Shown here one piece after another: positions 1 through 64,000 of a DNA stretch of 64,000 nucleotides. Positions within the stretch are counted from its first letter, which is position 1; every line of letters begins with the position of its first letter. The stretch lies in the IMG/VR virus record IMGVR_UViG_3300028581_000018, positions 1-64,000 of that record; one strand, written 5' to 3'. The translations under genes were made by a program, and so were the position numbers. The DNA comes from a virus. The notes under the pieces were generated by a model. The model was not told the origin of the DNA, did not search any database, and was given only the letters and a program-made list of their open reading frames with translations.

Positions 1-1
1 A

Positions 2-154
2 GATGCTAAGTTTCAAGAGTTTATCAAACAACCAGGGTTTACCTATTCTCAGATTAAATCTAAGTTTGGTAGGGGTACCTTCTATTGTGAGGGTTTATCT
101 AATGAACAAATAACAGAAGTAGAAAACAAAATAACAGAGTTATGCAAAAACTAA
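2..154 (+). CDS. hypothetical phage protein, 3' partial
   Basis: Frame open from the window edge (DAKFQEF...YSQIKSKFGRGTFY...LCKN*), TAA at 152-154, overlapping the next ATG. Confidence 0.6.
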   Translation, partial: DAKFQEFIKQPGFTYSQIKSKFGRGTFYCEGLSNEQITEVENKITELCKN

Positions 155-846
155 TTAAAACAGACGACTATCTACTTGTTGTAGATGATTCTGAAATTAA
201 AGGAGGAGATTATAGAGTTAATATTCAAAGAGGCTATATAAAGCTCGTTGATGATAATCCTGAATACTATAACAAAAGAAACGATGTTTTTAAGAAGGTA
301 ATCGCCCACCTACCACTTAATAACTCACCTATCTTGCAGGGTGTAGATTTACTACCACCACTTGAAGAAGAAACTGATGTTGAGAAGAGAGTTTTGGCAT
401 ACATAGCAGGCTACAACAAAGCCAAAGAAACTTACAAGTACACAGAGGAGATAGAACAAATGCATTTAGATGTTATTCAAAATGATAAGAATATAAGAAA
501 ACAGTTGTGTGTTAATAACTTTGGGACATCTGATTTGGAAAAAACTGTTGCATCCAAATCAGAATGTCTTCCTAAAAAAGAAACGGTTGAAGAAGCTGCC
601 GAAATAATTTATCCAACTCCTAAACCTTACGAACTTTATTCAGATATGGGTAACTCAATGAGAAGAGAAGCATTTAAAGAAGGTGCTAAATGGCAGCAAG
701 AACGAATGTATAGTGAGGAAGATATGATTAAATTTGGTTTTAGCACATACTGTTATATTAGTGAACTTATGGGTGTGCCTTTTAATCTAATGTCAGAGAA
801 TAGGCTAAATGCAGAAGAATGGTTTGAACAATTTAAAAAGAAATAA
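142..846 (+). CDS. hypothetical protein (KETVEEAAE / GAKWQQERMYSEED / WFEQFKKK motif family)
   Basis: 234-aa ORF; short motifs typical of small Flavobacteria-phage accessory genes. Confidence 0.75.
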   Translation: MQKLIKTDDYLLVVDDSEIKGGDYRVNIQRGYIKLVDDNPEYYNKRNDVFKKVIAHLPLNNSPILQGVDLLPPLEEETDVEKRVLAYIAGYNKAKETYKYTEEIEQMHLDVIQNDKNIRKQLCVNNFGTSDLEKTVASKSECLPKKETVEEAAEIIYPTPKPYELYSDMGNSMRREAFKEGAKWQQERMYSEEDMIKFGFSTYCYISELMGVPFNLMSENRLNAEEWFEQFKKK

Positions 847-850
847 GATG
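830..850 (+). repeat. 21-bp direct repeat copy 1 (aatttaaaaagaaataagatg)
   Basis: Identical to 1090-1110. Confidence 0.85.
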
Positions 851-1096
851 GAAAAATTTGAAAATGCAATGGAGTGTATAGGTCAAGCAGTTTTTGAAAT
901 GTATGAAAATAATACTCCTGAAAAAGTAAATACATTATTAACTAATGTATCTGATGCTTATGTTTTAGTGCAATGGCCTGAATCTCAGGAATTTATGGAA
1001 GAAGAATGGTTTGAAGAAGAATCTATTCTTGCTTTAGGTAGTGAAGATAAAACAGGAAGTTCTGCTTATTTTATACCATTAAAAAGAGTAATTTAA
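848..1096 (+). CDS. hypothetical protein
   Basis: ATG at 848 directly after the upstream stop; flanked by a 21-bp direct repeat. Confidence 0.7.
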   Translation: MEKFENAMECIGQAVFEMYENNTPEKVNTLLTNVSDAYVLVQWPESQEFMEEEWFEEESILALGSEDKTGSSAYFIPLKRVI

Positions 1097-1110
1097 AAAG
1101 AAATAAGATG
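1090..1110 (+). repeat. 21-bp direct repeat copy 2 (aatttaaaaagaaataagatg)
   Basis: Identical to 830-850. Confidence 0.85.
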
Positions 1111-1314
1111 AAACAAACAGCAATAGAATGGTTGATAGATGAATTAGACTATGAAACTATTTCAAAATTTAATTTTAAATTAGAAAAAGCCAAAGAAATG
1201 GAGAAGGAGCAGATAATTGAAGCATTTAAACATGGAGAACTTCCACCACCATTTGTAAATATTAATGCAGAACAATACTACAACGAAACCTTTAACCCCA
1301 AACAAAATGAGTAA
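1108..1314 (+). CDS. hypothetical protein (KQTAIEWL...AKEMEKEQI...AEQYYNETF family)
   Basis: 68-aa ORF with a recognisable phage small-protein motif. Confidence 0.75.
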   Translation: MKQTAIEWLIDELDYETISKFNFKLEKAKEMEKEQIIEAFKHGELPPPFVNINAEQYYNETFNPKQNE

Positions 1315-1918
1315 ATTCTATAAACCACCTACACGAGAAGAGCGTTTACAAGATTTGAAGTATTTCTTTTTATTTTGGAAAGGTAGAAAAAAAGGTATAA
1401 TTCATACTCGTGATATTACCTTAGATGATTTTAGGTATATTTTCTTTCCTAAAAGATTTCATGAAATATATGGCTACTTAGGTTCTGTGCCTTATGAAGG
1501 TAATGGAGATGTTTTTAAGGCACTCTATCCTTTGATCTTAGCCATGGACTACAAAGCCAAGCCTAAGTGGTGTCCTAGATGGTTTTTAAGGTTCTTGCAT
1601 ATATTTGGTAGCGACAAATCTATTGTTAGAGTTAGAAACCGCAGATTGCATGATCTACTTAGGAAGCTTACAAAAGGTATTACAATCTATGATTACAAAA
1701 CTAAGTGGCATGATTATGATTTAAGAGCATCAATAGCTGCCCCACAAGATATTTGTGATCTAGAAGATGCTATTACTATTCATTTTTATAATCGAGGTTA
1801 TAGACAAGAACTACTTGATGAGATTAGAGCTGTAGAACCTGATTTTAAATATGATTGGTGGTCTAATCAAAAACTGCAAGACTACAATGATACGCTTAAA
1901 CCAAAAGAAGATGAGTAA
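1307..1918 (+). CDS. hypothetical protein
   Basis: ORF track 1265-1918; likely start ATG 1307 overlapping the upstream gene end. Confidence 0.7.
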   Translation: MSKFYKPPTREERLQDLKYFFLFWKGRKKGIIHTRDITLDDFRYIFFPKRFHEIYGYLGSVPYEGNGDVFKALYPLILAMDYKAKPKWCPRWFLRFLHIFGSDKSIVRVRNRRLHDLLRKLTKGITIYDYKTKWHDYDLRASIAAPQDICDLEDAITIHFYNRGYRQELLDEIRAVEPDFKYDWWSNQKLQDYNDTLKPKEDE

Positions 1919-2078
1919 AACTATTAAATGTATTGTAAGACTTCATGGTATCCGGCGCGAGATTATTACTAGTGAATTTGATAGCATAGCTGCTGCTAAA
2001 AGGTGGTTAGATTTATGCTGGTATAGACCATATACTATAGTAAGAATTTCCCAGGATACTTCCCAAAAAAAGAACTAA
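1911..2078 (+). CDS. hypothetical protein
   Basis: ATG 1911 coupled to the upstream stop. Confidence 0.55.
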   Translation: MSKTIKCIVRLHGIRREIITSEFDSIAAAKRWLDLCWYRPYTIVRISQDTSQKKN

Positions 2079-2098
2079 CACTTTTTTAAAATAATCAA

Positions 2099-2106
2099 TA
2101 TCTTTG
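2099..2106 (+). promoter_or_regulatory. Bacteroidota sigma-70 -7 promoter element (TAnnTTTG)
   Basis: TATCTTTG in an intergenic gap 11 nt upstream of ATG 2118. Confidence 0.55.
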
Positions 2107-2117
2107 AAGAAAAAACT

Positions 2118-2363
2118 ATGACAACAATATCATTTACTAATGGCTGGAAAGAAAACTACCAGCATATAAATTTAATCCCGCACACTCAAGTAGTGCGTAA
2201 ACCATTTGGGCCACAAGGATCCTGCTTAAAAGGTTGTATTAACACTCGTATATGCAAAGATCCATTTTGCAAACAAGTTCTTGAGAAGAAAACAGAAGTA
2301 GTTATTAGCTGGCTTGGTTTTACACTAACCATCCTTTCAAAAAATGAAAAACTAAGTAAGTAA
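2118..2363 (+). CDS. hypothetical protein (Cys-containing)
   Basis: 81-aa ORF after the promoter motif. Confidence 0.6.
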   Translation: MTTISFTNGWKENYQHINLIPHTQVVRKPFGPQGSCLKGCINTRICKDPFCKQVLEKKTEVVISWLGFTLTILSKNEKLSK

Positions 2364-2370
2364 ATATCTA

Positions 2371-2757
2371 ATGTTTCACGGGATTCTCAAAAAAGAAAAT
2401 GGTAAACTTGTTTATTCTGATACATCTGAGAAACTAAAATATGACATGTTCTTGAAAAACCTCCCAGAAGGAGCTACTATTGAGATCTATGTAGAAACTG
2501 TTAAATCAGATGGTAGTGTAGCACAACTTGCTAAAGTGCACGCGATGATTAGAGAATTAGCAAACTTCTTAGGTTACACCTTTGAAGAAATGAAATACGA
2601 GATAAAAGATAAAGCCGGTTTATGTCTGGTAAAAGACATAAACGGCTCCCAAGTAAAAGTATGTAAGTCTTTTGCAACTTGCTCTAAAGTTGAATTAGGT
2701 ATGGCTATCAACGCCTGCCTAGAAGTCGGTGATATAGTAGGTTTTAACCTTCACTAG
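2371..2757 (+). CDS. hypothetical protein, possibly NinB-like
   Basis: QLAKVHAMIRELANFLGYTFEEMK...KSFATCSK pattern resembles NinB-like proteins. Confidence 0.55.
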   Translation: MFHGILKKENGKLVYSDTSEKLKYDMFLKNLPEGATIEIYVETVKSDGSVAQLAKVHAMIRELANFLGYTFEEMKYEIKDKAGLCLVKDINGSQVKVCKSFATCSKVELGMAINACLEVGDIVGFNLH

Positions 2758-3067
2758 TAGGTTCAACATAACCTTCATCACCGGGTTCTAGTACCTCTTT
2801 ATCAGCATACTGTTTTTGATCTATTGATGAATCTTCTATTTCTTTAATTAGAATGAAAAGAGTTTGTATATCAAAAGCTTCTGGATGTTGAGTATAAAAC
2901 TGAGGGTTTTTTTCTACTGTAGTATTATCTAAAAGTTGTTTAACGAGATCTTCACTAACAGTGTTAAGCTGCCGAAACAACATTGATTTAACTCTTTTGT
3001 AGAAGAAACCACTTACTTTAATGGATACTATGTGTTCATCTTGTAATTCTTTTACTATAACCGCCAT
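2744..3067 (-). CDS. hypothetical protein (lone antisense gene)
   Basis: 107-aa ORF filling the gap between + strand genes, with protein-like composition. Confidence 0.7.
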   Translation of the reverse strand: MAVIVKELQDEHIVSIKVSGFFYKRVKSMLFRQLNTVSEDLVKQLLDNTTVEKNPQFYTQHPEAFDIQTLFILIKEIEDSSIDQKQYADKEVLEPGDEGYVEPTSEG

Positions 3068-3087
3068 AATTTAAATGTTTAAAGTTT

Positions 3088-3798
3088 ATGACAAATATAG
3101 ATATAGATAACATAAGAGACAAATTATATGCAAAACTTGAACCTTCTGGTTGGTCAACAGTGCTTCGCCATTTTATATATAGTAATGATTTTACTAAGAT
3201 TATACAGAAGTTAGCACAAGACAGCGTAGAAGGTAAACGATTCACTCCTTCACTTAGTAAAATGTTTAGTGCATTTTATGATTGTCCATACAAAGATCTT
3301 AAAGTAGTAGTTATTGGTCAAGATCCCTATCCTTATGCAGGTATTGCAGATGGTAAAGCTTTTTCTGTACAGAGTGGTACAACTAATGTTCCACCATCTC
3401 TTAAATTCATTTTGAAAGAGATTGATGATACTGTTTATAAAGAACGCAGACAGGTAGACCCTGATCTAACACGTTGGTCAGAACAAGGTATATTGTTACT
3501 AAACATTGCTTTAACTACTAGTATCAACAAAATAGGACAACACTATTTGATTTGGCAGCCTTTTCTAGCTTATTTGTTTGATATGCTTAACTGGCATAAT
3601 CCTCAGTTAATTTACGTTTACATGGGTAAAAAAGCTGCAGAATGGCAAGATGCTGTATCAGACAACAATAAAAAGTTGTTAACTTCACACCCCGCATCAG
3701 CAGCTCATAATAAACAAGAGAACTGGGATTCCGGGGATGTATTTAACAAAGTAAATAAATGTCTGGAAGCATTACAGAAACCCCTAATAAAGTGGTAA
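3088..3798 (+). CDS. ung: uracil-DNA glycosylase (family 1)
   Basis: VVVIGQDPYP, ADGKAFS, VPPSL, GILLLN and SHPAS motifs. Confidence 0.95.
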   Translation: MTNIDIDNIRDKLYAKLEPSGWSTVLRHFIYSNDFTKIIQKLAQDSVEGKRFTPSLSKMFSAFYDCPYKDLKVVVIGQDPYPYAGIADGKAFSVQSGTTNVPPSLKFILKEIDDTVYKERRQVDPDLTRWSEQGILLLNIALTTSINKIGQHYLIWQPFLAYLFDMLNWHNPQLIYVYMGKKAAEWQDAVSDNNKKLLTSHPASAAHNKQENWDSGDVFNKVNKCLEALQKPLIKW

Positions 3799-4268
3799 TA
3801 AACGAAAATTACTATTTTGACTTACAACAAGAGATACACCGCTTTTGCAACAAAATCTCTAAAGTGTATGGAGTTACTGTTCATGTTACAACTCTGGAAA
3901 AAATTGATATTCTGGCAAAACCTACTCTACAAAGAATAGAGGAGGTAATCCTAAATATCATACATGATGAAGATCTACAAGAAGTTCCTAACAAGTTGGC
4001 AGATTTGAACAGAACGTATAGTATTTATAGACAAATCTTCTGTAAAATAGCCAAAGATGTAGGTTATAGAAAAGGAGTAATCGCTGTTTATCTAGGACAA
4101 ACCCACGGGAACGTAATTTACTCTATAAAGACAATAGACAATCTTCTAGAAATAAACGACTACAAAACTTCATATACCTATAAAAAATGTTTGTATGAAC
4201 TTAGAACCAAAGAACAAACTATTGACTTTGTTGCTGGAGACACTGAATCTCAAGATAACACCCAATGA
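3759..4268 (+). CDS. DnaA C-terminal-like HTH DNA-binding protein
   Basis: RQIFCKIAKD.GY....IAVYLGQTHGNVIYSIK resembles DnaA domain IV; true start may be GTG 3792. Confidence 0.6.
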   Translation: MSGSITETPNKVVINENYYFDLQQEIHRFCNKISKVYGVTVHVTTLEKIDILAKPTLQRIEEVILNIIHDEDLQEVPNKLADLNRTYSIYRQIFCKIAKDVGYRKGVIAVYLGQTHGNVIYSIKTIDNLLEINDYKTSYTYKKCLYELRTKEQTIDFVAGDTESQDNTQ

Positions 4269-4848
4269 GTTATTTGCTTTATTATGCTTTAAAGAAAAAG
4301 TTGCTGTAAGCAGCTCATCTATCAACTTACACTTTGAGATACGCAATCTTAAAGCTTTAGGTTATGTAACTCCAACAGCGTTTGTAGGAATTGATAATTT
4401 AGAGAATGGTTGGGTTATTACTGAAAAAGGTCAAAATCTTTTGAAAGAGATGGATGTGCTGTACAGTAAAATTGTTGAAGATGTTAACACTGCAGTAGTG
4501 GGTACCTCTTATTCAGAAAACATTAAAGCGTATAATCTTTTGTTTCCCCGCGGTAAACTACCTAGTGGTAAACAAGCTCGAGTAAATGAAAAGAATCTAG
4601 AAACTGCTTTTAAGTGGTTCTTTAAGAATTTTGATTACTCTTGGGAAACAGTTCTCGCAGCAACTGCTTTGTATGTAAATGAGTACTTACTACGTAATTA
4701 CTTGTACATGCGAACTTCTCAGTATTTTATACGCAAGATGTCTGGAGATAGATCATTTGATTCAGAGTTAGCCAACTACTGTGAAATGGTAGTTACTGGT
4801 AACTATGATGATGATGAAAACAAACATTTTAGCGACAAGGTAGTTTAG
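4195..4848 (+). CDS. hypothetical replication protein (possible wHTH / helicase loader)
   Basis: 217-aa ORF directly upstream of the helicase; wHTH-like 'LKALGYV...WVITEKGQ'. Confidence 0.6.
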   Translation: MNLEPKNKLLTLLLETLNLKITPNELFALLCFKEKVAVSSSSINLHFEIRNLKALGYVTPTAFVGIDNLENGWVITEKGQNLLKEMDVLYSKIVEDVNTAVVGTSYSENIKAYNLLFPRGKLPSGKQARVNEKNLETAFKWFFKNFDYSWETVLAATALYVNEYLLRNYLYMRTSQYFIRKMSGDRSFDSELANYCEMVVTGNYDDDENKHFSDKVV

Positions 4849-4864
4849 GATTAAATTTAGTAAT

Positions 4865-5863
4865 ATGGTAAATGGTAAACATGCTTGGAGAAGCCAAAAA
4901 GAAGGGTTTCTTGATTCTCTTAACTATCTTAAAGGTAGACAAGAAGGCTTGATCAAGAGTATCAAGACACCCTGGGAAAAATTTAATGACGCATCTACAG
5001 ATGGCGTTGAGTGGAACTCTATGACTGTAATTGGTGGTAGACCGGGTAGTGGTAAAACTCTTATTGCTGACCAGATAATTAGAAGCGCTTTTACCTTTAA
5101 TAAAGGACAAAAGTTTAGAGTATTACAGTTCCAGTTTGAGATGCTTGCCCGTGTATCTGCTATCCGCGAATACAGTAGTTATCTAGGTAAGTCTTATAAG
5201 TATTTGTGTAGTGCAGATGGTATTTTAGCTCCTGAAGATCTCACAAGATGTTATGCTTATGCCAAGAGTCGTGTTAAGTATCCAATTGATGTAGTAGATG
5301 AACCTTGTACTACATCAACATTCAAAAAGATCATCGAATCTTACATGGAAAAACACACAGAAATTATTGACGAAGAAAAAGTTTTTACAAAAACAATCAT
5401 TACTTTAGATCACTCATTACTAATCAAAAAAGAGAGTTACGAAAAAGATAAATATGAAATGCTTTACAACTTAAGCGAAACAATAACAGATTTAAAAAGA
5501 AGATATCCAATAGCATTTATCATATTAAGCCAACTAAATAGAAGCATTGACTCTCCTGAGCGCAATGAAGATGGTAAATATGGAAACTATATTTTAGAAT
5601 CAGATTTATTTGGCGCAGATGCATTACTGCAGCACGCGGACATGGTTGTTGGTATCAACAGACCAGGTAAACAAAAAATTAGATTTTATGGGCCAGATAG
5701 ATACATTATAGAAGATGACAAGGTTCTTGTCATGCACTTCTTAAAATGTAGAAACGGGGACAACAGAATGAGTTTCTTTAAGGCAGAGTTTGAAAAGATG
5801 CAGATCGTAGAAGCTGATACACCACCAACACAAGAAAAGAGAACACTAACCAAAATCGTTTAA
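4865..5863 (+). CDS. dnaB: DnaB-like (SF4) replicative helicase
   Basis: Walker A GGRPGSGKT, FQFEM, ITLDH, ILSQLNR, KCRNG. Confidence 0.9.
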   Translation: MVNGKHAWRSQKEGFLDSLNYLKGRQEGLIKSIKTPWEKFNDASTDGVEWNSMTVIGGRPGSGKTLIADQIIRSAFTFNKGQKFRVLQFQFEMLARVSAIREYSSYLGKSYKYLCSADGILAPEDLTRCYAYAKSRVKYPIDVVDEPCTTSTFKKIIESYMEKHTEIIDEEKVFTKTIITLDHSLLIKKESYEKDKYEMLYNLSETITDLKRRYPIAFIILSQLNRSIDSPERNEDGKYGNYILESDLFGADALLQHADMVVGINRPGKQKIRFYGPDRYIIEDDKVLVMHFLKCRNGDNRMSFFKAEFEKMQIVEADTPPTQEKRTLTKIV

Positions 5864-5864
5864 T

Positions 5865-6410
5865 ATGTCAAAAACAAGAACAGAAATCGTTAAAGAATTA
5901 AGAGAACATCACCAGTTAGTATTTAATGCGCTTAGAATACCAGATGCTGCATATATTCCTAAGCTTGCGTGGAAACCTCAAGACAAAGATTACTATTGTA
6001 TGGGATTTTTTGCGAATGAACTTAGCAGTGGAGTAGATGTATACACAGAGTATGTAAGTTCTAATTTAGAACCAGAAGATCCTGAGCGCAAACTTTATTG
6101 CTGGAAATACAATCCACACTTTGCTGATGAATATGATACTATTCCAACAAGTGGTGGACATGTTAGATACTTAATTCCTGTTGAAGAGCTTCATGTAGTA
6201 ACCGTAGACTCAAAAATTGAGACTACACCTAATGAGTTACCAAAGCTTAAAACTAAAAGTAAAGTATTTGAGATTATGGATCCTGACAATGACGCTCCTA
6301 TTGATCAGATGACAATTAAGGATCTGGCTGCAATATTGTGGCAAGCTCCTGTTAGTGACAAATCATTTTTAAACCAATTAATTATAGAAAGATGGCCGAA
6401 GCATGCTTGA
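5865..6410 (+). CDS. hypothetical protein
   Basis: 181-aa ORF in the replication operon. Confidence 0.75.
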   Translation: MSKTRTEIVKELREHHQLVFNALRIPDAAYIPKLAWKPQDKDYYCMGFFANELSSGVDVYTEYVSSNLEPEDPERKLYCWKYNPHFADEYDTIPTSGGHVRYLIPVEELHVVTVDSKIETTPNELPKLKTKSKVFEIMDPDNDAPIDQMTIKDLAAILWQAPVSDKSFLNQLIIERWPKHA

Positions 6411-7069
6411 TTATTGCTGAATCTGGATCAGGTAAATCTACCAGTATTCGCACATTAGACCCTGCAACAACGTTTATTATCAATGTTGCAAACAAACCTC
6501 TACCATTTAAAGGATGGCGTGAAAAGTACACACTTCTATCTAAAGAGAACCCTAAAGGTAATATGAGTAACACCTCAACACCCGGCGGAGTTGTCAAAGC
6601 ATTAGAGTATGTATCTACCAACAGACCTGAAATTAAAACCATTGTTGTAGATGACTGGCAGTATATGTCAAGTTTTGAGTTCTTTGATAGAGCACTAGAA
6701 AAAGGTTACGAGAAATTTACGCAGATTGGCGCTGGTTTAGCAGCTGTTGCTAAAACACCAAAAGATCTACGTAGTGATTTAGTAGTATTTTTCTTGACTC
6801 ACTCAGAGGATTTCTACGACAGCACTGGTGCACGCAAAACCAAAGCTAAAACAATTGGTAAAATGGTCGACGAGAAATTAACACTCGAAGGTTTATTTTC
6901 AATTGTCTTATTTGGTAAGGTTAAGAAAAGCAAAGATGGTGAACTCCGCTATGTTTTCGAGACTAAAAACTCAGGTGATAACACCTGTAAAGCTCCTTTA
7001 GAAATGTTCGAGGAAGATGAAATATCTAACGACTTAGAACTAGTACGCAAATCAATTATTAACTTCTAA
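6392..7069 (+). CDS. AAA-24 / Sak4-like P-loop ATPase (recombination)
   Basis: AESGSGKST Walker A, IVVDD Walker B, KTIGKM, TCKAP. Confidence 0.85.
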   Translation: MAEACLIIAESGSGKSTSIRTLDPATTFIINVANKPLPFKGWREKYTLLSKENPKGNMSNTSTPGGVVKALEYVSTNRPEIKTIVVDDWQYMSSFEFFDRALEKGYEKFTQIGAGLAAVAKTPKDLRSDLVVFFLTHSEDFYDSTGARKTKAKTIGKMVDEKLTLEGLFSIVLFGKVKKSKDGELRYVFETKNSGDNTCKAPLEMFEEDEISNDLELVRKSIINF

Positions 7070-7079
7070 TTTAATCACT

Positions 7080-7805
7080 ATGGCGCTTAGCACAAAAAAA
7101 GTAACCACCGAGGGTGGTGGTAGTTACATCTCAAAAACAATTGAGCCCGGAAATGTAAAAGCAATGATTCACGAGGTAAAACTTGAGCCTTTTACTTTTG
7201 TAGAAAACTCCTATCATATTGTTATGGAGTTAGAAACAGAAGAAATCCCAGGTTTTGAAGGTTTTGCAATTAATCGTGATAAACCAGATGGTCTCAAATA
7301 CAAAGGTCAAGTTGGCAGAGTTAAACTTAGTCAATATGCTTATGTAGATGGTGTAACCAAAACTGGTCGTGAAGTATCCCGCGATACTGAAATCTTGCGG
7401 GGTATTAAAAACATCTGCGAAGCAACAGATTGTGTAGGATGGTTCAACAACCAAGATGAAAAACACGATACTATTGAATCGTTTGTTAATGCTTTTAATA
7501 GCGAGAAGCCTTTCGGTGCTGTGCTAATTAACTTTTGTATAGCTGGTAAAGAGTATCAGAGCCGCGAGGGTTATACTCGATATGAGTTATTCCTACCACG
7601 CACGGGTAAAGGTGAAGTAGCTATGGAATTAGCAGATTTAGATGAAGGTAAAACATCTAGATTAGTAACATTTGATATAAATACACATGTTACTAAGAAA
7701 CCTGGTTCTAAACCTGTAACATCATTTGGTAGTAATGCAAGTAATGATGATATACCATTTGAACCAGGAGATTTCAGTACACCAGCAGGTGATTTTGAAC
7801 TCTAA
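7080..7805 (+). CDS. single-stranded DNA-binding protein (putative)
   Basis: Follows the Sak4-like ATPase; beta-rich with acidic tail DDIPF...GDFEL. Confidence 0.7.
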   Translation: MALSTKKVTTEGGGSYISKTIEPGNVKAMIHEVKLEPFTFVENSYHIVMELETEEIPGFEGFAINRDKPDGLKYKGQVGRVKLSQYAYVDGVTKTGREVSRDTEILRGIKNICEATDCVGWFNNQDEKHDTIESFVNAFNSEKPFGAVLINFCIAGKEYQSREGYTRYELFLPRTGKGEVAMELADLDEGKTSRLVTFDINTHVTKKPGSKPVTSFGSNASNDDIPFEPGDFSTPAGDFEL

Positions 7806-7826
7806 ACAATAAGTAGGTAGTTAAAT

Positions 7827-7852
7827 AGCCCCTGAGCAATCGGGGGCTTTTT
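7827..7852 (+). terminator. Rho-independent terminator
   Basis: agcccctga-gcaa-tcgggggct hairpin followed by a T-run. Confidence 0.85.
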
Positions 7853-7870
7853 ACTATGTAACAAAAACCG

Positions 7871-8836
7871 ATGATTAAAACCAAGAATATAGTATTTGAT
7901 ATAGAAAATGTACCTGCTACCTGGGTTTTTGAACACTACTTGTGTTGTGAGCCACTCACTGGTCAAAATGTAAAGATCAACTCTGTATTTAACCCAAATG
8001 ATAAAAATCCTTCAATGTTTCTCTATGTCAACCCAACAGGTAGATATAAATACAAGGATTTTTCTACTGGAGCCCAAGGTGATCAAATTGATTTAGTAGC
8101 AGAACTATTTAGTATATCCCGTGTAGAAGCTATCAACAAGATAATGCACGAGTATTCTAAAAGCAACAACACAGAAAGTCAACAAAGAATAATCAAAAAA
8201 GAAGTTTTTAGGATTGAAGAACACTCAATGCGCCACTGGACTGATCAAGATGCTAAGTTTTGGCAGCGATACCATATTGGTAGCGCAATACTTGACCATT
8301 ATAATGTACAGCCTTTAGAAAGCTATACTTATTCTAAAACAAAAGGTGCTGAGATTAAATATTCTAAGATTTCTAAGAACTATGTATATGGTTATTTTAA
8401 AGAAGATGGTACTCTATATAAGATATATCAGCCATATAGTACCACCGCCAAGTTTTTAAAAGTCAAATCTTACATTCAAGGTCTAGATCAGTTACAAAAT
8501 GACAAAGATGTCTTGTTTATACTGTCTTCACTAAAAGATCTTATGGCTTTTAGAATACTAGGTTTTAACAATGCTACATTTCTGGCACCAGATAGTGAAA
8601 ACTCTGTTATACCAGAAAAAACCATGTCAAAGTTAAAAAGCAGCTTTTCTCAAGTGATTGTTATATTTGATAATGATCAGGCAGGTATAAACTCTATGAT
8701 TAAATATGAGCAGTTATACTCGATTAGAAGTGTGCACTTAACTCTTGATAAGGATGTGGCTGATTGTGTTAAGCGTCACGGTGTAGATACCACCCGGCAA
8801 GCAATTGTAACCTCCTATAAACAGAAATATGGGTAA
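7871..8836 (+). CDS. DNA primase (DnaG/TOPRIM type)
   Basis: N-terminal DKNPSM...YKDFSTG..GD; TOPRIM SSLKD...SE...FDNDQAG...KDVAD. Confidence 0.85.
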   Translation: MIKTKNIVFDIENVPATWVFEHYLCCEPLTGQNVKINSVFNPNDKNPSMFLYVNPTGRYKYKDFSTGAQGDQIDLVAELFSISRVEAINKIMHEYSKSNNTESQQRIIKKEVFRIEEHSMRHWTDQDAKFWQRYHIGSAILDHYNVQPLESYTYSKTKGAEIKYSKISKNYVYGYFKEDGTLYKIYQPYSTTAKFLKVKSYIQGLDQLQNDKDVLFILSSLKDLMAFRILGFNNATFLAPDSENSVIPEKTMSKLKSSFSQVIVIFDNDQAGINSMIKYEQLYSIRSVHLTLDKDVADCVKRHGVDTTRQAIVTSYKQKYG

Positions 8837-9023
8837 ACCATTTGATGATTTTAGAACGTATGTTGAAAAAATAGCTAAAGAATTTCCAGAAGAAAGCGAA
8901 AGCCTTTTTATTCTTTATCTTAGTTGTGGTCAAGAAATTGACGACGGCGCACCAGTAGATGAAACAATCTATGAATACATTGCAGAAATTGAAGATATAA
9001 TAAAACAGTTAAAAAATGAGTAA
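8829..9023 (+). CDS. hypothetical protein
   Basis: 64-aa ORF overlapping both neighbours. Confidence 0.65.
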   Translation: MGKPFDDFRTYVEKIAKEFPEESESLFILYLSCGQEIDDGAPVDETIYEYIAEIEDIIKQLKNE

Positions 9024-9519
9024 ATACATAACCGTTGATCCTGGTAAAAAAGGAGCAATCATTTTTAGAGACAGTGATAATAAGATTACAGTTTTTAAAA
9101 TGCCATTGATTAAAGATCAGCTAGATTATTATGAGTTTAACAAACTAATCAAAAGTATTAAACAAGAACATCCTGATGTAAAACTAGTATGCGAAAAAGT
9201 TGGAGTAATCTTTGGTACCAGCAAAACTACTGCATTCTCTATGGGTCACCAATCTGGTGCTATTGAAATGTGTGCTATTGCTAATGATATAATCTACACT
9301 TTAGTACCTCCTAAAACTTGGCAGAAAGTAATGTTTTTAGGAATACCAGCTATTCAAAAAGCAAAAAGCTCTGCTAATGATACAAAAGCTATGGCTCTAA
9401 TCGCAGCTAAAAGATTGTTCCCAGAGGATATGCTAAAAACAAATCCTAAGAATAAACCCCACGACGGAATAGTAGACGCATTATTAATCTCTGAATACGC
9501 ATGTCGAACAAATTTGTAA
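9016..9519 (+). CDS. RuvC-like Holliday junction resolvase
   Basis: ITVDPGKKGA, CEKV, TAFSMG, VPPKTWQK, HDGIVDALLI. Confidence 0.85.
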   Translation: MSKYITVDPGKKGAIIFRDSDNKITVFKMPLIKDQLDYYEFNKLIKSIKQEHPDVKLVCEKVGVIFGTSKTTAFSMGHQSGAIEMCAIANDIIYTLVPPKTWQKVMFLGIPAIQKAKSSANDTKAMALIAAKRLFPEDMLKTNPKNKPHDGIVDALLISEYACRTNL

Positions 9520-9707
9520 CAACAGAAATAGAAAATAAAGCTCAAGAGCTTATTGAAAATTATAGCCTCGAAGGTGCTATAAAACAAGCTCAACAGGTAA
9601 TATTCTTTGCAGAAGAAAATCCTTTACCTATAGCTGAAAATAAATTAAAAGTCTGGAATAAAACATTAACATATTTACTAAGTAAGCAAAATGACAGAAA
9701 CAAATAG
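9501..9707 (+). CDS. hypothetical protein
   Basis: 68-aa coupled ORF. Confidence 0.6.
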   Translation: MSNKFVTTEIENKAQELIENYSLEGAIKQAQQVIFFAEENPLPIAENKLKVWNKTLTYLLSKQNDRNK

Positions 9708-10080
9708 CTATGTTGAAAAGTTAGAGAACATATGTAAAATGCTAAATGGTCAAAAAGAAGACATAACTATCGCAATGTTTTCTTTAAAACAAGAACAAAA
9801 AAACTTACTAGAATTATTAGTCCTTTTAATAAAGCTTAGAGGTATTAAACTAGAATGTGACCAGGTAAATTTTAGTCTAATAGCACAAATTATGAATGAC
9901 CAGCTGAGTATAAACAGTTATACTAAAGCTTTTCATTTAGTATATGATGATGATTCTCTTTATCTATTGATGCATGAAACTATAAGAAATGCAACAACTA
10001 GAATTAATTATGAAATACTAAATAGTTGTTCAGATGTAAAAAAAGTCAAAATACAATTTCAAATCGTAGACAATGAATAG
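9691..10080 (+). CDS. hypothetical protein
   Basis: 129-aa coupled ORF. Confidence 0.65.
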   Translation: MTETNSYVEKLENICKMLNGQKEDITIAMFSLKQEQKNLLELLVLLIKLRGIKLECDQVNFSLIAQIMNDQLSINSYTKAFHLVYDDDSLYLLMHETIRNATTRINYEILNSCSDVKKVKIQFQIVDNE

Positions 10081-10290
10081 ACATGAAACACTAGCAAAGG
10101 CTGTTAAAAACCTTATGCTAAAAGAACCATTTTATGGCATATTTGCTCTTAGTTTAAACAAAGAGTTTTCTGATGTTGTACCCACAGCAGGTGTAGCAAA
10201 AATGGGTATTAACTACAAGTTAGCTATTAACCCAACATTCTGGGATAGCTTGGAAATGAATGTAAAAGAAGGAGTACTTCAACACGAGCT
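10073..10290 (+). CDS. HExxH metallopeptidase-vWA protein (DUF2201-like), exon 1
   Basis: EPFYG...VPTAGV...INPTFW...LQHEL; splicing restores HELLH; spliced gene 10073-10290+11395-12175+13139-13327 = 395 aa. Confidence 0.85.
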
Positions 10291-11394
10291 CAATGTAAGG
10301 GCTCCTCGTATAGGAATATACGTGTAAAATATCTTAAATTGACGGGAACCGCCTTAGAGCTTTGTGCACCAAACATGAGTAGTGATACATTATGTGGCCA
10401 GAATAATTACCTGGGTATGGTAAAAGAAACAAAGATTGGCAAATCCGCAGCGAAATTTTTTGGTTTTATCAATTATTTTTGGTATATTATAACATATATA
10501 TTTACATATGCTAAACCCAGAAATAAAAGAACAGATTGTTAAGGAGTATGTTACCTTTAAAAAATCAGCATATACGATAGCTAAGATGTTAAACATCAAT
10601 ATAAAATCCGTATATAGAACGCTAAAAGCAAAAGGAAAATCTTCAAGAACAATGTCACAAGCAGCAATGAGATACACAGACAATACATCTTTTTTCAACA
10701 ATATAAATTGTGAAAAAAAAGCTTATTGGTTGGGTGTATTATATGCTGACGGTAATGTTTCAACTATTAAAAAAGGTTCGGGACAAGTATTTTTAACATC
10801 TTCAGACAAAGAATGGGTAGAAAGTTTTTTAAAAGATTTAGACTCAAACAGAATGTGTCATAAAGAAACACATAACAAGTTTAAATCTGTCATATGGAAA
10901 GCTCAAATTACCTCAAATGAAATGCACCAAGCTTTAGTAAAGTTAGGTTGCGTTCCTAAAAAGTCTTTAGTTATAAGATTGCCTTTATTGTCTTCAAGAC
11001 TTATGCCTCACTTTATCCGAGGATATTTTGATGGAGACGGTAGTGTAGGTGCTTATAAAAACATTCAATCTTCTGAATGGAAAATACTCAAAAGTAGTAT
11101 CTGTTCGGGCTCTGAAGAGTTTATAAAAGATATTCTTAAAATATTACCTGTGAAAAACAAAAAATATAGTTATAAAGGAGTCTACATATTACAGCTTTCT
11201 TTACATGATACACTGAGATTATACAATTACATGTATAACGACGCTACAGTATACTTAGAGAGAAAGAAAAAAGTATTTGATGACTATTTTAAAATCTATA
11301 TTCCAAAAAAGACGTTCAACGACTACAATAGATTACCCAAATAAGGGTAAAGGTATAGTCTGATCTCATATGAAAGTATGAGTTAACACAAATG
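10291..11394 (+). mobile_element. group I intron 1 (in the HExxH motif)
   Basis: P1 gagcU/Ggctc with U-G wobble; P aattgacgggaa, Q aatccgcagc, R gttcaacgacta, S aaggtatagtct; terminal G 11394; frame restored. Confidence 0.9.
10508..11344 (+). CDS. intron-encoded LAGLIDADG homing endonuclease (N-terminal HTH)
   Basis: KAYWLGVLYADG and HFIRGYFDGDG motifs; lies between Q and R (P6). Confidence 0.92.
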   Translation: MLNPEIKEQIVKEYVTFKKSAYTIAKMLNINIKSVYRTLKAKGKSSRTMSQAAMRYTDNTSFFNNINCEKKAYWLGVLYADGNVSTIKKGSGQVFLTSSDKEWVESFLKDLDSNRMCHKETHNKFKSVIWKAQITSNEMHQALVKLGCVPKKSLVIRLPLLSSRLMPHFIRGYFDGDGSVGAYKNIQSSEWKILKSSICSGSEEFIKDILKILPVKNKKYSYKGVYILQLSLHDTLRLYNYMYNDATVYLERKKKVFDDYFKIYIPKKTFNDYNRLPK

Positions 11395-12175
11395 ATTACA
11401 CATAGCATTCTTTCATCTCTATTTGCAAGATGCATATAATGATAAAGAACTATTTAATGTGGCTGCTGACATGGAGGTAAATCAGTACATTGAACGTGAG
11501 AATCTTCCAGAAGAGGGCATTTTCATAGAAAATTATCGAGAGCTTAATCTTGATAAGAAAGCCGGTAGTGATTACTATTACAAAGCTCTTCAAAAAGCTC
11601 AAGATCAAAAAGATAAAAAGGGCACATGTGGTTGTGGAGCAATGGATGATCTTCTTGACAAAATTAGAAATGGTGAACCATTACCTTGTGATCATCCTAA
11701 CTGGAAAGATTTTGAAGGATTAACAGATGCTGAAAAGCAACTACTCAAAAGGCAAACTACACATTTAATTAAAGATGTACAAAATGCTCTAAAAGGTAGA
11801 GGTACAATGCCTGGTGAAATTGCAGAGCTTATTGAAATGATGAAAGATATACCGCCAAAATTTGACTGGCGCCAATATCTTCGTCGTTTTACTGGTGGCT
11901 CCATTATTCCTTACACTAAAAAACTAAGACGTAAATACAACAAACGCTATGAAGACAATCCAGGTTTAAAGATTAAATACCACAAACATCTATTAGTAGC
12001 TATTGACACATCTGGTTCTGTTAATACAAGTGAGCTCAAAGAATTTGTAAACGAGCTTGTTCACATTCACAAAACCGGTGGTCAAATTACTGTTGCACAA
12101 ACAGACACCGCTATTTCTAAAATGGAAAAATTTAATCCTCGAGAGATTGAATATAAAATTCATGGTCGTGGAGGT
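11395..12175 (+). CDS. HExxH metallopeptidase-vWA protein, exon 2
   Basis: LHIAFFH, NVAADMEVNQ, DWRQYL, MIDAS motif VAIDTSGS, ends HGRGG. Confidence 0.88.
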
Positions 12176-13138
12176 AAAATTGGTGCCTCCCTATACAGTA
12201 ATGTATAGAAAAAAATGCTGTAAATTGCGGGAAGTTGCTTAGAGCTTTCATTACCAACTATATATGGTGACATGATATAGGGCTGAAGTAATTACTCAGA
12301 TATGGTAAAAAGATGAAAGATTGCATAATCCGCAGCAAAATCTCTTGTATATAAATATAAATTTCGTATATTGGTTGTATAACAATACCACAATGAAACG
12401 AATTTATAATGTAAACGATGATTATTTTGAGACTATTAATTGTGAACAAAAAGCTTACTGGTTAGGTTTTTTGTGTGCTGATGGCTGGATTAACAAACGT
12501 TCTACTGGACAAGATCGTTTAGTTTTAGATATTTCAATAAAAGACAAAGAACACTTATATATATATAAGAAAGATCTTAGTTTTGAGGGAAATATTAAAG
12601 ACTACATAATAAAGTCTGGAGAATTTAAAGGTTATCAGCATAGTTCTGTATCAATAACTTCACAAAAACTAGTTGATTCATTATCAAAATATGGTTGTAC
12701 ACCAAATAAATCATTGACTCTTACATTTCCAGATATACCTATAAAATGGATAAACCATTTTGTTAGAGGATATTTTGATGGAGATGGTAGTGTATTTATT
12801 TCAAATGAAAAACATTGGAGAAGTAAAAAAATTTCACCGGTAATTCATTATAGATTTATTGGAACTAAAAAGTTTCTTAACGATATAAATACACATATTG
12901 GTCTTGATGGTTATATTTCACAACCTAAAGGTAAAGCTTACGAACTAGCTTATAAAAGGAACAAAAAGTTAATTCCTTTTTATATTTACCTGTATACAAA
13001 TGCTACTGTTTATTTAAAACGTAAACAAGAAATTTTTTCTTCTCATATACAAGAGAGATGTTCAGAGACTATAATCAGCCAACTTAATAAAGTTGAAGGG
13101 ATAGTCCGAGTATAAATGAAAGTTTATACAGAAAATCG
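12176..13138 (+). mobile_element. group I intron 2 (in vWA GG/TDF)
   Basis: P1 ggaggU/Gcctcc; P aattgcgggaa, Q aatccgcagc, R gttcagagacta, S aagggatagtcc; omega-G 13138; 12-bp stem tctcttgtatat/atatacaagaga closes the ORF. Confidence 0.9.
12393..13115 (+). CDS. intron-encoded LAGLIDADG homing endonuclease
   Basis: KAYWLGFLCADG and HFVRGYFDGDG; ATG 12393 preferred over TTG 12321. Confidence 0.92.
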   Translation: MKRIYNVNDDYFETINCEQKAYWLGFLCADGWINKRSTGQDRLVLDISIKDKEHLYIYKKDLSFEGNIKDYIIKSGEFKGYQHSSVSITSQKLVDSLSKYGCTPNKSLTLTFPDIPIKWINHFVRGYFDGDGSVFISNEKHWRSKKISPVIHYRFIGTKKFLNDINTHIGLDGYISQPKGKAYELAYKRNKKLIPFYIYLYTNATVYLKRKQEIFSSHIQERCSETIISQLNKVEGIVRV

Positions 13139-13327
13139 ACAGATTTTCAACCAGTAATAGATTATTATAGAGAAAACCTTAAAAAGTACACAGCGCTAAT
13201 CTTCTTTACTGATGGTGAAGCGCCAACCCCACAAGATGCAGCAGGTAAAATCTTATGGGTGTTATCATCAAGTTCAAGAGACTGTGACCATTTACCTGGA
13301 CAAACTGTTAAACTAGAAACAAAATAA
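13139..13327 (+). CDS. HExxH metallopeptidase-vWA protein, exon 3
   Basis: TDFQPVIDY...LIFFTDGEAPTP...ILWVLS completes the vWA domain; absent from the ORF track because it has no start codon. Confidence 0.88.
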   Translation, partial: TDFQPVIDYYRENLKKYTALIFFTDGEAPTPQDAAGKILWVLSSSSRDCDHLPGQTVKLETK

Positions 13328-13338
13328 TTTAAACAAAC

Positions 13339-13469
13339 ATGAACAACGTAGTAAAACTAAATCTTGACGAGCTAAAAGACTTTTTACGTCACATTGTAGT
13401 AAATAATCAACATATTCAAAAAGAAGGAAAGATTCCTGTAGCAGTAAATATTGAAGGCGAAGCGGGGCT
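13339..13469 (+). CDS. MoxR-like AAA+ ATPase, exon 1
   Basis: MNNVVKLNLDELK...VAVNIEGEAGL; splicing restores Walker A GEAGLGKT; spliced 13339-13469+14557-14851+15900-16649 = 391 aa. Confidence 0.85.
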
Positions 13470-13487
13470 TAATTCAAAATAAATGTA

Positions 13488-13495
13488 TATCTTTG
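13488..13495 (+). promoter_or_regulatory. intron-internal TAnnTTTG promoter for the endonuclease gene
   Basis: TATCTTTG 4 nt before ATG 13500. Confidence 0.55.
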
Positions 13496-13499
13496 TAAC

Positions 13500-14270
13500 A
13501 TGAAGAAGTTACTTTCGGAGTGTTTACACAAAGACTTAAACCAAAAGTGTGGTATTTACAAAATTACTTGTAATGAACACAGTTATATTGGAAACAGTAT
13601 TAATATTTATTATAGGCTAAAAAGACATATATCTGATTTGTTAAAAAACAAACATGCAAATAGATATATGCAAAATGCTTTTAATAAATATGGAAAGGAT
13701 AGTTTTGAGTTTGATATAATAGAAGAATGTAGTAAAACAGTTTTAATTAAAACTGAAGCTTATTATATACAATCTATGAATCCAGATTTAAACCTAATTC
13801 AAGATCCTGTTGTAGTTATACATAGTAATGAAACATTACTTAAAATTTCTACAACATTGAAAGAAGCATATGCTTCTAAAAGAATTAAGAATCCTATATC
13901 AAAAACTGTTCATCAATATAATATAAATGGTTTTTACCTTAAATCTTATGAATCTTGTACTGAAGCAGAAAAACAATTAGACTTGCCAAAAGGTAAAGTT
14001 TCAAAAGTTGCTTCAGGAAAAGGTTTTTCTTGCGGAAACTATAGATGGTGTTATGAAAAAAAAATTAAACTAGAAAAATCCAATATTACACATAAAGGAA
14101 ATAAGATAGTTTATGCATATAATCATAACAACATATTAGTTGGAGAATGGAAAAGTATTAATGATGTATGTCATCACTTAAAACTAAGTCATTCAGCAAT
14201 GTCAATAAGAATAAAAAAAGGTAATTACTATAACGGTTTAAAATATACATTTAACCCAGGTTCCGGGTAA
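13500..14270 (+). CDS. intron-encoded GIY-YIG homing endonuclease with NUMOD1-like repeats
   Basis: CGIYKI...SYIGNS...RLKRH; VHQYNING..LKSYES..EAEK. Confidence 0.92.
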   Translation: MKKLLSECLHKDLNQKCGIYKITCNEHSYIGNSINIYYRLKRHISDLLKNKHANRYMQNAFNKYGKDSFEFDIIEECSKTVLIKTEAYYIQSMNPDLNLIQDPVVVIHSNETLLKISTTLKEAYASKRIKNPISKTVHQYNINGFYLKSYESCTEAEKQLDLPKGKVSKVASGKGFSCGNYRWCYEKKIKLEKSNITHKGNKIVYAYNHNNILVGEWKSINDVCHHLKLSHSAMSIRIKKGNYYNGLKYTFNPGSG

Positions 14271-14556
14271 AAATTGGGTGAATTGCTGGAAGTTCCTAAA
14301 GCTTTGTTAGCTACAACATAACTGGAAACGGTAAGTGTGAATGCTTGAAAATAACAAAGATTTCCTAATGGATAATCAGCAGCCAAGTCTAGACCTAAAT
14401 GGTCTGGAAAGGTTCAACGACTAGGTATTGAAACTATAGAAATATAGAATATAATATACCCAAGAGTGCCCAACACCAAATAATTGGTGAAGATATAGTC
14501 TGAACTATAGTGAAAGCTATAGAAACAAGGATAAAGAGCCTTGTGATAACAAAATG

Positions 14557-14851
14557 TGGTAAGACATCATCTTTACTGCAGTTAGCTGAAGAGCTAAATA
14601 TGCAAATTGTAAAATTATCACTATCTCAGATTGAAGAGCTTGGTGACCTTGTTGGTTTTCCAGTTAAAGAATTTGAGATGGTAAAAGATGACGGTAAAAA
14701 AGTTTGGATTCAGGATGCAGTAATGCCTATGTATATTCAAGCAAAATACAAACCCACGGGAGAAAAGCGTATGACTCACGCTGCTCCAGAGTGGATTCAA
14801 GGTCGCGGTGAAGGCGGCTTCTTAATACTCGATGATTACACGAGGGCGGAT
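14557..14851 (+). CDS. MoxR-like AAA+ ATPase, exon 2
   Basis: GKTS, LSQIEELGDLVGFP, Walker B FLILDD, YTRAD. Confidence 0.88.
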
Positions 14852-14873
14852 TAACAAAATATGCAGTCTAGTA

Positions 14874-14903
14874 TTGTTTGTGTGAATGTTTCTATTATCT
14901 TTG
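14874..14903 (+). promoter_or_regulatory. intron-internal Flavobacterium-type promoter TTG-N19-TAnnTTTG
   Basis: TTG 14874-76, 19-nt spacer, TATCTTTG 14896-14903, ATG at 14908. Confidence 0.65.
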
Positions 14904-14907
14904 TAAT

Positions 14908-15657
14908 ATGAAAACATTAACCACAGACAGCATCAAGATTGCATTAAATCGTGTAGGAATCTATAAAATTAAAATTAGTGATAAAGAATACATTGGTAGT
15001 TCTTGTAATATTGGTAGTCGTTTAAAACATCATTTGTGGTCTCTTCAACATTTAAAACATCATAACAGAACAATGCAAAACTTATTCAATAAGTATGGTA
15101 TTAATAATATCTACTTTGAGATTATAGAAGAATGTTCTGAAGAAGTTCTTATTGAAAGAGAAGCTTTTTATATTGAAACACTTAATCCTTATATAAATCA
15201 TATACTTGACCCTCAAAGTTTAGTAAGAGATGACGTATACAGAAAAAGAATAAGTGAATCTAGAAAAAAAGCTTATGCAAATGGTTTAAAACCACATAAT
15301 CTTAAAGCAGTTCATAAGTATTCGCTTGATAAAGGTGAGTATTTAGAAAGTTTTGAGTCTCTTACAGCTGCTGCTAAGTCTATTAATGCTAAGAGTATTA
15401 ATAGTATAAAAGCCGTATGTAATGGAAAACAAACTTCTGCGGGTGGTTATATTTGGTCTTATAATAAAGTTTCTTTAGTATTTTCTAAAGATAAAAAATA
15501 TAAGCTGCAGCCAGTATTACAATATACTATTGATGATATTTTTATCAAGAAATGGGAATCTATAAAACAAGCAAGTAAAGAACTTGGTATCTCTAATATA
15601 AATAGAGCAATATCTAAGAACTTAACTGCAGGTGGTTATAGATGGAAAAAAGCATAA
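14908..15657 (+). CDS. intron-encoded GIY-YIG homing endonuclease with two NUMOD1-like repeats
   Basis: VGIYKI...EYIGSS...RLKHH; AGGYIW / AGGYRW repeats. Confidence 0.92.
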   Translation: MKTLTTDSIKIALNRVGIYKIKISDKEYIGSSCNIGSRLKHHLWSLQHLKHHNRTMQNLFNKYGINNIYFEIIEECSEEVLIEREAFYIETLNPYINHILDPQSLVRDDVYRKRISESRKKAYANGLKPHNLKAVHKYSLDKGEYLESFESLTAAAKSINAKSINSIKAVCNGKQTSAGGYIWSYNKVSLVFSKDKKYKLQPVLQYTIDDIFIKKWESIKQASKELGISNINRAISKNLTAGGYRWKKA

Positions 15658-15899
15658 AGTGGTAGGTTCGCCATAAATCATGTGAACTCAGGGGATATCC
15701 AGAGATGGGCAATCCTGAGCCAAGCCTTATAGGGATATAAGGAAGGTGCAACGACTAGTGTATGGAGTCTAGAACAGACAGTAAAACACCACGAGCGCAT
15801 GACACATATAAATATGTGAAGATATAGTCTGAACTGTGTGTATAATCTAAAACAAAGACACAGAACTACAAGATAAAGAACTTGTAGGATAACATAATG

Positions 15900-16649
15900 C
15901 ACCGCTTTATGCAAGCTTGTATGGAGATCATTGACCGGCAAGAGTATATTTCTTGGCGTCTACCAAAGAACTGGCATGTTGTTCTTACAACCAACCCAGA
16001 CAATGGTAACTATCAAGTTACATCTCTTGACAATGCTCAAAAGACTCGATTCATCACTGTTGAAACTAAATTTGACATTGAAGTATGGGCTCGCTGGGCA
16101 GAGAAAGTAAACATTGATACTCGTTGTATCAACTTTCTATTGTTAAATCCAGAGTTAGTAACTGACAAACTAAATCCTCGTAGTATTACTACATTCTTCA
16201 ACTCAATCTCATGTCTTGAATCATTTGATGATTCATTACCGCTAATTCAAATGATTGGTGAAGGTTCTGTTGGTAACGAATTTGCTAGCATGTTTAGCAT
16301 GTTTATTAACAACAAACTGGATAAGTTGCTTTCTCCAAAAGAAATCTTTACAAAAGATATGGGTTATATATTAGGTGCTATTCGCTCTAATGTTGGTCGC
16401 GGCGATAATTACCGCGCAGACATTGCTAGTGTAATGGGTACTCGTATTGTAAACTATTCTTTGATGAAAGCAGAAGAAGGCCCTATCTCTCCAGATATGA
16501 TTTCAAGAATCATAGCTCTAACAACAGATGAGGAACTCTTCACAAAGGATATTAAGTATTTCATTGTTCGCGCGCTAATTGCTGGCAACAAACAGAAATT
16601 CCAGAAAATCCTTACTAATCCAGAATTAGTGAAGATGACTGCAAGCTAA
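15900..16649 (+). CDS. MoxR-like AAA+ ATPase, exon 3
   Basis: HRFMQACME, LTTNP (sensor 1), LDNAQKTRF (Arg finger), NPRS. Confidence 0.88.
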   Translation, partial: HRFMQACMEIIDRQEYISWRLPKNWHVVLTTNPDNGNYQVTSLDNAQKTRFITVETKFDIEVWARWAEKVNIDTRCINFLLLNPELVTDKLNPRSITTFFNSISCLESFDDSLPLIQMIGEGSVGNEFASMFSMFINNKLDKLLSPKEIFTKDMGYILGAIRSNVGRGDNYRADIASVMGTRIVNYSLMKAEEGPISPDMISRIIALTTDEELFTKDIKYFIVRALIAGNKQKFQKILTNPELVKMTAS

Positions 16650-16710
16650 TACAGCTTCCAGTCTTTTAAAATGCTAGTAAGCACAAAGAAGTAATTAATC
16701 ATGTTTAACC

Positions 16711-16741
16711 AAGCGGGGTAGTTGTTTGCTACCCCGCTTTT
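16711..16741 (+). terminator. Rho-independent terminator
   Basis: aagcggggtag/ctaccccgctt 11-bp stem followed by Ts. Confidence 0.85.
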
Positions 16742-16757
16742 AATTATCATCAATATT

Positions 16758-17993
16758 ATGAAACCAAATGCCATAAACGCGTCGCTAAGAATAAGTTATG
16801 AAAATGGTATAACAGAATTTGAATGCCTCGGCCCCGCAATAACTCAAAATAGCGAAATAGATTTATATTCTTTATTTCAAGACACTATTCAATTGTCTAA
16901 ATTTGATACTAGTAACTGCCCTAAAATTTTCATAGGCAAAAGCTGTAAAATTCCTAGAGCTAAATTGGGCTCCCTTAAAGACAACAAAGTTCTAGAAGTT
17001 AAAAGAAACATTAAAGACTGTGAATATTTAGTAATCAATGTAAAAAGTATTGTTTCTAATAATATAGAGCATGACTATTACTCATTTATAGTTGATATCA
17101 GTGAGCTACATAACATTATTAAGTTTGAGCTTAGTCATAGAACCTATAACCAAGACGTTGCAGATAACATTAAAAACGAGTTTGCTAAAATACTAGATTG
17201 TTGCAAAACATATGGTATTACTAAAATACGTTTAGCTAGATTAACCCATGACACCAGAAGAATACTTATATATAAAGATTCAAAAAACAAATACTATGAT
17301 AAACTGCAGCCAGAAGGTTATACTAAACAAAGGTTCATTAACACTTTTAATTTTCTAAATCATCCAGATAGAAAATTTGACAGTGATGGTGATGTTGAAG
17401 ACTATGATAATTCTTTTAATGTAATTCTATTTAGCAATCCCGAAATAGAAGCTCTTTTAAGCAATAATATGAAAATAATAGATTCTTCTGAAATAACTAA
17501 ACTAATAAATACTACACTTATTGATGAAGAACTATTTGAGAATATATCTAACATGTTAGAGAGTAATGATTATAGTAACGTTGATACTGCATTAGAACTA
17601 ATGGCATCTTGTGATTTTGAAGAGTCTATGTTCTACATAGTAATGCTGTTAGATTTGCACTATTATAATATAAGCAATTCAAGTTATTTCAAGCATGTTA
17701 ATTTTCAATCTTTGATACAATATGTAAAAAGTATTTTATTAATTGGTAACGTAGATACTCCAAATAGATTTAAACGAATTATGGGTGGTCAAAGTACAAT
17801 GGAAAGCCACGCAAATGAACTTCTTCAAAAAGGCTATATGTTTCCTGAACATAAATCATTTATCAAGAAACATATGTTCCCTCATCATGATGTAAATTGT
17901 GAATTTATCAGAGCTGAATTTCATATTTCAGAAAGCGTGCTAGATAAAATGGATAAAAACTTAGAAGCTAAACAAAATAATACCGAAGAATAA
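16758..17993 (+). CDS. hypothetical protein
   Basis: ORF track 16722-17993; ATG 16758 lies beyond the terminator. Confidence 0.75.
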   Translation: MKPNAINASLRISYENGITEFECLGPAITQNSEIDLYSLFQDTIQLSKFDTSNCPKIFIGKSCKIPRAKLGSLKDNKVLEVKRNIKDCEYLVINVKSIVSNNIEHDYYSFIVDISELHNIIKFELSHRTYNQDVADNIKNEFAKILDCCKTYGITKIRLARLTHDTRRILIYKDSKNKYYDKLQPEGYTKQRFINTFNFLNHPDRKFDSDGDVEDYDNSFNVILFSNPEIEALLSNNMKIIDSSEITKLINTTLIDEELFENISNMLESNDYSNVDTALELMASCDFEESMFYIVMLLDLHYYNISNSSYFKHVNFQSLIQYVKSILLIGNVDTPNRFKRIMGGQSTMESHANELLQKGYMFPEHKSFIKKHMFPHHDVNCEFIRAEFHISESVLDKMDKNLEAKQNNTEE

Positions 17994-19030
17994 TGGAATT
18001 TGACTCACTAAAACTAGAAGGAGATTTTTACTCAAAAGATTTTTACTTTAGCTATTCATCACTGAATAAGCTACTATATTCGCCAGCGGCGTTCTATAAA
18101 CATTACGTGTTACAAGAAAGAGAAGATAAAGTAGAGTCTTATCTTATTACTGGTAAAGTTATTCATACTTTGATTCTTGATAAAGGACGATTTGATGAGT
18201 TCTTTGTTGTGGTACCCACAAATTTACCCGGCGACAGCATTCGTAAAATTGTAGACCACATCTTTAAGAACCACTTTTTGATACAAGACAACTATGACAA
18301 AAACTTAGAAGACTTTGATACTGAGATACTTGCATACATGCAAGAAATTAATTTGTACCAAAGTTTGGTTGATGACAAAAAAGATGTAACTTTGACTGGA
18401 GATGCAAAGCGTCTCGAGAAGATTCTCAACGACCAATCCAAACAATACTTTTCATACCTCAAATCAAGCTTAGGTAAAGATTTAATCGACGAGGAGACAT
18501 TGAAAATTTGTGAAGAGGCAGTGGTGGCTGTAAAAGAAAACAAGAAAGCTTGGAGTCTTTTAAACACCGGAGCACAGTTTGAGTTACAAGAAGTTTACAA
18601 TGAGATGTTTATATCTAGGGATTATAGGGCCCAGTATCCTTTTGGCTTAAAAGGTATACTGGACAACATAACCATAGACCATGCTAATAAGACAATCACA
18701 ATCTGTGATCTTAAGACTAGCAGTAAAACACTCTCAGAGTTTCCGCAAACAGTAGAGTTCTACAATTATTGGTTACAAGCAGCAATATACACCCGCATCG
18801 TATTTGATGAGTTTATTCTCAGCAAACCAGATGGTGAAAAATGGAAGATTAACTTTCATTTTGTAGTGGTTGATAAGTTCAACAATTGCTATGTGTTTGA
18901 TGTCCAAGAAGAAACTCTTATTAGTTGGCAGAACCGGTTAACCGACGTACTTAAACAAGCAAGTTATCATTACTCTAATCGCTCATTTAATCTCCCCTAT
19001 GAGTTCTTAGTTGGTAATGTAAAACTTTAA
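17993..19030 (+). CDS. PD-(D/E)XK exonuclease (DUF3799/RecE-like)
   Basis: FSYSSL, GKVIH, KGILD...ICDLKT, YWLQAAIY. Confidence 0.85.
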   Translation: MEFDSLKLEGDFYSKDFYFSYSSLNKLLYSPAAFYKHYVLQEREDKVESYLITGKVIHTLILDKGRFDEFFVVVPTNLPGDSIRKIVDHIFKNHFLIQDNYDKNLEDFDTEILAYMQEINLYQSLVDDKKDVTLTGDAKRLEKILNDQSKQYFSYLKSSLGKDLIDEETLKICEEAVVAVKENKKAWSLLNTGAQFELQEVYNEMFISRDYRAQYPFGLKGILDNITIDHANKTITICDLKTSSKTLSEFPQTVEFYNYWLQAAIYTRIVFDEFILSKPDGEKWKINFHFVVVDKFNNCYVFDVQEETLISWQNRLTDVLKQASYHYSNRSFNLPYEFLVGNVKL

Positions 19031-19035
19031 CCCCC

Positions 19036-19602
19036 ATGGTAATTGAATCTTTGTACACGGATTATTTCCAAAAATCTAAGGCATTTATGTATCCTGTCTT
19101 AGGTGTAAAAAGAGGCAGTAGTGTAACACCCATAGAGACTTATATGTCTTGGGTGGGACACTACTCTCTCGAAGACATGCGTTTGATATGTAACTATCAT
19201 ATGCGTGAGGATATAGATTTCATTAACTTTGAAAAGTTTACCCTTAGAAGTTCACCTTATTATGAAAGTTTTCACTACTTAAGTGATACATCTGGACTTT
19301 ACATATTTGATATGTCAAAGTTTAAGAGTGATTGGTTCTACTTACTAGCTGGTAAATATTCAAAGTTTAGTGACAAACACAAAAAAATTATCAGTACCTT
19401 TTTTGGCAACAACAGTTCCAGTTCTGTGTACATAGATAGTTTTCTTAACCCCAAAAAGTATTTCAATATCTACGCTAAACTACTAGATGAGCCTAAAAAG
19501 CTTTTAGAAAGCGTTGGAGAACTTTGTTCTATTCCAGATTTAGAGAAGGAGACATTTGTAGCAACAGTTAAAGATTTGGATAGAAGAAGTATTATTGGTT
19601 AA
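19036..19602 (+). CDS. conserved hypothetical phage protein
   Basis: 188-aa ORF (YFQKSKAFMYP...GKYSKFS...ELCS.PD.EKE). Confidence 0.75.
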   Translation: MVIESLYTDYFQKSKAFMYPVLGVKRGSSVTPIETYMSWVGHYSLEDMRLICNYHMREDIDFINFEKFTLRSSPYYESFHYLSDTSGLYIFDMSKFKSDWFYLLAGKYSKFSDKHKKIISTFFGNNSSSSVYIDSFLNPKKYFNIYAKLLDEPKKLLESVGELCSIPDLEKETFVATVKDLDRRSIIG

Positions 19603-19621
19603 TTTGAACCAAAATTAAATT

Positions 19622-20044
19622 ATGAGCACATCAATCAAACCAACAATGCTTGCCATTAAATCTACGTGGAATGGTAAGCCCACATTTAAAATGATTCCTG
19701 CGACAATAGATTGTCCATTTGTAGAATGTATTTTAGACCCTGAGAGCAAAGTTTTAGTTGTTATCTCTAAAGTATCTAAACAGACATTACACATGCTACC
19801 ACGACTTGACGACAATGGTGATCCCAGAATGCTGAAGATTACCAAGCGTCCTAGTGGTAAAACTGTAATGGAGGAGCGTAAAACAATTGAAACTTTTCAA
19901 GAGTATTATGTTGACGACGAGACAGCCATGCTTAATATCTTAACCATGCACACGTCTAATGCAGAAGATGTTAGAGAAATTTTTGACAACTTAATGATGC
20001 CAGCAATAGCAAAGGCTCCAGAGATAAAAATCTCTAAAAAATAA
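19622..20044 (+). CDS. hypothetical protein
   Basis: 140-aa ORF followed by a terminator. Confidence 0.75.
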   Translation: MSTSIKPTMLAIKSTWNGKPTFKMIPATIDCPFVECILDPESKVLVVISKVSKQTLHMLPRLDDNGDPRMLKITKRPSGKTVMEERKTIETFQEYYVDDETAMLNILTMHTSNAEDVREIFDNLMMPAIAKAPEIKISKK

Positions 20045-20071
20045 TCCTCACGGGTTAATTGGTAACAGACT

Positions 20072-20095
20072 GCCGGGGGTAACACCCCGGCTTTT
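20072..20095 (+). terminator. Rho-independent terminator
   Basis: gccgggg-gtaaca-ccccggc followed by tttt. Confidence 0.85.
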
Positions 20096-20120
20096 CTGTT
20101 TTAATTCAAAAATTAAGATT

Positions 20121-21307
20121 ATGGCATATGGATATGTAATGGATTATGAAACTATGCAAAATCTTTTCGTAGCTGTATTCGAGGATATCAATACTGAACA
20201 ACAGAATATCTTCGTTATACACAAACTACGTAATGACTTAACTAAGTTTCTAGAGTTCCTAGATGGTAACATCAAAAAAGATGAACGTCATGTGTCATTC
20301 AATGGTCTAGCATTTGACGCTCAGATAACAGAATATTTTCTTAAACATGCTGATAGACTCTTAGAGATTTCAGCTGATGCTGTTGCTAGGGAAATATATG
20401 CCGAGGCGCAGAGAATAATTGAACAGCGAGACGAAGGTGTATTCGCAGATTACAATGAATGGAATATGAAGATTAAACAGCTTGACCTGTTTAAGATGAA
20501 CCATTGGGATAACGCTAAAAAACGCTCTAGTCTAAAATGGATTCAGTATTCTATGAACTGGTATAATATACAAGACATGCCTCACCCACACACACTCGAG
20601 GTTAATAGCATAGATATTATCAGTGAGATTGTTAGCTATTGTATTAACGACGTAAAATCTACTAAAGCTATTTTATTTCTTTCTAGAAACCAGGTAAATC
20701 TGAGAAACAAACTAAGCTTGGAATACAAGATATCCTTATATTCAGCATCCGAGCCCAAGATTTCTAAAGATTTGTTTCTGCTGTTTCTGTCTAAGAAACT
20801 TAAAGTGCCAAAGTATGAGCTCAAGAAATACAAAACTATTAGAAAGTCTATTGAGATCTCCAAGATACTTCTAGATTATATCCAGTTTGAGAGACCCGAG
20901 TTTCAAAGGTTACACAAGAAGTTCAAGAGTTTAGTTATTGACCCCAAGAATACCAAAGGTGCTTTTGAGTACCATATTATGTACCGGGGTGTACAAACAG
21001 ATTTTGGTTTTGGCGGCGTGCATGGCTCTAATAAAAGTGGTGAATACACGGCTGGAGATGGTATGATAATCATAACCTCTGACGTCAAGAGCTTTTATCC
21101 AAACTTGGCAATCAGAAACAAATGGTCTCCTGCGCATATACCTAAAGATATATTTTGTGAGCAGTATGAATGGTTCTTTGATGAGCGTATAAAAATTCCT
21201 AAGAAAGACCCCAAGAACTATGTATACAAGATTATTCTAAACAGTACATATGGTCTAAGCAATGAGGAGAATAGTTTTCTTTACGATCCAGAGTTCACAA
21301 TGAGGAT
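20121..21307 (+). CDS. polB: family B DNA polymerase, exon 1
   Basis: ExoI DYE, ExoII FNGLAFD, ExoIII YCINDV, motif A SDVKSFYP, motif B KIILNSTYG; spliced 20121-21307+22414-23218 = 663 aa. Confidence 0.92.
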
Positions 21308-22413
21308 TAAATAAAAGTGGTTCTCAATAAACACGGTTAATTGCTGGAATATCCTAAAGACAAACATGCTACAAAGTAAGTATGAAATATGACTAAGCTT
21401 GAATGCTTGAAAAATGTTTGTATGAGTGTAATGTTCATTGTATATTTACAATAAATAACACAAAATGGACAATCAGCAGCTGAATCCCGAACAGGGAAGA
21501 GTTCAGAGATCATCTCGCAAGAGAGTACTTGACTTGAATAAATATATAGTCTGGGAAACACCGTGCATGATAAATAAAATATATGTATACACACTTTCTT
21601 CAACAGAAGATAACAAAGTGCGTTATGTAGGTATTACTACAGATCCCTTAAGAAGGTTATCACACCATACTTCAAAATCTTATCATAAGAATACTCATAA
21701 GAGTAATTGGATAAGTAAAGAACTAAGAAGTGGTAATCAGATATTAATGACTATAGTTGATTCTTGTATTGATTTAGAAGATGCTTTATTAAGAGAAGAG
21801 GAGTTGATTGCAATATATGATAGTTTAACAAATCATGTATTATTACCAACAAAACCTACTATGAAAACATGTTATTTATATAATATATTTACTTTAGAAA
21901 TTATTGAGTTTAGCTCAATCCAATCTGCGTCAATATACTTAAAAGTAACACCTTCAGCTTTATATGATTCACTTATTTTAAGTAAGTGGCTCATGTCTTT
22001 TAATAAAAACTTTGATGAGTTAGTTAAGATAAAACATAGATTAAAAGGGAAAAATGTAAAAACAGGTGAAATATGCTATTTTCTTACTCAAGAACATGCT
22101 GCTAAACATATTGATTGTTCTATACAATTAATAAATAGTTGTATAATGGGTATTAGAAAATCAGCAAAAAAATGGATATTATGTAAAAAGGATCGTGAAT
22201 TTCCAATTTATATTAATAATCATATTTCACCTGTAGTGTGTGTAAATGATGGAAAACTGCATAATTCAATAAAAGAAGCAGCTACTTATTATAAGCTAGA
22301 TGAATCGAGTATTGCAAAAGTATGTAAAGGTTTACGTAAACACACAAGTAATAAAAATTTTAAATATCAAGAAGATATGATCCACCCCCTTTAGAAATTT
22401 AGGGGAGTAAATG
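21308..22413 (+). mobile_element. group I intron 5 (in polB)
   Basis: P1 tgaggaU/Gttctca; P10 agtg/cact; P aattgctggaa, Q aatcagcagc, R gttcagagatca, S aagatatgatcc; omega-G 22413; splicing gives FTMRITMNGQL. Confidence 0.9.
21567..22394 (+). CDS. intron-encoded GIY-YIG homing endonuclease
   Basis: IYVYTL...RYVGIT...RLSHH plus NUMOD/HTH repeats; start 21567 or upstream ATG 21465. Confidence 0.88.
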   Translation: MINKIYVYTLSSTEDNKVRYVGITTDPLRRLSHHTSKSYHKNTHKSNWISKELRSGNQILMTIVDSCIDLEDALLREEELIAIYDSLTNHVLLPTKPTMKTCYLYNIFTLEIIEFSSIQSASIYLKVTPSALYDSLILSKWLMSFNKNFDELVKIKHRLKGKNVKTGEICYFLTQEHAAKHIDCSIQLINSCIMGIRKSAKKWILCKKDREFPIYINNHISPVVCVNDGKLHNSIKEAATYYKLDESSIAKVCKGLRKHTSNKNFKYQEDMIHPL

Positions 22414-23218
22414 CACTATGAATGGTCAGCTTACACTAATGATGCTCTATGAGATGATTTGTGAGGCTATCCCCGAGGCAATACCAATTATGCAGAACAC
22501 AGATGGTTTAGAAACAATGATTCCTGAAAGTGCTTATAACAAGTACATGGAAGTTTGTAAAAAATGGGAGACTATTACACAGCTAGAATTAGAACATGAT
22601 CAATATTCCAAAATCTTCCTGGGCGACGTAAACAACTATATTGCCTTAAACAAAGAAAAGGAGTGCTCTAAAGATGAGCTTTCTAATATACTTGCAGAGA
22701 ACCCACATTTTCCATATCGCGAGCAAAACAATAAATTCTATTACCAACCAGTAAAATGTAAGGGTAGATTTGAATTTCATGAACTGCCGCTTCATAAGAA
22801 CAAGAGTTATCTAATAATCCGCAAAGCTATTTACAATAATCTGGTATTTGGTACCAGTTTAGAGCAAACTATTAACGATTGTAAAGATATTTTTGAGTTC
22901 TGCGCCGGCGTAAAGATTAAAGGAGACTGGGAGTTTTATCAAACATGTGTTATAAACGGTAAAGTATCAAAAGAAAAAATCCAAAATACTATTAGATATT
23001 ATGTAAGTAACAAAGGTTGTAAGATTATAAAGTTCAATTACACAGATGCCAGAGAGATTCAAGTAGAAAGTGGCCCGTGGCTACAAACAGTATTCGTAAA
23101 GTTTGAAAACAAAAAGTTTGAAGAGTATGATATAAATATCAAATACTACATAACTAAAGCTAATCAGGAGATTAATAAACTAAAAGAGTCAAAATTTAAA
23201 CAACTAAAACTATTCTAA
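22414..23218 (+). CDS. polB: family B DNA polymerase, exon 2
   Basis: NGQL, motif C NTDG, DVNNYIA, KCKGRF. Confidence 0.92.
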
Positions 23219-23898
23219 TGGAAACAGCAGAAATTATAAAACTTAATGACGATCATGAACTTCACATAGTTTATGAGTCAGACCCAGATTCACCAAGAAA
23301 CTGGGATAATCTAGGAACTATGATATGCGTACATAGTAGATATAATCTTGGAGATGTTCACTACAAAAGCAAACTTGAATGTTTAAAACATATTGCAGCT
23401 AGCTTAGGAATAACCGAGATTATAAATGATCTCGATGTGTACGAAGAAGTTTACGAAGATGAAGAGCAACTTCAAGACTGGATTAACTCAAGAGAAGACT
23501 TTGTAATGCTACCGTTATATCTTTATGATCACGGCGGTATTACAATGAGCACAAGCTCTTTTAGTTGTAGATGGGATTCTGGCCAAGTGGGATATATATA
23601 CTGTTCAACAGATAAAATCCTAAAAGAATACGGTAACACTAACATAGATACATTAATCAAAGTTGAATCTAATCTAGAAGGTGAAGTTAAAACATATGAC
23701 CAGTATCTAACTGGTGATGTATACGGGTTTGAACTATACAAAGTAAAAACCTGTAGTGAAGGGCATAAATATCTAGATCTTTTAGATTCTTGTTATGGCT
23801 TTTATGGTGATGATTGGACAGAAAATGGTATTTTTGACCACATTTCAAACGAATTAATCCCAGAAGAATATGCAAAACGAGATCTTCAAAGTCATTGA
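23218..23898 (+). CDS. conserved hypothetical phage protein
   Basis: SPRNWDNLGTM, LPLYLYDHGGIT, WDSGQVG, YLTGDVYG. Confidence 0.75.
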   Translation: METAEIIKLNDDHELHIVYESDPDSPRNWDNLGTMICVHSRYNLGDVHYKSKLECLKHIAASLGITEIINDLDVYEEVYEDEEQLQDWINSREDFVMLPLYLYDHGGITMSTSSFSCRWDSGQVGYIYCSTDKILKEYGNTNIDTLIKVESNLEGEVKTYDQYLTGDVYGFELYKVKTCSEGHKYLDLLDSCYGFYGDDWTENGIFDHISNELIPEEYAKRDLQSH

Positions 23899-24262
23899 GT
23901 TTCATCAATGCTTTAGACAACCCTATTCAATGATTCCTACTAACATTACCATGGATGAAGTTACTCTTCGCTATGAGCTAATGAAAGAAGAAAACAGAGA
24001 GTATATTATTGCGTGCGGCGATAAGAACCTAATAGAAATTGCTGACGCTTTAGGTGATCAGCTTTATATACTATTGGGTACCATTATAAAGCACGGCATG
24101 CAAGATGTCATTAAAAAAGTATTTGATGAAATACATAAAAGTAATATGACTAAACTCTCTGAGAGTGGTTTACCTATTCTCCGCGAAGATGGTAAGATTC
24201 TAAAGGGCCCTAATTATCAAAAACCAAACATTCAACAATTTTTTGACAATGAACATAGTTAA
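23870..24262 (+). CDS. MazG-like nucleoside triphosphate pyrophosphohydrolase
   Basis: EENREY, EIADALGDQLY, EIHKSNMTK, REDGKILKG. Confidence 0.88.
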   Translation: MQNEIFKVIEFHQCFRQPYSMIPTNITMDEVTLRYELMKEENREYIIACGDKNLIEIADALGDQLYILLGTIIKHGMQDVIKKVFDEIHKSNMTKLSESGLPILREDGKILKGPNYQKPNIQQFFDNEHS

Positions 24263-24569
24263 ATTAAACGAGGTTAAAGACCTATACACAGATTTGGTTT
24301 ACCGGGATGGTAAACCTTATTTAATTCCTATGAAATTCTTTAATGAAGAGCATGCTCGTGAGTTCTTAACAACAACAGATCAGGTGTTTACTGAAGATAC
24401 TGTTAAAAGTGTTACTGAACATATGCACAGATCTTTACCTGAAATCTACATTGAAGGTAATATCTACACAATTGGTAGACTCATCAATCTGTTAGTTAGA
24501 GAAAAGTACGATGTATTTGATCTAATTGGCGCCGGTGAAGCACTTAACTTATATGATTCTGAAAGTTAA
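24243..24569 (+). CDS. hypothetical protein
   Basis: 108-aa ORF. Confidence 0.65.
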   Translation: MTMNIVKLNEVKDLYTDLVYRDGKPYLIPMKFFNEEHAREFLTTTDQVFTEDTVKSVTEHMHRSLPEIYIEGNIYTIGRLINLLVREKYDVFDLIGAGEALNLYDSES

Positions 24570-24572
24570 GAT

Positions 24573-24791
24573 ATGAGCTTTAACGTAATTTGCATAGATG
24601 CATCTGGACATAATAGTGGATTAGTAAAAGATGCAGTATACACAGTACTAGAAGTAACAGAAAAAAACAATTATGTTTTGGCAGAAACCATACCACCTAA
24701 ACCATTTACGTCATTTGAGGCGTATAGGTTTAAAGTTGTAGTTGAAGAGCCAGCTATTGAAGAAGTAGATAAATGTGTTTATACATCTTAA
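24573..24791 (+). CDS. hypothetical protein
   Basis: 72-aa ORF, last of the + strand block. Confidence 0.65.
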   Translation: MSFNVICIDASGHNSGLVKDAVYTVLEVTEKNNYVLAETIPPKPFTSFEAYRFKVVVEEPAIEEVDKCVYTS

Positions 24792-24808
24792 AGATGTAAA
24801 GTTTAAAT

Positions 24809-24848
24809 ATGGGGGATTGAGCTTTTGCTCTTTCCCCCATTTTTTTTT
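24809..24848. terminator. terminator at the convergence of the two transcription blocks
   Basis: atggggga...gagc-tttt-gctc...tcccccat hairpin with a T-run, between convergent genes. Confidence 0.8.
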
Positions 24849-27800
24849 ACTTACGTGCTTCAACAGACTCTTGTGGCATAATTCCACGACCCACTGGATC
24901 ATAGAATTTACCTTTAACACCCATCATATTAAATAAGTGGTTGTAAATCTTGTAGCTTTCTTTTTCTTGCCAAGGAAATGGGCCTACATTTCTGGTATAA
25001 AGTGCTTTTTCAGAGCCTATTGACATATAAAATATGTCTTTTGCTAATGTTCCCATTTGACCAATAGATCTACCAAATACTAAACTTGTTAAATCTGCAT
25101 TATCACGAATATCCTCTAGCCCTAATTTAGGCAATGGTATAAATGAACTTGTTTCAGCAAACACGTTTTTAGCAAACAAGATAGTATGTTGTGCTAACCA
25201 CCAGTCAATATTAAAGTTATCGCTAAACATATCTCCTGATTTTGCACGTAGCTTCCTATATCTTTCTTCATCATCTGGATCATATCCAAACAATATTGTA
25301 GACATCATATATAATACTACTAGGATAGCTAGCTCCATAGTTATTTTTCTCAAGGCATACTTTTCATCTTTACTCATGAACTGCCAGTACTTGTTAGATA
25401 CATTGAACATCCTTAGTAAAGCAAGAAAACCTTCTACATAATAACCACGTTCTACGTTACTCATTGCCCAATTATATCTATAACCACCAACATTTCCTTC
25501 CCGGGTACTAAAACCAAAACGATTCATAAACATTTCAGTAAAGAACCTCCTCAAGAATGTTGTTACTTTATAGGCATAGTATTTATTGGCCATGGGTAGA
25601 TCAATATCTGAATATGCACCATATAGTTTGTTAGCCACAGACTGAGCAAGAGTTTTAAACTTAGCATACTCAGAACCACCAAGATCATATTTTTTGTCAA
25701 CCCCGTCTTTGAGTTTTAATTTACCGGCGCTATCTAGTTCCCAAGCATCTATATAACGAATATTTACAAGACCCTCACTAGTAGTTCTAGTAATAACTTT
25801 GTGATGCATCATACCAAAGAACAACTCTAGCACAGATTGTCTCTCTAAAAATTTGCGGGGTGACATGAAAAACGATAAACTCGTTACATCACTAATGAAA
25901 CTCCTAGATTGAGTCTTACCAAAGTTTTGACTAAAGTAACTTTGCCCGGGATCAAAATTTAGAAGTAACTGCGTTTCTAAAGAAGGGTTCCCTTTCTCAT
26001 ACCGCTGACCTTGCATGCGCACCATTTGTTGATGTGCCATCTTGCTACCAACAGCTAAACTATACACCGATATATATTTACCTCCCGCGCTTTCAATAAC
26101 GTTTTGAACAATCTGACCACCCCAGTTTTTAGTTGCTGATACTAAGTCTAAAGCAAAGAATCCAAATGAAACCTGCTTCATAAAAAACTTAGTAATCTTG
26201 TTTAGATATGGGTTGTTACCAAAGTCATTGTTTTGTACTCCTAAGAACTCTCTATCATACAAATGAGATATTTGTAATGCACGCAAATCCTGGCGTCTAC
26301 TTTTAGCAAACTTAGTAATACCCTTGGTGCGGTATATATTTCTGTTTACTTTCTTGGTATCTTTTAAAGCGTTTTCTTCTGAAGAGGTAAAATCACGTAG
26401 TGCTCTACCTAGTGGATCCATCTCACTTAGTTGTTTATAGCGCAGCGCGCTGAATAAATACTTGTGAGTAGTTCTTATTACATCAAGAGAAACCTGATCT
26501 ATTTCTAATCTAGACAAACCACCAATTGGAATATACTCTTGTTCTTCACCCAAAGAGTTAACACGAATCATGTTACGTTGAGTGTCATAGTTTACATCCT
26601 CACCAGTTTCTGGAAATAATGGTGCTTCTTCGCGGGCTTCTTTACTAATTAAACCTTTTACTTGAGTCCACGTTCTTAGTGCTTTTTTCTTTATCTCACC
26701 GCGCAGAATTAACTCTTGATTATCTTCAATACCAAACCTTGGTAGATCAAGATACAACTTACCATATGTAGACACAAAACTCTGTGTTTTCAAATGGTAC
26801 TTTTTTATAATCTCAAGAATCTTGGCGATGTCACTATTTTTGTCAAGATTTTGAAAATCCTTGTTCATATACCTGTCATCTTTAGCTGAGTTTGGATCCC
26901 CAGGTTTATAAAGACGAGGTAAAAAGTTTGGATTATCTGATAAGTTAGTATTGTCAATATACACACCAACATACTTTGACCAATCATCTGTTTTTAGAGT
27001 CATGAACTCTTTCTTTACAGATCTTTTATAAAATCTAGAACCGGGAACAGCATCTATTGTCTTTTTTGAACCATCACTCAATTCAACAGTTGTCTTCTTT
27101 AGATACTTTTCATCAGGTTGTATTCGATTCCAGATATAAACCCGCTCGTAATATTCTCCATCTTTATTTTCTCTAACCACATGATTATCTAAGAACCAAT
27201 CTCTAAAATCACCATCAAGACTCATGTAATAGTCAGCAGTATTTTTTTCAGTGAGCTTTTCAGCGCCTTCTTCATCAAGTTCATCAAGACCTAGTTTACC
27301 AGATAACCAATAGTTAACAGTGTCTATATAATCCTGAGTTGGCTTTTTACTTGTTAGCTCAGAAATATCACCTAAAAGTCTGTAGTATGTTTCTTTATCT
27401 GTTTTATTCAAACCTATGCTATCCAACTTATCCCTAAGAAAAGCATACTCATCTGACTCAGTTGGTGTAAACATTGAGGGTTTCTTGCTCAAATAATTAT
27501 ACCGGGCCCATTCATTTGAACTTAAACCTGAAGCATTAACCTGATCTTTTTGAATTTGAATTATTTCTTCTTGTAGATCTTTAATCAAAGTTCTTGTCTC
27601 TTTACTAAGTACAGAGATGTCAATTTGACCACTAGGATCTCTGGCTAATATTAACAGATCTGAAATCTGACGATGTATATCTACAACACGCTGGTTTCGA
27701 GCACCTGCAGGAAACTTAGTAGATATGAAATATTCTAGAGCACTAATAGCATTTTGTTTATCCACAAAATATTGTTCGCTAAACTCTACTCGGGTATTTT

Positions 27801-30800
27801 GGTCTAACCATTCATTGAGGCGTTTATCAATCTCATCCTGTGCTAAACCCTCTGCAATCAATGAGCTCTCAAATGATTGTAAAGCTCTTTGAAATTCACC
27901 TTCAATAAGATTATACTCATAAAACTTTTTGATCCGCTCATTGTACTCTCTATGAGTTAAAGCTTTAGTCTTATCATAGATATTACGAGAGGGATCGTCA
28001 ATTTTATCAGTACCGTCTTCATATGTAAGTTTAGAAAGCTCTTTTAGTTGTCTTTCTAGTGCACGTATTTTAGAGTAGCTGTTGAAACGATCTTGTTCTG
28101 TTTGTAAAGGTGTGCGCTCAATCTTAAGTTCATTAAGGAGAATTTCTTTCTCACGTAGAGCATCCCGGGTAACATCATTTTTATCATAAACATCATACTC
28201 GACATCATAAAATGACTTATCATACTTTTGCCACATGTAATCACGCTTAAACTGGCGTAATTCCATGTAAGCTTTACGTATTGCATCTTGGTCTTTACTC
28301 TCATTAGCTTTAGCTAAAGTGTATTCTAACTGAGATAAGTCATACCGGTAGTTTTGAAACTGATTTAGATAAGACCAAACTTTTCTCGAAACCAGTTCAC
28401 CTTTGTCGTCTAAGTCAGCCACCGTGTCTTCAAATGCAACTGCCTTACCAAGAAGCAAGATCTCATTTTTACTGAGATTTTTAAGATACGGTTGCAACTC
28501 ATTAATCATGTCTGCTGATATACTAGCTGCTTGAGCATCTACCTCGGCATATTTGTTTTTCAAATACGCAAAAAATGGGCCCGAGATCAAACTCTGGCTA
28601 GCACTATATCCTTCTAAGTAAGCATTTAACCAATTCATGTTTGATGTCTCACCTACAAGCTCTGCTCTAATTTTCTCAGGAGTAATATCTACACCTTTAT
28701 ATTCTTTGATTACCTTATTAAGTGCATTTTCAGCACCTTTTGAAATAGCACTTTTCTCTTGAGGTGTTAGATCTTGACGAGCTAATAGTTTTTCTTTTAT
28801 TTTTTCTACCAGAGCTTCGCTAGCACCACCTTTCATAGCAATCTCTTTGAACCTATCACCAAATTTAGCATTGATGTTTTTGTTCATATCTTCTGTAAGC
28901 GCCGTTAAAAAACCAGTAAGTTGTCCTTCAAGAATTTCATTGTGCAAAGATTTAATGTTGTTTATAAGACTCCTAGAAGATCGCAACGCGTCTATAACTT
29001 CTCGTAGTGCTTGTCTGTTTGTAGCAGCTGTAGTTAATCCTGTGCCTGGAACATTTAATGCTTCTTCTAAAACACTTATAAATTCAGTGTCAATATATTG
29101 TGCGAGATCATTGTAGTATAATATTCTAGCAATACTTTCTGGAGTAACAGCCGTAGCACTCAGATTTTGCATTGCATTGACATTAGCATTTATGTTATTT
29201 AAGATTTGTTCATAACCCATCAATGCATATATTACAGATGACGCCTGTTGATTTTTAGCAATAGCATCACCTACAATAGCTGTTACAGATTGTCTAGCTT
29301 GAGAAACTGTTGACTTAATATTTTTTAATACAGGATCATTATCAAGTATTTTCTTAAGCTCTACGTCATTTGAGCGTTTGATAAGTTGTTCAAATTCTTG
29401 CGCCGCTACCTGAGCGGAAGCAATTAAGTTAATAACTTCCTGGCCGTTTCTTTCAACTGCCTCTACAAACAGCCTTTGATCTTCTACTTCAAGTTTTATA
29501 AACTCAGCAACTTCATCTGTAGTAAATACTTCAGAGTTTAGAGCAAATGTTTCACCAGTCATCATATCGACTAAAGTCTTAAGACTGGTATTGGGTGAAA
29601 GTTTTTCAACTGTGATTTTATTACCAAACAGTTTTCTAAGAAACTGTTTAATATGAAACATGATCTTATCTAACCATGTCTTATATGGCTTGGATACTGT
29701 TTTACCGGTACCACTCATCTCAGCTTCAAGGCCAATAGCTGTAACAATAACTTCCTCTTTTAATCTGTCGCCAGTATAATCATAAAGTCTTTGAACACGT
29801 TCTAGTATAGCTTGACCTTCAGGAGTAGATGTTAGTTGATCATACAACTGATTAAACAACTTTGGATTAGATATACGAATAGATTGTATTAAAGGGTGAG
29901 CAAACTCGTGAAATACAATCTCAGCGTTAATTCTGTTTTGAACAAAGTAAACCTTGCCGTTAAAGAAAAAAGCGGGCTCGTTATTATATTCTAAACCAGA
30001 ATCTCTTAATATTTTCGCGGCCTCTTCAGAAGACTCTACAATTTTAAATGGTACCCCTAAATTATCAGAGAGCACCTGCATAAGTGTAGTTATAGCTTCA
30101 TTACCAAAGTTAGAGCTAGATTGTTCTTGACTATAAGTGGCGCCGGGATTATAACTATCCTCAGCATTCTGGAAAAATTCTTCTACTTGTTCATCATAGC
30201 TAGGTAGTTTTATACTAACCTCTTGATCAAGAGTATTTATTGATGTAAATCTAACATCAGGTTTAAAAAAAGATATTCTTCCAGAATCTCGCTTTGTATT
30301 AATAATAACTTCATACCATGTATTACCATATTCATCTGTAATTAATACAGGATTATATCCTAGTTTTTTAAGAATATTAATTACAGTATTTTCATAGAAA
30401 TTATAAATAGGTTTAAGAGCAGCAAATCCTTCTGTTTCTACTCTCTCAAGTTCTTGTTTAAGTTGGTTTATTTCATTGTCAAAATATTTATTATTTTTTT
30501 CTTGTAGGTTTAATGCAGTTTTTTCATCTTTAAAACTATTTTGAAATCCATTTTTATAACTTCTAACTACCCAACTATTTTCTTCTTTTTCTATGTAAGA
30601 TTTTTCAGATTCTAAATCTTTAATCCTATCTTCTTTCTGTTTCTTAAACTCTTCTAAAGTAGCATGCCCTTCAACTTTACTAGCTGTATTACCAGAAGGA
30701 AATAACACTTTCTCATATCCTTTCTTAGCAGAGTCTTGAATGATAGATTTAATAAAAAATGTCACCCAGTTATTATCTTTATTTAGAAGTTGAAGGAATT

Positions 30801-32244
30801 GATTTTTATATTCAAGAGATTTAATAGGTTTACCTGATTTATAATCTTCATATTCCTTAAGACTTTCTTTAGTGTAAGGTTCATAAATACTATCACTTAA
30901 TTCAATAAATTCCCAATACATATCACTTTCCGATTTTTCAACATATATTGGATCATTTGCTTGTCCTGTTAAATCTTCATCACCATAAAAGTTAGTATAA
31001 TCACCTTCTTCTATTTTATTTTTAGTTAAATATTTCTTACTTCTACCCTTCTGAAATAAATCAGATTGAAATTCTAGTATTCTACGTGTTTTAGATTCAG
31101 TAGTACCTAGATCATTACTTCTAACAATTTTGACATCTTTACCTACTTCTTTTGGTTCTATTAAACCTGCTATTAAATCTTCTGTAGTTCCTATTCTATA
31201 TTCAGAAATTGTTTTACTTCCTGTTTTAGTGTCTATTTTTTCATCACTTCTAAACCAACCAATACCATTATCAGTAGCAAATTGAGCATGACCTTTAATA
31301 GAAGGTGTAATTAATGGAGTAGATATTTCTTGTTCTGTATAATTAGTACCACCGGGTACTGTCAGGTTAGAGTAAAAAGAAGAATTTTGTTTAGCCTCTT
31401 TATTTTTATATTCTTCAATAATTTCTATTTCTTCTTTTGTTGCTATTATTCTATCTTGATTTCTATCTTCTTTAAACCATCCATCTCTATAACTAAAATA
31501 AAAAGTTTCTCTTAAAGAAGGTACATATAAATCATCTAATTCTTGAACATCTACACCACCACTATTTACATTAGTTTTAGCAGTATTAATCTCAACACTA
31601 TAATTATATTTACTAGCTAATTCTAAAGCTATTTGTTCTCTATCTGTAATACCTAAATCTAATATAAGTTGTTTTTGCTCTTTAGGTATTTGAAGTTCTG
31701 TTAGTATTTTATTTAAATCCCAATTAGCTTTTTTACCTTTTTCAAATAATTGTTTACCACGTTCTGAATCTAATAAATCAATAGATTTTAAAACATAGTT
31801 AACCTGTTCTAAAGGTGGATCAAAAAATAGATCTTCAGGATAGGGTTGCGGAATATCTTCCTGATAAAAAGATGTAGTAGTAGATTGTTGTGCCAAAGAA
31901 ATATTTTCATCTAAACCCATTAGTTCATTGTTTACTTGATCTAATGACTTAATGCCTAGTTTTACCTCGTATGCTTTGATTAATTTATTCGGCGCCGTAA
32001 AGTTTATTACTACTTTATCTGGGGTTTCATTTACCGTGAACCAGTTGTTGGTAAAGGCCGCAGTTTTATAAGTATCTGTTGACCACTTTTCAACTATACT
32101 AGTTAGTTCTTCTAAAGAAAAATCTTTAGTATCAATAGATAACGTTGTTCCTTCTGGTTTGTATTTACCCGCAGTTTTTACAACTACATTAGTAATGGCA
32201 GATTGTACTGCACTATCTGTCAAGTTTCTAATTTTGCACGCCAT
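24847..32244 (-). CDS. giant virion/ejection protein with polyvalent-protein-like modules and zincin HExxH
   Basis: 2465 aa; HEFAH at 29896-29910; PGGTNY...GWFRSD...ILEFQSD module; helical C-terminal part with a hydrophobic segment. Confidence 0.75.
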   Translation of the reverse strand: MACKIRNLTDSAVQSAITNVVVKTAGKYKPEGTTLSIDTKDFSLEELTSIVEKWSTDTYKTAAFTNNWFTVNETPDKVVINFTAPNKLIKAYEVKLGIKSLDQVNNELMGLDENISLAQQSTTTSFYQEDIPQPYPEDLFFDPPLEQVNYVLKSIDLLDSERGKQLFEKGKKANWDLNKILTELQIPKEQKQLILDLGITDREQIALELASKYNYSVEINTAKTNVNSGGVDVQELDDLYVPSLRETFYFSYRDGWFKEDRNQDRIIATKEEIEIIEEYKNKEAKQNSSFYSNLTVPGGTNYTEQEISTPLITPSIKGHAQFATDNGIGWFRSDEKIDTKTGSKTISEYRIGTTEDLIAGLIEPKEVGKDVKIVRSNDLGTTESKTRRILEFQSDLFQKGRSKKYLTKNKIEEGDYTNFYGDEDLTGQANDPIYVEKSESDMYWEFIELSDSIYEPYTKESLKEYEDYKSGKPIKSLEYKNQFLQLLNKDNNWVTFFIKSIIQDSAKKGYEKVLFPSGNTASKVEGHATLEEFKKQKEDRIKDLESEKSYIEKEENSWVVRSYKNGFQNSFKDEKTALNLQEKNNKYFDNEINQLKQELERVETEGFAALKPIYNFYENTVINILKKLGYNPVLITDEYGNTWYEVIINTKRDSGRISFFKPDVRFTSINTLDQEVSIKLPSYDEQVEEFFQNAEDSYNPGATYSQEQSSSNFGNEAITTLMQVLSDNLGVPFKIVESSEEAAKILRDSGLEYNNEPAFFFNGKVYFVQNRINAEIVFHEFAHPLIQSIRISNPKLFNQLYDQLTSTPEGQAILERVQRLYDYTGDRLKEEVIVTAIGLEAEMSGTGKTVSKPYKTWLDKIMFHIKQFLRKLFGNKITVEKLSPNTSLKTLVDMMTGETFALNSEVFTTDEVAEFIKLEVEDQRLFVEAVERNGQEVINLIASAQVAAQEFEQLIKRSNDVELKKILDNDPVLKNIKSTVSQARQSVTAIVGDAIAKNQQASSVIYALMGYEQILNNINANVNAMQNLSATAVTPESIARILYYNDLAQYIDTEFISVLEEALNVPGTGLTTAATNRQALREVIDALRSSRSLINNIKSLHNEILEGQLTGFLTALTEDMNKNINAKFGDRFKEIAMKGGASEALVEKIKEKLLARQDLTPQEKSAISKGAENALNKVIKEYKGVDITPEKIRAELVGETSNMNWLNAYLEGYSASQSLISGPFFAYLKNKYAEVDAQAASISADMINELQPYLKNLSKNEILLLGKAVAFEDTVADLDDKGELVSRKVWSYLNQFQNYRYDLSQLEYTLAKANESKDQDAIRKAYMELRQFKRDYMWQKYDKSFYDVEYDVYDKNDVTRDALREKEILLNELKIERTPLQTEQDRFNSYSKIRALERQLKELSKLTYEDGTDKIDDPSRNIYDKTKALTHREYNERIKKFYEYNLIEGEFQRALQSFESSLIAEGLAQDEIDKRLNEWLDQNTRVEFSEQYFVDKQNAISALEYFISTKFPAGARNQRVVDIHRQISDLLILARDPSGQIDISVLSKETRTLIKDLQEEIIQIQKDQVNASGLSSNEWARYNYLSKKPSMFTPTESDEYAFLRDKLDSIGLNKTDKETYYRLLGDISELTSKKPTQDYIDTVNYWLSGKLGLDELDEEGAEKLTEKNTADYYMSLDGDFRDWFLDNHVVRENKDGEYYERVYIWNRIQPDEKYLKKTTVELSDGSKKTIDAVPGSRFYKRSVKKEFMTLKTDDWSKYVGVYIDNTNLSDNPNFLPRLYKPGDPNSAKDDRYMNKDFQNLDKNSDIAKILEIIKKYHLKTQSFVSTYGKLYLDLPRFGIEDNQELILRGEIKKKALRTWTQVKGLISKEAREEAPLFPETGEDVNYDTQRNMIRVNSLGEEQEYIPIGGLSRLEIDQVSLDVIRTTHKYLFSALRYKQLSEMDPLGRALRDFTSSEENALKDTKKVNRNIYRTKGITKFAKSRRQDLRALQISHLYDREFLGVQNNDFGNNPYLNKITKFFMKQVSFGFFALDLVSATKNWGGQIVQNVIESAGGKYISVYSLAVGSKMAHQQMVRMQGQRYEKGNPSLETQLLLNFDPGQSYFSQNFGKTQSRSFISDVTSLSFFMSPRKFLERQSVLELFFGMMHHKVITRTTSEGLVNIRYIDAWELDSAGKLKLKDGVDKKYDLGGSEYAKFKTLAQSVANKLYGAYSDIDLPMANKYYAYKVTTFLRRFFTEMFMNRFGFSTREGNVGGYRYNWAMSNVERGYYVEGFLALLRMFNVSNKYWQFMSKDEKYALRKITMELAILVVLYMMSTILFGYDPDDEERYRKLRAKSGDMFSDNFNIDWWLAQHTILFAKNVFAETSSFIPLPKLGLEDIRDNADLTSLVFGRSIGQMGTLAKDIFYMSIGSEKALYTRNVGPFPWQEKESYKIYNHLFNMMGVKGKFYDPVGRGIMPQESVEARK

Positions 32245-32263
32245 GGTACTAATATACTAAATA

Positions 32264-35200
32264 TTAAACTCTAAAACACGTCCCGTCTAGATCTAAACCT
32301 ATTAGATCTTCGCTAACAAGAGTTTCACCAGCAATACCTTCTTGGTTTTCAATAATCAAATCCATTACTCCAAATTTACTTGACCCGGGCACCGGTAAGT
32401 TAAATCTCTTATAAAGTTCACCATATAAGTACTCTGCAATAACTTTAGATCCCGCAATTTGTGGAGTGTTCTGTTTTAATATGTCATTTATCAAAAGAGA
32501 CATATCCATTACAACAGCATTTCTAGGATTGCTCAAAATCTCTTCAATTTGAGATAACTGCTCATTTATACGTTTCTTAGCATCTTCAATGCTGGGAGTG
32601 GTACCTTGAACTACAGGACTAGGTTGAGTAGTGCGTTGTTGAGAGGTTAATTTTGCAGGTGCCGTGGGCATACCTGGTGTTAGGTCTGCAGCTCTTCTGA
32701 ATGTAAGAGTAATAGTATAATTTTCTATAACAGTACCATTAGGTAAAGTAATAGGTGGAAACTTCTGATCTCTTTTTACGCCTTTAGGTGTGTCATGAGC
32801 TAGTTCAAATCTACCTTTACCATCCATACCAAAAGTATAAATAGTTCCATTTTGAGTAGGTATTTCTTTTCTAGAATCTGATCTAAAAGATGGTGAACCA
32901 GGATTATTTTTATCCTCATAAATTCCAATTCCACTATTATTACCTATAGTATATACTACAACTGGATAATTTCTAGCACTCAAACTTTCTGTGGTATCTC
33001 TATGTGTTGCTATGTTCTGACCAGGTAAATAAATATTACCAATTACAGCATCATAGTTAGACATATCTATACCTAGAGTATTCTGAATCTCCTCAATAAT
33101 AGGTTGTAGATTAGATACAGGAGCTAGCGGATTACCATTTTGATCAACTGTATCATATACATAGTTATCTTTTGCCTTAGCATCTGTAGTAGCTAATCCA
33201 GCATTTGCATAGCTCTTATTATTAAGAGGTGCTTTAGCTGTACTTTTTCTAGTCCAACGTAGTCCATACATGAACATGTCATTAGCTGTACCAGAAGCAT
33301 TTTCTTTATAAGCTTGTGCTCTAATCTGTGGTTGGATAATATCTATAAAATCTTGAGTCTTATCAACAGATGGTTTAGTTTCTGCTACTACTACACCATA
33401 AGGTTCTGATACTACTTGCTGATTAGTACTTACAGGAGCTTGGGTGGGTTGAGTAGTAGTTCTTAATTGTTCAACTACTTCAGCTAATGCTGTAGGATGC
33501 ATACCTTGACCTCTAGCTGCAGACTTACCTGCATACAACAATGTAGCACCATCTAGTTTACCTTGATTAATTTGATTTAAAATCCATTCTCTTTGTTTTT
33601 CATTTACATCTTGAAGCAAAGTATCCCTTAATTCCATTTCCTTGCCTGTAGTAGCCACAGAATACTCCATATAATCACTTATAGGTTCATCAACTCCTAA
33701 TAACCAATCTTTATAAGCTCTTACTGCTTCACTAATACCGGCAACTTTTATAGTACCTCCATAACCAGCCTCACTAAAAGGATTACCAAAATGCTCATTA
33801 GGTTTAGCAGCTTCAGTGCGCATAGTATTAACCAACTTTGGATTATTTTTATCATAAACTTCCGCAGTTTTTAAATCACCTTTCCATTCTCTTGATGTAT
33901 CTATTGTAGGTTTAACACTAGTAGATGGTTGAGTAGTTTCTTTTACTTTAATTCTTGAAGTAGCACCTGTATGATAAACAGCAAACTTAGCACCTATTTC
34001 TTGCAAATAATCAATAAACTGAGAATCTACATTAGGCATGTCTCCTACTACAAACTCCATATTAAAATCATCATGATAAAACTTTATCATATCTTTAGTT
34101 TCTTGAAGTAAAGGTTTACCTTTTAAGGAACCATTTCTTGCAAGCATGACTGCTTTACCAGGGTCTGCCAGGTTTTTAGTACTTCTAGCAACTGTCTGTT
34201 CTTTTGTACCTTTTTGTTCTATTATACTTCCTGTTTTTAAAGAAGTTAAAGAAGAACTTGGATTAGTATTAGATACTTCAACAACAAAACTATCAGCAAC
34301 TGCTCTCATTGCTTTATCTTTACCATCACCTTCAGGAGTACCTTTACCAGTATTTTCAAAATCTCCTTTATATCCTTGGAATCCTCCAATACTAGTAGAT
34401 GGTTGAGTAGTGCGTTGTACACTAGAAATACCAGCATTAGCAAGCATCTCTTTAATCTTAGGTAAATTTTCTCTAGTATAATCTTTTCTTACTGTACCTT
34501 GTCTACCAAGATTTACATTTTCTGAAGGTATTACAAGTTTAATATTAGGACTAGCTTGTACTGTTTTAATAAGCAATGGTAAAATTTCTTCTATAGAACC
34601 TTCACCATGACCTAAACCCGCTAAAGGAAGTAAATAAGTTTTAGTTGGGTTTTCTTTAGAAACTTTAATCAAACTTCTTAAACTTTCTTTAAGTAACTCC
34701 ATGTTATTATTCATAGACATGTCATCACTCCATTTTTTCTTAACAGGTAACTGTACTACATCATCAGTAGCTTTAAAATTACCTTCACCTTGTTTAACCA
34801 AACCTTTAGCTTTAGCTGCTTGAGCAAGACCAGCACCATGTACACCACCTAAATTAGTAGTAATAACTGGGATACCAGGTAATGCAAAAATATCACCTTC
34901 TAATACTTTATCATTACTTACAGGAGCTTTGGTGGATTGAGTAGGTTGACCACCTTCTATAAAACCATCACCTACTTCTTTAAAACCAATACTAATTGGA
35001 AGATACTTGGCACGGGTAGTAGTATTTCTTAAATATGGAGACCTTGCTGCTTCAGTTTTATCTAGAGTGGTTGGATATACTACATATACCCCACCCGTTT
35101 GATCTTGCTTAATAACAAGGTCGTAGTAATCATATGGCTTAGAATAACCATATTGTTCGTTGGTAAAGAGCAGATTTCTAAAGTTTTTAGATGGTACATA

Positions 35201-38200
35201 ATTTGATCGTATTGTCTCCCCGCCAGGTAATCTATAACTAAATGCACCAGGAACAAGCTCGCTTCGGTCAATTTTTACAGGTGCCAAGCTGTATTGTCTA
35301 ACAGGAACTGTTGTTTTTCTAGTTTGACCAGAAATAAAACCTTCAGCAAAGTTCAATAATGATTGTTCTGAAAAATTAAAACCTGAAATAGCATCTTGAA
35401 TTGTAGCGTTTACTTCAGACAAATCAACTAGGTTTACTAAATTAGAAACATTTTTACTAAAACCATTTTGTAAAAATGCAATCTGGGGCAGCATAGTAAA
35501 TACATAGTTTATAAGCTTAATATTACTATCTGACAAGTTTGGCATTCTGTTTTTTACCGCCGTAAAATCTTTTAGTTGTTTTAACTGAGAATGGTATGAC
35601 GTTGCAGTAATCTCATCAATAGATTTTCCTATAAAGTCTAATATTACATATCCTGGATATTTTTTAGAATTAGTAAGAAAATAAGATAATACAGGAAACT
35701 GCTCTGTTAGTTCTTCTGAAAAATCTTTCTTTAAAATGTTTCTATAGAACACATTTGCAAATGATGATCCAGGATCTTGAAATAACTTATAGAGATTAAA
35801 GCTGTTAATATACGCCCTGTTTTCTTTTTGAACATCTGTACTATTTGGTTGAGTAAGTTCAACAATCGCGCGCTCTATCAAGAACCTAGTATACTCATGT
35901 ATTGTTGGGAACTCCTTGTTGCGAAAATCATTAGATAAGCTTTCATACTTTCTTTGTATCTCACTAGCACTTATATAGATTTTATCTTTAGTGAGGTAAA
36001 CACCTTTTTTTAAATAATCTACATACTGAACAGGTACTGTTTCTGATACACCAAATCCTTTGTAAGAATCAGATACACCAAGTCTAAAACCACGAACAGC
36101 ATTTTGGTATAATGCTAGAACAAGTTCATCTCTAAATGCAGCATCTAACAACTCCGTGCCGGTAGCTTTATTTGATGTTTGGCTATTTGATAATCTTCTA
36201 TAACCTTCTTGTAAAGAGTTAAACTCAGTGTTATCCGTTTCAATTTTACCACTAAGTTTATTTATAAAGTTATCAATGCGCGCATCAAACCTAAAAGGTA
36301 ATACTGATTTTGTTAAGGCTATAGAAAAGTCTCCAATAAAGAAGCTACCAATCATAGACTTTTCAGAGTTTTGAATAGCGTCAACTAAAGATCTATCAAT
36401 ACGACCATCGTAAAGCAGCTCATTTAATGATGCTTCACGTTCTCTGGTTGATAGATAAGAGTTTTCTCTTGTGGTGTCTACATTTGTTGCCCGGCTAAAC
36501 TTTGTAAATGCTTCAGATATATTTGATATCTCAATAAAATGTCTTAAAACTTTTTCTTGATACTCTTTATCTACTTTAGTAGGTATAAGTTGATCTTTAA
36601 GATCATTTAGTTGAAACTCTTCTTCATTATTTAATGAGTTTAATATGATTACATTCTTATTTTTATTGTTTAAAAGTATTTTATAAGCCTCACTTGCACC
36701 TCTTTCTTTCTTTAATGCTATGAACCTTCTAACAAGTGGTTGTGATACAAAGTAAACAGCATGTTCAACTGGTACTCCTGCCATTAACATATACATTAAT
36801 ACAGGAGTAATCTCTTTGTTACCTTGTATATAGAAGATCCATGGGTTTGCGCCAACGTCAACCCAACCATTAATCATCTGACTAAAAATATCAGATATTC
36901 TTACAAGCGGTGCTTTTTTATCTGTTCTATAACTATAAGTGTTATGTAAAGATATGTTACCCTCTTTTGTTACATTTTTTGGCAACAGCATCCTTATTGG
37001 TACAGTATAATCCTCCTTATTATTTCCACTACCTGTGGATATAACATATTCTTTTGGACTAACACCTTTCAAACTATTCAATAGAATATTATAGGTGGTC
37101 ATAATTGCACCAATACCTAAAGCATCCATGGCTGTCATGTATGCTTCATACTTAGACAAGTTGTAATCAGACTCAAATAATCTAGTAGGGCTTATTACAC
37201 CAGTAGATTCTCCAGAAAAATTTAATAATGGATCATAAGTCTGTGTGAGCCTTTTTAATTTATCAGCAAGATCATCAAAGATATCTGTGCTGTTAGGTGT
37301 TATTAATGACTCATAGTTTTGAGGACTTAATATAATTTCAAGAGATGTTTCTAGTAAATCTGTTTGTAGGGCGCCGACATAATTGTTCTCAACATCTAAT
37401 ACATAAATAATCTCTTTTAGATCTTCAATACTTTCTTCTATTTCTTTATTTAACTGATTTTTATCTTGAAAAGCATTTTTTAGTTCTTTATCTAAGTTAC
37501 CTGATTCATCTTTGAATCTATCAAATTCTTTTATTTGATCAAATAACCTTTTACTAAACTTTTCTAAGATACTCCTAGATGTGTCTTTAGTTAAAATCTT
37601 AGAGGATATGCGAAGAGCTTTAATTATATCCCCGTCAGTATAATCTGGTTTAGAAAGTACTTTTTGTAATGGACTTGGTAAAAATTGAAGCTGTCCGTTT
37701 TCACGATTATCATTAATTATTTTATTAATTTCTTCAATAATAAGCTTTCTACGAACTTTAGCATACTCGAGATTGCGTATGATATTAGAGATTGTCTCTT
37801 TGTTAACTTTCTTATCTGCTTTAAGATCTTTAATTAACATTTTAACTCTTTCTATAACATCTTTCTTATCAAGATTATTTTCTTTTTCAAGTCTTGATAG
37901 TTCATCTAAAAGATCTTGTCTTGTTTTATACTTCTTAGCAGATATTATCTTACCATTTTTATTTATTCTAGGAAATAGTGATGGTAGTTTATCAAAGTCA
38001 AAGTCACCACCAGATTTACCAACAATCTCTGAAGGCAACACAATAATGTTACCCGTGCCAATTGGCAAAAACTCATATACTTCTAATGCATCAATTGAAC
38101 CTTGACCCTGCACAGGTATCCTTACACCAAGAATACTAATTGCCTGGCGGTTGTCATCTTGATGTAACCATTTATCATTTTTGATTAACTGGTTTAGCTT

Positions 38201-41200
38201 AACCCGGCTAGCCTCAATATCAAGTACTCTCTTTTTTGTACCATCTTCTTCTTCAACGATATCATATACAGCAATTATATTACCATTAAGATCTTTACGC
38301 TGAAAAAGATTTATGAAGTCTCCATGTAAGGTAATAGCTACTTTAGCAGCTTGAATCTTTTTAGGATTGTATTTATAAAAGGGTAAAAACTCATTAGTAC
38401 CTAACCATTTCTTTCTTTCACTCTCATTAGCTTTTCTCCAAAATGATCCAGGTACTTGTACCAGTCCTTCACCATATGACTTTTGCTTTATAAGGCGCCG
38501 GCTGATTGTAGAAAACATGATTGCTTCTATAGTCTGGGCATTAGGTAAAGCTGATAAATCATTAGTTAGATTACCATTAGCATCTACAGAAATCTGTTTT
38601 ACTATATGCTCTGGTAAATTTTTCTTTCTCAGTTGAGTTTGTAAAAAAGCAGCAAGTCTTTCTACTGGGCCAGAGTATGTATTACCTTCTTTTACCCAAC
38701 CTATTTCATCTAAGAAATCTTTTTCAAGATTTTTAGTAACCTCATCTACAAGTCTTAAATAGTCTTTTTCAAGTTCTTTTTTGTCCTCTATAATTATACC
38801 ATTTAAGTACAAGTTCTCAACGATAAGCTTCCTCATCTGCGTAGCAAATGTTTGACCCGCTTTCCAAACATTAGTATTGCTGGTAACCTCTTTTAAGTAC
38901 GCTAAGTTTACAGGGTTAACGGTAAACTCTGTAGACATATTTATCTTATTACGATCACCATTCTCGTAAAGATCAGTAGGATTACCAAGATTAGAAATCT
39001 TTGAACCACTAGGATAAGTAATATAATCTATATTATTGATAATCATAAGATTATGAATATCATTTAATAAAGAATCTTCATGTACATTTGGTAGTAATGG
39101 TGATATACTAAACTTGTGTAATGCAGTAATAGGGGCATCTGTCTGAAGATTACCGTACATTTGTAACTTGTAAGTTGGAAAAAATACTTTAGCGTCATTA
39201 GCATCAAGCTTTTCACCATTTACAATCTTTTGGTATAGTGCTTCTTGTTCTGGTAACCAGTTGTTTTGTGCAATTTTAAGGTGTCGGTATGTATCAATAG
39301 TCATATAAGCATGACCATCACCAATTTTCATTTCTTTACCATAAGCTTTCTCAAGAGATTCAACAACTTCTTGTCTAACAGCTTTTTGACTTCTCTTTTC
39401 TCTCGCGGCTTTAAGTTTAACAACAGCTTCAATCATTTCATTAAGACTAACAGATCTTAAGCCTGTATCTTCCTGAATAATTGCTGTATTTAAAATACTA
39501 GTTGTCTCTTTTACAACCCCATCTGGTCTAAGTTCAGACATTACCTTTTCACTGTAAACTTTGGGGTATGCTTTATTAATAGCTTGTAGTACCCATTCAT
39601 CAGAAATAAAACCTGGGCCACCAGAACCAGCACCAGCATTATACTTTGTACCAGCTTCTTTTTTGTGATTGTATTGAGCCATATCACCATAAAAGAAATT
39701 GTTCATTTCAAAACGGTGAATAAAGTAGTTTACTGTATATGCTCTAACTAACGTTTTGTTTAACTCAGCATCCTTTACATTTAAATTAAACTTTCTTAGT
39801 TCTGTTTCATCTACAGGAACAAGTGGAGCTGATTGATCGTATCTATTCTGATTTTGCTTATTAACTTCTGTAAAGTAATATTTTAGATCTTCTTTAATAG
39901 CATCAATGTTTTTCCTTACAGATTCATCAGATGTTAAACCCTTCTCAATGTCTGCGTATAGAGCACCTTTTGTCTTAGGACTTAATATATCATCAAATGC
40001 TGTAAACTTTTCACCGGCGCCATCTTTATTCAACGCTTGGTTTTGTTTGTATGTCTCATTTGTCTTAAACAAAACAATTCTTTCATACTCCGCTTTGATA
40101 TATCTTTGAAGTAATCTAAGAGCATCATCTGGTAAAAGAGTATTCTCAAATAGTTTAGGTTGTAAGTATAATTCAGCAGAACCATTTTTATCTGTTATCA
40201 TAGGAACATAAACACTAGATTTACTTTCGTGAACTAGTGTTGGCATATATCCGTGTAGGATAAAAGAATAAAAGTCAGTTATGAACTTTTGATTTATTGT
40301 TAAATCTGTAGCTGAACTAGCATTTTCTATGTTATCATATTCATCAAGCTGTTGATAACCAACATGAAACATTAACTCTAACTTATTAAGATTGTTTCTG
40401 GATTCATCTTCGTAAAAAAGTTTTTCTCGTATGATACTGTACTTGAAAAATGGATTTAGTTCTTCAGAAAACTCTACGTTAAAGCCAGATGCATCTAATA
40501 AGTTAATGCTCTCATTTAGATACATGATCTTTCGAGTCATTGAGTTATGCAGAGAAATACTACTTACCAGATCACCATTAGCATTTAGAATAATGCTATC
40601 GTTAAAAAGAGGATTATACTTAATCTCTATCTGGGCAATTTTTCTAAGAATAGTTCTTTGATTACTTATTTTAGAATCAGTACTTCTCTCAATAAATGCT
40701 TGTAGAGGATTACTTTTTAGTTTTTTGTTATTAGGATTAATGCGAATATCATCGAGCATTTTATTAGCAGCAGATAATAACTCATTAAGAGTAATTCCAC
40801 TTTTTTGTGCTTGAATTACTTCTTTAGTAGTTTTTGTAAGCTGTACACCGAGCCTTTCAAAAAACTCAAAAGCTTCCTCAAAAGTGTTTACTCTGTTTGG
40901 TAAGTTGTTTGTGTTTAATACTGCTTCGTTATTAACGCGGGGTGCCACGTTAACAAAAATATTCTGCCATCTTCTATAAACATTTCCTACACTATTAGTA
41001 GCTTTACCAGAAGTGAAAGTTTGTTTAGTATCTGTTGTATTTTCATCAACCAGAACGTTACTTTTTGTATTAATTAATGCTTCTACTGATGCTTTATCAA
41101 AGGCTGAATGAAAATTTAATAGCACCTCTAACAAAATCCTTACTCTATTTCCTGTAATATCTTGAGCTAAAGCTCTATTGGTTGTATGCTCTTTAGGTAA

Positions 41201-44200
41201 CAGTTCATATATTACTTTTAATACAGGAAACGCATCACTAGACTTTTTTATAGCATCAAGCATCTCAGTATAAGTCTTAACGCCAACAACTGTTTTTTGT
41301 AATGCATTAAGCGTTGGGCCAAATTCTTGGTTTATAGGAAACCCTAGTTTGTTCTTTATATAAACAAACTTTTCCTCACCTATACTAAAATCATAAGATT
41401 TGCTGTTAATCTCTTTTTGTGTAGCTTTTTTAAAACTAGGAATTATTCTAAGAATTGTTGTAAGCTCTTTTGGTAAATAGTCTTTCATAGGTCGACTATT
41501 TGCTCTCTTATCTCCTCCTTGTTGTAATAACTCAGAATTGTTTGATGTATCTGCGTCAACGTCAATATCAATATCTTCTTCAGCAACTACTAAATTAGTA
41601 ATAGCTGCAGATGAAGTTTGAGCATATGCTGCTAAAATACCATTTGTCTTTTTGTTATTCGCAAATGATTCAATGTCTCCAAAGTTCTCAATAACTATCT
41701 CTAGCAGTCTCTTTTGGTCTAGTAAGTTGTTTGGTTTTTCTTCAAGACTATCAAGCTCCTCATTAATATCAGCAAGTTTATTCTTAAAGGTATTTAGAAT
41801 ACCTTCAAAAATTGTTGTACGTCCTTTTGATGAATACAAGAAAGCTAAGTTGTTAGAGCGAGTTCCGTCTAGTTCTGTGTTAATTAAAGCTTTAGCTACA
41901 AGCCCATCAATAGATTGTCTAATAAGATCAAACTCTTCATCTTCAATGTTCAAAGGTGTTTTATCATCTTTTACACTCTTAGCACGATTCAAGACATCAA
42001 ACATTGAGTTATTAATGTTTGGTTGAAGATTTAGAAGCTTACCAAAGTAAAGTTTCTCAAATGCTTCAGCCACTGCCGGTACACTCATTGCATCTACATA
42101 GACAGCATTTCTATTAGTGCCCCCAAACAAAGCCTTTAAAAGATTCCAGATCTTTCTAAAGATTGTATTTTTTGCAGGAGAACCCTTCTCAGGATTTTGG
42201 AATCGAGCATAATCTCTAAACTGCTCGGCTAAATATTCTTCTATTTGAAAGAAAGAAGCATCGCTAAAACTTACTACCTCACCATTAACAGTTGTAAATA
42301 CACCGGGTTTTTTACGAACCTCTTTATATAGTTTTACTTTTTCTTCAGTGGTTAAGTATAGCTGAGTAAAACCGTGCCATGCTTCGTGGTAAATATCTAC
42401 AGAACTTGATCCTTTATAAAGGGTGATGCCTGATCTTGAAAATGTGGCCCAAGCATTACTATTAACAATACTAAGTAATCTGTTTAAAGGTATTACTTTT
42501 GAAAGGGGACTATTCGCCCACCATTTTTCAGCATCACGAATTTGTTCTTCTGTGACTGCGTTTTCTAGATTTGTTGCCCTAAACAAATCGTCAAAACTTA
42601 AATTAAAAAGATCAGGGTTACCAGGATTTAAATTCTCATTGTCTTGCTCTTCTACAGTTTTTTCTTCTGCAGGTGAAGTTTCTTGTTCAACCTCTGGAGT
42701 TTTTTGTAGAGTATCTAAGTCTGGTAATGTATATCTGAAAAGAGGATTTAATGCAACAATTTGACCTTCTGCATTTGGTTTACTAGCACGTACTTTAATA
42801 TTGTTGTATAACCAGCTATAATAGTTAGAATTGTCCTTAACTTTCAGTTCTCCATTTTCAACTTTAATATTTGTATATATACCATTTGTAAAGTTTGTAA
42901 GATTAATATTTACAAGAATGTTTTGTTTAAACACCTCCTCAAGTGCAGACTTAAGATTTTCATCTCCTATCTTGTATTGAGTTTCCTTACCATCGGCATC
43001 TTTTATAGTAACTGTTTCTGCAGATTTATTATATATAACTTGAGGACGATCTGTAGCCTTAACAGTAGTAAGAAGATTATTTCCAATCTTTACAAAAAAC
43101 GTTTCAAGATACTTATATCTAGTATCAGAGCTTATATTAATATTGTCAACTAGTATATTTTGTTCAGAAAGAAGCATTATTATAGCTTCTGTTAAACCAG
43201 GAACATCTTTAAAATAAGGCTTAACTGCCTCAACATGTTCATCTGATAAGTTTCTAACAAGATTAGTGATCTTTAAAAACTTATCAAAAATACCCTTTCG
43301 ACGAATCCAATCTTCTGAATCTATTTGTTCATCACTTGCATCTATACGTATATCTCTTAGAAGACCTGGTGTATTATCATAGTTAGAACTACCTATTGAT
43401 GTAATAGGCATTGTTACTTGAGTATTGTTTTCTGTTACATACTTTTTAGTTTCTTCTAGTCGCTTAATAAGTTCTAATTGAGCAGCAATTGCTTCTCGGC
43501 TTTTTAGTGTAGCAATTTTATCTTTATTTCTAGTAAAGTTATATATCACACCCCCAGTGCCATCTTCTGTAATGTTTCCTTCATTATCAAACAAATAAGG
43601 TACACCCTTAGCATCTGTTACAATTAAAATTGTAAGGTTTTCTCTCCTATTGTAAAGATTTGATCTTTGAAATCTATTCATTGACGCAAAGTCTCCACTA
43701 CCCAAATATTCTTTATCTAGCTCTATATCTAAATTTTGGTGAGCCATCATTGTATAGTACAATGGCTTACCATTATACATCAAAGGTTGACCAGGAACCG
43801 TTTCTTCATTATTTTTCTGTTGTTTAGAAACTTTCTCTTTGAATTTATAAATTCTATTTTTTACAGGATCTTCTTCATCACGAAGAGTTTGAATTGGTAC
43901 AGTTACTTTTTCTTGTTCAATTTGAAAAGCTTGTTCTCGGGTATCTGTGTTTGGACTACTAGAATAAGTAAAAACCGGTTCTGAAGTATTAAGTTCTATT
44001 TTACGTTTGTTATCTTCTGTTGCTTCGTATTGTCCTAGTACAATTCTTTGTGAATCTATAATCTCTAGAATAGTTTGTAATGAACCAGTTATTGTAGTAA
44101 TTAACTTTTTAACCTCTTCAATATCTTTGAATGTTTCAATTGAAATACTCAGTTTATCTGAGTAATTAATTCTTGCAAGATATCTTTTAACTTCAGGTAC

Positions 44201-44413
44201 AAAATATGATAAACCTGATATTAACTCAGGTACCATCATGGCATATGCTAATGCTGTATTCTCATCATTATTTTTACGAACTAATGAATATATTTTTTGA
44301 GCAAACGGTACCACAGAAAAATTTTTCTGATCTGCAGTAATCATTTTCTGAATGTCTTTTAATAGAAGAGCACTTACTCGTTGTATTTGCTCTTTTGGTA
44401 TAGCACAGTTCAT
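32264..44413 (-). CDS. virion-associated DNA-dependent RNA polymerase (crAss-like gp66 type) with C-terminal accessory domains
   Basis: 4049 aa; GDGHAY, SGSK, RIPVQGQGS, catalytic GGDFDFD (37991-38005); N-terminal zincin YHEAWH. Confidence 0.88.
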   Translation of the reverse strand: MNCAIPKEQIQRVSALLLKDIQKMITADQKNFSVVPFAQKIYSLVRKNNDENTALAYAMMVPELISGLSYFVPEVKRYLARINYSDKLSISIETFKDIEEVKKLITTITGSLQTILEIIDSQRIVLGQYEATEDNKRKIELNTSEPVFTYSSSPNTDTREQAFQIEQEKVTVPIQTLRDEEDPVKNRIYKFKEKVSKQQKNNEETVPGQPLMYNGKPLYYTMMAHQNLDIELDKEYLGSGDFASMNRFQRSNLYNRRENLTILIVTDAKGVPYLFDNEGNITEDGTGGVIYNFTRNKDKIATLKSREAIAAQLELIKRLEETKKYVTENNTQVTMPITSIGSSNYDNTPGLLRDIRIDASDEQIDSEDWIRRKGIFDKFLKITNLVRNLSDEHVEAVKPYFKDVPGLTEAIIMLLSEQNILVDNINISSDTRYKYLETFFVKIGNNLLTTVKATDRPQVIYNKSAETVTIKDADGKETQYKIGDENLKSALEEVFKQNILVNINLTNFTNGIYTNIKVENGELKVKDNSNYYSWLYNNIKVRASKPNAEGQIVALNPLFRYTLPDLDTLQKTPEVEQETSPAEEKTVEEQDNENLNPGNPDLFNLSFDDLFRATNLENAVTEEQIRDAEKWWANSPLSKVIPLNRLLSIVNSNAWATFSRSGITLYKGSSSVDIYHEAWHGFTQLYLTTEEKVKLYKEVRKKPGVFTTVNGEVVSFSDASFFQIEEYLAEQFRDYARFQNPEKGSPAKNTIFRKIWNLLKALFGGTNRNAVYVDAMSVPAVAEAFEKLYFGKLLNLQPNINNSMFDVLNRAKSVKDDKTPLNIEDEEFDLIRQSIDGLVAKALINTELDGTRSNNLAFLYSSKGRTTIFEGILNTFKNKLADINEELDSLEEKPNNLLDQKRLLEIVIENFGDIESFANNKKTNGILAAYAQTSSAAITNLVVAEEDIDIDVDADTSNNSELLQQGGDKRANSRPMKDYLPKELTTILRIIPSFKKATQKEINSKSYDFSIGEEKFVYIKNKLGFPINQEFGPTLNALQKTVVGVKTYTEMLDAIKKSSDAFPVLKVIYELLPKEHTTNRALAQDITGNRVRILLEVLLNFHSAFDKASVEALINTKSNVLVDENTTDTKQTFTSGKATNSVGNVYRRWQNIFVNVAPRVNNEAVLNTNNLPNRVNTFEEAFEFFERLGVQLTKTTKEVIQAQKSGITLNELLSAANKMLDDIRINPNNKKLKSNPLQAFIERSTDSKISNQRTILRKIAQIEIKYNPLFNDSIILNANGDLVSSISLHNSMTRKIMYLNESINLLDASGFNVEFSEELNPFFKYSIIREKLFYEDESRNNLNKLELMFHVGYQQLDEYDNIENASSATDLTINQKFITDFYSFILHGYMPTLVHESKSSVYVPMITDKNGSAELYLQPKLFENTLLPDDALRLLQRYIKAEYERIVLFKTNETYKQNQALNKDGAGEKFTAFDDILSPKTKGALYADIEKGLTSDESVRKNIDAIKEDLKYYFTEVNKQNQNRYDQSAPLVPVDETELRKFNLNVKDAELNKTLVRAYTVNYFIHRFEMNNFFYGDMAQYNHKKEAGTKYNAGAGSGGPGFISDEWVLQAINKAYPKVYSEKVMSELRPDGVVKETTSILNTAIIQEDTGLRSVSLNEMIEAVVKLKAAREKRSQKAVRQEVVESLEKAYGKEMKIGDGHAYMTIDTYRHLKIAQNNWLPEQEALYQKIVNGEKLDANDAKVFFPTYKLQMYGNLQTDAPITALHKFSISPLLPNVHEDSLLNDIHNLMIINNIDYITYPSGSKISNLGNPTDLYENGDRNKINMSTEFTVNPVNLAYLKEVTSNTNVWKAGQTFATQMRKLIVENLYLNGIIIEDKKELEKDYLRLVDEVTKNLEKDFLDEIGWVKEGNTYSGPVERLAAFLQTQLRKKNLPEHIVKQISVDANGNLTNDLSALPNAQTIEAIMFSTISRRLIKQKSYGEGLVQVPGSFWRKANESERKKWLGTNEFLPFYKYNPKKIQAAKVAITLHGDFINLFQRKDLNGNIIAVYDIVEEEDGTKKRVLDIEASRVKLNQLIKNDKWLHQDDNRQAISILGVRIPVQGQGSIDALEVYEFLPIGTGNIIVLPSEIVGKSGGDFDFDKLPSLFPRINKNGKIISAKKYKTRQDLLDELSRLEKENNLDKKDVIERVKMLIKDLKADKKVNKETISNIIRNLEYAKVRRKLIIEEINKIINDNRENGQLQFLPSPLQKVLSKPDYTDGDIIKALRISSKILTKDTSRSILEKFSKRLFDQIKEFDRFKDESGNLDKELKNAFQDKNQLNKEIEESIEDLKEIIYVLDVENNYVGALQTDLLETSLEIILSPQNYESLITPNSTDIFDDLADKLKRLTQTYDPLLNFSGESTGVISPTRLFESDYNLSKYEAYMTAMDALGIGAIMTTYNILLNSLKGVSPKEYVISTGSGNNKEDYTVPIRMLLPKNVTKEGNISLHNTYSYRTDKKAPLVRISDIFSQMINGWVDVGANPWIFYIQGNKEITPVLMYMLMAGVPVEHAVYFVSQPLVRRFIALKKERGASEAYKILLNNKNKNVIILNSLNNEEEFQLNDLKDQLIPTKVDKEYQEKVLRHFIEISNISEAFTKFSRATNVDTTRENSYLSTREREASLNELLYDGRIDRSLVDAIQNSEKSMIGSFFIGDFSIALTKSVLPFRFDARIDNFINKLSGKIETDNTEFNSLQEGYRRLSNSQTSNKATGTELLDAAFRDELVLALYQNAVRGFRLGVSDSYKGFGVSETVPVQYVDYLKKGVYLTKDKIYISASEIQRKYESLSNDFRNKEFPTIHEYTRFLIERAIVELTQPNSTDVQKENRAYINSFNLYKLFQDPGSSFANVFYRNILKKDFSEELTEQFPVLSYFLTNSKKYPGYVILDFIGKSIDEITATSYHSQLKQLKDFTAVKNRMPNLSDSNIKLINYVFTMLPQIAFLQNGFSKNVSNLVNLVDLSEVNATIQDAISGFNFSEQSLLNFAEGFISGQTRKTTVPVRQYSLAPVKIDRSELVPGAFSYRLPGGETIRSNYVPSKNFRNLLFTNEQYGYSKPYDYYDLVIKQDQTGGVYVVYPTTLDKTEAARSPYLRNTTTRAKYLPISIGFKEVGDGFIEGGQPTQSTKAPVSNDKVLEGDIFALPGIPVITTNLGGVHGAGLAQAAKAKGLVKQGEGNFKATDDVVQLPVKKKWSDDMSMNNNMELLKESLRSLIKVSKENPTKTYLLPLAGLGHGEGSIEEILPLLIKTVQASPNIKLVIPSENVNLGRQGTVRKDYTRENLPKIKEMLANAGISSVQRTTQPSTSIGGFQGYKGDFENTGKGTPEGDGKDKAMRAVADSFVVEVSNTNPSSSLTSLKTGSIIEQKGTKEQTVARSTKNLADPGKAVMLARNGSLKGKPLLQETKDMIKFYHDDFNMEFVVGDMPNVDSQFIDYLQEIGAKFAVYHTGATSRIKVKETTQPSTSVKPTIDTSREWKGDLKTAEVYDKNNPKLVNTMRTEAAKPNEHFGNPFSEAGYGGTIKVAGISEAVRAYKDWLLGVDEPISDYMEYSVATTGKEMELRDTLLQDVNEKQREWILNQINQGKLDGATLLYAGKSAARGQGMHPTALAEVVEQLRTTTQPTQAPVSTNQQVVSEPYGVVVAETKPSVDKTQDFIDIIQPQIRAQAYKENASGTANDMFMYGLRWTRKSTAKAPLNNKSYANAGLATTDAKAKDNYVYDTVDQNGNPLAPVSNLQPIIEEIQNTLGIDMSNYDAVIGNIYLPGQNIATHRDTTESLSARNYPVVVYTIGNNSGIGIYEDKNNPGSPSFRSDSRKEIPTQNGTIYTFGMDGKGRFELAHDTPKGVKRDQKFPPITLPNGTVIENYTITLTFRRAADLTPGMPTAPAKLTSQQRTTQPSPVVQGTTPSIEDAKKRINEQLSQIEEILSNPRNAVVMDMSLLINDILKQNTPQIAGSKVIAEYLYGELYKRFNLPVPGSSKFGVMDLIIENQEGIAGETLVSEDLIGLDLDGTCFRV
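32622..34944 (-). repeat. five dispersed TTQP(S/T)-linker DNA repeats (core ttgagtag) between RNAP accessory domains
   Basis: 33917-33937 = 34391-34411 (21 bp identical); 32622-32639 = 34401-34418 (18 bp identical); 33428-33456 vs 34916-34944 (27/29). Confidence 0.85.
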
Positions 44414-44417
44414 ATGT

Positions 44418-47400
44418 TTAACACTTTGAATTATTACCTATATCGTCTTCTAGACTAGAATCATCTTGATCTAAAAAGGGATTTTCTTCACCAAATGTAG
44501 TTCTAGGTTCACTTTTAATAGCATCTAAGTTTTCATTGGTTAATTCCAGGTTTATCCGTTCTTCTTGAGATAGTACAACAGGTTCATCCTCAACACTTAA
44601 AAGTAGGTCAAATGAATTTTGAAAATCTTTCACACTCATTTTTTCTTTTACTGAAGGATTATTTACCAAAGATATCACTATTTCTCCTCTTGCCTCATTA
44701 TAAGATACAACTTTATAAGCAGTATCTACACTTTGCACATCACTTTTCCTAAAGAAATATGTGTTTTTTGATATGCTTTCTAGATCTGGTAGTAGGGCGA
44801 GCTCCGCGCGCTTTGCTTCAATAGCATCACTGAGCTCTTGATTAAGTGTAGAAGTAGGAAACTGGAATCTGAAATTAAAAGCTTCTTTTACAACACCTGA
44901 AAGCTGGCTTAAATTTGTAACAGCACCAAGCATTCCTAGTATGTTTTGACGTTGTTCTGATGCTCGATTAAAGATTGTAGCATCTGACACGCGCATCCTA
45001 CCAACAACACCATTAGTTTCTGCGTCAACTAGATTAACTACATCTTCATATATTACATCAAAAGCTTCACCCGGTACAACAGATTCTTTTTGAAGACTTA
45101 GCTTTATGATGTCTCCCTGGTTTAAAAGAATGTTTGCGTCTAAGAATACCCCAACCCGTAACGTTTTACCATTTACTTTTAGAATTAAACTTCTAGAACT
45201 TCCATATTCAAAGTATTCGCCGTAGAGTTCTTGTCCAGAATTTAAAAGCTCTCTTACAAGTTTTGCTTTAGCGTCAACACGGTCACTAGGTCTTGAGTTA
45301 TCAATCTTAGTTAGTACAGCTTCTTGTTCTGCTGTAAGACTAACTGTGTTCTCATTAGTAAATGTTGTAGTTTCTCCACCGGTATCTTCACTTTCTAAAA
45401 CAGCTATTTCTTCATCAAATTTCTTTTTTAACTCATTTAATATATCTACTCTTCCTTGATCTTTAGCTGTTTGCATTGCTTTGAAAAATGCTTCTGCTAC
45501 AATTTGACGATCCTCAGATTGTGTATTTTTATCTGGATGTACGAGTTTAGCATATTCTTTAAACAATCGTGCAGCTTCTGCTTTATTTGTTTTTACTACC
45601 TCACCCTTAAGAGTTTTATTGATAGCATCAAACATTTGAGATCCTAAGTTATCAGGTATAAACTCACCTCTAACAACTTTACCTGGTTGATTTTCACTAA
45701 AATCAAATAATGATTCGGATCCAAATACTTTTGATATAGTATCATTAATTCTCTTTATTATATCCCCTTTATCAGAAACAGTAGTACCTTCTAAAGCAGC
45801 TAGTTCTGCATCATATTTAGCATTGATTTCTTTATTTCTTTTTTGAACTTCTGGCATCCATACATTGTCAGGTAAAGAAGCTCTATTATTTTTAGCATAT
45901 TCAGCGACCTGTTCTCTTTCTTCTTGTCTTCTTCTTTCTATAGCAGTAACCTCCTTAAACAATGCTGGATATCTAGTAACTACACTTCCTGCTACTACAG
46001 GCTCTTTAGGATTCTCTAACAAGAATTTTGCAAGTCTTGTTAGCTCTTTAAATTCAGCAGGAGTTATCTTTTGTTTTTCATCTTCTAACGCATCTGCTCC
46101 TTCACCCTCTCCAGTTTCTTCTCCTGATGGCTCTTCTTCTTCTGCTCCTGTTTCTTCTTCTGTTACCTCTTTTAGTCTATTACCTAGTGCTTCATCTACA
46201 ATCTCTTCTAATGTCATTTCTTTCTTGGTTGTATCACTAGGAACATCGCTTGTGAATACTACATGTTTTTCATTGACGTTGATGGTTATAAAGGGCGCAT
46301 CCGCTGTGAGCTTTTGAGTACCTACTTTTGCTGGAGTTTTAATAGACGATATTTTTGCGTCGCCATCATACTCTACCTCAAGAGGTAATATCCCCAGGTT
46401 TATTTTGTCAAGACCAGTAATTTCCTGTAAGATCTTTTTGTAAATAATCTGTTGTAGAGCATTTTTTATATATGTTCTATATGCATCCGCTCCTGTAGAA
46501 TATTTTGACCATTTAGATTTCTTACCGGTTTTTACATCTACAATCCACCACTCTGAGTTTTCGTCAATGAATAGTAAATCCATTTGCCCAGCAACCTTTG
46601 TATTATCAGAATAGATTACATCTGTATTAGAGGCTATTTCTCCAACCGTTTGTTTAAAAGGCTCTAGTATCTTTTGTAGTTGTTTAGCCGCAGCTTCTGA
46701 TAATAAAGACGTTTCTGGAATACTTGTAGCACCAATATCTGCTACAAAATCTCTTACCGCCTCATCAACCTCGTTACCAACATCTCTTGATGCATCATAT
46801 AAACTATTCATTATCTCTTCAGATAATGTATCTAAATAGTTAGTTTGTACCTTAGCCGTTATTGTACTTGATGCTAATACCCCAAGAAAATCAGGCAATC
46901 TTTGAATTGTACGATCTAGTATTTTACCAGCTTTTTCAGAACTAACTTTACCACCAGTTATACTAACAAGCTCTCTTTGCATATGCGCGCGCACATCTGT
47001 AGCACGATCACCTTTTAACGCATTAGCTAATTGTGTAAGGTATAGTGTTACCTCAGCATTTGGCGCTAAACCAAAAGGCTCTTGTCTAAAATACTTTTCT
47101 AGTATTTTTTCAACTATTAAACTCACCCTAGCATACTCTTCTTCTTTAATGATATATGCTTCAGATGATTTTACTGGAGTACCATCAGGATTTTTCTCTA
47201 CACTAGCCATTCTTTGTCTAATAGAATCTAGAACTTTTTCAATTTCTTGTTCTATTAAAAAGATGTCTTTGTTTGTATAGAGAGCATACTGTTTTATAAA
47301 AGCATCCAGCGCGTTTATATCATTTGCTAAAGCTGTGTATTCACGAGTTCTAGTTGTAAGTGTAGCTAGTTTAGATTTTAAAGATTTTAGCAAACTCCTC

Positions 47401-48155
47401 AAATACAATAAAGACATATCTGTAGATATCTCTTCGCCTGTTGTACCAAGTTTTATATTTGCTGGTTTTGTTTTAGCAGGGGTTCCTGTAGATGGCACCG
47501 TGGCAAGTGCTGTGTTGTATTGGCTTATAATACTTACCGCTGTGCTTGTAGATAAAAACTTACTTATATCAGTGTATAACGTTGGATTAGCTCTTTGAGC
47601 ATTTGCAAATGCTGTATCTAATTTAGTTTTTAATTCTCTTAGTGCTTGATAAGTAGCATCAGTATCAGGTAATAACTCAAAATCTTCATAAGTAATATCA
47701 CCAATTGATATTTCTTCATTAGGCACCAGCTTAGTTGTCTTTTCTTCTTCCTCTTCTTCTTCCGCTGGAGTAGGGGTAATAGGTGTTGCACTTGTAGATG
47801 TAGTGCTTAATGTAGTACCTGGTATTTTAAATCCAATATACAAGAACACTTTTTCTAATCCTTCTACAGGACTAGTAAACTTATTGATCATATCTACTAA
47901 CGCCGTTTCACGTATTGGCGTAGCATCAAGCACTGACTTAAATACAGGTATACTTCTACCTTTACCAATAATAGCAAATGCTGTTTGTACAAATAATGCT
48001 GCCCTACTAACACTCCCCGTGCTAGTAGCAACAAGATTGAACAGATCATTCATGTAAACGTCTATGTCAAACGTAGCAGGATCCGCATTAATATGCGCAT
48101 ATACATCATTTGCTAAATCAGAAATCTGCTCTTTAGTTAATGCACAAGTTATCAT
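44418..48155 (-). CDS. large virion protein with PD-(D/E)XK nuclease domain and J-domain-like module
   Basis: VAGQMDLLFID...IVDVKTG...LQQIIY; YAKLVHPDKN; IERRRQEE...INAKYDAELAALE. Confidence 0.7.
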   Translation of the reverse strand: MITCALTKEQISDLANDVYAHINADPATFDIDVYMNDLFNLVATSTGSVSRAALFVQTAFAIIGKGRSIPVFKSVLDATPIRETALVDMINKFTSPVEGLEKVFLYIGFKIPGTTLSTTSTSATPITPTPAEEEEEEEKTTKLVPNEEISIGDITYEDFELLPDTDATYQALRELKTKLDTAFANAQRANPTLYTDISKFLSTSTAVSIISQYNTALATVPSTGTPAKTKPANIKLGTTGEEISTDMSLLYLRSLLKSLKSKLATLTTRTREYTALANDINALDAFIKQYALYTNKDIFLIEQEIEKVLDSIRQRMASVEKNPDGTPVKSSEAYIIKEEEYARVSLIVEKILEKYFRQEPFGLAPNAEVTLYLTQLANALKGDRATDVRAHMQRELVSITGGKVSSEKAGKILDRTIQRLPDFLGVLASSTITAKVQTNYLDTLSEEIMNSLYDASRDVGNEVDEAVRDFVADIGATSIPETSLLSEAAAKQLQKILEPFKQTVGEIASNTDVIYSDNTKVAGQMDLLFIDENSEWWIVDVKTGKKSKWSKYSTGADAYRTYIKNALQQIIYKKILQEITGLDKINLGILPLEVEYDGDAKISSIKTPAKVGTQKLTADAPFITINVNEKHVVFTSDVPSDTTKKEMTLEEIVDEALGNRLKEVTEEETGAEEEEPSGEETGEGEGADALEDEKQKITPAEFKELTRLAKFLLENPKEPVVAGSVVTRYPALFKEVTAIERRRQEEREQVAEYAKNNRASLPDNVWMPEVQKRNKEINAKYDAELAALEGTTVSDKGDIIKRINDTISKVFGSESLFDFSENQPGKVVRGEFIPDNLGSQMFDAINKTLKGEVVKTNKAEAARLFKEYAKLVHPDKNTQSEDRQIVAEAFFKAMQTAKDQGRVDILNELKKKFDEEIAVLESEDTGGETTTFTNENTVSLTAEQEAVLTKIDNSRPSDRVDAKAKLVRELLNSGQELYGEYFEYGSSRSLILKVNGKTLRVGVFLDANILLNQGDIIKLSLQKESVVPGEAFDVIYEDVVNLVDAETNGVVGRMRVSDATIFNRASEQRQNILGMLGAVTNLSQLSGVVKEAFNFRFQFPTSTLNQELSDAIEAKRAELALLPDLESISKNTYFFRKSDVQSVDTAYKVVSYNEARGEIVISLVNNPSVKEKMSVKDFQNSFDLLLSVEDEPVVLSQEERINLELTNENLDAIKSEPRTTFGEENPFLDQDDSSLEDDIGNNSKC

Positions 48156-51100
48156 TTACAATTAAGATTATTAGATAATTTTTCTCTAGCTGTAAGAACA
48201 TCTGGGCTAAATGTAAAAGTACTATCTACTACACTAGAAACATCACTTACTGTATTATTAGCAAAAGCTCTTTCTTCATCTGTAATATCAGGTGTTTCAC
48301 CACGCTCTTCTGCAGGCACAGCCTCAGAGTTATTTAACTCCCTCGCAATGTTTAAAACTTCAATGTAATTTTCATACTCTAAAGAATCTTCTGTTACTTG
48401 AACACCGCGGCGCACATCAATAAATTCAATAGGTACGTTTTTACCGGGAGGAGAGTTTACATAATTTGTAAACTGTTCCGCGTCAACATATATTTGAAAC
48501 TTATCAGCAAGATAATTCAGAGTAGCATTCTTCTCATGCGCCTTTAAAAAGTTATTTACAATAGTATCAGCATAGGTCTTCTTGTTGTTATAAAGATCCT
48601 GCATAATTAAAAAGTTGCGAGAGTATTGTTCCTCTAATGATGCTGGATCAAACATCGCATCAATATAAGGCTGCATAAATTTTTCATTAGAACTTATTGT
48701 ATGATAATCTAACAACTTATCAATAAACGCCATTGCTTTTTGATCATCTATTTTTGTACCAGATTGTTTAGATAATTTACCTAGTAATTCTTTTGTTTTA
48801 GCATGCACTCTACCTCTTAATGATTGTTGTTCTGCATCAATTTTTGCTTCTTCCTTACGTGTTAAATTTCTTTTTACAGCAGCTGTAGCATTTTTATATG
48901 GAGAAGAAGCTTTTAACAACTGAAGTTTAAGTTGACTATACTTATCAAAACTATTAAGTGTAGTTAACATTTGGATAAGAGAACCTTCTGTGGGTATACC
49001 AAAAATACCAGAGTCAAAAACAGTACCGGTTAATGTTTTTAAAAGATCTTCCTTTTCACTTAAGATTTTTTTATCAGATTCTTTTGTAGATTTTTTTAGA
49101 ATATCAATCTCTTGTTGCAACAGTGAAACCTCATTCTCAGAGTTTTGAGGGTTAAACAACATTGTAAACAAACTATTGGCGCCCCCACCAATTGGTGAGT
49201 CAACAGCCATAGCTTCTGCATAAAGTTTTTCTTTTCTTTCTAGTTGCGCGTCAAAGATAGAACCATTAAATATAGCGTTGGTGATTGTGTGACGATAAGC
49301 ATTCTCTTTTAGTTTAGCTTTTATATACTCTGGTGAGTCTTTAATCATACCTTCTGTTGATGCCTCTGCAGGTAGCTCAAAGTTTTCAGTCATATATTTA
49401 TGACGTTCTCGTATAGCAGCAACTTTTTTCTTGAACTCAGGGACTTCTTGTTTCATCCTCTGAGCTTTTTCTAGAGTTACATTATAAGCATCTGCTACAT
49501 CTTGAGCTTCTTGTTCTTCAATTGTTTCAAGGTTCTCTAGATAGTAATCTAATGTTCCTGTATTGATTGCTGTTAAGATACCGAGAGCTCGCGCGCCATC
49601 TCTCTCATTTTTCTGTTTCCACTCATCATTTCTTAGTTGCGCATCATCCATACCGCGAGCAAACTCATCTTGGGCAGCAACATTAAAAAACCTACTATCA
49701 AACATGACGTCAACATCTTGCATCATCTCAGTAAGAGTCTTAGCTAGTTTTGGCCCGTATTCTTCTTTAGCTTTTAAATAGTTTCCGTATTCAGTTTTAT
49801 CAAAGAAGTAGTTATATGCAATTGGTGCCTTAGCAATAGCCGTATTAATAGGCTTCATGTGAGCACCAATTAAAAACCCTGATAAAAATGTTTCTAACCC
49901 CTGACCACTAAGTTGCTCCTTAGCACCATGAATATATGCAGCTTTGTGAGCAAGAAAGTTTGCAGCAACAGGATTGTTAAAAGCATTGATATAATGTTCT
50001 TTTGCTCCTATAGCAACAGCTTCCTGGAATACTTCCTGGAAACCTTCCATGAAATTTGCAGAGGTATATTTAAGACCTGATAATAATGTCTTGCGCCCTT
50101 CTTTTAAAGATATTTTAGGCAAGAAAGAATCTTTTACCCATTCAACTTTTGGTGCTTTCCCTTTACCACGAATAACATTAAGATAACCACCTTTTCTTTT
50201 TACAACATCTTCTGTAAGTTCACGAATTGGCCTAAACCCTCTAAAGGCATTACCAATAGTAATCCGGTTACTTAAATAGATAATAGGCCAGTTTAATAAA
50301 CCAGCTTCATTACCTGCAGCGCTTGCTTGTTGGTATATCTGTTTTACTTTACCTTCTGAGAGTGGTTGATTATTATTTTTTTCAAGTTCAGTTGCATATA
50401 AGCTTTTGTACACTTCATTATTTACAAAGCCGCCTTCTAAGTTTGATTCTGATAATGCTACAGATACTTCTTTAACATCTCTATAAAAAGCACCACCCGT
50501 TTTAGCAACTTTAGCAAGAGATGTAAGATTCTTTGACTTTCTTAGATCTAAGAACGCCTCTGTAGTTTGACGTAAAGGATTAGCAAAATTTACAAAATCA
50601 TTGCCTGCAGCTTTCCAAAATGTTTTTGCTCGTAATGGGTTTTTAGAAAGAGCTTGTAGAGCTTTTCTGGTTTTATTTATTGCCCCATAAATATCACCAA
50701 CACTACTCACAATTTTACTACCAGATCTAATTGCTGCAGGTACAGCGCCCAATCCTTGTGTAGCAGCGGTAATTAAAGATGCCTCAGCAACAGACTCTGC
50801 AGCAATACCCACAGTATAAGCAAAAGACATCTGGATATTAGATAAACTTGAAAGCATTCCTCCCCTAGATGAGTAACCCATTTCTGTAGCTTTCTCATAT
50901 GCGTCTGCTTGATCTATATTACCGAGAGGTTTATTAGATGAACTTAGCAAATCTGGGATAGACATAAAAGCATCTATGGCTCCTCGAGTTGCAAGAGGCA
51001 TAAAACTCTTAGTCATCATTCTTTTCCAATCATCAAACACAGATGTATTTGCGTTGTATACAGATTCGTTATCGCGAAATGGATTAAAACCTAGTTTGTT

Positions 51101-51433
51101 TTTTACATCACCCAGCGCATAATATCTTTCAAAAGATTGACCACTTAAATCTTTACCACCATATTGAAATAGAGATGCTAGCTTGGGAGAACGTGATGCA
51201 TTGATTGAAGCAACATCCATTTTTTGTTGGAGTTGGTTATTAAACAATTTACCAGGATCTCCTGATGTAGATGTTATTCCTGTTGCTAAAGGATCTGACT
51301 GTGTAGCATATGGATTAGGGCGCCCAACAGCATTTTTATAACCACTATTTAATACAGGATCTTTTAGATTAATGTTTTTTTGAATACCTGCTAGTGGATC
51401 AAAATTATTATTAGGTACTTGTAATTCTTCCAT
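48152..51433 (-). CDS. large structural/ejection protein
   Basis: 1093 aa; Ala/Gly-rich hydrophobic stretches, EGFQEVFQ; position in the virion-protein block. Confidence 0.65.
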   Translation of the reverse strand: MEELQVPNNNFDPLAGIQKNINLKDPVLNSGYKNAVGRPNPYATQSDPLATGITSTSGDPGKLFNNQLQQKMDVASINASRSPKLASLFQYGGKDLSGQSFERYYALGDVKNKLGFNPFRDNESVYNANTSVFDDWKRMMTKSFMPLATRGAIDAFMSIPDLLSSSNKPLGNIDQADAYEKATEMGYSSRGGMLSSLSNIQMSFAYTVGIAAESVAEASLITAATQGLGAVPAAIRSGSKIVSSVGDIYGAINKTRKALQALSKNPLRAKTFWKAAGNDFVNFANPLRQTTEAFLDLRKSKNLTSLAKVAKTGGAFYRDVKEVSVALSESNLEGGFVNNEVYKSLYATELEKNNNQPLSEGKVKQIYQQASAAGNEAGLLNWPIIYLSNRITIGNAFRGFRPIRELTEDVVKRKGGYLNVIRGKGKAPKVEWVKDSFLPKISLKEGRKTLLSGLKYTSANFMEGFQEVFQEAVAIGAKEHYINAFNNPVAANFLAHKAAYIHGAKEQLSGQGLETFLSGFLIGAHMKPINTAIAKAPIAYNYFFDKTEYGNYLKAKEEYGPKLAKTLTEMMQDVDVMFDSRFFNVAAQDEFARGMDDAQLRNDEWKQKNERDGARALGILTAINTGTLDYYLENLETIEEQEAQDVADAYNVTLEKAQRMKQEVPEFKKKVAAIRERHKYMTENFELPAEASTEGMIKDSPEYIKAKLKENAYRHTITNAIFNGSIFDAQLERKEKLYAEAMAVDSPIGGGANSLFTMLFNPQNSENEVSLLQQEIDILKKSTKESDKKILSEKEDLLKTLTGTVFDSGIFGIPTEGSLIQMLTTLNSFDKYSQLKLQLLKASSPYKNATAAVKRNLTRKEEAKIDAEQQSLRGRVHAKTKELLGKLSKQSGTKIDDQKAMAFIDKLLDYHTISSNEKFMQPYIDAMFDPASLEEQYSRNFLIMQDLYNNKKTYADTIVNNFLKAHEKNATLNYLADKFQIYVDAEQFTNYVNSPPGKNVPIEFIDVRRGVQVTEDSLEYENYIEVLNIARELNNSEAVPAEERGETPDITDEERAFANNTVSDVSSVVDSTFTFSPDVLTAREKLSNNLNCK

Positions 51434-51435
51434 GG

Positions 51436-54400
51436 TTATTCAGAATCTACTGGTTCAGGGCTAATAATATTTTTTAGATTTGCTGTAGTTACATTAGCCA
51501 TAATATCATCAAACTGACTAAGAATTTGGCTAAACGAAGCGCCATTTGCAAGTACATCATTATCTATTGGTACAGATACACTATTTGTTCTATAAATACT
51601 TTTAAGAGGATCAAAATATTTATAGTCTACAGTTCCATTATATACCTGCATTATAGGATCAAAGCCAATGTTTAATTCAGCATCTCCCCGGCGATTTTTT
51701 TCTTGGTATGAAAATCTACCATTATTATCTGTATTTGATAAAAATAAATTATATCTAGGATCTACATCATATGTATCAAACAACGATGATTCAAAATCAT
51801 TAGAATTACTGTAAATAACAAATCCATCATTTACAATTTTTTCTTTTAAAGACTTAGCTTCTTCTTCATTAGTTGTAAACTGATTAACTACACCATTTAC
51901 AACTTCAGATGATATATTGTTAAACCAATATCCTCTTTTATCAATGTTACCACCAATTTGAACTAAAGGAGATAACTCAAAAGATTTACTACTTTTTGGA
52001 TTAGTTGCTTCATTATATAACTCTTGAGTAATAGCTTTTATAACTTCAACTTCAGTATTAGTTGCTAGGTTTTTAGGATTATAACCAATAGATATTTTTG
52101 GGGCACCTTTTAAGTCCTGATCTACTCTTGTAAGTATAGGTTGAATATCTGTTTGATAAGCTCCATAAAAACTCATATTTATAGGTGTTTGTTTATAATC
52201 ACCTTGAATTTTAAAGTTATTAACAGAAAGCTTTCCATCTTTACTAGTAGCAAACATACCTAAACCAGAAACTAAAGGATTTCCAGGATTTATTTTTAAA
52301 CCAATTTGTGGATCAGATACCATTTGTGCTGCAACTGTATTCAGTCCATCAAAAGATTGTTCACCTATAGATTCAAAGAATTGTTTTTTTGAAAGTTCAT
52401 TTGAAGGAACACCACCTGCTGGTGCATCTAAATCATCTTGTATTAATTGACCTTTATAATAAACTTTCATTTTACGTTTTGGTACTTGATAACCACTTAC
52501 ATAATATTCAATATTTATATCTTTTCCATATTTAGCATTTAAAGAAGTTGCTATTTCACCAGGTGAGCGTAATCCACCATCAGGATCTAATAAAGATGTC
52601 TTAAGCATTTCTGATTTAACTTTAGCTGATTCTTTACTTTCTTGATCAGGTTTTAATAACCAACCTACAGATTTATGAAGAAGCACAGAAAATATACCTG
52701 CTTCTGCAGGAAGATTTTTAAGATCATACATATCTTGTCCTTGTTTTTCTAACCAAGTAATTGCACTTTCTTCTTCTAATCTTCTTAGTACATTATCTAC
52801 AACTCTTTGGTTAAACTGTTTAGTTTTACTAACCTCTACTTTAGCTGATTGTATACTTTGGTCTATTTTACGCAATTGACCAGCATAACTTTGTAAAGCA
52901 TTACCAAGTGATGTTTTTAATAAACCTTCATTACCTTCTTTCAAAGGATCAATAGCTGTTAAAACGTCATTAATTGCAAATGTTCCAGTACTTCCTGAAC
53001 GTTCTCTGTTATTTTTAATATTGGCTAATATAACTTTAGCAGTTGCTGCATCAGGAGTATTAGTTCTAGAAACTTCATTTAGATATTTAACAGCGCCATT
53101 AACTGTATTTGCTTGTACTGATTGAATATTTTGTTCAGTTTCATTTACAGTTTTAGAATATTCAACTTGTTTAGCATCTTCATCTGGAAATTCTGCTTTT
53201 ATATCTTTTGTACCAAACTGTAACTGATATAATCTAAGAGCTTCTTCAGTTTTTTCTTTTTCTTCAAGTTCTAATTTTTTTAGAAATCTAGCATTTTCAT
53301 TTTTTTCACGCGTTTCAGCTCTAGCATTAGCACCTGCTTCACGCATTCTAGCTAAAGCAACAGGATCTGCTTTTATCTTAACTTCTGCACCCATTGCTGA
53401 ATTAGAAATAGCAGCTTGCATAAAGTCACCATTCATTTTATAAAAAGCAACTATTGCATCTGCACCTTGAGGTGTATATTGAGGAGATGTAGGAGTTGAA
53501 GAAAGACCAGATGGAGTAGTTATTGCATACCCATTATTAATGTTATTTGCAATGTCTGTTACAGACCGGCGATTAACTTCATTAACCTGAATTTGTTGTT
53601 CTAAGTTTTGTTTAGTTTGAACAAGTGGATGATTTTCATTTACATTGGGGATGCTTTCTAAAAACTGATTAACACGTTCTAGTTGATTTTGTAATGATGC
53701 ACCTTGGGTCTCCGCCATTTTTTTGCTATCATCAACTAATAACTGGTATTTTTCGTATTTGTCTTTTGCGTAAATCTGATCAGCTTCTTCTCTAGAAATA
53801 CCTTTACTTTCAGAGGTGCGAATAAAATTTTCTCTTTCTACATATGCCTCTACTGCATACATTCTCTTAACTGCAGGATCTTCTCCAATAAGAGCTTTGA
53901 AGTGTTCATAAAGGGGCACCTGCACAAGTTGACCATTCTTCCTAGTAACAATATACATCCCTTGAGATGTTTCTTGAACTACTGGTTTAAACTCTTTTGC
54001 CAGCTCATTTGCTCTACCCATTACATCAATCATAGGTACCGCATCTGGAGCACTCATATTTAATGCTTCATCTGCAGACGCCCGTTTGTACTCATCTAGT
54101 TTATACTGGATAAATAGTTGACCTTCATTCCAATATTTACCATCACATTTTTCTCCAACACAAGATTTTAATGAATCTAGTTTAGAAAAATTCTCCATAG
54201 CTTTTTTAGTAAGACTCATGTCATGTATAAGATTCTTGTCATTATACAATGGTGAAAAAACTTGAAGAGCTTGCTGGACATTTTGATCTAATGATAAATC
54301 CATGCTGGTTATCTTTTGTATCGCAGCTACAGATTGTTTATAGTATTGATCTCTGTTTTTAATATTATCCTCTCTAGTAAGAGGAGCATTTAAAAACTTA

Positions 54401-54543
54401 CCATAAAGACTATTTAATTTTGACCAGTTTTGATCATATTGCTGTTGCTTCTTTTGGATAACACCCGCAAAGAAATTAAAATCAGGCTGAAAAGGCTGAT
54501 ATTGTGGTATATAATCGGTCACACCACTTATGTAGGTTGCCAT
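51436..54543 (-). CDS. large structural/ejection protein
   Basis: 1035 aa; MATY...YQPFQPDF...QQQYDQ N-terminus typical of crAss-like cargo proteins. Confidence 0.65.
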   Translation of the reverse strand: MATYISGVTDYIPQYQPFQPDFNFFAGVIQKKQQQYDQNWSKLNSLYGKFLNAPLTREDNIKNRDQYYKQSVAAIQKITSMDLSLDQNVQQALQVFSPLYNDKNLIHDMSLTKKAMENFSKLDSLKSCVGEKCDGKYWNEGQLFIQYKLDEYKRASADEALNMSAPDAVPMIDVMGRANELAKEFKPVVQETSQGMYIVTRKNGQLVQVPLYEHFKALIGEDPAVKRMYAVEAYVERENFIRTSESKGISREEADQIYAKDKYEKYQLLVDDSKKMAETQGASLQNQLERVNQFLESIPNVNENHPLVQTKQNLEQQIQVNEVNRRSVTDIANNINNGYAITTPSGLSSTPTSPQYTPQGADAIVAFYKMNGDFMQAAISNSAMGAEVKIKADPVALARMREAGANARAETREKNENARFLKKLELEEKEKTEEALRLYQLQFGTKDIKAEFPDEDAKQVEYSKTVNETEQNIQSVQANTVNGAVKYLNEVSRTNTPDAATAKVILANIKNNRERSGSTGTFAINDVLTAIDPLKEGNEGLLKTSLGNALQSYAGQLRKIDQSIQSAKVEVSKTKQFNQRVVDNVLRRLEEESAITWLEKQGQDMYDLKNLPAEAGIFSVLLHKSVGWLLKPDQESKESAKVKSEMLKTSLLDPDGGLRSPGEIATSLNAKYGKDINIEYYVSGYQVPKRKMKVYYKGQLIQDDLDAPAGGVPSNELSKKQFFESIGEQSFDGLNTVAAQMVSDPQIGLKINPGNPLVSGLGMFATSKDGKLSVNNFKIQGDYKQTPINMSFYGAYQTDIQPILTRVDQDLKGAPKISIGYNPKNLATNTEVEVIKAITQELYNEATNPKSSKSFELSPLVQIGGNIDKRGYWFNNISSEVVNGVVNQFTTNEEEAKSLKEKIVNDGFVIYSNSNDFESSLFDTYDVDPRYNLFLSNTDNNGRFSYQEKNRRGDAELNIGFDPIMQVYNGTVDYKYFDPLKSIYRTNSVSVPIDNDVLANGASFSQILSQFDDIMANVTTANLKNIISPEPVDSE

Positions 54544-54545
54544 AT

Positions 54546-55181
54546 TTAGATATATTTAAATGTTGTTTTATTTATTCTTTTTCCTAATAGGATTCTTGAA
54601 AGAGAACCTTTGGTCATTCCAATTAACTCACAAACTTCAGCTAATGAGCTATATATAACGCCTGTTGTAATATCTATAATTTTTTTTCCTCTTTTTTCCC
54701 TATGTAGCTTTGTATAGTTTATACCTTCTCTTGATCTTTTTAAAAGTTCTTTATGTTGACAAGAAAGTGTCCTTTGTTTTAAAGCTTCAATACAGGCTTG
54801 AGATGGTTTTTTGCCTTTATTTGCTTGTCTTAATTTTTCTATTGTTGCTTCTGAATGTATAGAGCAACCATTTGGATTTGTAGGTTTTATATTATAACCA
54901 GTTGATCTGTCCAAACAATTTAATTCATTAACCCAATAGTGTTCTCTAGCATGTAAATTACTGATGTCACATTTTTCAATCATCTCGAAAATAAAATTTT
55001 CTTCACCGTACTTAGTCCATGCTCTTTGCAAATAACTATTATTATGTTTGTCTTTTCTTAAATCATAGAGATGTCCATTTATTCTAGTTCTTACATTGGA
55101 AGCACAACCAATATATATTTTACCGTTAGTTATACTAGTAATTTTATATATTCCAGGAGTTGATTGTATATAAGTAGCCAT
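54546..55181 (-). CDS. free-standing GIY-YIG homing endonuclease
   Basis: PGIYKI...KIYIGCA...RINGH...LQRAW; NUMOD3-like HSEAT and C-terminal HTH; no intron core around it. Confidence 0.9.
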   Translation of the reverse strand: MATYIQSTPGIYKITSITNGKIYIGCASNVRTRINGHLYDLRKDKHNNSYLQRAWTKYGEENFIFEMIEKCDISNLHAREHYWVNELNCLDRSTGYNIKPTNPNGCSIHSEATIEKLRQANKGKKPSQACIEALKQRTLSCQHKELLKRSREGINYTKLHREKRGKKIIDITTGVIYSSLAEVCELIGMTKGSLSRILLGKRINKTTFKYI

Positions 55182-55186
55182 ATCTT

Positions 55187-58100
55187 TTAACTAAATAAAC
55201 CTTTGTATTGTGTATAATAATTAGGATCTACTCCTGTATTTTGAGTCTTTGACTTGTACTCACGATCATATTGTTCTTTTGCAAATTGTGCAGCTTTATT
55301 ATCATCAACACCCATTTGTGACTTAATTTTTTCTTTTCTTTTTGCAATCTCATCCCAGTCATATTCTGCAGAAGCAGTTTGTGAACCGTCAAATGGTTTA
55401 GATACACCTGTTGGTAATACAAAACCACTACTTGGATCAACTTGATATTGTGGATTTAAAACATTTAACGCTTGCGTTTTCCCCCGGTTGGTAAGTGCAT
55501 TAGTGTAAGCTTGTGTATACTGCTGCCGTGCTTGATTTTTAGCATTCTCAAATTGTTGATTAGCTACTGTAGTTTTATCAAATATATTTGTAGCCCTATC
55601 AGCAGCCGCTTTTCTACCAGCATCTATTAAACCAACATTTATTTGGTTGGCTTGGTTATAGATATTTTGGTTAGCGTTATTAACAGATGATAATGTATCA
55701 GCTATACTTTTAGCAGCGTTGCCTTGTAAATCAGACATTCTAGCAGAAAAAGCTTGTGGCCCACTATATGAAGTTAAACCTTGTACAGCTTGTCCAGCAG
55801 ATTCATTAATTGCAGCAATTTGACGATCCGGGTCTATATATGATGCAAACATTTGTGGTGGTTCATATGGTGCTACAAAAGGTAACTGTTTGTTTATGTT
55901 ATACAAGTTACCAAAGGTAGCAAGATTAAGAACTTCATCCTGCGCCCACCATGGAGTAAATCCTGGTACACCAGGAATATTTTGATTTGTTTGCGTAGGT
56001 TGATCTGTTTCAGTTTCAGTAGTTGTACTTGGTTCTGTAAACTCTTCTTCAGCATATTTACCAGGATCATATCCAGCTAATTGACCACGAGTAGTATTAG
56101 CAAGTACATTATCAGCTCTAGAAATAGAGCCTGCCTTATCTCCTGTAATTTTATCATTAAACTTACCAGCTTGTTGTATGCTGTAAGGCTTAAGTTTTTC
56201 TTTCAGTGCTGGAGGTGCGTCTTTATCATCACGATACTTTAATAGATCTCTATAAGCAATGTAAGATAACTGTTGACCAATACCTGAAGTTCCAGATGGT
56301 GGTGTAATACCAATCTGTTTAAGTTTTGTATTTATATCTGCACCTGTTTCACCTGCTTTACTAACATCATAACCATGTGCCTGTAAAGCAAGATTAGCTT
56401 TTTCAAATTCTAAAAACTGTTGAACTATTTCATCAGGAGAAAGATTCCGCAGCTCATTTTTTTGAGCTTCTGTAATTTTTTCACCAAAATAGTCATTGTT
56501 GTCCAAACCCTTTTTAAACTGTTCAACAAATGCATCTTTAACATCAGTGTCACTAAATGTTTCTTCTATAGCAGCATATTGTTGAGCAAATCCTTTATTA
56601 TTATTAAAGATCTTCGTAAAATCATTAGACTGTTCATCAAGTGTAAATTGTCTTGGTTGAGATGTAACCTTTCTTAATTTACCATCTGCTGTTTCATAAA
56701 TATCACCAACATTTAAATTATTCTTATCAAAACCAGCATCTTCTTCTTTAGGATAGTTTGATTTTTTACCAGCATTATCAGATGCTGTAACTGGCGTAGT
56801 TTCAGTTTTAGTAGTTGTAGGAGAAGGAGTAGCTTCAGAGGATGTTTGATTAGTTGCAGATTGAGTAGGTGTAGTGGATGGTTGAGTAGTTGCAGGTTGC
56901 GTTTGAGTTACTGGAGTTGCAGTTGCAGGAGTATACTCAGATAAAGTTTTATCAAATGCAGCACCTTGATTTTTTTTGTTGTATGCGTCTTTTGCAAATG
57001 TAGGTTCGTAGTTATACTGTTGTGGGTTCTCAGTATAAAATTCGCGTGGTGTTTCAGTTGTCTTAGGAGCATTGTTATTAAAGTCAAAATTATTCCACAT
57101 CAAAGATCTAGGAACAAAATTATCTTTAAAGTTCTTAACATATACATCAGGTTCAGCATCTAAATTTTTTCCTGTTTGATATGAACCATTAATTTTAGCT
57201 TCATCAATAGAAGCAAAACTATTAGGGTTAGTTAAAAAAGAATTGTAATCAAAGTTTGGTACATCTTTAACTGTACCACCCATAGTAGAAGGATCTACAC
57301 TTCCACTAGCAACTAAAACTAAATCTTTAATTGAGCGACCAGTATTAAATTTATAATCAACAAGCCTTACTTGCATTTCAGGTTTTAAAGAATTATAATC
57401 TACACCTAACTTGGTAAGCTCATCAACTGTTTTTTGTATATGTTCTTTCATTTTAGTCTTATTACTACCAGTCCAGTTATCATCTGAATACTTACTTTGA
57501 TAAGACGTATTACCTTGTGTGGCTGCTTTACCACCTTTCATGCCAGCATCTCTTTCATGCTTAAGTATATACTTTGTCCAGTTATCATTCCAGCTATTAA
57601 ATGCTGTATCAATTGGATCTCCACTATTAGCTTGTGCTTGGCTATTAGCTGCATTTTGTAATGCTACTGCGTCATTTCCACGATATGTGCCAGATTGAGC
57701 ATCTGACTTTAAGATATTTATTAGACCTTCTTGATTAGAATCAAGATTAACTGCATTACCTGTTTGAAAAATAGGTAATGAAATACGTACACGAGATCTT
57801 GATTGTCCACCTTCACGCATATATGGCATGCCACCATATTCCATTACAGGGTTATAGTAAGATCCTCCATACATCATCATCATCTCTGGTGATACTCCTT
57901 GCATCATTTGTGGATCAACAGGTTGTTGATCTGGAGCCATCATTTGTTGAGCTTCTGGTTCTTCTTGAATTGGCCCTTGATTATATGACTCTGTTGGTAC
58001 ATCTTGTATGTTTTCTTCACCAGGTTGAGTTTGTGGTAAAAGCATTTCTGGTTTAATACCTTTGGACTCTAGGTAAGGCATCGCAATTACAGGTATCCCC

Positions 58101-58657
58101 TGGGGGAAACCTTTAATAGATTCTTGTGCTAAAGCTAAAGAACCTAATTTAAGATTAATGTTTTTAAGCATCATCTCTGCGGTGCGTACTTGTAAGGTGT
58201 CGCTGTTCTTATCTTGCAACATCTTACGATACTCATTACCTTTTTTGTTTATGTGGTTTGATATTTCCGCGGGGGTATATGCTTTCTTACCCTTCTTAGT
58301 AGGCATACCAAAGTATGCTAACAAATCAGGATCTTTTATAAGCATTGCCCTAGTATCAGAAAAGATAAAAGTGTTTTCAGGTAGATTAAGTGGTACGCCA
58401 CCGCTTGAGTGGCGGGGCCCAGATATCTTGTAGAACTCAGCCATGCCATCTTTGTTGATGTCACCCATGGCTGTTTCACCACCTTCAGCTTCTAAGTTAG
58501 CTTCATTTCTAGGAACACGAGTAAGTGCTTTACGAGATGTTAAGTCAGGAGTTTTAAACTCATTAACATTGGCACCACCCCACATGCTCATTTGACGAGC
58601 ATTTGCGGTAACCTCATTTCCGTATTGTGCTTTAGGTAATGTAACGCGAACTTTCAT
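55187..58657 (-). CDS. virion cargo protein with possible lysozyme-like module
   Basis: EAEGGE...GPRHSSGGVP...FIFSD N-terminal domain; ILKHE...VDYKFNTG segment. Confidence 0.65.
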   Translation of the reverse strand: MKVRVTLPKAQYGNEVTANARQMSMWGGANVNEFKTPDLTSRKALTRVPRNEANLEAEGGETAMGDINKDGMAEFYKISGPRHSSGGVPLNLPENTFIFSDTRAMLIKDPDLLAYFGMPTKKGKKAYTPAEISNHINKKGNEYRKMLQDKNSDTLQVRTAEMMLKNINLKLGSLALAQESIKGFPQGIPVIAMPYLESKGIKPEMLLPQTQPGEENIQDVPTESYNQGPIQEEPEAQQMMAPDQQPVDPQMMQGVSPEMMMMYGGSYYNPVMEYGGMPYMREGGQSRSRVRISLPIFQTGNAVNLDSNQEGLINILKSDAQSGTYRGNDAVALQNAANSQAQANSGDPIDTAFNSWNDNWTKYILKHERDAGMKGGKAATQGNTSYQSKYSDDNWTGSNKTKMKEHIQKTVDELTKLGVDYNSLKPEMQVRLVDYKFNTGRSIKDLVLVASGSVDPSTMGGTVKDVPNFDYNSFLTNPNSFASIDEAKINGSYQTGKNLDAEPDVYVKNFKDNFVPRSLMWNNFDFNNNAPKTTETPREFYTENPQQYNYEPTFAKDAYNKKNQGAAFDKTLSEYTPATATPVTQTQPATTQPSTTPTQSATNQTSSEATPSPTTTKTETTPVTASDNAGKKSNYPKEEDAGFDKNNLNVGDIYETADGKLRKVTSQPRQFTLDEQSNDFTKIFNNNKGFAQQYAAIEETFSDTDVKDAFVEQFKKGLDNNDYFGEKITEAQKNELRNLSPDEIVQQFLEFEKANLALQAHGYDVSKAGETGADINTKLKQIGITPPSGTSGIGQQLSYIAYRDLLKYRDDKDAPPALKEKLKPYSIQQAGKFNDKITGDKAGSISRADNVLANTTRGQLAGYDPGKYAEEEFTEPSTTTETETDQPTQTNQNIPGVPGFTPWWAQDEVLNLATFGNLYNINKQLPFVAPYEPPQMFASYIDPDRQIAAINESAGQAVQGLTSYSGPQAFSARMSDLQGNAAKSIADTLSSVNNANQNIYNQANQINVGLIDAGRKAAADRATNIFDKTTVANQQFENAKNQARQQYTQAYTNALTNRGKTQALNVLNPQYQVDPSSGFVLPTGVSKPFDGSQTASAEYDWDEIAKRKEKIKSQMGVDDNKAAQFAKEQYDREYKSKTQNTGVDPNYYTQYKGLFS

Positions 58658-58659
58658 AA

Positions 58660-61600
58660 TTATAAGTATTCAATTGTACCACCCATGCGTTGAATATAAG
58701 CAACTTCTTCAGGTGTCAAATCCATTTCATAAGTACCACCCATTTTCATCATACCCCCAAATTTAGCAAATCCACTTGACACACCGGGACTAAACTGTTG
58801 ACGTTGACCCATAAATGATTGATATGGTCTTGACATATCATATGTGTTTATGTTAATGCCCTCATCTGGGTTAGCATAAGTTTGTGCAAAGTAGTTATAA
58901 GGATCTGTTTCACGGTTTAACATTTCAGCTTGAGCAAGCTCCTGATCTGCACGATTTTTCAGATTAGTAATTAAATTGGCACCAGCATATCCTATGTCTC
59001 CATACTGTGTAACACTTAAAGGATCTTTTCTAAAATTAAGACCAAATGTTTTCATTGAAGCATCTGGATCAACTTCTTGAGCACGTTCTTTAGCTGTCTT
59101 AGTAGGTAACTGCATTGGTTGTGGGCGCGCCCCAACTAAAGCACTATTATCAAATGGCTCCATAGCAAATTCAGTGTCACCAAATGTTTTAGCAGACTGA
59201 CCAGGGTTAGAAATTGAACGTGGTGCTAAAGTTACTTCACTTGCATCAGGGCCTTGGAATCTAGGTAATCCACCATTTTTATAAAGATATAGTTGTCCCC
59301 CGTTTTGTTTATTTTTAAGAGGTGGTGCAACAGGAAAGTTTTCAATAAACTTTTTATCTTCTGGATTTCGAGAATCAATATAAACTGCAGTATCTCCTTC
59401 TGTACCAAATCTTTCAGTTAAACACTCTAAAGAATATGGTTCAAAGTTTGTACATCCATAGCTACCAAATCTATTATCAGGTTGACTAAACCTTTTAAGT
59501 CTTGATTGATATTCTACTGGATCATGATGTGGTTTTGCACCTATACCCTGTGAAGGATCCCACGTATAACCAGGTTTTGCTCCTGCACCATATACAACAT
59601 GCATTGCTAAAGGAGTTGTAGCAATAGGCGCATCTTCTCCAAAAGCAGCAATAGGTTTTTGATAATATCCAGGATAACCATAAATACTCTTATCGTATTT
59701 CATGTTATATGTTCCTGTTGGAGTAGATCTTGCCGCAGGATTGTCTTTTAAATATGATACTGGATAAGGATTGGCATTAGGATCTGTTTCATAATTTTTA
59801 CCAGCTAATCCCGTTAATACGGGAAACTTTTGATCAATTTTACCAGCTCTTACAAAATTGATAGTTCCTGTTGCCTTATCAACAATAACTCCAGATTCAA
59901 GATTGCTTCTTAAATCTTTATTTTCATAATAACCATCACCTTGAAATGGACTATTACCAGTATTTTTAAAATCAATACCATTTCTTCTTTGTAACAAAGG
60001 TGGTATTTTAACTTTTACATTGTTAACCTCTTTAGCATTTTGTTTTTTTGCTTGGTTAACTACTTTAGGAGTACTTGGCTTTTGATTATTAGATTGATCT
60101 ATTTGAGAACTTCTAGATGAAACATTAGTAGTTTTTGGTTGTTGAACCGTTTTAAAATCTTCAGTATTTTTTTTACGATTTATATCATTAACCAGTTGAA
60201 TATTTCCAGAAAGAAGTTCTTTTTTTAATGTAGAATTTTGTTCATAAGTACCAGTATAAGGTTCATCAAAATAATCTTGGAATATTTTTTTTCTAGATTC
60301 AAAAGATGGATCATACCCTTTACTCTTTACTATATCATAAAGTGTTGATCCACCAGTTTGATATGAATCTTCTTGATAAAAAGATTGTTTATTTCTTGGA
60401 TTAGGTTGACTAACTTTAAAACTCTCTTCTCTCTTCAATGCATCTACTTCACTTTGGTTAGTAAGATTAATTGGGCCAGCACCACTTAAATCAATTGGTG
60501 TTAGTGATTGTCTCATGTAATTTATAGCATCACTATTAGGTGCAAAATTGTTGTCAGCTTCCTGACCATATGCACCAGTATAAGAAGGATCTCTTGGTAT
60601 AGATTGGTTAATACTTTGAGTAGGTAAACCAGTAATACTGGTAGGAGGAATTTGTTGTATACCTGGCGTATACTGTGATGGTGGAGTTACTGAATAATCT
60701 CTTATATTAGTTTGTTGTGGAGGTGATATATTGTTTGGATCTAATAGAGGTGGTACACCAATTCTAGCGGGTTTATTAGAAGATGTAGTGCCAGATGTAG
60801 TTGATGTTTCTTGTGGAAAATTAAGTGGAGGTAACGATCTACTAAACTGCATTGACAAGGTTCTAGGATTATTAATATTTCCTAAAAAACCTTTTTTAGC
60901 TTCTACGTTAGATAAATAAGATCTGTCTAATGGTATAGTGCCATATACTTTTTGAGCATCTGCAAAATCTCTAGCGCTTTTTCTTGTAAGACTATACCCA
61001 CGCGGTTGAAACCAATCATTAGAAATTGGCGCCGCGCCAAACATGCTTAACAAGTTACTCATATTTACACTCCTACCTATTCCTGGATATTGTGGAGTAG
61101 CACCCCTATTTTGAGCAGCTAGTAGCTGATTAAACTGTTCAGGAGTAAGTGATATGTTACCCGTATTAGACGTATTACCTGTTTGACTATTCTGAGTGCC
61201 TTGAAAAGTTGGTAAACCACCATATCTCATCATAGGGGGTTGGCTAAAGTAATCCATACTTTGTTCAACTGCTTCGTCAGCCATTGTATTAGCTACATTG
61301 CGCTGTATGCCAGCGACGAATTTTTTGAGACGCTCACCGCCATATGAAGAATCACCAGTAGGTAAACCATCTGTGTTTACCATTTCCTGTGCCATACCGC
61401 GCGCAGCTTTTTTAAGCTGAGATGTAAATTTATTACGCCCACGCTTTGAACCACCATACATATAATCTTCCTCACCATAATCTGCAGTGGCTGCCTCAAC
61501 AGCAGCGTTATACTGTTCTTCTTCAGCTTCTAAACCTGCAAGCTCTTCTGGAGTTGGTGTATTGTAAGATTTTTGATATTGAGCTGGTTGTGCAGATTCA

Positions 61601-61971
61601 TCTTCTTCATCATACATACTTTGTTGTTGCTCATCAACCATTTGATTTTGTTGACGAGATTGTTGCATAGTATAGTATTTCTGAACAGTACCAACCATTT
61701 CTTGTAATGCAGCCTGTTGATCTTCTTGACTCATTGAAGAAATTTGGCTCATTACTTCTTCAGGATCTGATTCTGTAATCTCAGAATACATTTGAATGTA
61801 TTGCATTATTTCATCATCACCACCACCACCTTGTTGCTGTTGCTGTTGTTGTTGACCCCAAGGCATACCACCCACTTGAAAACTAGATAACATTGCATTA
61901 TCGTCAGTTTGCATAGGCCCGTAAAAAGCATAGTCATATAAGTTGGCGCCGGGAGTATATTCTGGTAACAT
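58660..61971 (-). CDS. virion cargo protein with DUF3597-like and L,D-transpeptidase-like (YkuD) modules
   Basis: IVDK...FPVLTG...TPTGTY...AMH...SYGCTN; STLYDIVKSKGYDPSFESRKK...YTGTYEQN. Confidence 0.7.
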   Translation of the reverse strand: MLPEYTPGANLYDYAFYGPMQTDDNAMLSSFQVGGMPWGQQQQQQQQGGGGDDEIMQYIQMYSEITESDPEEVMSQISSMSQEDQQAALQEMVGTVQKYYTMQQSRQQNQMVDEQQQSMYDEEDESAQPAQYQKSYNTPTPEELAGLEAEEEQYNAAVEAATADYGEEDYMYGGSKRGRNKFTSQLKKAARGMAQEMVNTDGLPTGDSSYGGERLKKFVAGIQRNVANTMADEAVEQSMDYFSQPPMMRYGGLPTFQGTQNSQTGNTSNTGNISLTPEQFNQLLAAQNRGATPQYPGIGRSVNMSNLLSMFGAAPISNDWFQPRGYSLTRKSARDFADAQKVYGTIPLDRSYLSNVEAKKGFLGNINNPRTLSMQFSRSLPPLNFPQETSTTSGTTSSNKPARIGVPPLLDPNNISPPQQTNIRDYSVTPPSQYTPGIQQIPPTSITGLPTQSINQSIPRDPSYTGAYGQEADNNFAPNSDAINYMRQSLTPIDLSGAGPINLTNQSEVDALKREESFKVSQPNPRNKQSFYQEDSYQTGGSTLYDIVKSKGYDPSFESRKKIFQDYFDEPYTGTYEQNSTLKKELLSGNIQLVNDINRKKNTEDFKTVQQPKTTNVSSRSSQIDQSNNQKPSTPKVVNQAKKQNAKEVNNVKVKIPPLLQRRNGIDFKNTGNSPFQGDGYYENKDLRSNLESGVIVDKATGTINFVRAGKIDQKFPVLTGLAGKNYETDPNANPYPVSYLKDNPAARSTPTGTYNMKYDKSIYGYPGYYQKPIAAFGEDAPIATTPLAMHVVYGAGAKPGYTWDPSQGIGAKPHHDPVEYQSRLKRFSQPDNRFGSYGCTNFEPYSLECLTERFGTEGDTAVYIDSRNPEDKKFIENFPVAPPLKNKQNGGQLYLYKNGGLPRFQGPDASEVTLAPRSISNPGQSAKTFGDTEFAMEPFDNSALVGARPQPMQLPTKTAKERAQEVDPDASMKTFGLNFRKDPLSVTQYGDIGYAGANLITNLKNRADQELAQAEMLNRETDPYNYFAQTYANPDEGININTYDMSRPYQSFMGQRQQFSPGVSSGFAKFGGMMKMGGTYEMDLTPEEVAYIQRMGGTIEYL

Positions 61972-61998
61972 AGTATCTGTATTAAGGTTAAAATACGA

Positions 61999-63468
61999 TT
62001 ATTTTTTGGATTTAGAAAATCTAGGGGACTGGCGTTGTATGAAGTTTAGTACTGGGTCTCCTGCTGTTGGTAGAGAACCGCCAAATTGCTTAGACATATA
62101 TTGCAACTGGTTTTCTCCAAAATATCCTTCTGGATTATAGGTAACATTGTAATTGTTATAAACTTCTGGATTTAACTGATAACCATACATTGATTCCATC
62201 CAAGCTGTAGGATGTTGTTTAGATTTTAACCACATACCTGTTTCTTCATCTACTGAAGGATAATGTCCTGCTTCATCTGGAGTGTAACCTAGCTCTGATG
62301 CTCTTTTCATATTGTAGTCACCACCCTTTTGAAAGTTTAGATTACCACCAAATCTTTGCATAGGTTGTGCATCTTGCATTTGATTTACTCCGTATGCTCC
62401 TGCTCCTATACCCATAACTGGTGCTAATGCTTTATATATATTAGGATTAGTCATGTCAAAAAATCCTACATTACCTGTTGCTGATTTAAGTTGTTTGTTT
62501 TTAGGAATACTCTGTTCCCATGCATATTTACCTGTTAAAGGATTAGGTCTAGCTAACTGTGGATTAAACTGACCCTCGTATTGAAATCTTGGTAACGCTC
62601 CGCCTAGTTGTTTAAAACTATCATATCCTTTTTGTATAGATTTATCTTTAGCTTTCTGTACGCTTGTTCTAAAACTTCCCCTATTTTCACCTTTTTCTAT
62701 CTTTTTATGACCTTGTAACCATAAATCTACTAATGGCAATTTATTATCAGCATAATCTTTAAGCTTTGCACTTGACTCAGATAAGTTTATTAAGAATAAA
62801 GAGTATTGTTGTTCTGGAGAAAGTTCAAGTGCAGACTTAGCACTTAGTATTTTAGGATCCGGTTTAAGGTTTAATCTATCAGATATTCTCTGATATCTAT
62901 TTTGAGCAGTTATTAAAGAAGGAGCTTCAAATTGAAATATTCCTCTTCCAGGGCCTCCACTATTTTGCATTTGTAAAGGATCCATTGTGTGACCAGATTC
63001 ATGATAACCAATAGTGTCAGCCATGTGTCCCCATAAATCTCTAGTACCACCTCTGGTTTCTACTAAATAATCTAGTGTGTTATCTAAATCTAGAACATCA
63101 GATTTTTTCTTTTCCATGTACTCTGCATTAGGATTAATGTTCATATGAACTCTTAATGCATCTGGTTGTTGAATAGGTACTTGTAATCCTACTTGAGCCA
63201 TGGGTAACTCTAGAACATTCTTACCAGGAAACTGATACTCTTGATTGGGATACATCATTTGACCATATCCTGTTTCATCTTGACCATATACTGGATAAGG
63301 GACTCCACGCATCGTAATTCTACCATCATCTGTTGGCACCATTGTATTCATACCTGGAAAATCCCACTGACCCCTTTGAGAAACTATAATATTTTTTACT
63401 TTCTCAAACATTTCATTAGGCCCACCTGGTAAGCCTTGTCTAGAATTTTTTGAATAAGTCTTTTTCAT
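61999..63468 (-). CDS. virion protein with lysozyme/transglycosylase-like module
   Basis: GQWDFPG...ITMRGVPYPV N-terminal domain; GYHESG...GPGRGIFQFE. Confidence 0.65.
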   Translation of the reverse strand: MKKTYSKNSRQGLPGGPNEMFEKVKNIIVSQRGQWDFPGMNTMVPTDDGRITMRGVPYPVYGQDETGYGQMMYPNQEYQFPGKNVLELPMAQVGLQVPIQQPDALRVHMNINPNAEYMEKKKSDVLDLDNTLDYLVETRGGTRDLWGHMADTIGYHESGHTMDPLQMQNSGGPGRGIFQFEAPSLITAQNRYQRISDRLNLKPDPKILSAKSALELSPEQQYSLFLINLSESSAKLKDYADNKLPLVDLWLQGHKKIEKGENRGSFRTSVQKAKDKSIQKGYDSFKQLGGALPRFQYEGQFNPQLARPNPLTGKYAWEQSIPKNKQLKSATGNVGFFDMTNPNIYKALAPVMGIGAGAYGVNQMQDAQPMQRFGGNLNFQKGGDYNMKRASELGYTPDEAGHYPSVDEETGMWLKSKQHPTAWMESMYGYQLNPEVYNNYNVTYNPEGYFGENQLQYMSKQFGGSLPTAGDPVLNFIQRQSPRFSKSKK

Positions 63469-63998
63469 CGTGATGAAAACTGTAATTTTTCATTAAATGA
63501 TCTGAGTATCATGTTTACATTACCAGACACTCGCTTCCTTAAAAGTACATAATTTATATAATGCCTAAACTTTTTACGCTGTGTTTGAAGCTTGTTGTAA
63601 TTTAAGTTGTTAGGATTTAATGTTTTTAGATAACCATTTGGTTGTGTATTCCATATTTGCCTTTGGGCAATAGGGTTAAATTCGCCGCGATCATCTGTGA
63701 TATCCCAGAACTGATTAAATCTTATCTTCTGTTCTTCTTTAGCGTATAGTATATCAATAAAACCTGGGTTAATAATTGGGTAAGCAAGATTTGCAATACC
63801 ATTATTTTTAGACTGAAGATTTAATCTTAGCAACCCTGATGTTTGCTCTGTATTCCAGATTATTGCTTCGTCGAAGTTGTAATCTAAAATTTGAAAATCA
63901 TCTGTGCAGTTGTTTAAATTTCTAGCAACAAAAGATTCTACTGTATATTCTAAACTTCTCAATGTAAATACTTGCTGGCCGCTAGCTACAGGTATCTC
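63465..63998 (-). CDS. C-terminus of a tail stabilization-like structural protein (5' partial)
   Basis: Frame open to the window edge (EIPVASGQQVFTLRSLEY...NFDEAIIWNTEQTSG...FNQFWD). Confidence 0.6.
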   Translation of the reverse strand, partial: EIPVASGQQVFTLRSLEYTVESFVARNLNNCTDDFQILDYNFDEAIIWNTEQTSGLLRLNLQSKNNGIANLAYPIINPGFIDILYAKEEQKIRFNQFWDITDDRGEFNPIAQRQIWNTQPNGYLKTLNPNNLNYNKLQTQRKKFRHYINYVLLRKRVSGNVNMILRSFNEKLQFSSR

Positions 63999-64000
63999 AA

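Follow-up and report, generated by a model that had tools for sequence, protein, structure and literature searches.

Two predicted group I introns in each gene of an N4 gp25/gp24-type pair from an uncultured aquatic phage

Two adjoining genes of an uncultured aquatic phage, represented by record IMGVR_UViG_3300028581_000018, are each interrupted by two group I introns. The window, i.e., the whole stretch of DNA that was analyzed, spans positions 1-64,000 of this record. Based on sequence comparisons, we consider it very likely (roughly 0.92) that the two genes are homologues of N4 gp25 and gp24 and that mobile group I introns have entered each of them twice. Excision of the four inserts (Table 1) yields a 395-aa peptidase/vWA protein and a 391-aa AAA+ ATPase. 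The introns sum to 4202 nt, or 64% of the 6577-nt locus, in agreement with an initial sequence-only reading that had put the intron share at about 4.2 of 6.6 kb. The intron coordinates proposed in that reading were exact at all four sites, as judged by the spliced ORFs and by alignment to intron-less homologues.

After splicing in silico, the exons add up to 1188 nt for gene 1 (395 codons and a stop) and 1176 nt for gene 2 (391 codons and a stop). The first exon of gene 1 ends with CAC GAG CT (H E L, phase 2), the second completes the peptidase-like domain and opens the vWA domain, including the DTSGS motif of the MIDAS, and the third starts with TDFQPV and contains the MIDAS Asp within FTDGE. 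In gene 2, exon 1 ends with GGG CT inside the Walker A motif, exon 2 begins with the remainder of Walker A, reaches Walker B (FLILDD) and terminates with YTRAD, and exon 3, starting with HRFMQAC, covers the remaining AAA+ domain and a C-terminal helical domain. The resulting joins (slashes) read QHEL/LHIAFF and HGRGG/TDFQP in gene 1 and GEAGL/GKTSS and DDYTRAD/HRFMQ in gene 2. Alignment to intron-less homologues, suggested earlier as a check, crosses all four joins without gaps: both peptidase/vWA joins fit P0122 and P0123 (395 aa; 91% identity over the exon 2 query), and both ATPase joins fit P0002, P0003 and P0004 (391 aa; 97-98% identity over the exon 3 query). The remark that two exons are invisible to ORF callers is fair: gene 1 exon 3 (62 aa) has no listed ORF of at least 40 aa, and ATPase exon 1 is listed merely as a 47-aa ORF.

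Table 1. Exons, introns and endonuclease genes at the interrupted gene pair (window coordinates).
Feature	Position	Strand	Length	Assignment and evidence
Gene 1 exon 1	10073..10290	+		DUF2201_N metallopeptidase-like + DUF2201 vWA, N4 gp25-type; Pfam DUF2201_N match; join fits P0122/P0123
Intron 1	10291..11394	+	1104 nt	Group I; splits HEL/LH of HExxH; RF00028 halves; last base G (11394)
Endonuclease ORF, intron 1	10508..11344	+	278 aa	LAGLIDADG; Pfam LAGLIDADG_3 39.6 bits; phrog_4645 E=2.5e-49
Gene 1 exon 2	11395..12175	+		Pfam DUF2201_N and DUF2201; 2621 homologues
Intron 2	12176..13138	+	963 nt	Group I; splits GG/T just 5' of MIDAS Thr codon; RF00028 halves; last base G (13138)
Endonuclease ORF, intron 2	12321..13115	+		LAGLIDADG; P6 loop; Pfam LAGLIDADG_3 33.2 bits; phrog_4645
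Gene 1 exon 3	13139..13327	+	62 aa + stop	Gap-free alignment to P0122/P0123
Gene 2 exon 1	13339..13469	+		AAA+ ATPase, N4 gp24-type, MoxR-like; alignment to P0002-P0004
Intron 3	13470..14556	+	1087 nt	Group I; RF00028 84.2 bits; core 14230-14522; endonuclease in P1 loop; last base G (14556)
Endonuclease ORF, intron 3	13500..14270	+	256 aa	GIY-YIG + NUMOD1; Pfam GIY-YIG and NUMOD1; phrog_314
Gene 2 exon 2	14557..14851	+	295 nt	Alignment to P0002-P0004
Intron 4	14852..15899	+	1048 nt	Group I; RF00028 71.8 bits; core 15613-15850; endonuclease in P1 loop; last base G (15899)
Endonuclease ORF, intron 4	14878..15657	+		GIY-YIG + NUMOD1; Pfam GIY-YIG and NUMOD1
Gene 2 exon 3	15900..16649	+	249 aa + stop	5071 homologues; alignment to P0002-P0004

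As criterion for group I identity, we used a match of the catalytic core (P3-P9) to the Rfam model RF00028 at or above 50 bits. Introns 3 and 4 reach this score. Intron 2 reaches it via an ORF-less allele in the related contig L109, which has 98-99% identical flanks and scores 78.7 bits over its full length; the halves of the window intron score 34.5 and 29.2 bits. Intron 1 is weaker and matches in halves only, at 32.5 bits for the 3' half (E=2.9e-7) and a weak 20.1 bits for the 5' half (E=0.0027). The matches of introns 1 and 2 are confined to halves because the endonuclease ORF divides the core. For the same reason these two and a fifth intron, described below, were hidden from a whole-window Rfam search and found solely by half-searches; the 'gathering' mode over the whole window also missed intron 3. 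The covariance-model check suggested by the sequence-only reading thus gave group I matches in all four introns, with intron 1 the weakest.

Splice-site pairing is consistent with this assignment. At all four sites, the last base of the 5' exon is a U that pairs as U.G with a guide inside the intron, and the intron ends with G. The P1 guides comprise GGCUC at 10300-10304, pairing with exon GAGCU (intron 1), GCCUCC at 12185-12190 with exon GGAGGU (intron 2), GGUUCCG at 14259-14265 with exon CGGGGCU located ca. 790 nt upstream (intron 3, the longest guide candidate), and GUUCGCC at 15666-15672 with exon GGCGGAU (intron 4). Compensatory P1 changes occur among homologous introns at 4/4 sites: in relative L037 at site 1, as A-U to U-A in L045 and L069 at site 2, at positions -6 (G-C, U-A, A-U) and -2 (C-G, A-U) at site 3, and as G-C to U-A at position -7 at site 4. 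The site-2 intron of L071 has a U-U mismatch in P1. Together, the covariance-model matches, P1 guides and intron-less alleles uphold the group I identity of the inserts. Inteins were also considered and rejected because each insert has an in-frame stop soon past the 5' splice site (10327, 12208, 13482 and 14852-14854).

The inserts could alternatively be decayed, splicing-dead mobile elements, which would make both genes pseudogenes in this phage. The weak RF00028 match of the 5' half of intron 1 would fit such decay, but we regard it as very unlikely, as the exons are free of frameshifts and stops and match intron-less alleles at 91-98% identity, the inserts have kept their core elements, P1 guides and terminal G, and these introns turn up again in dozens of independent contigs. 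Moreover, in relatives the guides covary with synonymous changes of the exons, implying that splicing is under selection.

The introns, here read as functional group I elements, fall into two families: introns 1 and 2 carry a LAGLIDADG ORF in the P6 loop, and introns 3 and 4 a GIY-YIG ORF inside the P1 loop. As a consequence of the latter arrangement, the 5' splice site in introns 3 and 4 would be set by pairing across ca. 800 nt. Each of the four introns contains one intact homing endonuclease gene. The two LAGLIDADG proteins share 35% identity, exceed the Pfam LAGLIDADG_3 cut-off of 22.5 bits, and contain two motif regions apiece in a genome scan, i.e., they are of the double-motif, monomeric type. 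The 3' end of the intron 1 ORF overlaps J6/7, P7 and P8. The intron 2 protein comprises 264 aa from a TTG start or 240 aa from the ATG at 12393; ca. 666 nt (12370-13035) of this intron are missing from the ORF-less L109 allele. The GIY-YIG proteins of introns 3 and 4 share 39% identity, and their Pfam scores for GIY-YIG (36.3 and 25.9 bits) and NUMOD1 (26.2 and 35.6 bits) all exceed the cut-offs. The last codons of the intron 3 ORF overlap the guide sequence, and the intron 4 protein measures 259 aa from TTG or 249 aa from the ATG at 14908. Relatives of the intron 3 endonuclease in IMG/VR (at least 55% identity) are located between ATPase residues 44 and 45 in 23/23 cases, and those of the intron 4 endonuclease (at least 49% identity) between residues 142 and 143 in 34/34 cases. 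These constant sites lend indirect support to the idea that the endonucleases cleave intron-less alleles site-specifically. For the two LAGLIDADG proteins, pattern-based scans returned few close relatives, which is an under-count since the introns of L069 contain homologous ORFs.

Free-standing endonuclease genes might instead have split the host genes, with the pieces translated separately and reassembling as proteins without RNA splicing. A free-standing GIY-YIG gene, packed tightly between genes, is indeed present at 54546-55181, and another endonuclease is encoded between gp24 and gp25 of phage G7C. However, the exon boundaries interrupt codons (phase 2 at both site 1 and site 3) and have no start codons, every endonuclease ORF lies beside a 200-300 nt ribozyme core, and the ORF-less intron 2 allele still interrupts its gene, leaving this scenario with scarcely any probability.

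Closely related contigs contain differing subsets of the four introns: L003 has none, L108 and L109 carry the ORF-less intron 2 together with intron 4, and P0121 has intron 2 and lacks intron 1. Across IMG/VR, at least six intron sites in the gene pair are occupied. These data are in line with the earlier idea of a homing hotspot. The same applies to the claim that the introns sit at catalytic or conserved motifs (HExxH, the MIDAS Thr, Walker A and a post-Walker-B motif), since sites 1-4 rank at percentiles 96.4, 95.4, 97.4 and 95.3 when 8-residue windows are ordered by conservation (110 and 106 homologues), all within the top 5%. These percentiles (95.3-97.4) argue that the placement at conserved stretches is not due to chance. 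Homing endonucleases have been reported to often target codons of critical residues (PMC3984707). In L105 and L139, ATPase gaps of ca. 200-255 nt near residues 88-93 are in frame and gave no RF00028 match; they are probably coding insertions rather than introns. An assembly artefact or a chimeric metagenomic contig, conceivable for an uncultured IMG/VR genome, is the least credible explanation, given that many independent contigs in IMG/VR, as well as entries in protein databases, show the same introns, sites and architecture.

Among the closest known counterparts are the self-splicing group I introns in td, nrdB and nrdD of phage T4 with their I-TevI-type GIY-YIG endonucleases. Like these, the window introns reside in conserved phage protein genes at codons for critical residues, carry the endonuclease ORF in a peripheral loop, follow a U and end with a G, and vary in presence among relatives. 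In contrast to the T4 introns, the hosts are not nucleotide-metabolism genes but an AAA+/vWA-peptidase pair, LAGLIDADG proteins make up two of the four endonucleases, and introns 3 and 4 have their ORF in the P1 loop. Stacking of group I introns within a single phage gene is known from orf142 of Staphylococcus phage Twort, which contains three. Unlike Twort, the window phage has two introns in each of two adjacent genes and a fifth in the DNA polymerase gene, and all five harbor endonuclease ORFs. This fifth intron (21308-22413, 4.7 kb downstream of the pair) was not in the sequence-only reading. A 4049-aa ORF elsewhere in the window (32264-44413) had no PHROG match at E<=1e-5. The usual phage homing endonucleases have been listed as GIY-YIG, HNH, PD-(D/E)xK and EDxHD types (PMC3984707). 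Among N4-like phages, Vibrio phage pVa5 likewise contains a group I intron in a conserved gene, in this case the thymidylate synthase gene td (PMC5746245). The gp24-type ATPase of Vibrio phage pVco-5 is split, without annotation, a few residues past Walker B by a single ORF-containing insert that scores a sub-threshold 28.5 bits against RF00028; its site lies ca. 7 residues downstream of site 4. In G7C, gp24 is intact and is accompanied by a free-standing HNH gene rather than split by an intron. Our literature search on group I introns in MoxR or N4 gp24/gp25 genes found no description of introns in the pair.

The assignment of the host genes rests on remote similarity. Gene 1 resembles N4 gp25 (HExxH peptidase-like domain plus vWA) and gene 2 N4 gp24 (AAA+ ATPase). 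The intron-less gene 1 homologue P0122 matches JWAlpha gp36, annotated as 'similar to gp25 N4' (E=4e-12), and the ATPase homologue P0002 matches ATPases of the N4-like phages nACB1 (E=7e-10) and PG11 (E=1e-6); in nACB1, the matches to both genes lie ca. 850 bp apart. N4 gp24 (AAA ATPase) and gp25 (vWFA protein) are conserved in N4-like phages, with function listed as unknown (PMC2784036). The window pair shares this two-gene module, similar protein sizes (398 and 393 aa in roseophages), the DUF2201_N + DUF2201 architecture of gp25 and a remote sequence similarity of 22-30%, but differs in its reversed gene order, its identity of below 30% to cultured phages and its interruption, as the cultured G7C and JWAlpha copies are uninterrupted. 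A megablast search of the locus against cultured phages gave no match and tblastn with ATPase exon 3 nothing at E<=1e-5; the lineage therefore has no close cultured relative. DUF2201_N (PF13203) and DUF2201 (PF09967) score 70.9 and 57.1 bits in P0122, above the gathering score, and 37.2 and 32.5 bits in gene 1 exon 2 alone. The alignment contains the motifs HELLH, DTSGS, GGT and TDGE, corresponding to HExxH and a MIDAS (DxSxS...T...D). A PDB profile search with this DUF2201 protein returned no useful match, and NCBIfam gave no match.

Gene 2 encodes an AAA+ ATPase with GEAGLGKT (Walker A) and FLILDD (Walker B), and its structure model (pLDDT 75.9) aligns with numerous AAA+ structures at Z 10-11.4. 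Its earlier designation as MoxR amounts to no more than a likeness: with a Z of 10.7-11.4 over 215-222 aligned residues, NorQ and CbbQ rank with the top fold matches, and, as in NorQ-NorD and CbbQ-CbbO, the ATPase gene adjoins that of a vWA/MIDAS protein. Family membership is less clear, as this fold match ties with RFC clamp loaders at Z about 11 and the Pfam scores for AAA_3 (15.5 bits, cut-off 27) and AAA_5 (14.5 bits, cut-off 22) are sub-threshold. A PDB profile search found midasin AAA domains (E=2e-7) and, weakly, CobS. Unlike NorD and CbbO, the vWA partner in the window bears an HExxH peptidase-like domain.

In the mechanism we propose, each transcribed intron would fold, bind guanosine and self-excise by two transesterifications, and the ligated exons would form mRNAs that encode the 395-aa and 391-aa proteins. 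The intron-encoded endonuclease would be made during infection. Where a relative without the intron infects the same cell, the enzyme would cut that relative's allele at the same conserved motif, and repair off the intron-bearing copy would then spread the intron by homing. Because the sites encode near-invariant residues, their DNA would vary so little that even diverged phages still offer a target. A more speculative extension, which we consider unlikely, is that the gp25/gp24-type pair, rather than nucleotide-metabolism genes, is the main sink for mobile introns in this lineage, with the four-endonuclease stack acting as an interference-competition cassette. Co-infecting relatives that lack the introns would be cut and either converted or crippled, so that the stack would provide a selective gain instead of being a neutral parasite.

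Overall, the locus is a clear, if ordinary, example of selfish introns, inserted in genes that are not known from publications as intron hosts. It has practical consequences for annotation: gene callers fragment both core genes, which appear in IMG-type records as separate hypothetical proteins of 250, 317 and 343 aa, and intron recognition gives back the full-length proteins. The preference of phage group I introns for DNA-metabolism genes was called 'mysterious' in a 2025 paper (PMC12350094), and the locus adds a host gene pair beyond this usual set. Its insertion sites track residue-level conservation and fit the view that target conservation, not gene function, decides where introns are located. 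The natural allele series in near-identical phages, ranging from no intron and an ORF-less form to one to four introns, offers a test set for homing and for the gain and loss of endonucleases.

The source record (109,449 bases, estimated 91% complete) contributes its first 64 kb to the window, which has a GC content of about 30%; no DNA-level match of the locus was found among cultured phages. Six-frame ORFs read together with the sequence revealed two adjacent genes in pieces, encoding a peptidase/vWA protein of the N4 gp25 type and an AAA+ ATPase of the N4 gp24 type, with four ORF-bearing inserts between the pieces that account for 4202 of the 6577 nt of the locus. Scripted joining of the peptidase/vWA exons gave a 395-aa reading frame with no internal stop, and the joined ATPase exons encode 391 aa. 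Protein searches with single exons returned thousands of homologues, including uninterrupted ones of exactly these lengths, among them the ATPases P0002, P0003 and P0004 (391 aa, 97-98% identity across the query exon) and the peptidase/vWA proteins P0122 and P0123 (395 aa, 91% identity). Both spliced products align with these proteins gap-free at every join (QHEL|LHIAFF, HGRGG|TDFQP, GEAGL|GKTSS and DDYTRAD|HRFMQ), showing that the four pairs of intron coordinates proposed in the sequence-only reading are exact.

That reading had also placed the interruptions at catalytic motifs; in the homologues, the sites fall at catalytic or conserved motifs. When eight-residue windows centred on the sites were ranked by conservation among 110 and 106 full-length homologues, sites 1 and 2 ranked 13th and 17th of 388, and sites 3 and 4 ranked 9th and 18th of 384. 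Site 1 falls within HExxH and site 2 immediately ahead of the MIDAS Thr, with DTSGS, GGT and TDGE all present; site 3 lies within Walker A and site 4 five residues past Walker B (FLILDD), inside an invariant R-A-D-x-R-F patch. According to a review, the target sites of homing endonucleases often code for critical residues (PMC3984707), so this placement is expected rather than new.

Assignment of all four inserts to group I introns, as first proposed, is upheld by covariance matches, a terminal G and P1 guides. The last base is T in each 5' exon and G in each insert. Introns 3 and 4 match the Rfam group I model RF00028 at 14230-14522 (84.2 bits) and 15613-15850 (71.8 bits), above its gathering score of 50 bits. 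Introns 1 and 2 were missed as whole matches because the endonuclease ORF occupies the P6 loop; searched as halves, they gave truncated hits (20.1 bits for the 5' and 32.5 bits for the 3' half of intron 1; 34.5 and 29.2 bits for intron 2), in which P1 of the model, the helix pairing the 5' exon end with an intron-internal guide, falls on exon end and guide. The related locus L109 (IMGVR_UViG_3300014720_000169), whose peptidase/vWA gene is 94% identical to that of the window, carries at the same GG|T site an ORF-less intron of 289 nt (3020-3308) that scores 78.7 bits over the full RF00028 model and is 98-99% identical to both flanks of window intron 2. The latter exceeds this allele by about 666 nt (12370-13035), which hold the LAGLIDADG ORF. 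The deletion or insertion junction between the two alleles lies in the P6 loop, beside the short similar words TTTCGTAT and TTTCTTCT.

In introns 3 and 4, the chosen guide is the longest candidate within the intron; it follows the endonuclease ORF and immediately precedes the core. The ORF would therefore sit inside the P1 loop, with P1 spanning about 800 nt. P1 was compared with that of homologous introns occupying these sites in other contigs, and the compensatory changes listed below provide direct comparative support both for the predicted splice sites and for splicing being under selection.

Coordinates of split genes, introns and endonuclease ORFs, with P1 guides (initial G pairs with the splice-site U) and compensatory P1 pairs
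Feature	Coordinates	Endonuclease ORF	P1 guide	P1 compensatory change
Peptidase/vWA exons	10073-10290, 11395-12175, 13139-13327
Intron 1	10291-11394	LAGLIDADG, 10508-11344	GGCUC, 10300	-3: G-C, A-U
Intron 2	12176-13138	LAGLIDADG, 12321-13115	GCCUCC, 12185	-4: A-U, U-A; mismatch in one relative
ATPase exons	13339-13469, 14557-14851, 15900-16649
Intron 3	13470-14556	GIY-YIG + NUMOD1, 13500-14270	GGUUCCG, 14259	-6: G-C, U-A, A-U (follows third base of Ala codon); -2: C-G, A-U
Intron 4	14852-15899	GIY-YIG + NUMOD1, 14878-15657	GUUCGCC, 15666	-7: window G-C, others U-A
DNA polymerase gene	20121-23218 (exons 20121-21307, 22414-23218)
Fifth intron	21308-22413	GIY-YIG, 21465-22394
pVco-5 split ATPase	L162:2498-4502 = KY612839.1 32521-34525 (break after ...RSVQAAA)

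Near relatives vary at every site: L003 has the pair without introns, L116 and L118 carry intron 4 alone, and L108 and L109 intron 4 and the ORF-less intron 2. Four introns in the pair are carried by L084 and L104. The best 80 loci of an IMG/VR survey of the ATPase all have this gene uninterrupted, and in several of them the peptidase/vWA neighbour is split, after residue 73 (L037, L069), near residue 98-99 (L037) or after residue 333 (L045, L069, L071). Relatives of the intron 3 GIY-YIG protein (at least 55% identity) occur in 23 loci, all 23 at ATPase 44|45, and those of the intron 4 protein (at least 49%) in 34 loci, all 34 at 142|143, in ATPases merely 53-75% identical to that of the window. 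Locus L137 has a further intron after ATPase residue 74 (RF00028 64.7 bits within the gap). Truncated database proteins agree, with 250-aa forms starting MHRFMQ and 317-aa forms starting MLIGFP; P0125 begins MHIAFF, and P0121 runs from GRGG into intron 2. Across relatives, at least six sites of the pair are occupied in nature, which upholds the suggestion that it is a homing hotspot. The ratio of about 54 distinct intron-bearing ATPase contigs to at least 599 pattern matches is a rough guide to frequency only, the best 80 loci having been examined.

Two other loci show in-frame ATPase alignment gaps of about 200-255 nt near residues 88-93 (L105:5222-5427, L139:455-711); RF00028 had no match within them, and they are possibly an inserted coding segment, not an intron. 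The called start of P0006 (383 aa, JGI, 114.7-kb contig) is a read-through of an intron-3-type 3' end, and its duplicated TNPDNGDYNVTSLDVAQKTRF stretch could reflect another interruption, or else an artefact of assembly or gene calling.

Genome-wide, we counted four GIY-YIG and two LAGLIDADG genes, four of the six within this 6.6-kb locus. At 35% (LAGLIDADG) and 39% (GIY-YIG) identity, each pair is paralogous but old. The fourth GIY-YIG homing endonuclease gene (54546-55181, minus strand; 211 aa, phrog_314 E=1e-33) is wedged between two genes of more than 1000 aa with few bases on either side, and is probably free-standing because there is no space for a ribozyme. The insert in the DNA polymerase gene is a fifth group I intron: the base before it is T, its last base is G, and P4-like and P7-like sequences are seen. 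The spliced polymerase (663 aa, ...EFTMRI|TMNGQ...) reads exactly as in intron-less L003, which together with about 40 other loci has an uninterrupted gene matching it. An Rfam search did not detect this intron because the ORF splits the core. Elsewhere in the window, a 4049-aa ORF (32264-44413, minus strand) had no PHROG match at E <= 1e-5.

As for the host genes, an intron-less peptidase/vWA homologue matches DUF2201_N and DUF2201 above threshold, and N4-like phages at 25-30% identity; the annotation of the JWAlpha match names N4 gp25 as similar, and a gp24-like ATPase is encoded nearby. A roseophage paper describes N4 gp24 as an AAA ATPase and gp25 as vWFA, with function listed as unknown (PMC2784036). 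The ATPase, a possible member of the MoxR subfamily, matches cultured-phage ATPases labelled 'MoxR-like' or 'AAA', N4-like phages included (22-29% identity), is sub-threshold for Pfam AAA_3 and AAA_5, and matches midasin AAA domains by profile; the longest fold alignments of its AlphaFold model (pLDDT 75.9) are to NorQ/CbbQ, yet these tie with RFC at Z ~11. PHROGs (phrog_1314) gives the DUF2201 peptidase/vWA family the label 'HNH endonuclease', as do several RefSeq records for JWAlpha, phCDa and Vibrio phages; this is apparently a mis-annotation that has been propagated.

In the open-access literature, we found no report of group I introns in a gp24/gp25-type pair, and those found in N4-like phages were in thymidylate synthase only (PMC5746245). 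Among cultured N4-like phages, Vibrio phage pVco-5 also has a split gp24-type ATPase, with the break a few residues beyond site 4 of the window; its insert holds a 189-aa ORF and scores a sub-threshold 28.5 bits against RF00028, and the record lists each of the three pieces as a hypothetical protein. Phage group I introns favour nucleotide-synthesis and DNA-metabolism genes, for reasons described in 2025 as still mysterious (PMC12350094). The kind of element seen here is well known, and its host genes are a modest extension.

Follow-up and report, generated by a model that had tools for sequence, protein, structure and literature searches.

A polymerase gene with an array of linker-bounded modules

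The window analysed here, the 64,000 nt at positions 1 to 64,000 of the 109-kb IMG/VR record IMGVR_UViG_3300028581_000018, contains a single ORF for a giant protein of 4049 aa (32264..44413; this and all features of the protein given below lie on the minus strand) that combines a part with a zincin motif, a crAss-like virion RNA polymerase (RNAP) core, an array of cassettes and a tail. The first of these parts carries the sequence HEAWH (residues 676-680; 42374..42388), an HExxH motif of the zincin-type metallopeptidases that is retained, at about 40% identity, in 100 of the 107 homologues covering the site. The HExxH part matched no family profile, the zincin assignment being at the level of the motif; a zincin-like protease has been reported in phi14:2 gp65, which certain phages have as a fusion with the RNAP (preprint 10.1101/2020.03.07.982082). 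tblastn searches with the core (residues 1467-2700) recovered crAss-like phages in 83 of 83 matches, among them the 'catalytic RNA polymerase subunit' g066 of phi14:2 (E=3e-8). The core further displays a DFDFD sequence (residues 2137-2141; 37991..38005) corresponding to the DFDxD polymerase catalytic motif, the signature of crAss-like virion RNAPs (preprint 10.1101/2020.03.07.982082). On sequence grounds, the phage context is crAss-like and the core is a homologue of the characterised phi14:2 gp66. The whole protein recovered no match in a PDB sequence search, its array none among GenBank phages by tblastn, and the end of the core none in a single-protein locus search of viral contigs and metagenomes.

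Between the core and a C-terminal tail of 109 aa (M5; 32267..32593; ending in ...DGTCFRV) lie four modules divided by five TTQP-type linkers, all within the one ORF. Linker L1 (GGQPTQSTKAPVS, residues 3155-3166; 34916..34951) forms the junction of core and array, and it is exactly here that close relatives diverge from the window. It is followed by module M1 (34415..34915), L2 (RTTQPSTS, residues 3334-3341; 34391..34414), M2 (33941..34390), L3 (ETTQPSTS, then V, residues 3492-3499; 33917..33940), M3 (33461..33916), L4 (TTTQPTQAPVS, residues 3652-3662; 33428..33460), M4 (32636..33427) and L5 (RTTQPSPVVQGTTPS, residues 3927-3940; 32594..32635), the junction of array and tail, where close relatives re-converge with the window. 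The tail, which is kept in these relatives together with the core, has no family match in Pfam, PHROG and NCBIfam profile searches.

The linkers resemble each other in their DNA as well as in their residues. The 21 bp of ACTACTCAACCATCTACTAGT are identical at 33917-33937 and 34391-34411, so that L2 bears the canonical 21-mer and L3 the canonical 24-mer discussed below; L5 (about 32618-32635) and L2 have 18 nt in common, including the uncommon Arg codon CGC; and the copies at 33422-33456 and 34910-34944 are 89% identical over 35 nt. At positions with the same residue, L1 and L4 use the same codon in 7/7 cases (P ~0.002), as do L2 and L3 (7/7, P ~0.001), the codon sharing of L2/L5 and of L3/L5 each being non-significant on its own. 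Of 13 linker codons for Thr, none is ACA, the spelling that accounts for 43% of Thr codons genome-wide (P ~7e-4). When the uncut protein was compared by BLAST with 120 related giant proteins, the alignment ends clustered at the five linkers. The observation of a repeat-delimited array made in the original prediction is confirmed, with the repeats where it had placed them, and it applies far outside the window too. The repeats amount to five linkers in one ORF rather than four pairs, and the array does come after the RNAP core but not, as had been supposed, at the very C-terminus, since the conserved 109-aa tail follows L5.

A PD-(D/E)XK exonuclease is encoded near the array gene, and the same phage has homing-endonuclease-like genes; the PD-(D/E)XK nuclease excepted, the other giant proteins of the window are without Pfam domains. 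A search for tyrosine integrases (PF00589) found no match in the 109-kb record and was positive in 14/14 control genomes, in keeping with the earlier statement that no dedicated integrase is visible.

Identities of the modules

The modules had been labelled, in protein order, Macro, SLOG-like, DUF4326-like and AlkB-like. Their identities are overall less secure than the array observation, and the AlkB-like label, that of M4 (264 aa), is the sole one of the four to be well supported by sequence comparison. M4 matches PF13532 with E=5e-7 (30.5 bits vs a cut-off of 31.2), TIGR00568 (alkb) with E=0.003 and, in PDB profile searches, the solved 2OG-Fe oxygenase 5xeg with E=0.001; PF13532 is also the recorded annotation of relatives that are 70-93% identical to it. 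In an alignment of five sequences H142 and D144 of the iron-binding HxD motif and the paired R244 and R245, where the 2-oxoglutarate-binding Arg is expected, are invariant and the second His is seen in every row, as would befit an AlkB-like 2OG-Fe(II) dioxygenase.

M3 (152 aa) appears, transitively, to be a distant relative of DUF4326. The window's own M3 has no match to PF14216; however, of 10 distant proteins in its family, 3 match this profile (E 2e-4 to 2e-3, 19-22 bits vs a cut-off of 25), PF14216 being either the only family that they match or the second one. The profile built from the M3 family matches 582 representative clusters, mostly within giant proteins. A PDB sequence search with M3 gave no match and an Atlas search was uninformative; its structure model, with a pLDDT of 53.6, was too poor to be used for a structure search. 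Matches of M3 to aldehyde dehydrogenases were weak, short and below cut-off, fell on a helical stretch and were judged to be due to chance.

M1 (167 aa) is weakly Macro/DarG-like: sub-cut-off NCBIfam matches were obtained to A1S_2505_Nterm (E=2e-6) and to the DarG antitoxin (E=4e-4, 19.8 bits vs a cut-off of 250), alongside a match to PHROG 335 'phosphatase' (E=6e-6). A single-protein locus search of viral contigs with M1 returned no match. Pfam DUF7831, reached at E=0.09 only, was rejected as its identity because the related protein P0083 has a true DUF7831 match in a different place from its M1 copy.

M2 (150 aa) belongs to an uncharacterised family and is, in its AlphaFold2 model (pLDDT 92.4), Rossmann-like. 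The SLOG-like label is reduced to leads: the nearest named Atlas clusters are all of the SLOG clan, with scores of just 0.79-0.81. M2 has no Pfam family and no match in a PDB sequence search; against the PDB its model reached nothing above Z 5.9, with LOG at Z 4.2, and a Foldseek search of the same structures was empty. hhalign comparison with the cpYpsA modules of relatives gave a probability of 0.1%.

Turnover of arrays and conservation of linker DNA

The closest relatives of the window (P0012, P0037, P0064, P0069-74 and P0086), compared at the protein level, match it at 85-96% identity in the core and at 85-100% in the tail. The six lineages with cores at 85-96% identity nevertheless carry six different arrays, with module sets entirely unlike that of the window, in a variable segment bounded by ...GFIEGG(Q/R/K)... 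and ...SPVVQG(N/T)TPSIE.... Conversely, the window's modules are met again, 70-95% identical in protein, on polymerases with cores only 25-30% identical. The best identities where the cores are about 25-30% identical or undetectable are 93% for M4, 95% for M1, 90% for M2 and 88% for M3, and copies of M1 were recovered in 26 giant proteins at 71-95% identity, with cores at 25-30%. These module homologues are flanked by linkers of the TQP or QAPVS type. Altogether, 71 linker-bounded segments fall into at least 19 families, and the payloads of the relatives include AlkB-like, NADAR, ART-PolyVal, cpYpsA SLOG and DUF7831 domains, a zeta-toxin-like kinase, an SF1 helicase and DnaJ.

Two DNA comparisons bring the limits of the exchanged units into view, since in both the 90-94% identity begins and ends at linkers, with unrelated flanks. 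G009 and G010 have a single module in common, which is 93.6% identical in DNA exactly from linker to linker. The other comparison includes M3 of the window, whose copy on the marine contig L197 is 88% identical in protein; the DNA of the two is mostly 87-100% identical per 30-nt window and the homology is linker-bounded on both sides. G009 and G016, by contrast, have backbones that are about 98% identical, around a payload of ~1490 aa in one and a single cpYpsA module in the other. In at least this one case a whole array has been replaced, with an upstream breakpoint ~50 nt ahead of the linker, where the homologous sequence has diverged, and a downstream one in a short tail that is conserved. 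Homology in the flanks thus also serves for exchange, and the linkers are not the sole crossover sites. The variation in module content that had been foreseen among orthologues is borne out by the six arrays, as is the coincidence of module boundaries with the repeats by the alignment ends at the five linkers and by the two linker-to-linker homologies; the proposal that the repeats are in-frame recombination sites is supported, with the qualification that G009/G016 imposes.

Every sequence compared here is a metagenome assembly, and the mosaicism could in principle have been produced by assemblers fusing different phages at a shared short repeat. We reject such chimeras as its cause, this being extremely improbable given that all junctions are in frame and that samples and collections independent of one another show the same architectures again. 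Near-identical pairs from separate samples agree across 17-34 kb, and the repeat is just 24 nt, shorter than the final k-mers that assemblers usually employ, as a generality that is not specific to these records.

The linker DNA itself is widely distributed. The exact 21-mer ACTACTCAACCATCTACTAGT is present in 21 IMG/VR contigs and the 24-mer that extends it by GTT (canonical form ACTACTCAACCATCTACTAGTGTT) in 19 metagenome contigs, always in frame as TTQPSTS(V) and separating unrelated modules, in ORFs that, bar a few cases, run from several hundred to more than 4,000 codons; the 24-mer has 0 occurrences in 185,579 prokaryote genomes. A degenerate search over synonymous spellings of the linker, and hence free of ascertainment by spelling, recovered 15 true linkers, of which 14 are canonical and one is a single-base variant, where codon usage predicts about 2% canonical. 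The QPSTSV linkers, likewise not chosen by spelling, have identical codons too. This, together with the codon agreement within the window (L1/L4 and L2/L3), places linker DNA identity far above the codon-bias expectation, as the original prediction had it. Conservation falls off steeply beyond the 24 nt. Moreover, the linkers show 100% DNA identity beside modules that are only 68-84% identical in DNA, which implies that they are of more recent origin than the modules with which they travel, or under tighter constraint. By these comparisons, a large group of aquatic crAss-like phages has near-invariant linker DNA. A pattern search found the TQP-type linker to be absent from about half of 121 giant homologues, so that it is a feature of one large sub-group and dispensable for fusion as such; in the wider family a second class (TQAPVS) and degenerate T/Q/P/S-rich variants also bound modules.

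These observations bear on whether the linkers are primarily elements of the protein, namely flexible spacers or cleavage sites of the zincin, with module turnover proceeding by ordinary flanking recombination and the DNA identity being a by-product of the recent spread of linker plus module. The conserved HExxH motif in the same polypeptide, the cleavage of such fused polyproteins expected in the literature (preprint 10.1101/2020.03.07.982082; PMC5512222), the degeneracy of the T/Q/P/S-rich linkers in the wider family and the use of flanking homology in the G009/G016 replacement would all fit. Yet synonymous sites are beyond the reach of selection on the protein, the identity of the linkers exceeds that of the DNA beside them, and two exchanges (G009/G010 and window M3/L197) are linker-ended on both sides; we regard this explanation as quite unlikely.

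Recombination alone, for its part, leaves the lack of drift at synonymous sites unexplained, and a sequence-specific factor may therefore be involved. It could be that a dedicated, sequence-specific phage enzyme (for instance a site-specific recombinase, a homing-type endonuclease or some other nuclease) recognises the 24-nt linker, cuts or pairs there and so drives conversion of the cassettes, the frozen synonymous sites then reflecting recognition rather than homology. The sharp limitation of conservation to 24 nt, without synonymous drift across cores that are only 25-30% identical, the palindrome ACTAGT within the block and the homing-endonuclease-like genes of the phage speak for such an enzyme. 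It is unlikely all the same: no candidate is linked to the array, the record has no tyrosine integrase, TQAPVS-class and degenerate linkers delimit modules as well, and homing endonucleases usually adapt to conserved targets without conserving them.

Probable reshuffling of a presumably injected payload and its precedents

Taken together, the gene product is probably a polyvalent protein that is injected, and recombination at the conserved in-frame linkers probably reshuffles its payload. The linkers would act as short in-frame patches of homology, at which homologous recombination between co-infecting phages, or between the linkers of one genome, could add, remove or replace a module with the frame intact, whole arrays being replaced through the longer homology of core and tail; gene conversion along with recurrent exchange would homogenise the linkers. 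Judging by phi14:2 gp66, for which this has been shown, and by virion data for crAss001, the protein would be packaged and leave the particle along with the DNA, which would bring the modules into the cell ahead of phage gene expression. There, M1, M3 and perhaps M2 are predicted to reverse or process modifications and signals of the ADP-ribose type, and M4 to repair alkylated nucleic acid, possibly the template bound by the polymerase; more speculatively, the conserved HExxH protease may free modules at or near the linkers. In phages, Macro, NADAR, SLOG and DUF4326 domains are found together and often in the particle, and they have been proposed to counter ADP-ribose-based defence (PMC9503650). 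The payload of the window protein is probably aimed at host defence. A stronger version, in which selection has made the 24-nt linker a sequence-specific signal for exchange (a kind of in-frame attachment site for protein domains) read by a phage or host factor, through which this crAss-like group trades counter-defence domains that the zincin protease then frees at the linkers after ejection, is doubtful.

Injected phage proteins with several enzymes have already been published as 'polyvalent proteins' (Iyer et al. 2017, PMC5512222). Like those of phages and conjugative elements described there, the protein of the window is giant, has unrelated enzymatic domains and variable architectures and is predicted to enter with the DNA. 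With a polymerase core, an HExxH motif and the disparate predicted activities of M1-M4 on one polypeptide, it would count as polyvalent. The commonest domain of that class is a zincin-like peptidase, N4-type virion RNA polymerases are among its carriers (PMC5512222), and a relative of the window protein carries Pfam ART-PolyVal, a domain named after the class. The carrier in the window differs in being a polymerase of the crAss type, with a predicted fold of two double-psi beta-barrels, rather than of the N4 type. The word 'linker' does not occur in PMC5512222, so no conserved DNA linker is reported there; cassette variability through recombination is raised merely as a possibility, for one kinase locus; and AlkB, SLOG and DUF4326 are not named. 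phi14:2 gp66 has a homologous core with DFDxD and forms in some phages a polyprotein with the zincin-protease protein (Drobysheva et al.; preprint 10.1101/2020.03.07.982082). An array of accessory enzymes or swappable cassettes is not described in that preprint for this protein, which has 2180 aa with ~1600 residues of unknown function.

Comparable exchange within one gene is found in the T-even adhesin gp38 and tail-fibre genes (Tetart et al. 1998, as cited in PMC3157838), where short conserved motifs divide variable segments and crossovers in the motifs give chimeras. There, the variable units are short loops of one receptor-binding domain and the motifs are glycine-rich and structural; in the window, they are whole predicted enzymes and an unstructured linker with frozen synonymous sites. 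Polymorphic toxin systems such as Rhs and CdiA (Zhang et al. 2012, PMC3482391) resemble the window in that the part for delivery is constant, the motif at the junction is conserved and the variable domains are exchanged with cassettes through recombination; they have a single terminal toxin, an immunity gene and nearby orphan cassettes, while the window has serial domains ahead of a conserved tail and no immunity genes. The genome gave no orphan cassette with TTQP-type linker DNA in a pattern search, though that search also failed to pick up L4 of the window itself. Integron gene cassettes are likewise interchangeable, repeat-bounded units, but the window is without an integrase and attC-like structured sites, and its units are in-frame domains, not genes. 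The MARTX toxins of Vibrio deliver an array of effector domains on one polypeptide, with a repertoire that varies between strains by recombination and domains that are released by a built-in protease. They are, however, bacterial toxins directed against eukaryotic cells, their protease is a cysteine protease, and we know of no nucleotide-frozen linker in them. The 'linker' idea of modular phage evolution is itself old.

The Crassvirales are among the most abundant known phages, and the content of their giant polymerases beyond the catalytic core is largely unexplained; at this locus, predicted enzymes that form an exchangeable set account for some of the additional mass. The conserved 24-mer offers a tag with which to mine such domains from viromes, including unannotated families such as M2, and its frozen synonymous sites beside diverging DNA may be a natural case of sequence maintained because it promotes recombination. 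The arrangement also hints at a natural route by which the domains of an injected phage protein could be swapped in phage-bacterium systems in the laboratory. In some related phages, such arrays also lie on the N-terminal side of the polymerase core.

Architecture of a giant polymerase protein

The array lies in a 4049-aa protein encoded by a single ORF (window 32264..44413, (-)) on a 109-kb IMG/VR contig. Searches by tblastn with its core (residues 1467-2700) recovered matches confined to crAss-like phages, among them g066 of Cellulophaga phage phi14:2 (E=3e-8), an experimentally characterised virion RNA polymerase; the polymerase DFDFD motif occupies residues 2137-2141. The N-terminal third of the protein additionally bears a zincin-type HExxH motif (HEAWH; window 42374-42388, (-), residue 676), which is retained in 100 of 107 homologues and lies in a domain with no match in any profile library searched. 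In some phages the zincin-like protease gp65 is fused to the polymerase, and such gp65-polymerase polyproteins are described as probably cleaved (10.1101/2020.03.07.982082). The plus-strand half of the window codes for a replication module comprising a DnaB-like helicase, a primase, a PD-(D/E)XK exonuclease and a DNA polymerase. The exonuclease (exonuclease VIII-like PHROG; window 17993-19030, (+)) adjoins a 423-aa protein (window 16722-17993, (+)) that matched no family and could be its annealing partner.

The last 900 residues of the giant protein contain five TTQP-type linkers: L1 (residues 3155-3166, GGQPTQSTKAPVS), L2 (residues 3334-3341, RTTQPSTS), L3 (residues 3492-3499, ETTQPSTS), L4 (residues 3652-3662, TTTQPTQAPVS) and L5 (residues 3927-3940, RTTQPSPVVQGTTPS). 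Between them lie modules M1 (167 aa), M2 (150 aa), M3 (152 aa) and M4 (264 aa), with a 109-aa tail, M5, after L5. The DNA repeats that the original prediction had listed for these linkers are all present in the sequence. Within the window alone, L1 and L4 use the identical codon at 7/7 same-residue positions (P about 0.002), as do L2 and L3 (P about 0.001); codon identity in the remaining pairs is individually not significant.

We predict M4 to be an AlkB-like domain: it scores 30.5 bits against PF13532 (cut-off 31.2), gives a profile match to a solved 2OG-Fe oxygenase (E=0.001) and has both its HxD motif and a pair of Arg residues invariant in the alignment. M3 is probably a distant relative of DUF4326; its family counts 582 representative clusters, chiefly within giant proteins, and 3 of 10 distant members show sub-threshold PF14216 matches. 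A 245-aa fragment (P0219) combines the Pfam N4_RNAP_helical domain with an M3-family (DUF4326-like) domain; therefore, the M3 family is also carried by N4-type virion polymerases. M1 is tentatively Macro-like, with weak matches to both A1S_2505_Nterm and the DarG macrodomain. M2 (window 33941-34390, (-)) represents a well-defined uncharacterised domain family with conserved GDGKDKAMR, VMLARNG and FVVGDMPxVDSQFIDYL motifs and a confident Rossmann-like model (pLDDT 92), for which no Pfam family matched and no solved relative exceeded Z 5.9; its language-model neighbours with a family label all belong to the SLOG clan, at low scores. Members of the M2 family are found as small free-standing genes too, on contigs roughly 100 kb long. 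Free-standing homologues of M2 and of M3 (P0123, P0129-P0131, P0134, P0136, P0137, P0153-P0159) often start with MxC... and finish with a Cys in the last few residues; cysteines near the termini are likewise seen in the window giant proteins (MNC... ...DGTCFRV; window 44405-44413 and 32264-32285) and in the polymerases of contigs G009 and G016 (...TKCRED).

Modular turnover and its boundaries

The arrays show modular turnover with recognisable boundaries in metagenome assemblies, the source of all sequences compared. Residues 3100-4049 as query retrieved 339 giant proteins of highly varied Pfam content; with the query uncut, alignment ends and starts clustered at the five linkers, and module homologues elsewhere are flanked by TQP/QAPVS-type stretches. 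When the closest relatives were compared at the protein level, six lineages (P0012, P0037, P0064, P0069-74, P0086 and the window) had 85-96% identity to the window in the core and 85-100% in the tail, and the inserts differed in 6/6: identity breaks off at ...GFIEGG(Q/R/K)... and returns at ...SPVVQG(N/T)TPSIE.... The four modules recur in proteins with cores about 25-30% identical, with maximum identities of 95% for M1, 90% for M2, 88% for M3 and 93% for M4. Further payload in relatives includes NADAR, ART-PolyVal, cpYpsA, DUF7831, a zeta-toxin-like kinase, an SF1 helicase and DnaJ, and 71 linker-bounded segments fall into at least 19 families. A TQP-type linker is confined to roughly half of the giant homologues, and some relatives have arrays N-terminal of the polymerase core.

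Individual exchanges were resolved at the DNA level. Contigs G009 and G010 have a single stretch of DNA in common at ≥85% identity, a 165-aa module that is 93.6% identical from its TTQPSTS linker to the next linker and has unrelated flanks on both sides. For a copy of M3 in a marine contig (L197; 88% protein identity), most 30-nt windows show 87-100% DNA identity, which drops around a single indel; the similarity spans the linker before M3 to the linker after it, between unrelated flanks. Across >13 kb, G009 and G016 agree at about 98% identity, and at the equivalent place G009 has about 1490 aa of modules versus a single cpYpsA module in G016; the upstream breakpoint lies about 50 nt ahead of the linker that the two have in common, and the downstream breakpoint within the last ten codons (...TEFEVTKCRED), kept by both. 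In general layout, a variable array thus sits between two linkers, with the core before it and the conserved tail after it. Judging from these alignments, exchange appears to employ both the linkers and longer flanking homology. About 330 nt upstream of the linker, G016 (L049/L069) has a stop (...VLKTI*) at a Lys of G009/G007 (...VLKKIK...), which breaks the polymerase gene into ORFs of 2515 aa and 325 aa within a backbone otherwise 98% identical; the stop could mark a genuine division of the gene, be read through, or result from an error in sequencing.

The linker is constant at the nucleotide level

The exact canonical 21-mer occurs at 24 sites in 21 IMG/VR contigs, encoding TTQPSTS in frame in 24/24; the sites separate unrelated modules, and most belong to ORFs whose length ranges from several hundred to more than 4,000 codons. 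The 24-mer, which adds the following Val codon, is invariably in frame in the 19 metagenome contigs that contain it, some of which are marine records from ENA and TARA, and had zero occurrences among 185,579 prokaryote genomes. As an ascertainment-free test, a degenerate search allowing synonymous spellings, covering part of the collection, recovered 14 true linkers with the canonical spelling and 1 with a single-base difference, the remaining 67 matches having arisen by chance in unrelated contigs, most of them GC-rich; codon usage of linker-bearing genes predicts the canonical spelling in about 2%. The six codons are also unchanged in linkers that the search had not selected, in which another residue precedes QPSTSV. 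In an alignment of 28 sites conservation is limited to 24 nt, dropping steeply on either side, and module DNA beside linkers is 68-84% identical to that of the window. A sequence-specific factor may lie behind this absence of synonymous drift. A near-canonical linker, ACTACTCAACCATCCAC (TTQPST; window 56874-56890, (-)), the sole further copy in the 109-kb genome, sits in a Thr/Gln/Pro-rich stretch of a neighbouring 1156-aa giant protein (gene 55187..58657), which may also have been assembled from linker-joined parts.

Proposed mechanism and related systems

We propose that, during co-infection, short-homology recombination at linkers together with gene conversion would exchange modules, which would enter with the polymerase at the onset of infection, act in counter-defence and repair, and possibly be freed proteolytically by the zincin motif. 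In DNA viruses, Macro, NADAR, SLOG and DUF4326 domains are reported to occur together and as fusions, with a proposed role in dismantling ADP-ribose-derived defence signals and modifications (Iyer et al. 2022, PMC9503650); the M1-M3 trio, as predicted, would agree with this counter-defence picture. The locus fits the published polyvalent-protein concept (Iyer et al. 2017, PMC5512222), one of whose named domains occurs in relatives of the window protein; the polymerases treated there are of the N4 type, and a conserved linker is not described. We found no description of accessory cassette arrays on the polymerase in the crAss literature consulted. In their principle of exchange, T-even adhesin genes are similar in recombining between conserved motifs (PMC3157838) and polymorphic toxins in cassette replacement (PMC3482391).

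Follow-up and report, generated by a model that had tools for sequence, protein, structure and literature searches.

Background

AlkB domains within viral polymerase polyproteins have previously been known only from plant RNA viruses. In the Flexiviridae and others (PMC2553587, PMC544882) the domain lies amid poorly conserved stretches of the replicase polyprotein, has been spread among viruses by recombination, and is proposed to protect the viral nucleic acid. The AlkB protein of E. coli (PDB 3KHC, 2FD8) belongs to the Ada regulon and carries out repair as a free enzyme, and the preferred substrates of AlkB are single-stranded (PMC8508711, PMC2553587). It contacts the base by stacking (W69 and H131) and through Y76, Y78, D135 and E136, with D135 favouring lesions that carry a positive charge, 1mA and 3mC among them (PMC8508711). 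Two of its arginines are relevant here, namely R204, which forms a salt bridge with the C5 carboxylate of 2-oxoglutarate (2OG; PMC7467159), and R210, the equivalent of which sets AlkB proteins apart within the superfamily (PMC8508711). Among the phages, AlkB-like 2OGFeDO genes are found sporadically as stand-alone genes in jumbo phages (PMC7824862).

Two further phage systems are pertinent to the locus described below. Gp66 of Cellulophaga phage phi14:2, a protein of 2180 amino acids, is annotated in its record as the catalytic RNA polymerase (RNAP) subunit from virion MS/MS proteomics, and is described in two reports (bioRxiv 10.1101/2020.03.07.982082; PMC7886860) as a DNA-dependent RNAP which undergoes translocation into the host and there transcribes the early genes. 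The second system is that of the polyvalent proteins (Iyer et al. 2017, PMC5512222), giant injected proteins with variable enzymatic modules which are known from phages and from conjugative elements.

The carrier protein

The window analyzed here is a stretch of 64,000 nucleotides, positions 1 to 64,000 of IMG/VR virus record IMGVR_UViG_3300028581_000018. The whole record comprises 109,449 bp, is 91% complete by estimate, and represents a sequence which recurs in many lake-water metagenomes. One of the giant genes in the window, designated P0001, has the following main features:

32264–44413, minus strand: P0001, an ORF of 4049 amino acids with a crAss-like virion RNAP body, a variable C-terminal cassette array and a conserved tail of about 120 aa
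37991–38005, minus strand: the RNAP catalytic motif DFDFD (aa 2137–2141), located in the translation and aligned with DFDID of phi14:2 gp66

BLASTP analysis revealed that residues 1700–2148 of P0001 match residues 963–1372 of gp66 (E 2e-13), and that a second segment, residues 2337–2564, matches gp66 residues 1464–1657 (E 5e-7), both segments being colinear. DFDxD is the motif named for crAss-like virion RNAPs in a preprint (bioRxiv 10.1101/2020.03.07.982082). Judged from their sequences, P0001 and gp66, the virion RNAP of phi14:2, are orthologues; an earlier, sequence-only reading of this DNA had placed an AlkB-like module on a virion RNAP, and the colinear matches and the aligned catalytic motif bear it out as to the carrier. 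When the RNAP core was compared with 50,697 deposited phage records using tblastn, matches were found in 86, almost all of them crAss-like and mostly from the gut, while phmmer comparison of the whole 4049-aa protein with the PDB sequences returned nothing meaningful. By homology with gp66, P0001 would be packaged in the virion and enter the host, and with it the AlkB-like region, provided that the C-terminal array is packaged intact and stays attached.

Identification of the AlkB domain

The AlkB-like segment occupies part of the last tenth of P0001, and no ORF of 80 aa or more overlaps it on the plus strand:

32681–33430, minus strand: double-stranded beta-helix domain of the AlkB family, with the substrate lid at its N-terminal end (aa 3662–3911; model residues 29–278)

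The residue strings on which the first identification was based are all present and in frame, namely NIY...HRD (32996–33037), RFELAH (32795–32812) and YTITLTFRR (32693–32719). A profile search against the Pfam family 2OG-FeII_Oxy_2 (PF13532), which had been suggested as a check, matched the domain alone with an E-value of 4.3e-7 and 30.8 bits, 0.4 bits below the curated gathering cut-off of 31.2; in the search of the genome the same family scored 30.6 bits, likewise under this cut-off, and two close relatives lie above it, at 32.5 and 32.6 bits. Searching the PDB with a profile of 27 relatives recovered AlkB-family proteins only, rice ALKBH1 with an E-value of 7.6e-7 and ABH2 and E. coli AlkB weakly. 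Using hhalign, the domain was aligned with E. coli AlkB with a probability of 93.8% (E 1.7e-7), and of 94.5% over residues 1–216. The best structural matches are to E. coli AlkB, rice ALKBH1, ABH2 and ABH3, all of which are nucleic-acid enzymes, and the double-stranded beta-helix, the lack of which had been named as grounds for rejecting the assignment, was found together with the N-terminal substrate lid, as in the AlkB-type core. PHROGs holds no family for the domain, and blastn and tblastn comparisons of the region with the 50,697 phage records gave zero matches. On these grounds the segment is assigned to the AlkB family as a genuine domain of the Fe(II)/2-oxoacid-dependent dioxygenase type, and the description of an AlkB-like module holds for sequence, fold and catalytic residues alike.

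Active-site residues

Conservation was assessed on 265 domain hits pooled from two database searches, of which 242–248 cover the key columns. Residues are given in domain numbering, to which 3633 is added for the numbering of the whole protein:

32996–33037, minus strand: NIY...HRD, in which N160/Y162 correspond to AlkB N120/Y122, the NxY motif of the first core strand, and H171/D173 to the iron ligands H131/D133; kept in all 242 relatives that span these columns
32795–32797, minus strand: H240, corresponding to AlkB H187, the third iron ligand; kept in 248 of 248 relatives
32693–32719, minus strand: YTITLTFRR, with T267 at the position of AlkB R204 and with R273, corresponding to R210, present in 245 of 245
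32951–32953, minus strand: Y188, aligned with AlkB V146, in perfect co-variation with T267
E176: corresponding to AlkB E136 by hhalign, invariant among relatives
Y118 and Y120: corresponding to AlkB Y76 and Y78, each at least 99% conserved
W87: corresponding to AlkB W69 in a low-confidence stretch of the hhalign alignment, at least 99% conserved
T175: at the position of AlkB D135

Pairwise identity within the domain family extends down to 22%. Conservation of at least 99% was found in 27 of 246 columns, among them the equivalents of N120, Y122, H131, D133, E136, H187, R210, W69, Y76 and Y78. By this comparison the metal centre is intact and several of the residues with which AlkB holds a flipped base appear to be conserved, from which we infer that the domain is catalytically active. 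Two substitutions have to be taken into account. Since T267 takes the place of the 2OG-anchoring R204, normal use of 2OG is not assured, and since T175 replaces D135, the classical substrates may not apply.

The conserved base-contacting residues also bear on the nature of the substrate. Some eukaryotic AlkB homologues have been reported to act on proteins, and the substrate is not assignable from the fold alone. A hydroxylase or demethylase directed at a host or phage protein would, moreover, be in keeping with polyvalent proteins, among which modification of host proteins is frequent (PMC5512222). We regard such an activity as highly improbable, given that the best structural matches are to enzymes of nucleic acids and that the equivalents of W69, Y76, Y78 and E136, which stack against or bond to the base in AlkB (PMC8508711), are retained in at least 99% of relatives.

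The sequence-only reading had remarked that the usual first arginine was not evident, and this proved to be so, the residue which binds the C5 carboxylate of 2OG being Thr in this domain. Of the 246 relatives, 173 have T at position 267 and 73 have R. T267 is paired with Y188 in 165 of 165 cases, and R267 with I, L, V, A or M at 188 together with N189 in 73 of 73, so that the switch at 267 is accompanied by a coordinated change at 188, 189 and 234. Y188 is located on a core strand (model strand 185–191), which in the usual topology of the fold pairs with the strand carrying residue 267. The two strands would be paired in this domain also, and the tyrosine hydroxyl may take over part of the role of the arginine. 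Since both AlkB and rice ALKBH1 have R, the T-type is the derived state. To judge by these linked residues, the T-type (173/246, including the domain of this phage) is a previously undescribed AlkB subfamily with an altered 2OG site.

Perhaps, in the absence of an R204 equivalent, 2OG is no longer used at all, and the domain serves only to bind nucleic acid or a base, or acts as an oxidase that takes a different co-substrate. The prevalence of T at the R204 position and the coordinated 188/189/234 change speak for such a divergence. The iron ligands and the equivalents of N120/Y122 and R210 are nevertheless 100% conserved inside the T-type, which would be needless for mere binding. The T-type, furthermore, shares its architectural slots with the canonical R-type, and the cassette has a dN/dS of only 0.13 in the comparison given below, so that we consider this loss of 2OG use very unlikely. 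More probably the domain binds 2OG without the usual arginine.

The cassette array

The C-terminal 900 residues of P0001 are split into blocks by a TTQP[ST] linker, which recurs at aa 3336, 3494, 3654 and 3929. The linker-coding DNA forms repeats at 34910–34944, 34388–34420, 33914–33946, 33422–33456 and 32597–32631, and the AlkB-like block is the fourth, flanked by the final two repeats:

33422–33456, no strand assigned: linker repeat on the N-terminal side of the AlkB cassette, encoding ...TTQPTQAP...; repeat families D1 and D2
32597–32631, no strand assigned: linker repeat on the C-terminal side of the AlkB cassette, encoding ...TTQPSP...; family D1, a 60% identical copy
32267–32596, minus strand: C-terminal tail of about 110–120 aa, 55–56% identical to the tails of the AlkB-less relatives L079 and L080

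Among the other modules of the array, the first matched only DUF7831 in Pfam (E 0.12) and gave a weak lead in the ESM Atlas (a single cluster, 18% of whose members have Macro; score 0.76). Modules 2 and 3 had zero Pfam matches, and module 3 gave nothing in the ESM Atlas. Homologous giant proteins carry ART-PolyVal, NADAR, DUF7831 and RecD-like helicase modules, and relatives with the same body and tail differ in cassette content. By this architecture, P0001 belongs among the polyvalent injected proteins, in which several unrelated and variable enzymatic modules are present in a very large phage protein.

An effector of counter-defence or host takeover is the main rival to the role that we propose below. 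The injected enzyme would erase methyl or alkyl marks exploited by a methyl-dependent nuclease or a base-modifying defence, or would strip protective host DNA methylation. A counter-defence or mark-erasing role has been suggested for the AlkB-like genes of jumbo phages (PMC7824862). In the present case we regard it as rather unlikely, because the one or few molecules injected would face many sites, no phage-side writer was recognized (the three main Pfam families of DNA methyltransferases, PF01555, PF02086 and PF00145, were not found in the 109-kb record), and the three other modules of the array gave no identification in Pfam or the ESM Atlas. We know of no defence system that installs an AlkB-reversible mark, which also counts against it. 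A bolder and quite unlikely combination of ideas is that the T-type cassettes represent a new mechanistic subclass of AlkB, with alternative 2OG binding or another 2-oxoacid, and that, being injected with the RNAP, they serve as a pre-packaged counter-defence "eraser" of a specific nucleobase modification set or recognized by a host defence, rather than of random alkylation damage. If this is true, phage counter-defence would possess a pre-packaged "eraser" arm.

Distribution, exchange and selection

The domain family is small, with 209 representatives at an E-value of 1e-3 among 1.84 billion; among the best 150 of the 209, most are in proteins longer than 2000 residues or in short, possibly fragmentary proteins. 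The NCBI and IMG names of the relatives are uninformative or automatic, although the IMG auto-annotation calls a few "AlkB". Among 162 giant proteins with the AlkB module, phmmer matched at least 95 to the RNAP core, and D[FYW]DxD is present in 150. In about 70 of 75 IMG/VR loci, the open frame that contains the module exceeds 2200 aa or is cut by the end of the locus.

This association would fit a coupling in cis, whereby the domain, during early transcription, removes obstructing alkyl lesions either from nascent RNA or from template that is single-stranded, within the transcription bubble or in front of it. The preference of AlkB for single-stranded substrates (PMC8508711) and the plant RNA viruses with AlkB inside the replicase polyprotein (PMC2553587) lend themselves to the same explanation. 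Against it stands the variability of the cassette in position and neighbours. It is usually near the C-terminus, at a median of 386 aa from the end, but lies within the first 1500 aa in 19 giant proteins, and two contigs of 370–390 kb, of the jumbo-phage kind, have it as stand-alone frames of 265–304 aa, one T-type (L018) and one R-type (L035).

The cassette is also missing from the two closest relatives, which have their RNAP body and tail in common with P0001. L079 and L080 have bodies 54% identical to that of P0001 over aa 1–3158 and tails of about 120 aa which are 55–56% identical; the stretch between body and tail is without AlkB in both, and is occupied by different cassettes that are met again in further giants which do bear AlkB. 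Since it is absent from such close relatives, the AlkB cassette must be dispensable there, and its benefit must be conditional. A single-sequence IMG/VR scan for RNAP-core relatives returned 5 loci, which are too few for estimating the frequency of the cassette.

Proteins with RNAP bodies that are only about 21–46% identical have AlkB blocks that are 72–93% identical. Versus most relatives, amino acid identity is 52–64% in the cassette and 19–38% in the RNAP body, and synonymous sites are saturated in both parts; this gap is therefore ascribed to much stronger purifying selection on the cassette. In the comparison with locus L003, on the other hand, a nucleotide identity of 90.7% is restricted to 32651–33442 and ends at the linker repeats. 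Here, the proportion of four-fold sites which differ is 0.18 in the cassette versus 0.55–0.61 in the body (Fisher p 6e-12), and dS is 0.34 versus 1.5, the dN/dS of the cassette being 0.13. This substitution pattern is that of a recent exchange in which only the cassette took part, between proteins with RNAP bodies about 30% identical. The invariant catalytic residues together with this dN/dS rule out a decayed relic. On comparative sequence evidence, the domain is a discrete, mobile accessory cassette, bounded by linker repeats and under purifying selection.

These comparative data argue against action in cis as a requirement. The cassette has moved between phages as a unit, and gp66 of phi14:2, as described in the preprint cited above (bioRxiv 10.1101/2020.03.07.982082), functions without an AlkB cassette. 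We accordingly look upon coupling to transcription as possible but unlikely.

Proposed function

In our view the best explanation, which we hold with moderate confidence, is that of a self-contained AlkB cassette carried on an injected virion RNAP and acting as a pre-made nucleic-acid dealkylase, with the tether serving for delivery and proximity. It draws together the assigned fold and catalytic residues, the purifying selection, the orthology of the RNAP, and the modular and mobile nature of the cassette, all as read from the sequences. As with gp66, the polymerase would be packed in the capsid and would enter the cell with the DNA, and the AlkB enzyme would thus be present before phage gene expression. 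After entry, it would draw on host Fe(II), O2 and 2OG, and, on single-stranded nucleic acid, would oxidize small alkyl (methyl-type) adducts of the nucleobases and so remove them. Its most likely targets would be the incoming phage genome and/or the first transcripts. Since the cassette is optional, movable and sometimes stand-alone, the tether to the RNAP would provide delivery and proximity without any coupling of mechanisms, and the domain would not be an obligatory component of transcription.

The requirement of the enzyme for O2 fits both the lake-water habitat and the absence of the module from the mostly gut crAss-like records. That a lake-water phage has the module, and that the deposited records with their mostly gut (anoxic) crAss-like phages lack it, suggests an oxygen-linked distribution, a comparison which is confounded by sampling.

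Comparison with known systems

In full-text searches of the literature, no publication was found in which crAss-like phages, or a virion RNAP, are connected with AlkB or with 2OG oxygenases. The enzyme family is a known one, but the carrier, the proposed mode of delivery and the subfamily with its altered 2OG site are new. A large and strongly conserved AlkB subfamily without the canonical 2OG-binding Arg is relevant to the enzymology of 2OG oxygenases in general. The cassette also offers a tractable entry to the question of what the variable modules of giant injected proteins do at entry, since it has about 250 residues, a confident fold and a predicted activity amenable to standard assays.

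Compared with E. coli AlkB, the phage domain shows about 20% identity and has insertions of about 50 residues, and R204, N206 and D135 are each replaced by Thr; rather than a free enzyme, it is a domain in a virion protein of 4049 aa. Rice ALKBH1 (PDB 5XEG/5XOI) differs in being eukaryotic and stand-alone, and in having R at the R204-equivalent position. The AlkB-like 2OGFeDOs of jumbo phages (PMC7824862) resemble the cassette in being phage-encoded and sporadic, and L018 and L035, both in contigs of 370–390 kb, are members of the present domain family. They are, however, the products of separate genes made during infection, whereas the cassette, as part of a virion protein, would be available at entry.

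Gp66 of phi14:2 has a homologous RNAP body with an aligned DFDxD motif, and, like P0001, is encoded within a block of giant genes. P0001 is longer by about 1900 residues, the cassette array being among the extra, and gp66 is without the AlkB-like module, the domain having no tblastn match in the phage collection which contains phi14:2. The likeness to the polyvalent proteins (PMC5512222) extends from the giant injected protein with variable enzymatic modules to the ART-PolyVal and NADAR modules seen in relatives, although the paper describing them mentions neither an AlkB/2OG dioxygenase module nor a crAss-like RNAP as carrier.

The nearest conceptual precedent is the AlkB domain of the plant-virus replicase polyproteins (PMC2553587). 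In both cases the domain resides amid poorly conserved stretches of a viral polymerase protein, recombination has spread it among viruses, and a role in protecting viral nucleic acid is proposed. Here, in contrast to the plant RNA viruses, we are dealing with a tailed phage with dsDNA, an injected DNA-dependent two-barrel virion RNAP serves as the carrier, and the domain, whose activity is predicted, is one of several interchangeable cassettes. Phages of the crAss lineage, with their dsDNA genomes, show the same solution, borne by the enzyme which would be the first to read the genome and forming part of a pool of exchanged cassettes.

RNA polymerase tail and cassette array

The last 110–120 or so amino acids of the 4049-aa crAss-like virion RNA polymerase (RNAP), ending in ...LDLDGTCFRV, have counterparts in the closest relatives, loci L079 and L080, which do not carry the AlkB-family dioxygenase cassette.

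32267-32596 (-), C-terminal tail of the RNAP
L079:16262-16600 and L080:15848-16186, tail counterparts
33458-35026 (-), three cassettes upstream of AlkB (modules 1-3)

This tail retains 55-59% identity across relatives whose cassette arrays are wholly unlike, so the array is an insertion, with the conserved RNAP body on one side and the conserved tail on the other. The Pfam search revealed no significant match for modules 1-3: module 1 reached DUF7831 at E 0.12 only, below significance, and modules 2 and 3 gave no match at all. An Atlas search provided a weak lead from module 1 to Macro-containing clusters. Module 3 adjoins AlkB again in several relatives, the order sometimes being reversed (L009, L010, L019).

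Neighboring virion-protein genes

44418-48155 (-), 1245-aa protein directly upstream of the RNAP, in which aa 454-583 form a PD-(D/E)XK nuclease domain
54546-55181 (-), 211-aa GIY-YIG homing-endonuclease ORF, flanked on either side by a giant gene of the virion-protein block
58660-61971 (-) and 61999-63468 (-), two further large proteins

The PD-(D/E)XK domain exceeds the Pfam cut-off (23.2 bits), and the 1245-aa protein matches PHROG 298 "exonuclease" (E 3e-10); the giant, probably ejected, proteins may therefore include a nuclease. The 211-aa ORF (PHROG 314, E 1e-33; Pfam GIY-YIG and NUMOD3) looks like a selfish insertion. In the two large proteins, Pfam gives weak matches, below threshold, to the YkuD domain of L,D-transpeptidases (E 1e-3) and to Phage_lysozyme2 (E 6e-3); both may be ejection proteins that act on the cell wall.

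Helicase modules

A RecD-like helicase (PF13604/PF13245) is also present in 31 of 120 AlkB-bearing giants, the very large relatives with the AlkB module, among those listed (P0019-P0029 and others). Helicase-RNAP fusion seems common in this crAss-like lineage, and the RecD-like module accounts for the annotation "DNA helicase/exonuclease V" on some deposited crAss-like RNAP genes (phage cr118_1, H1/H2).
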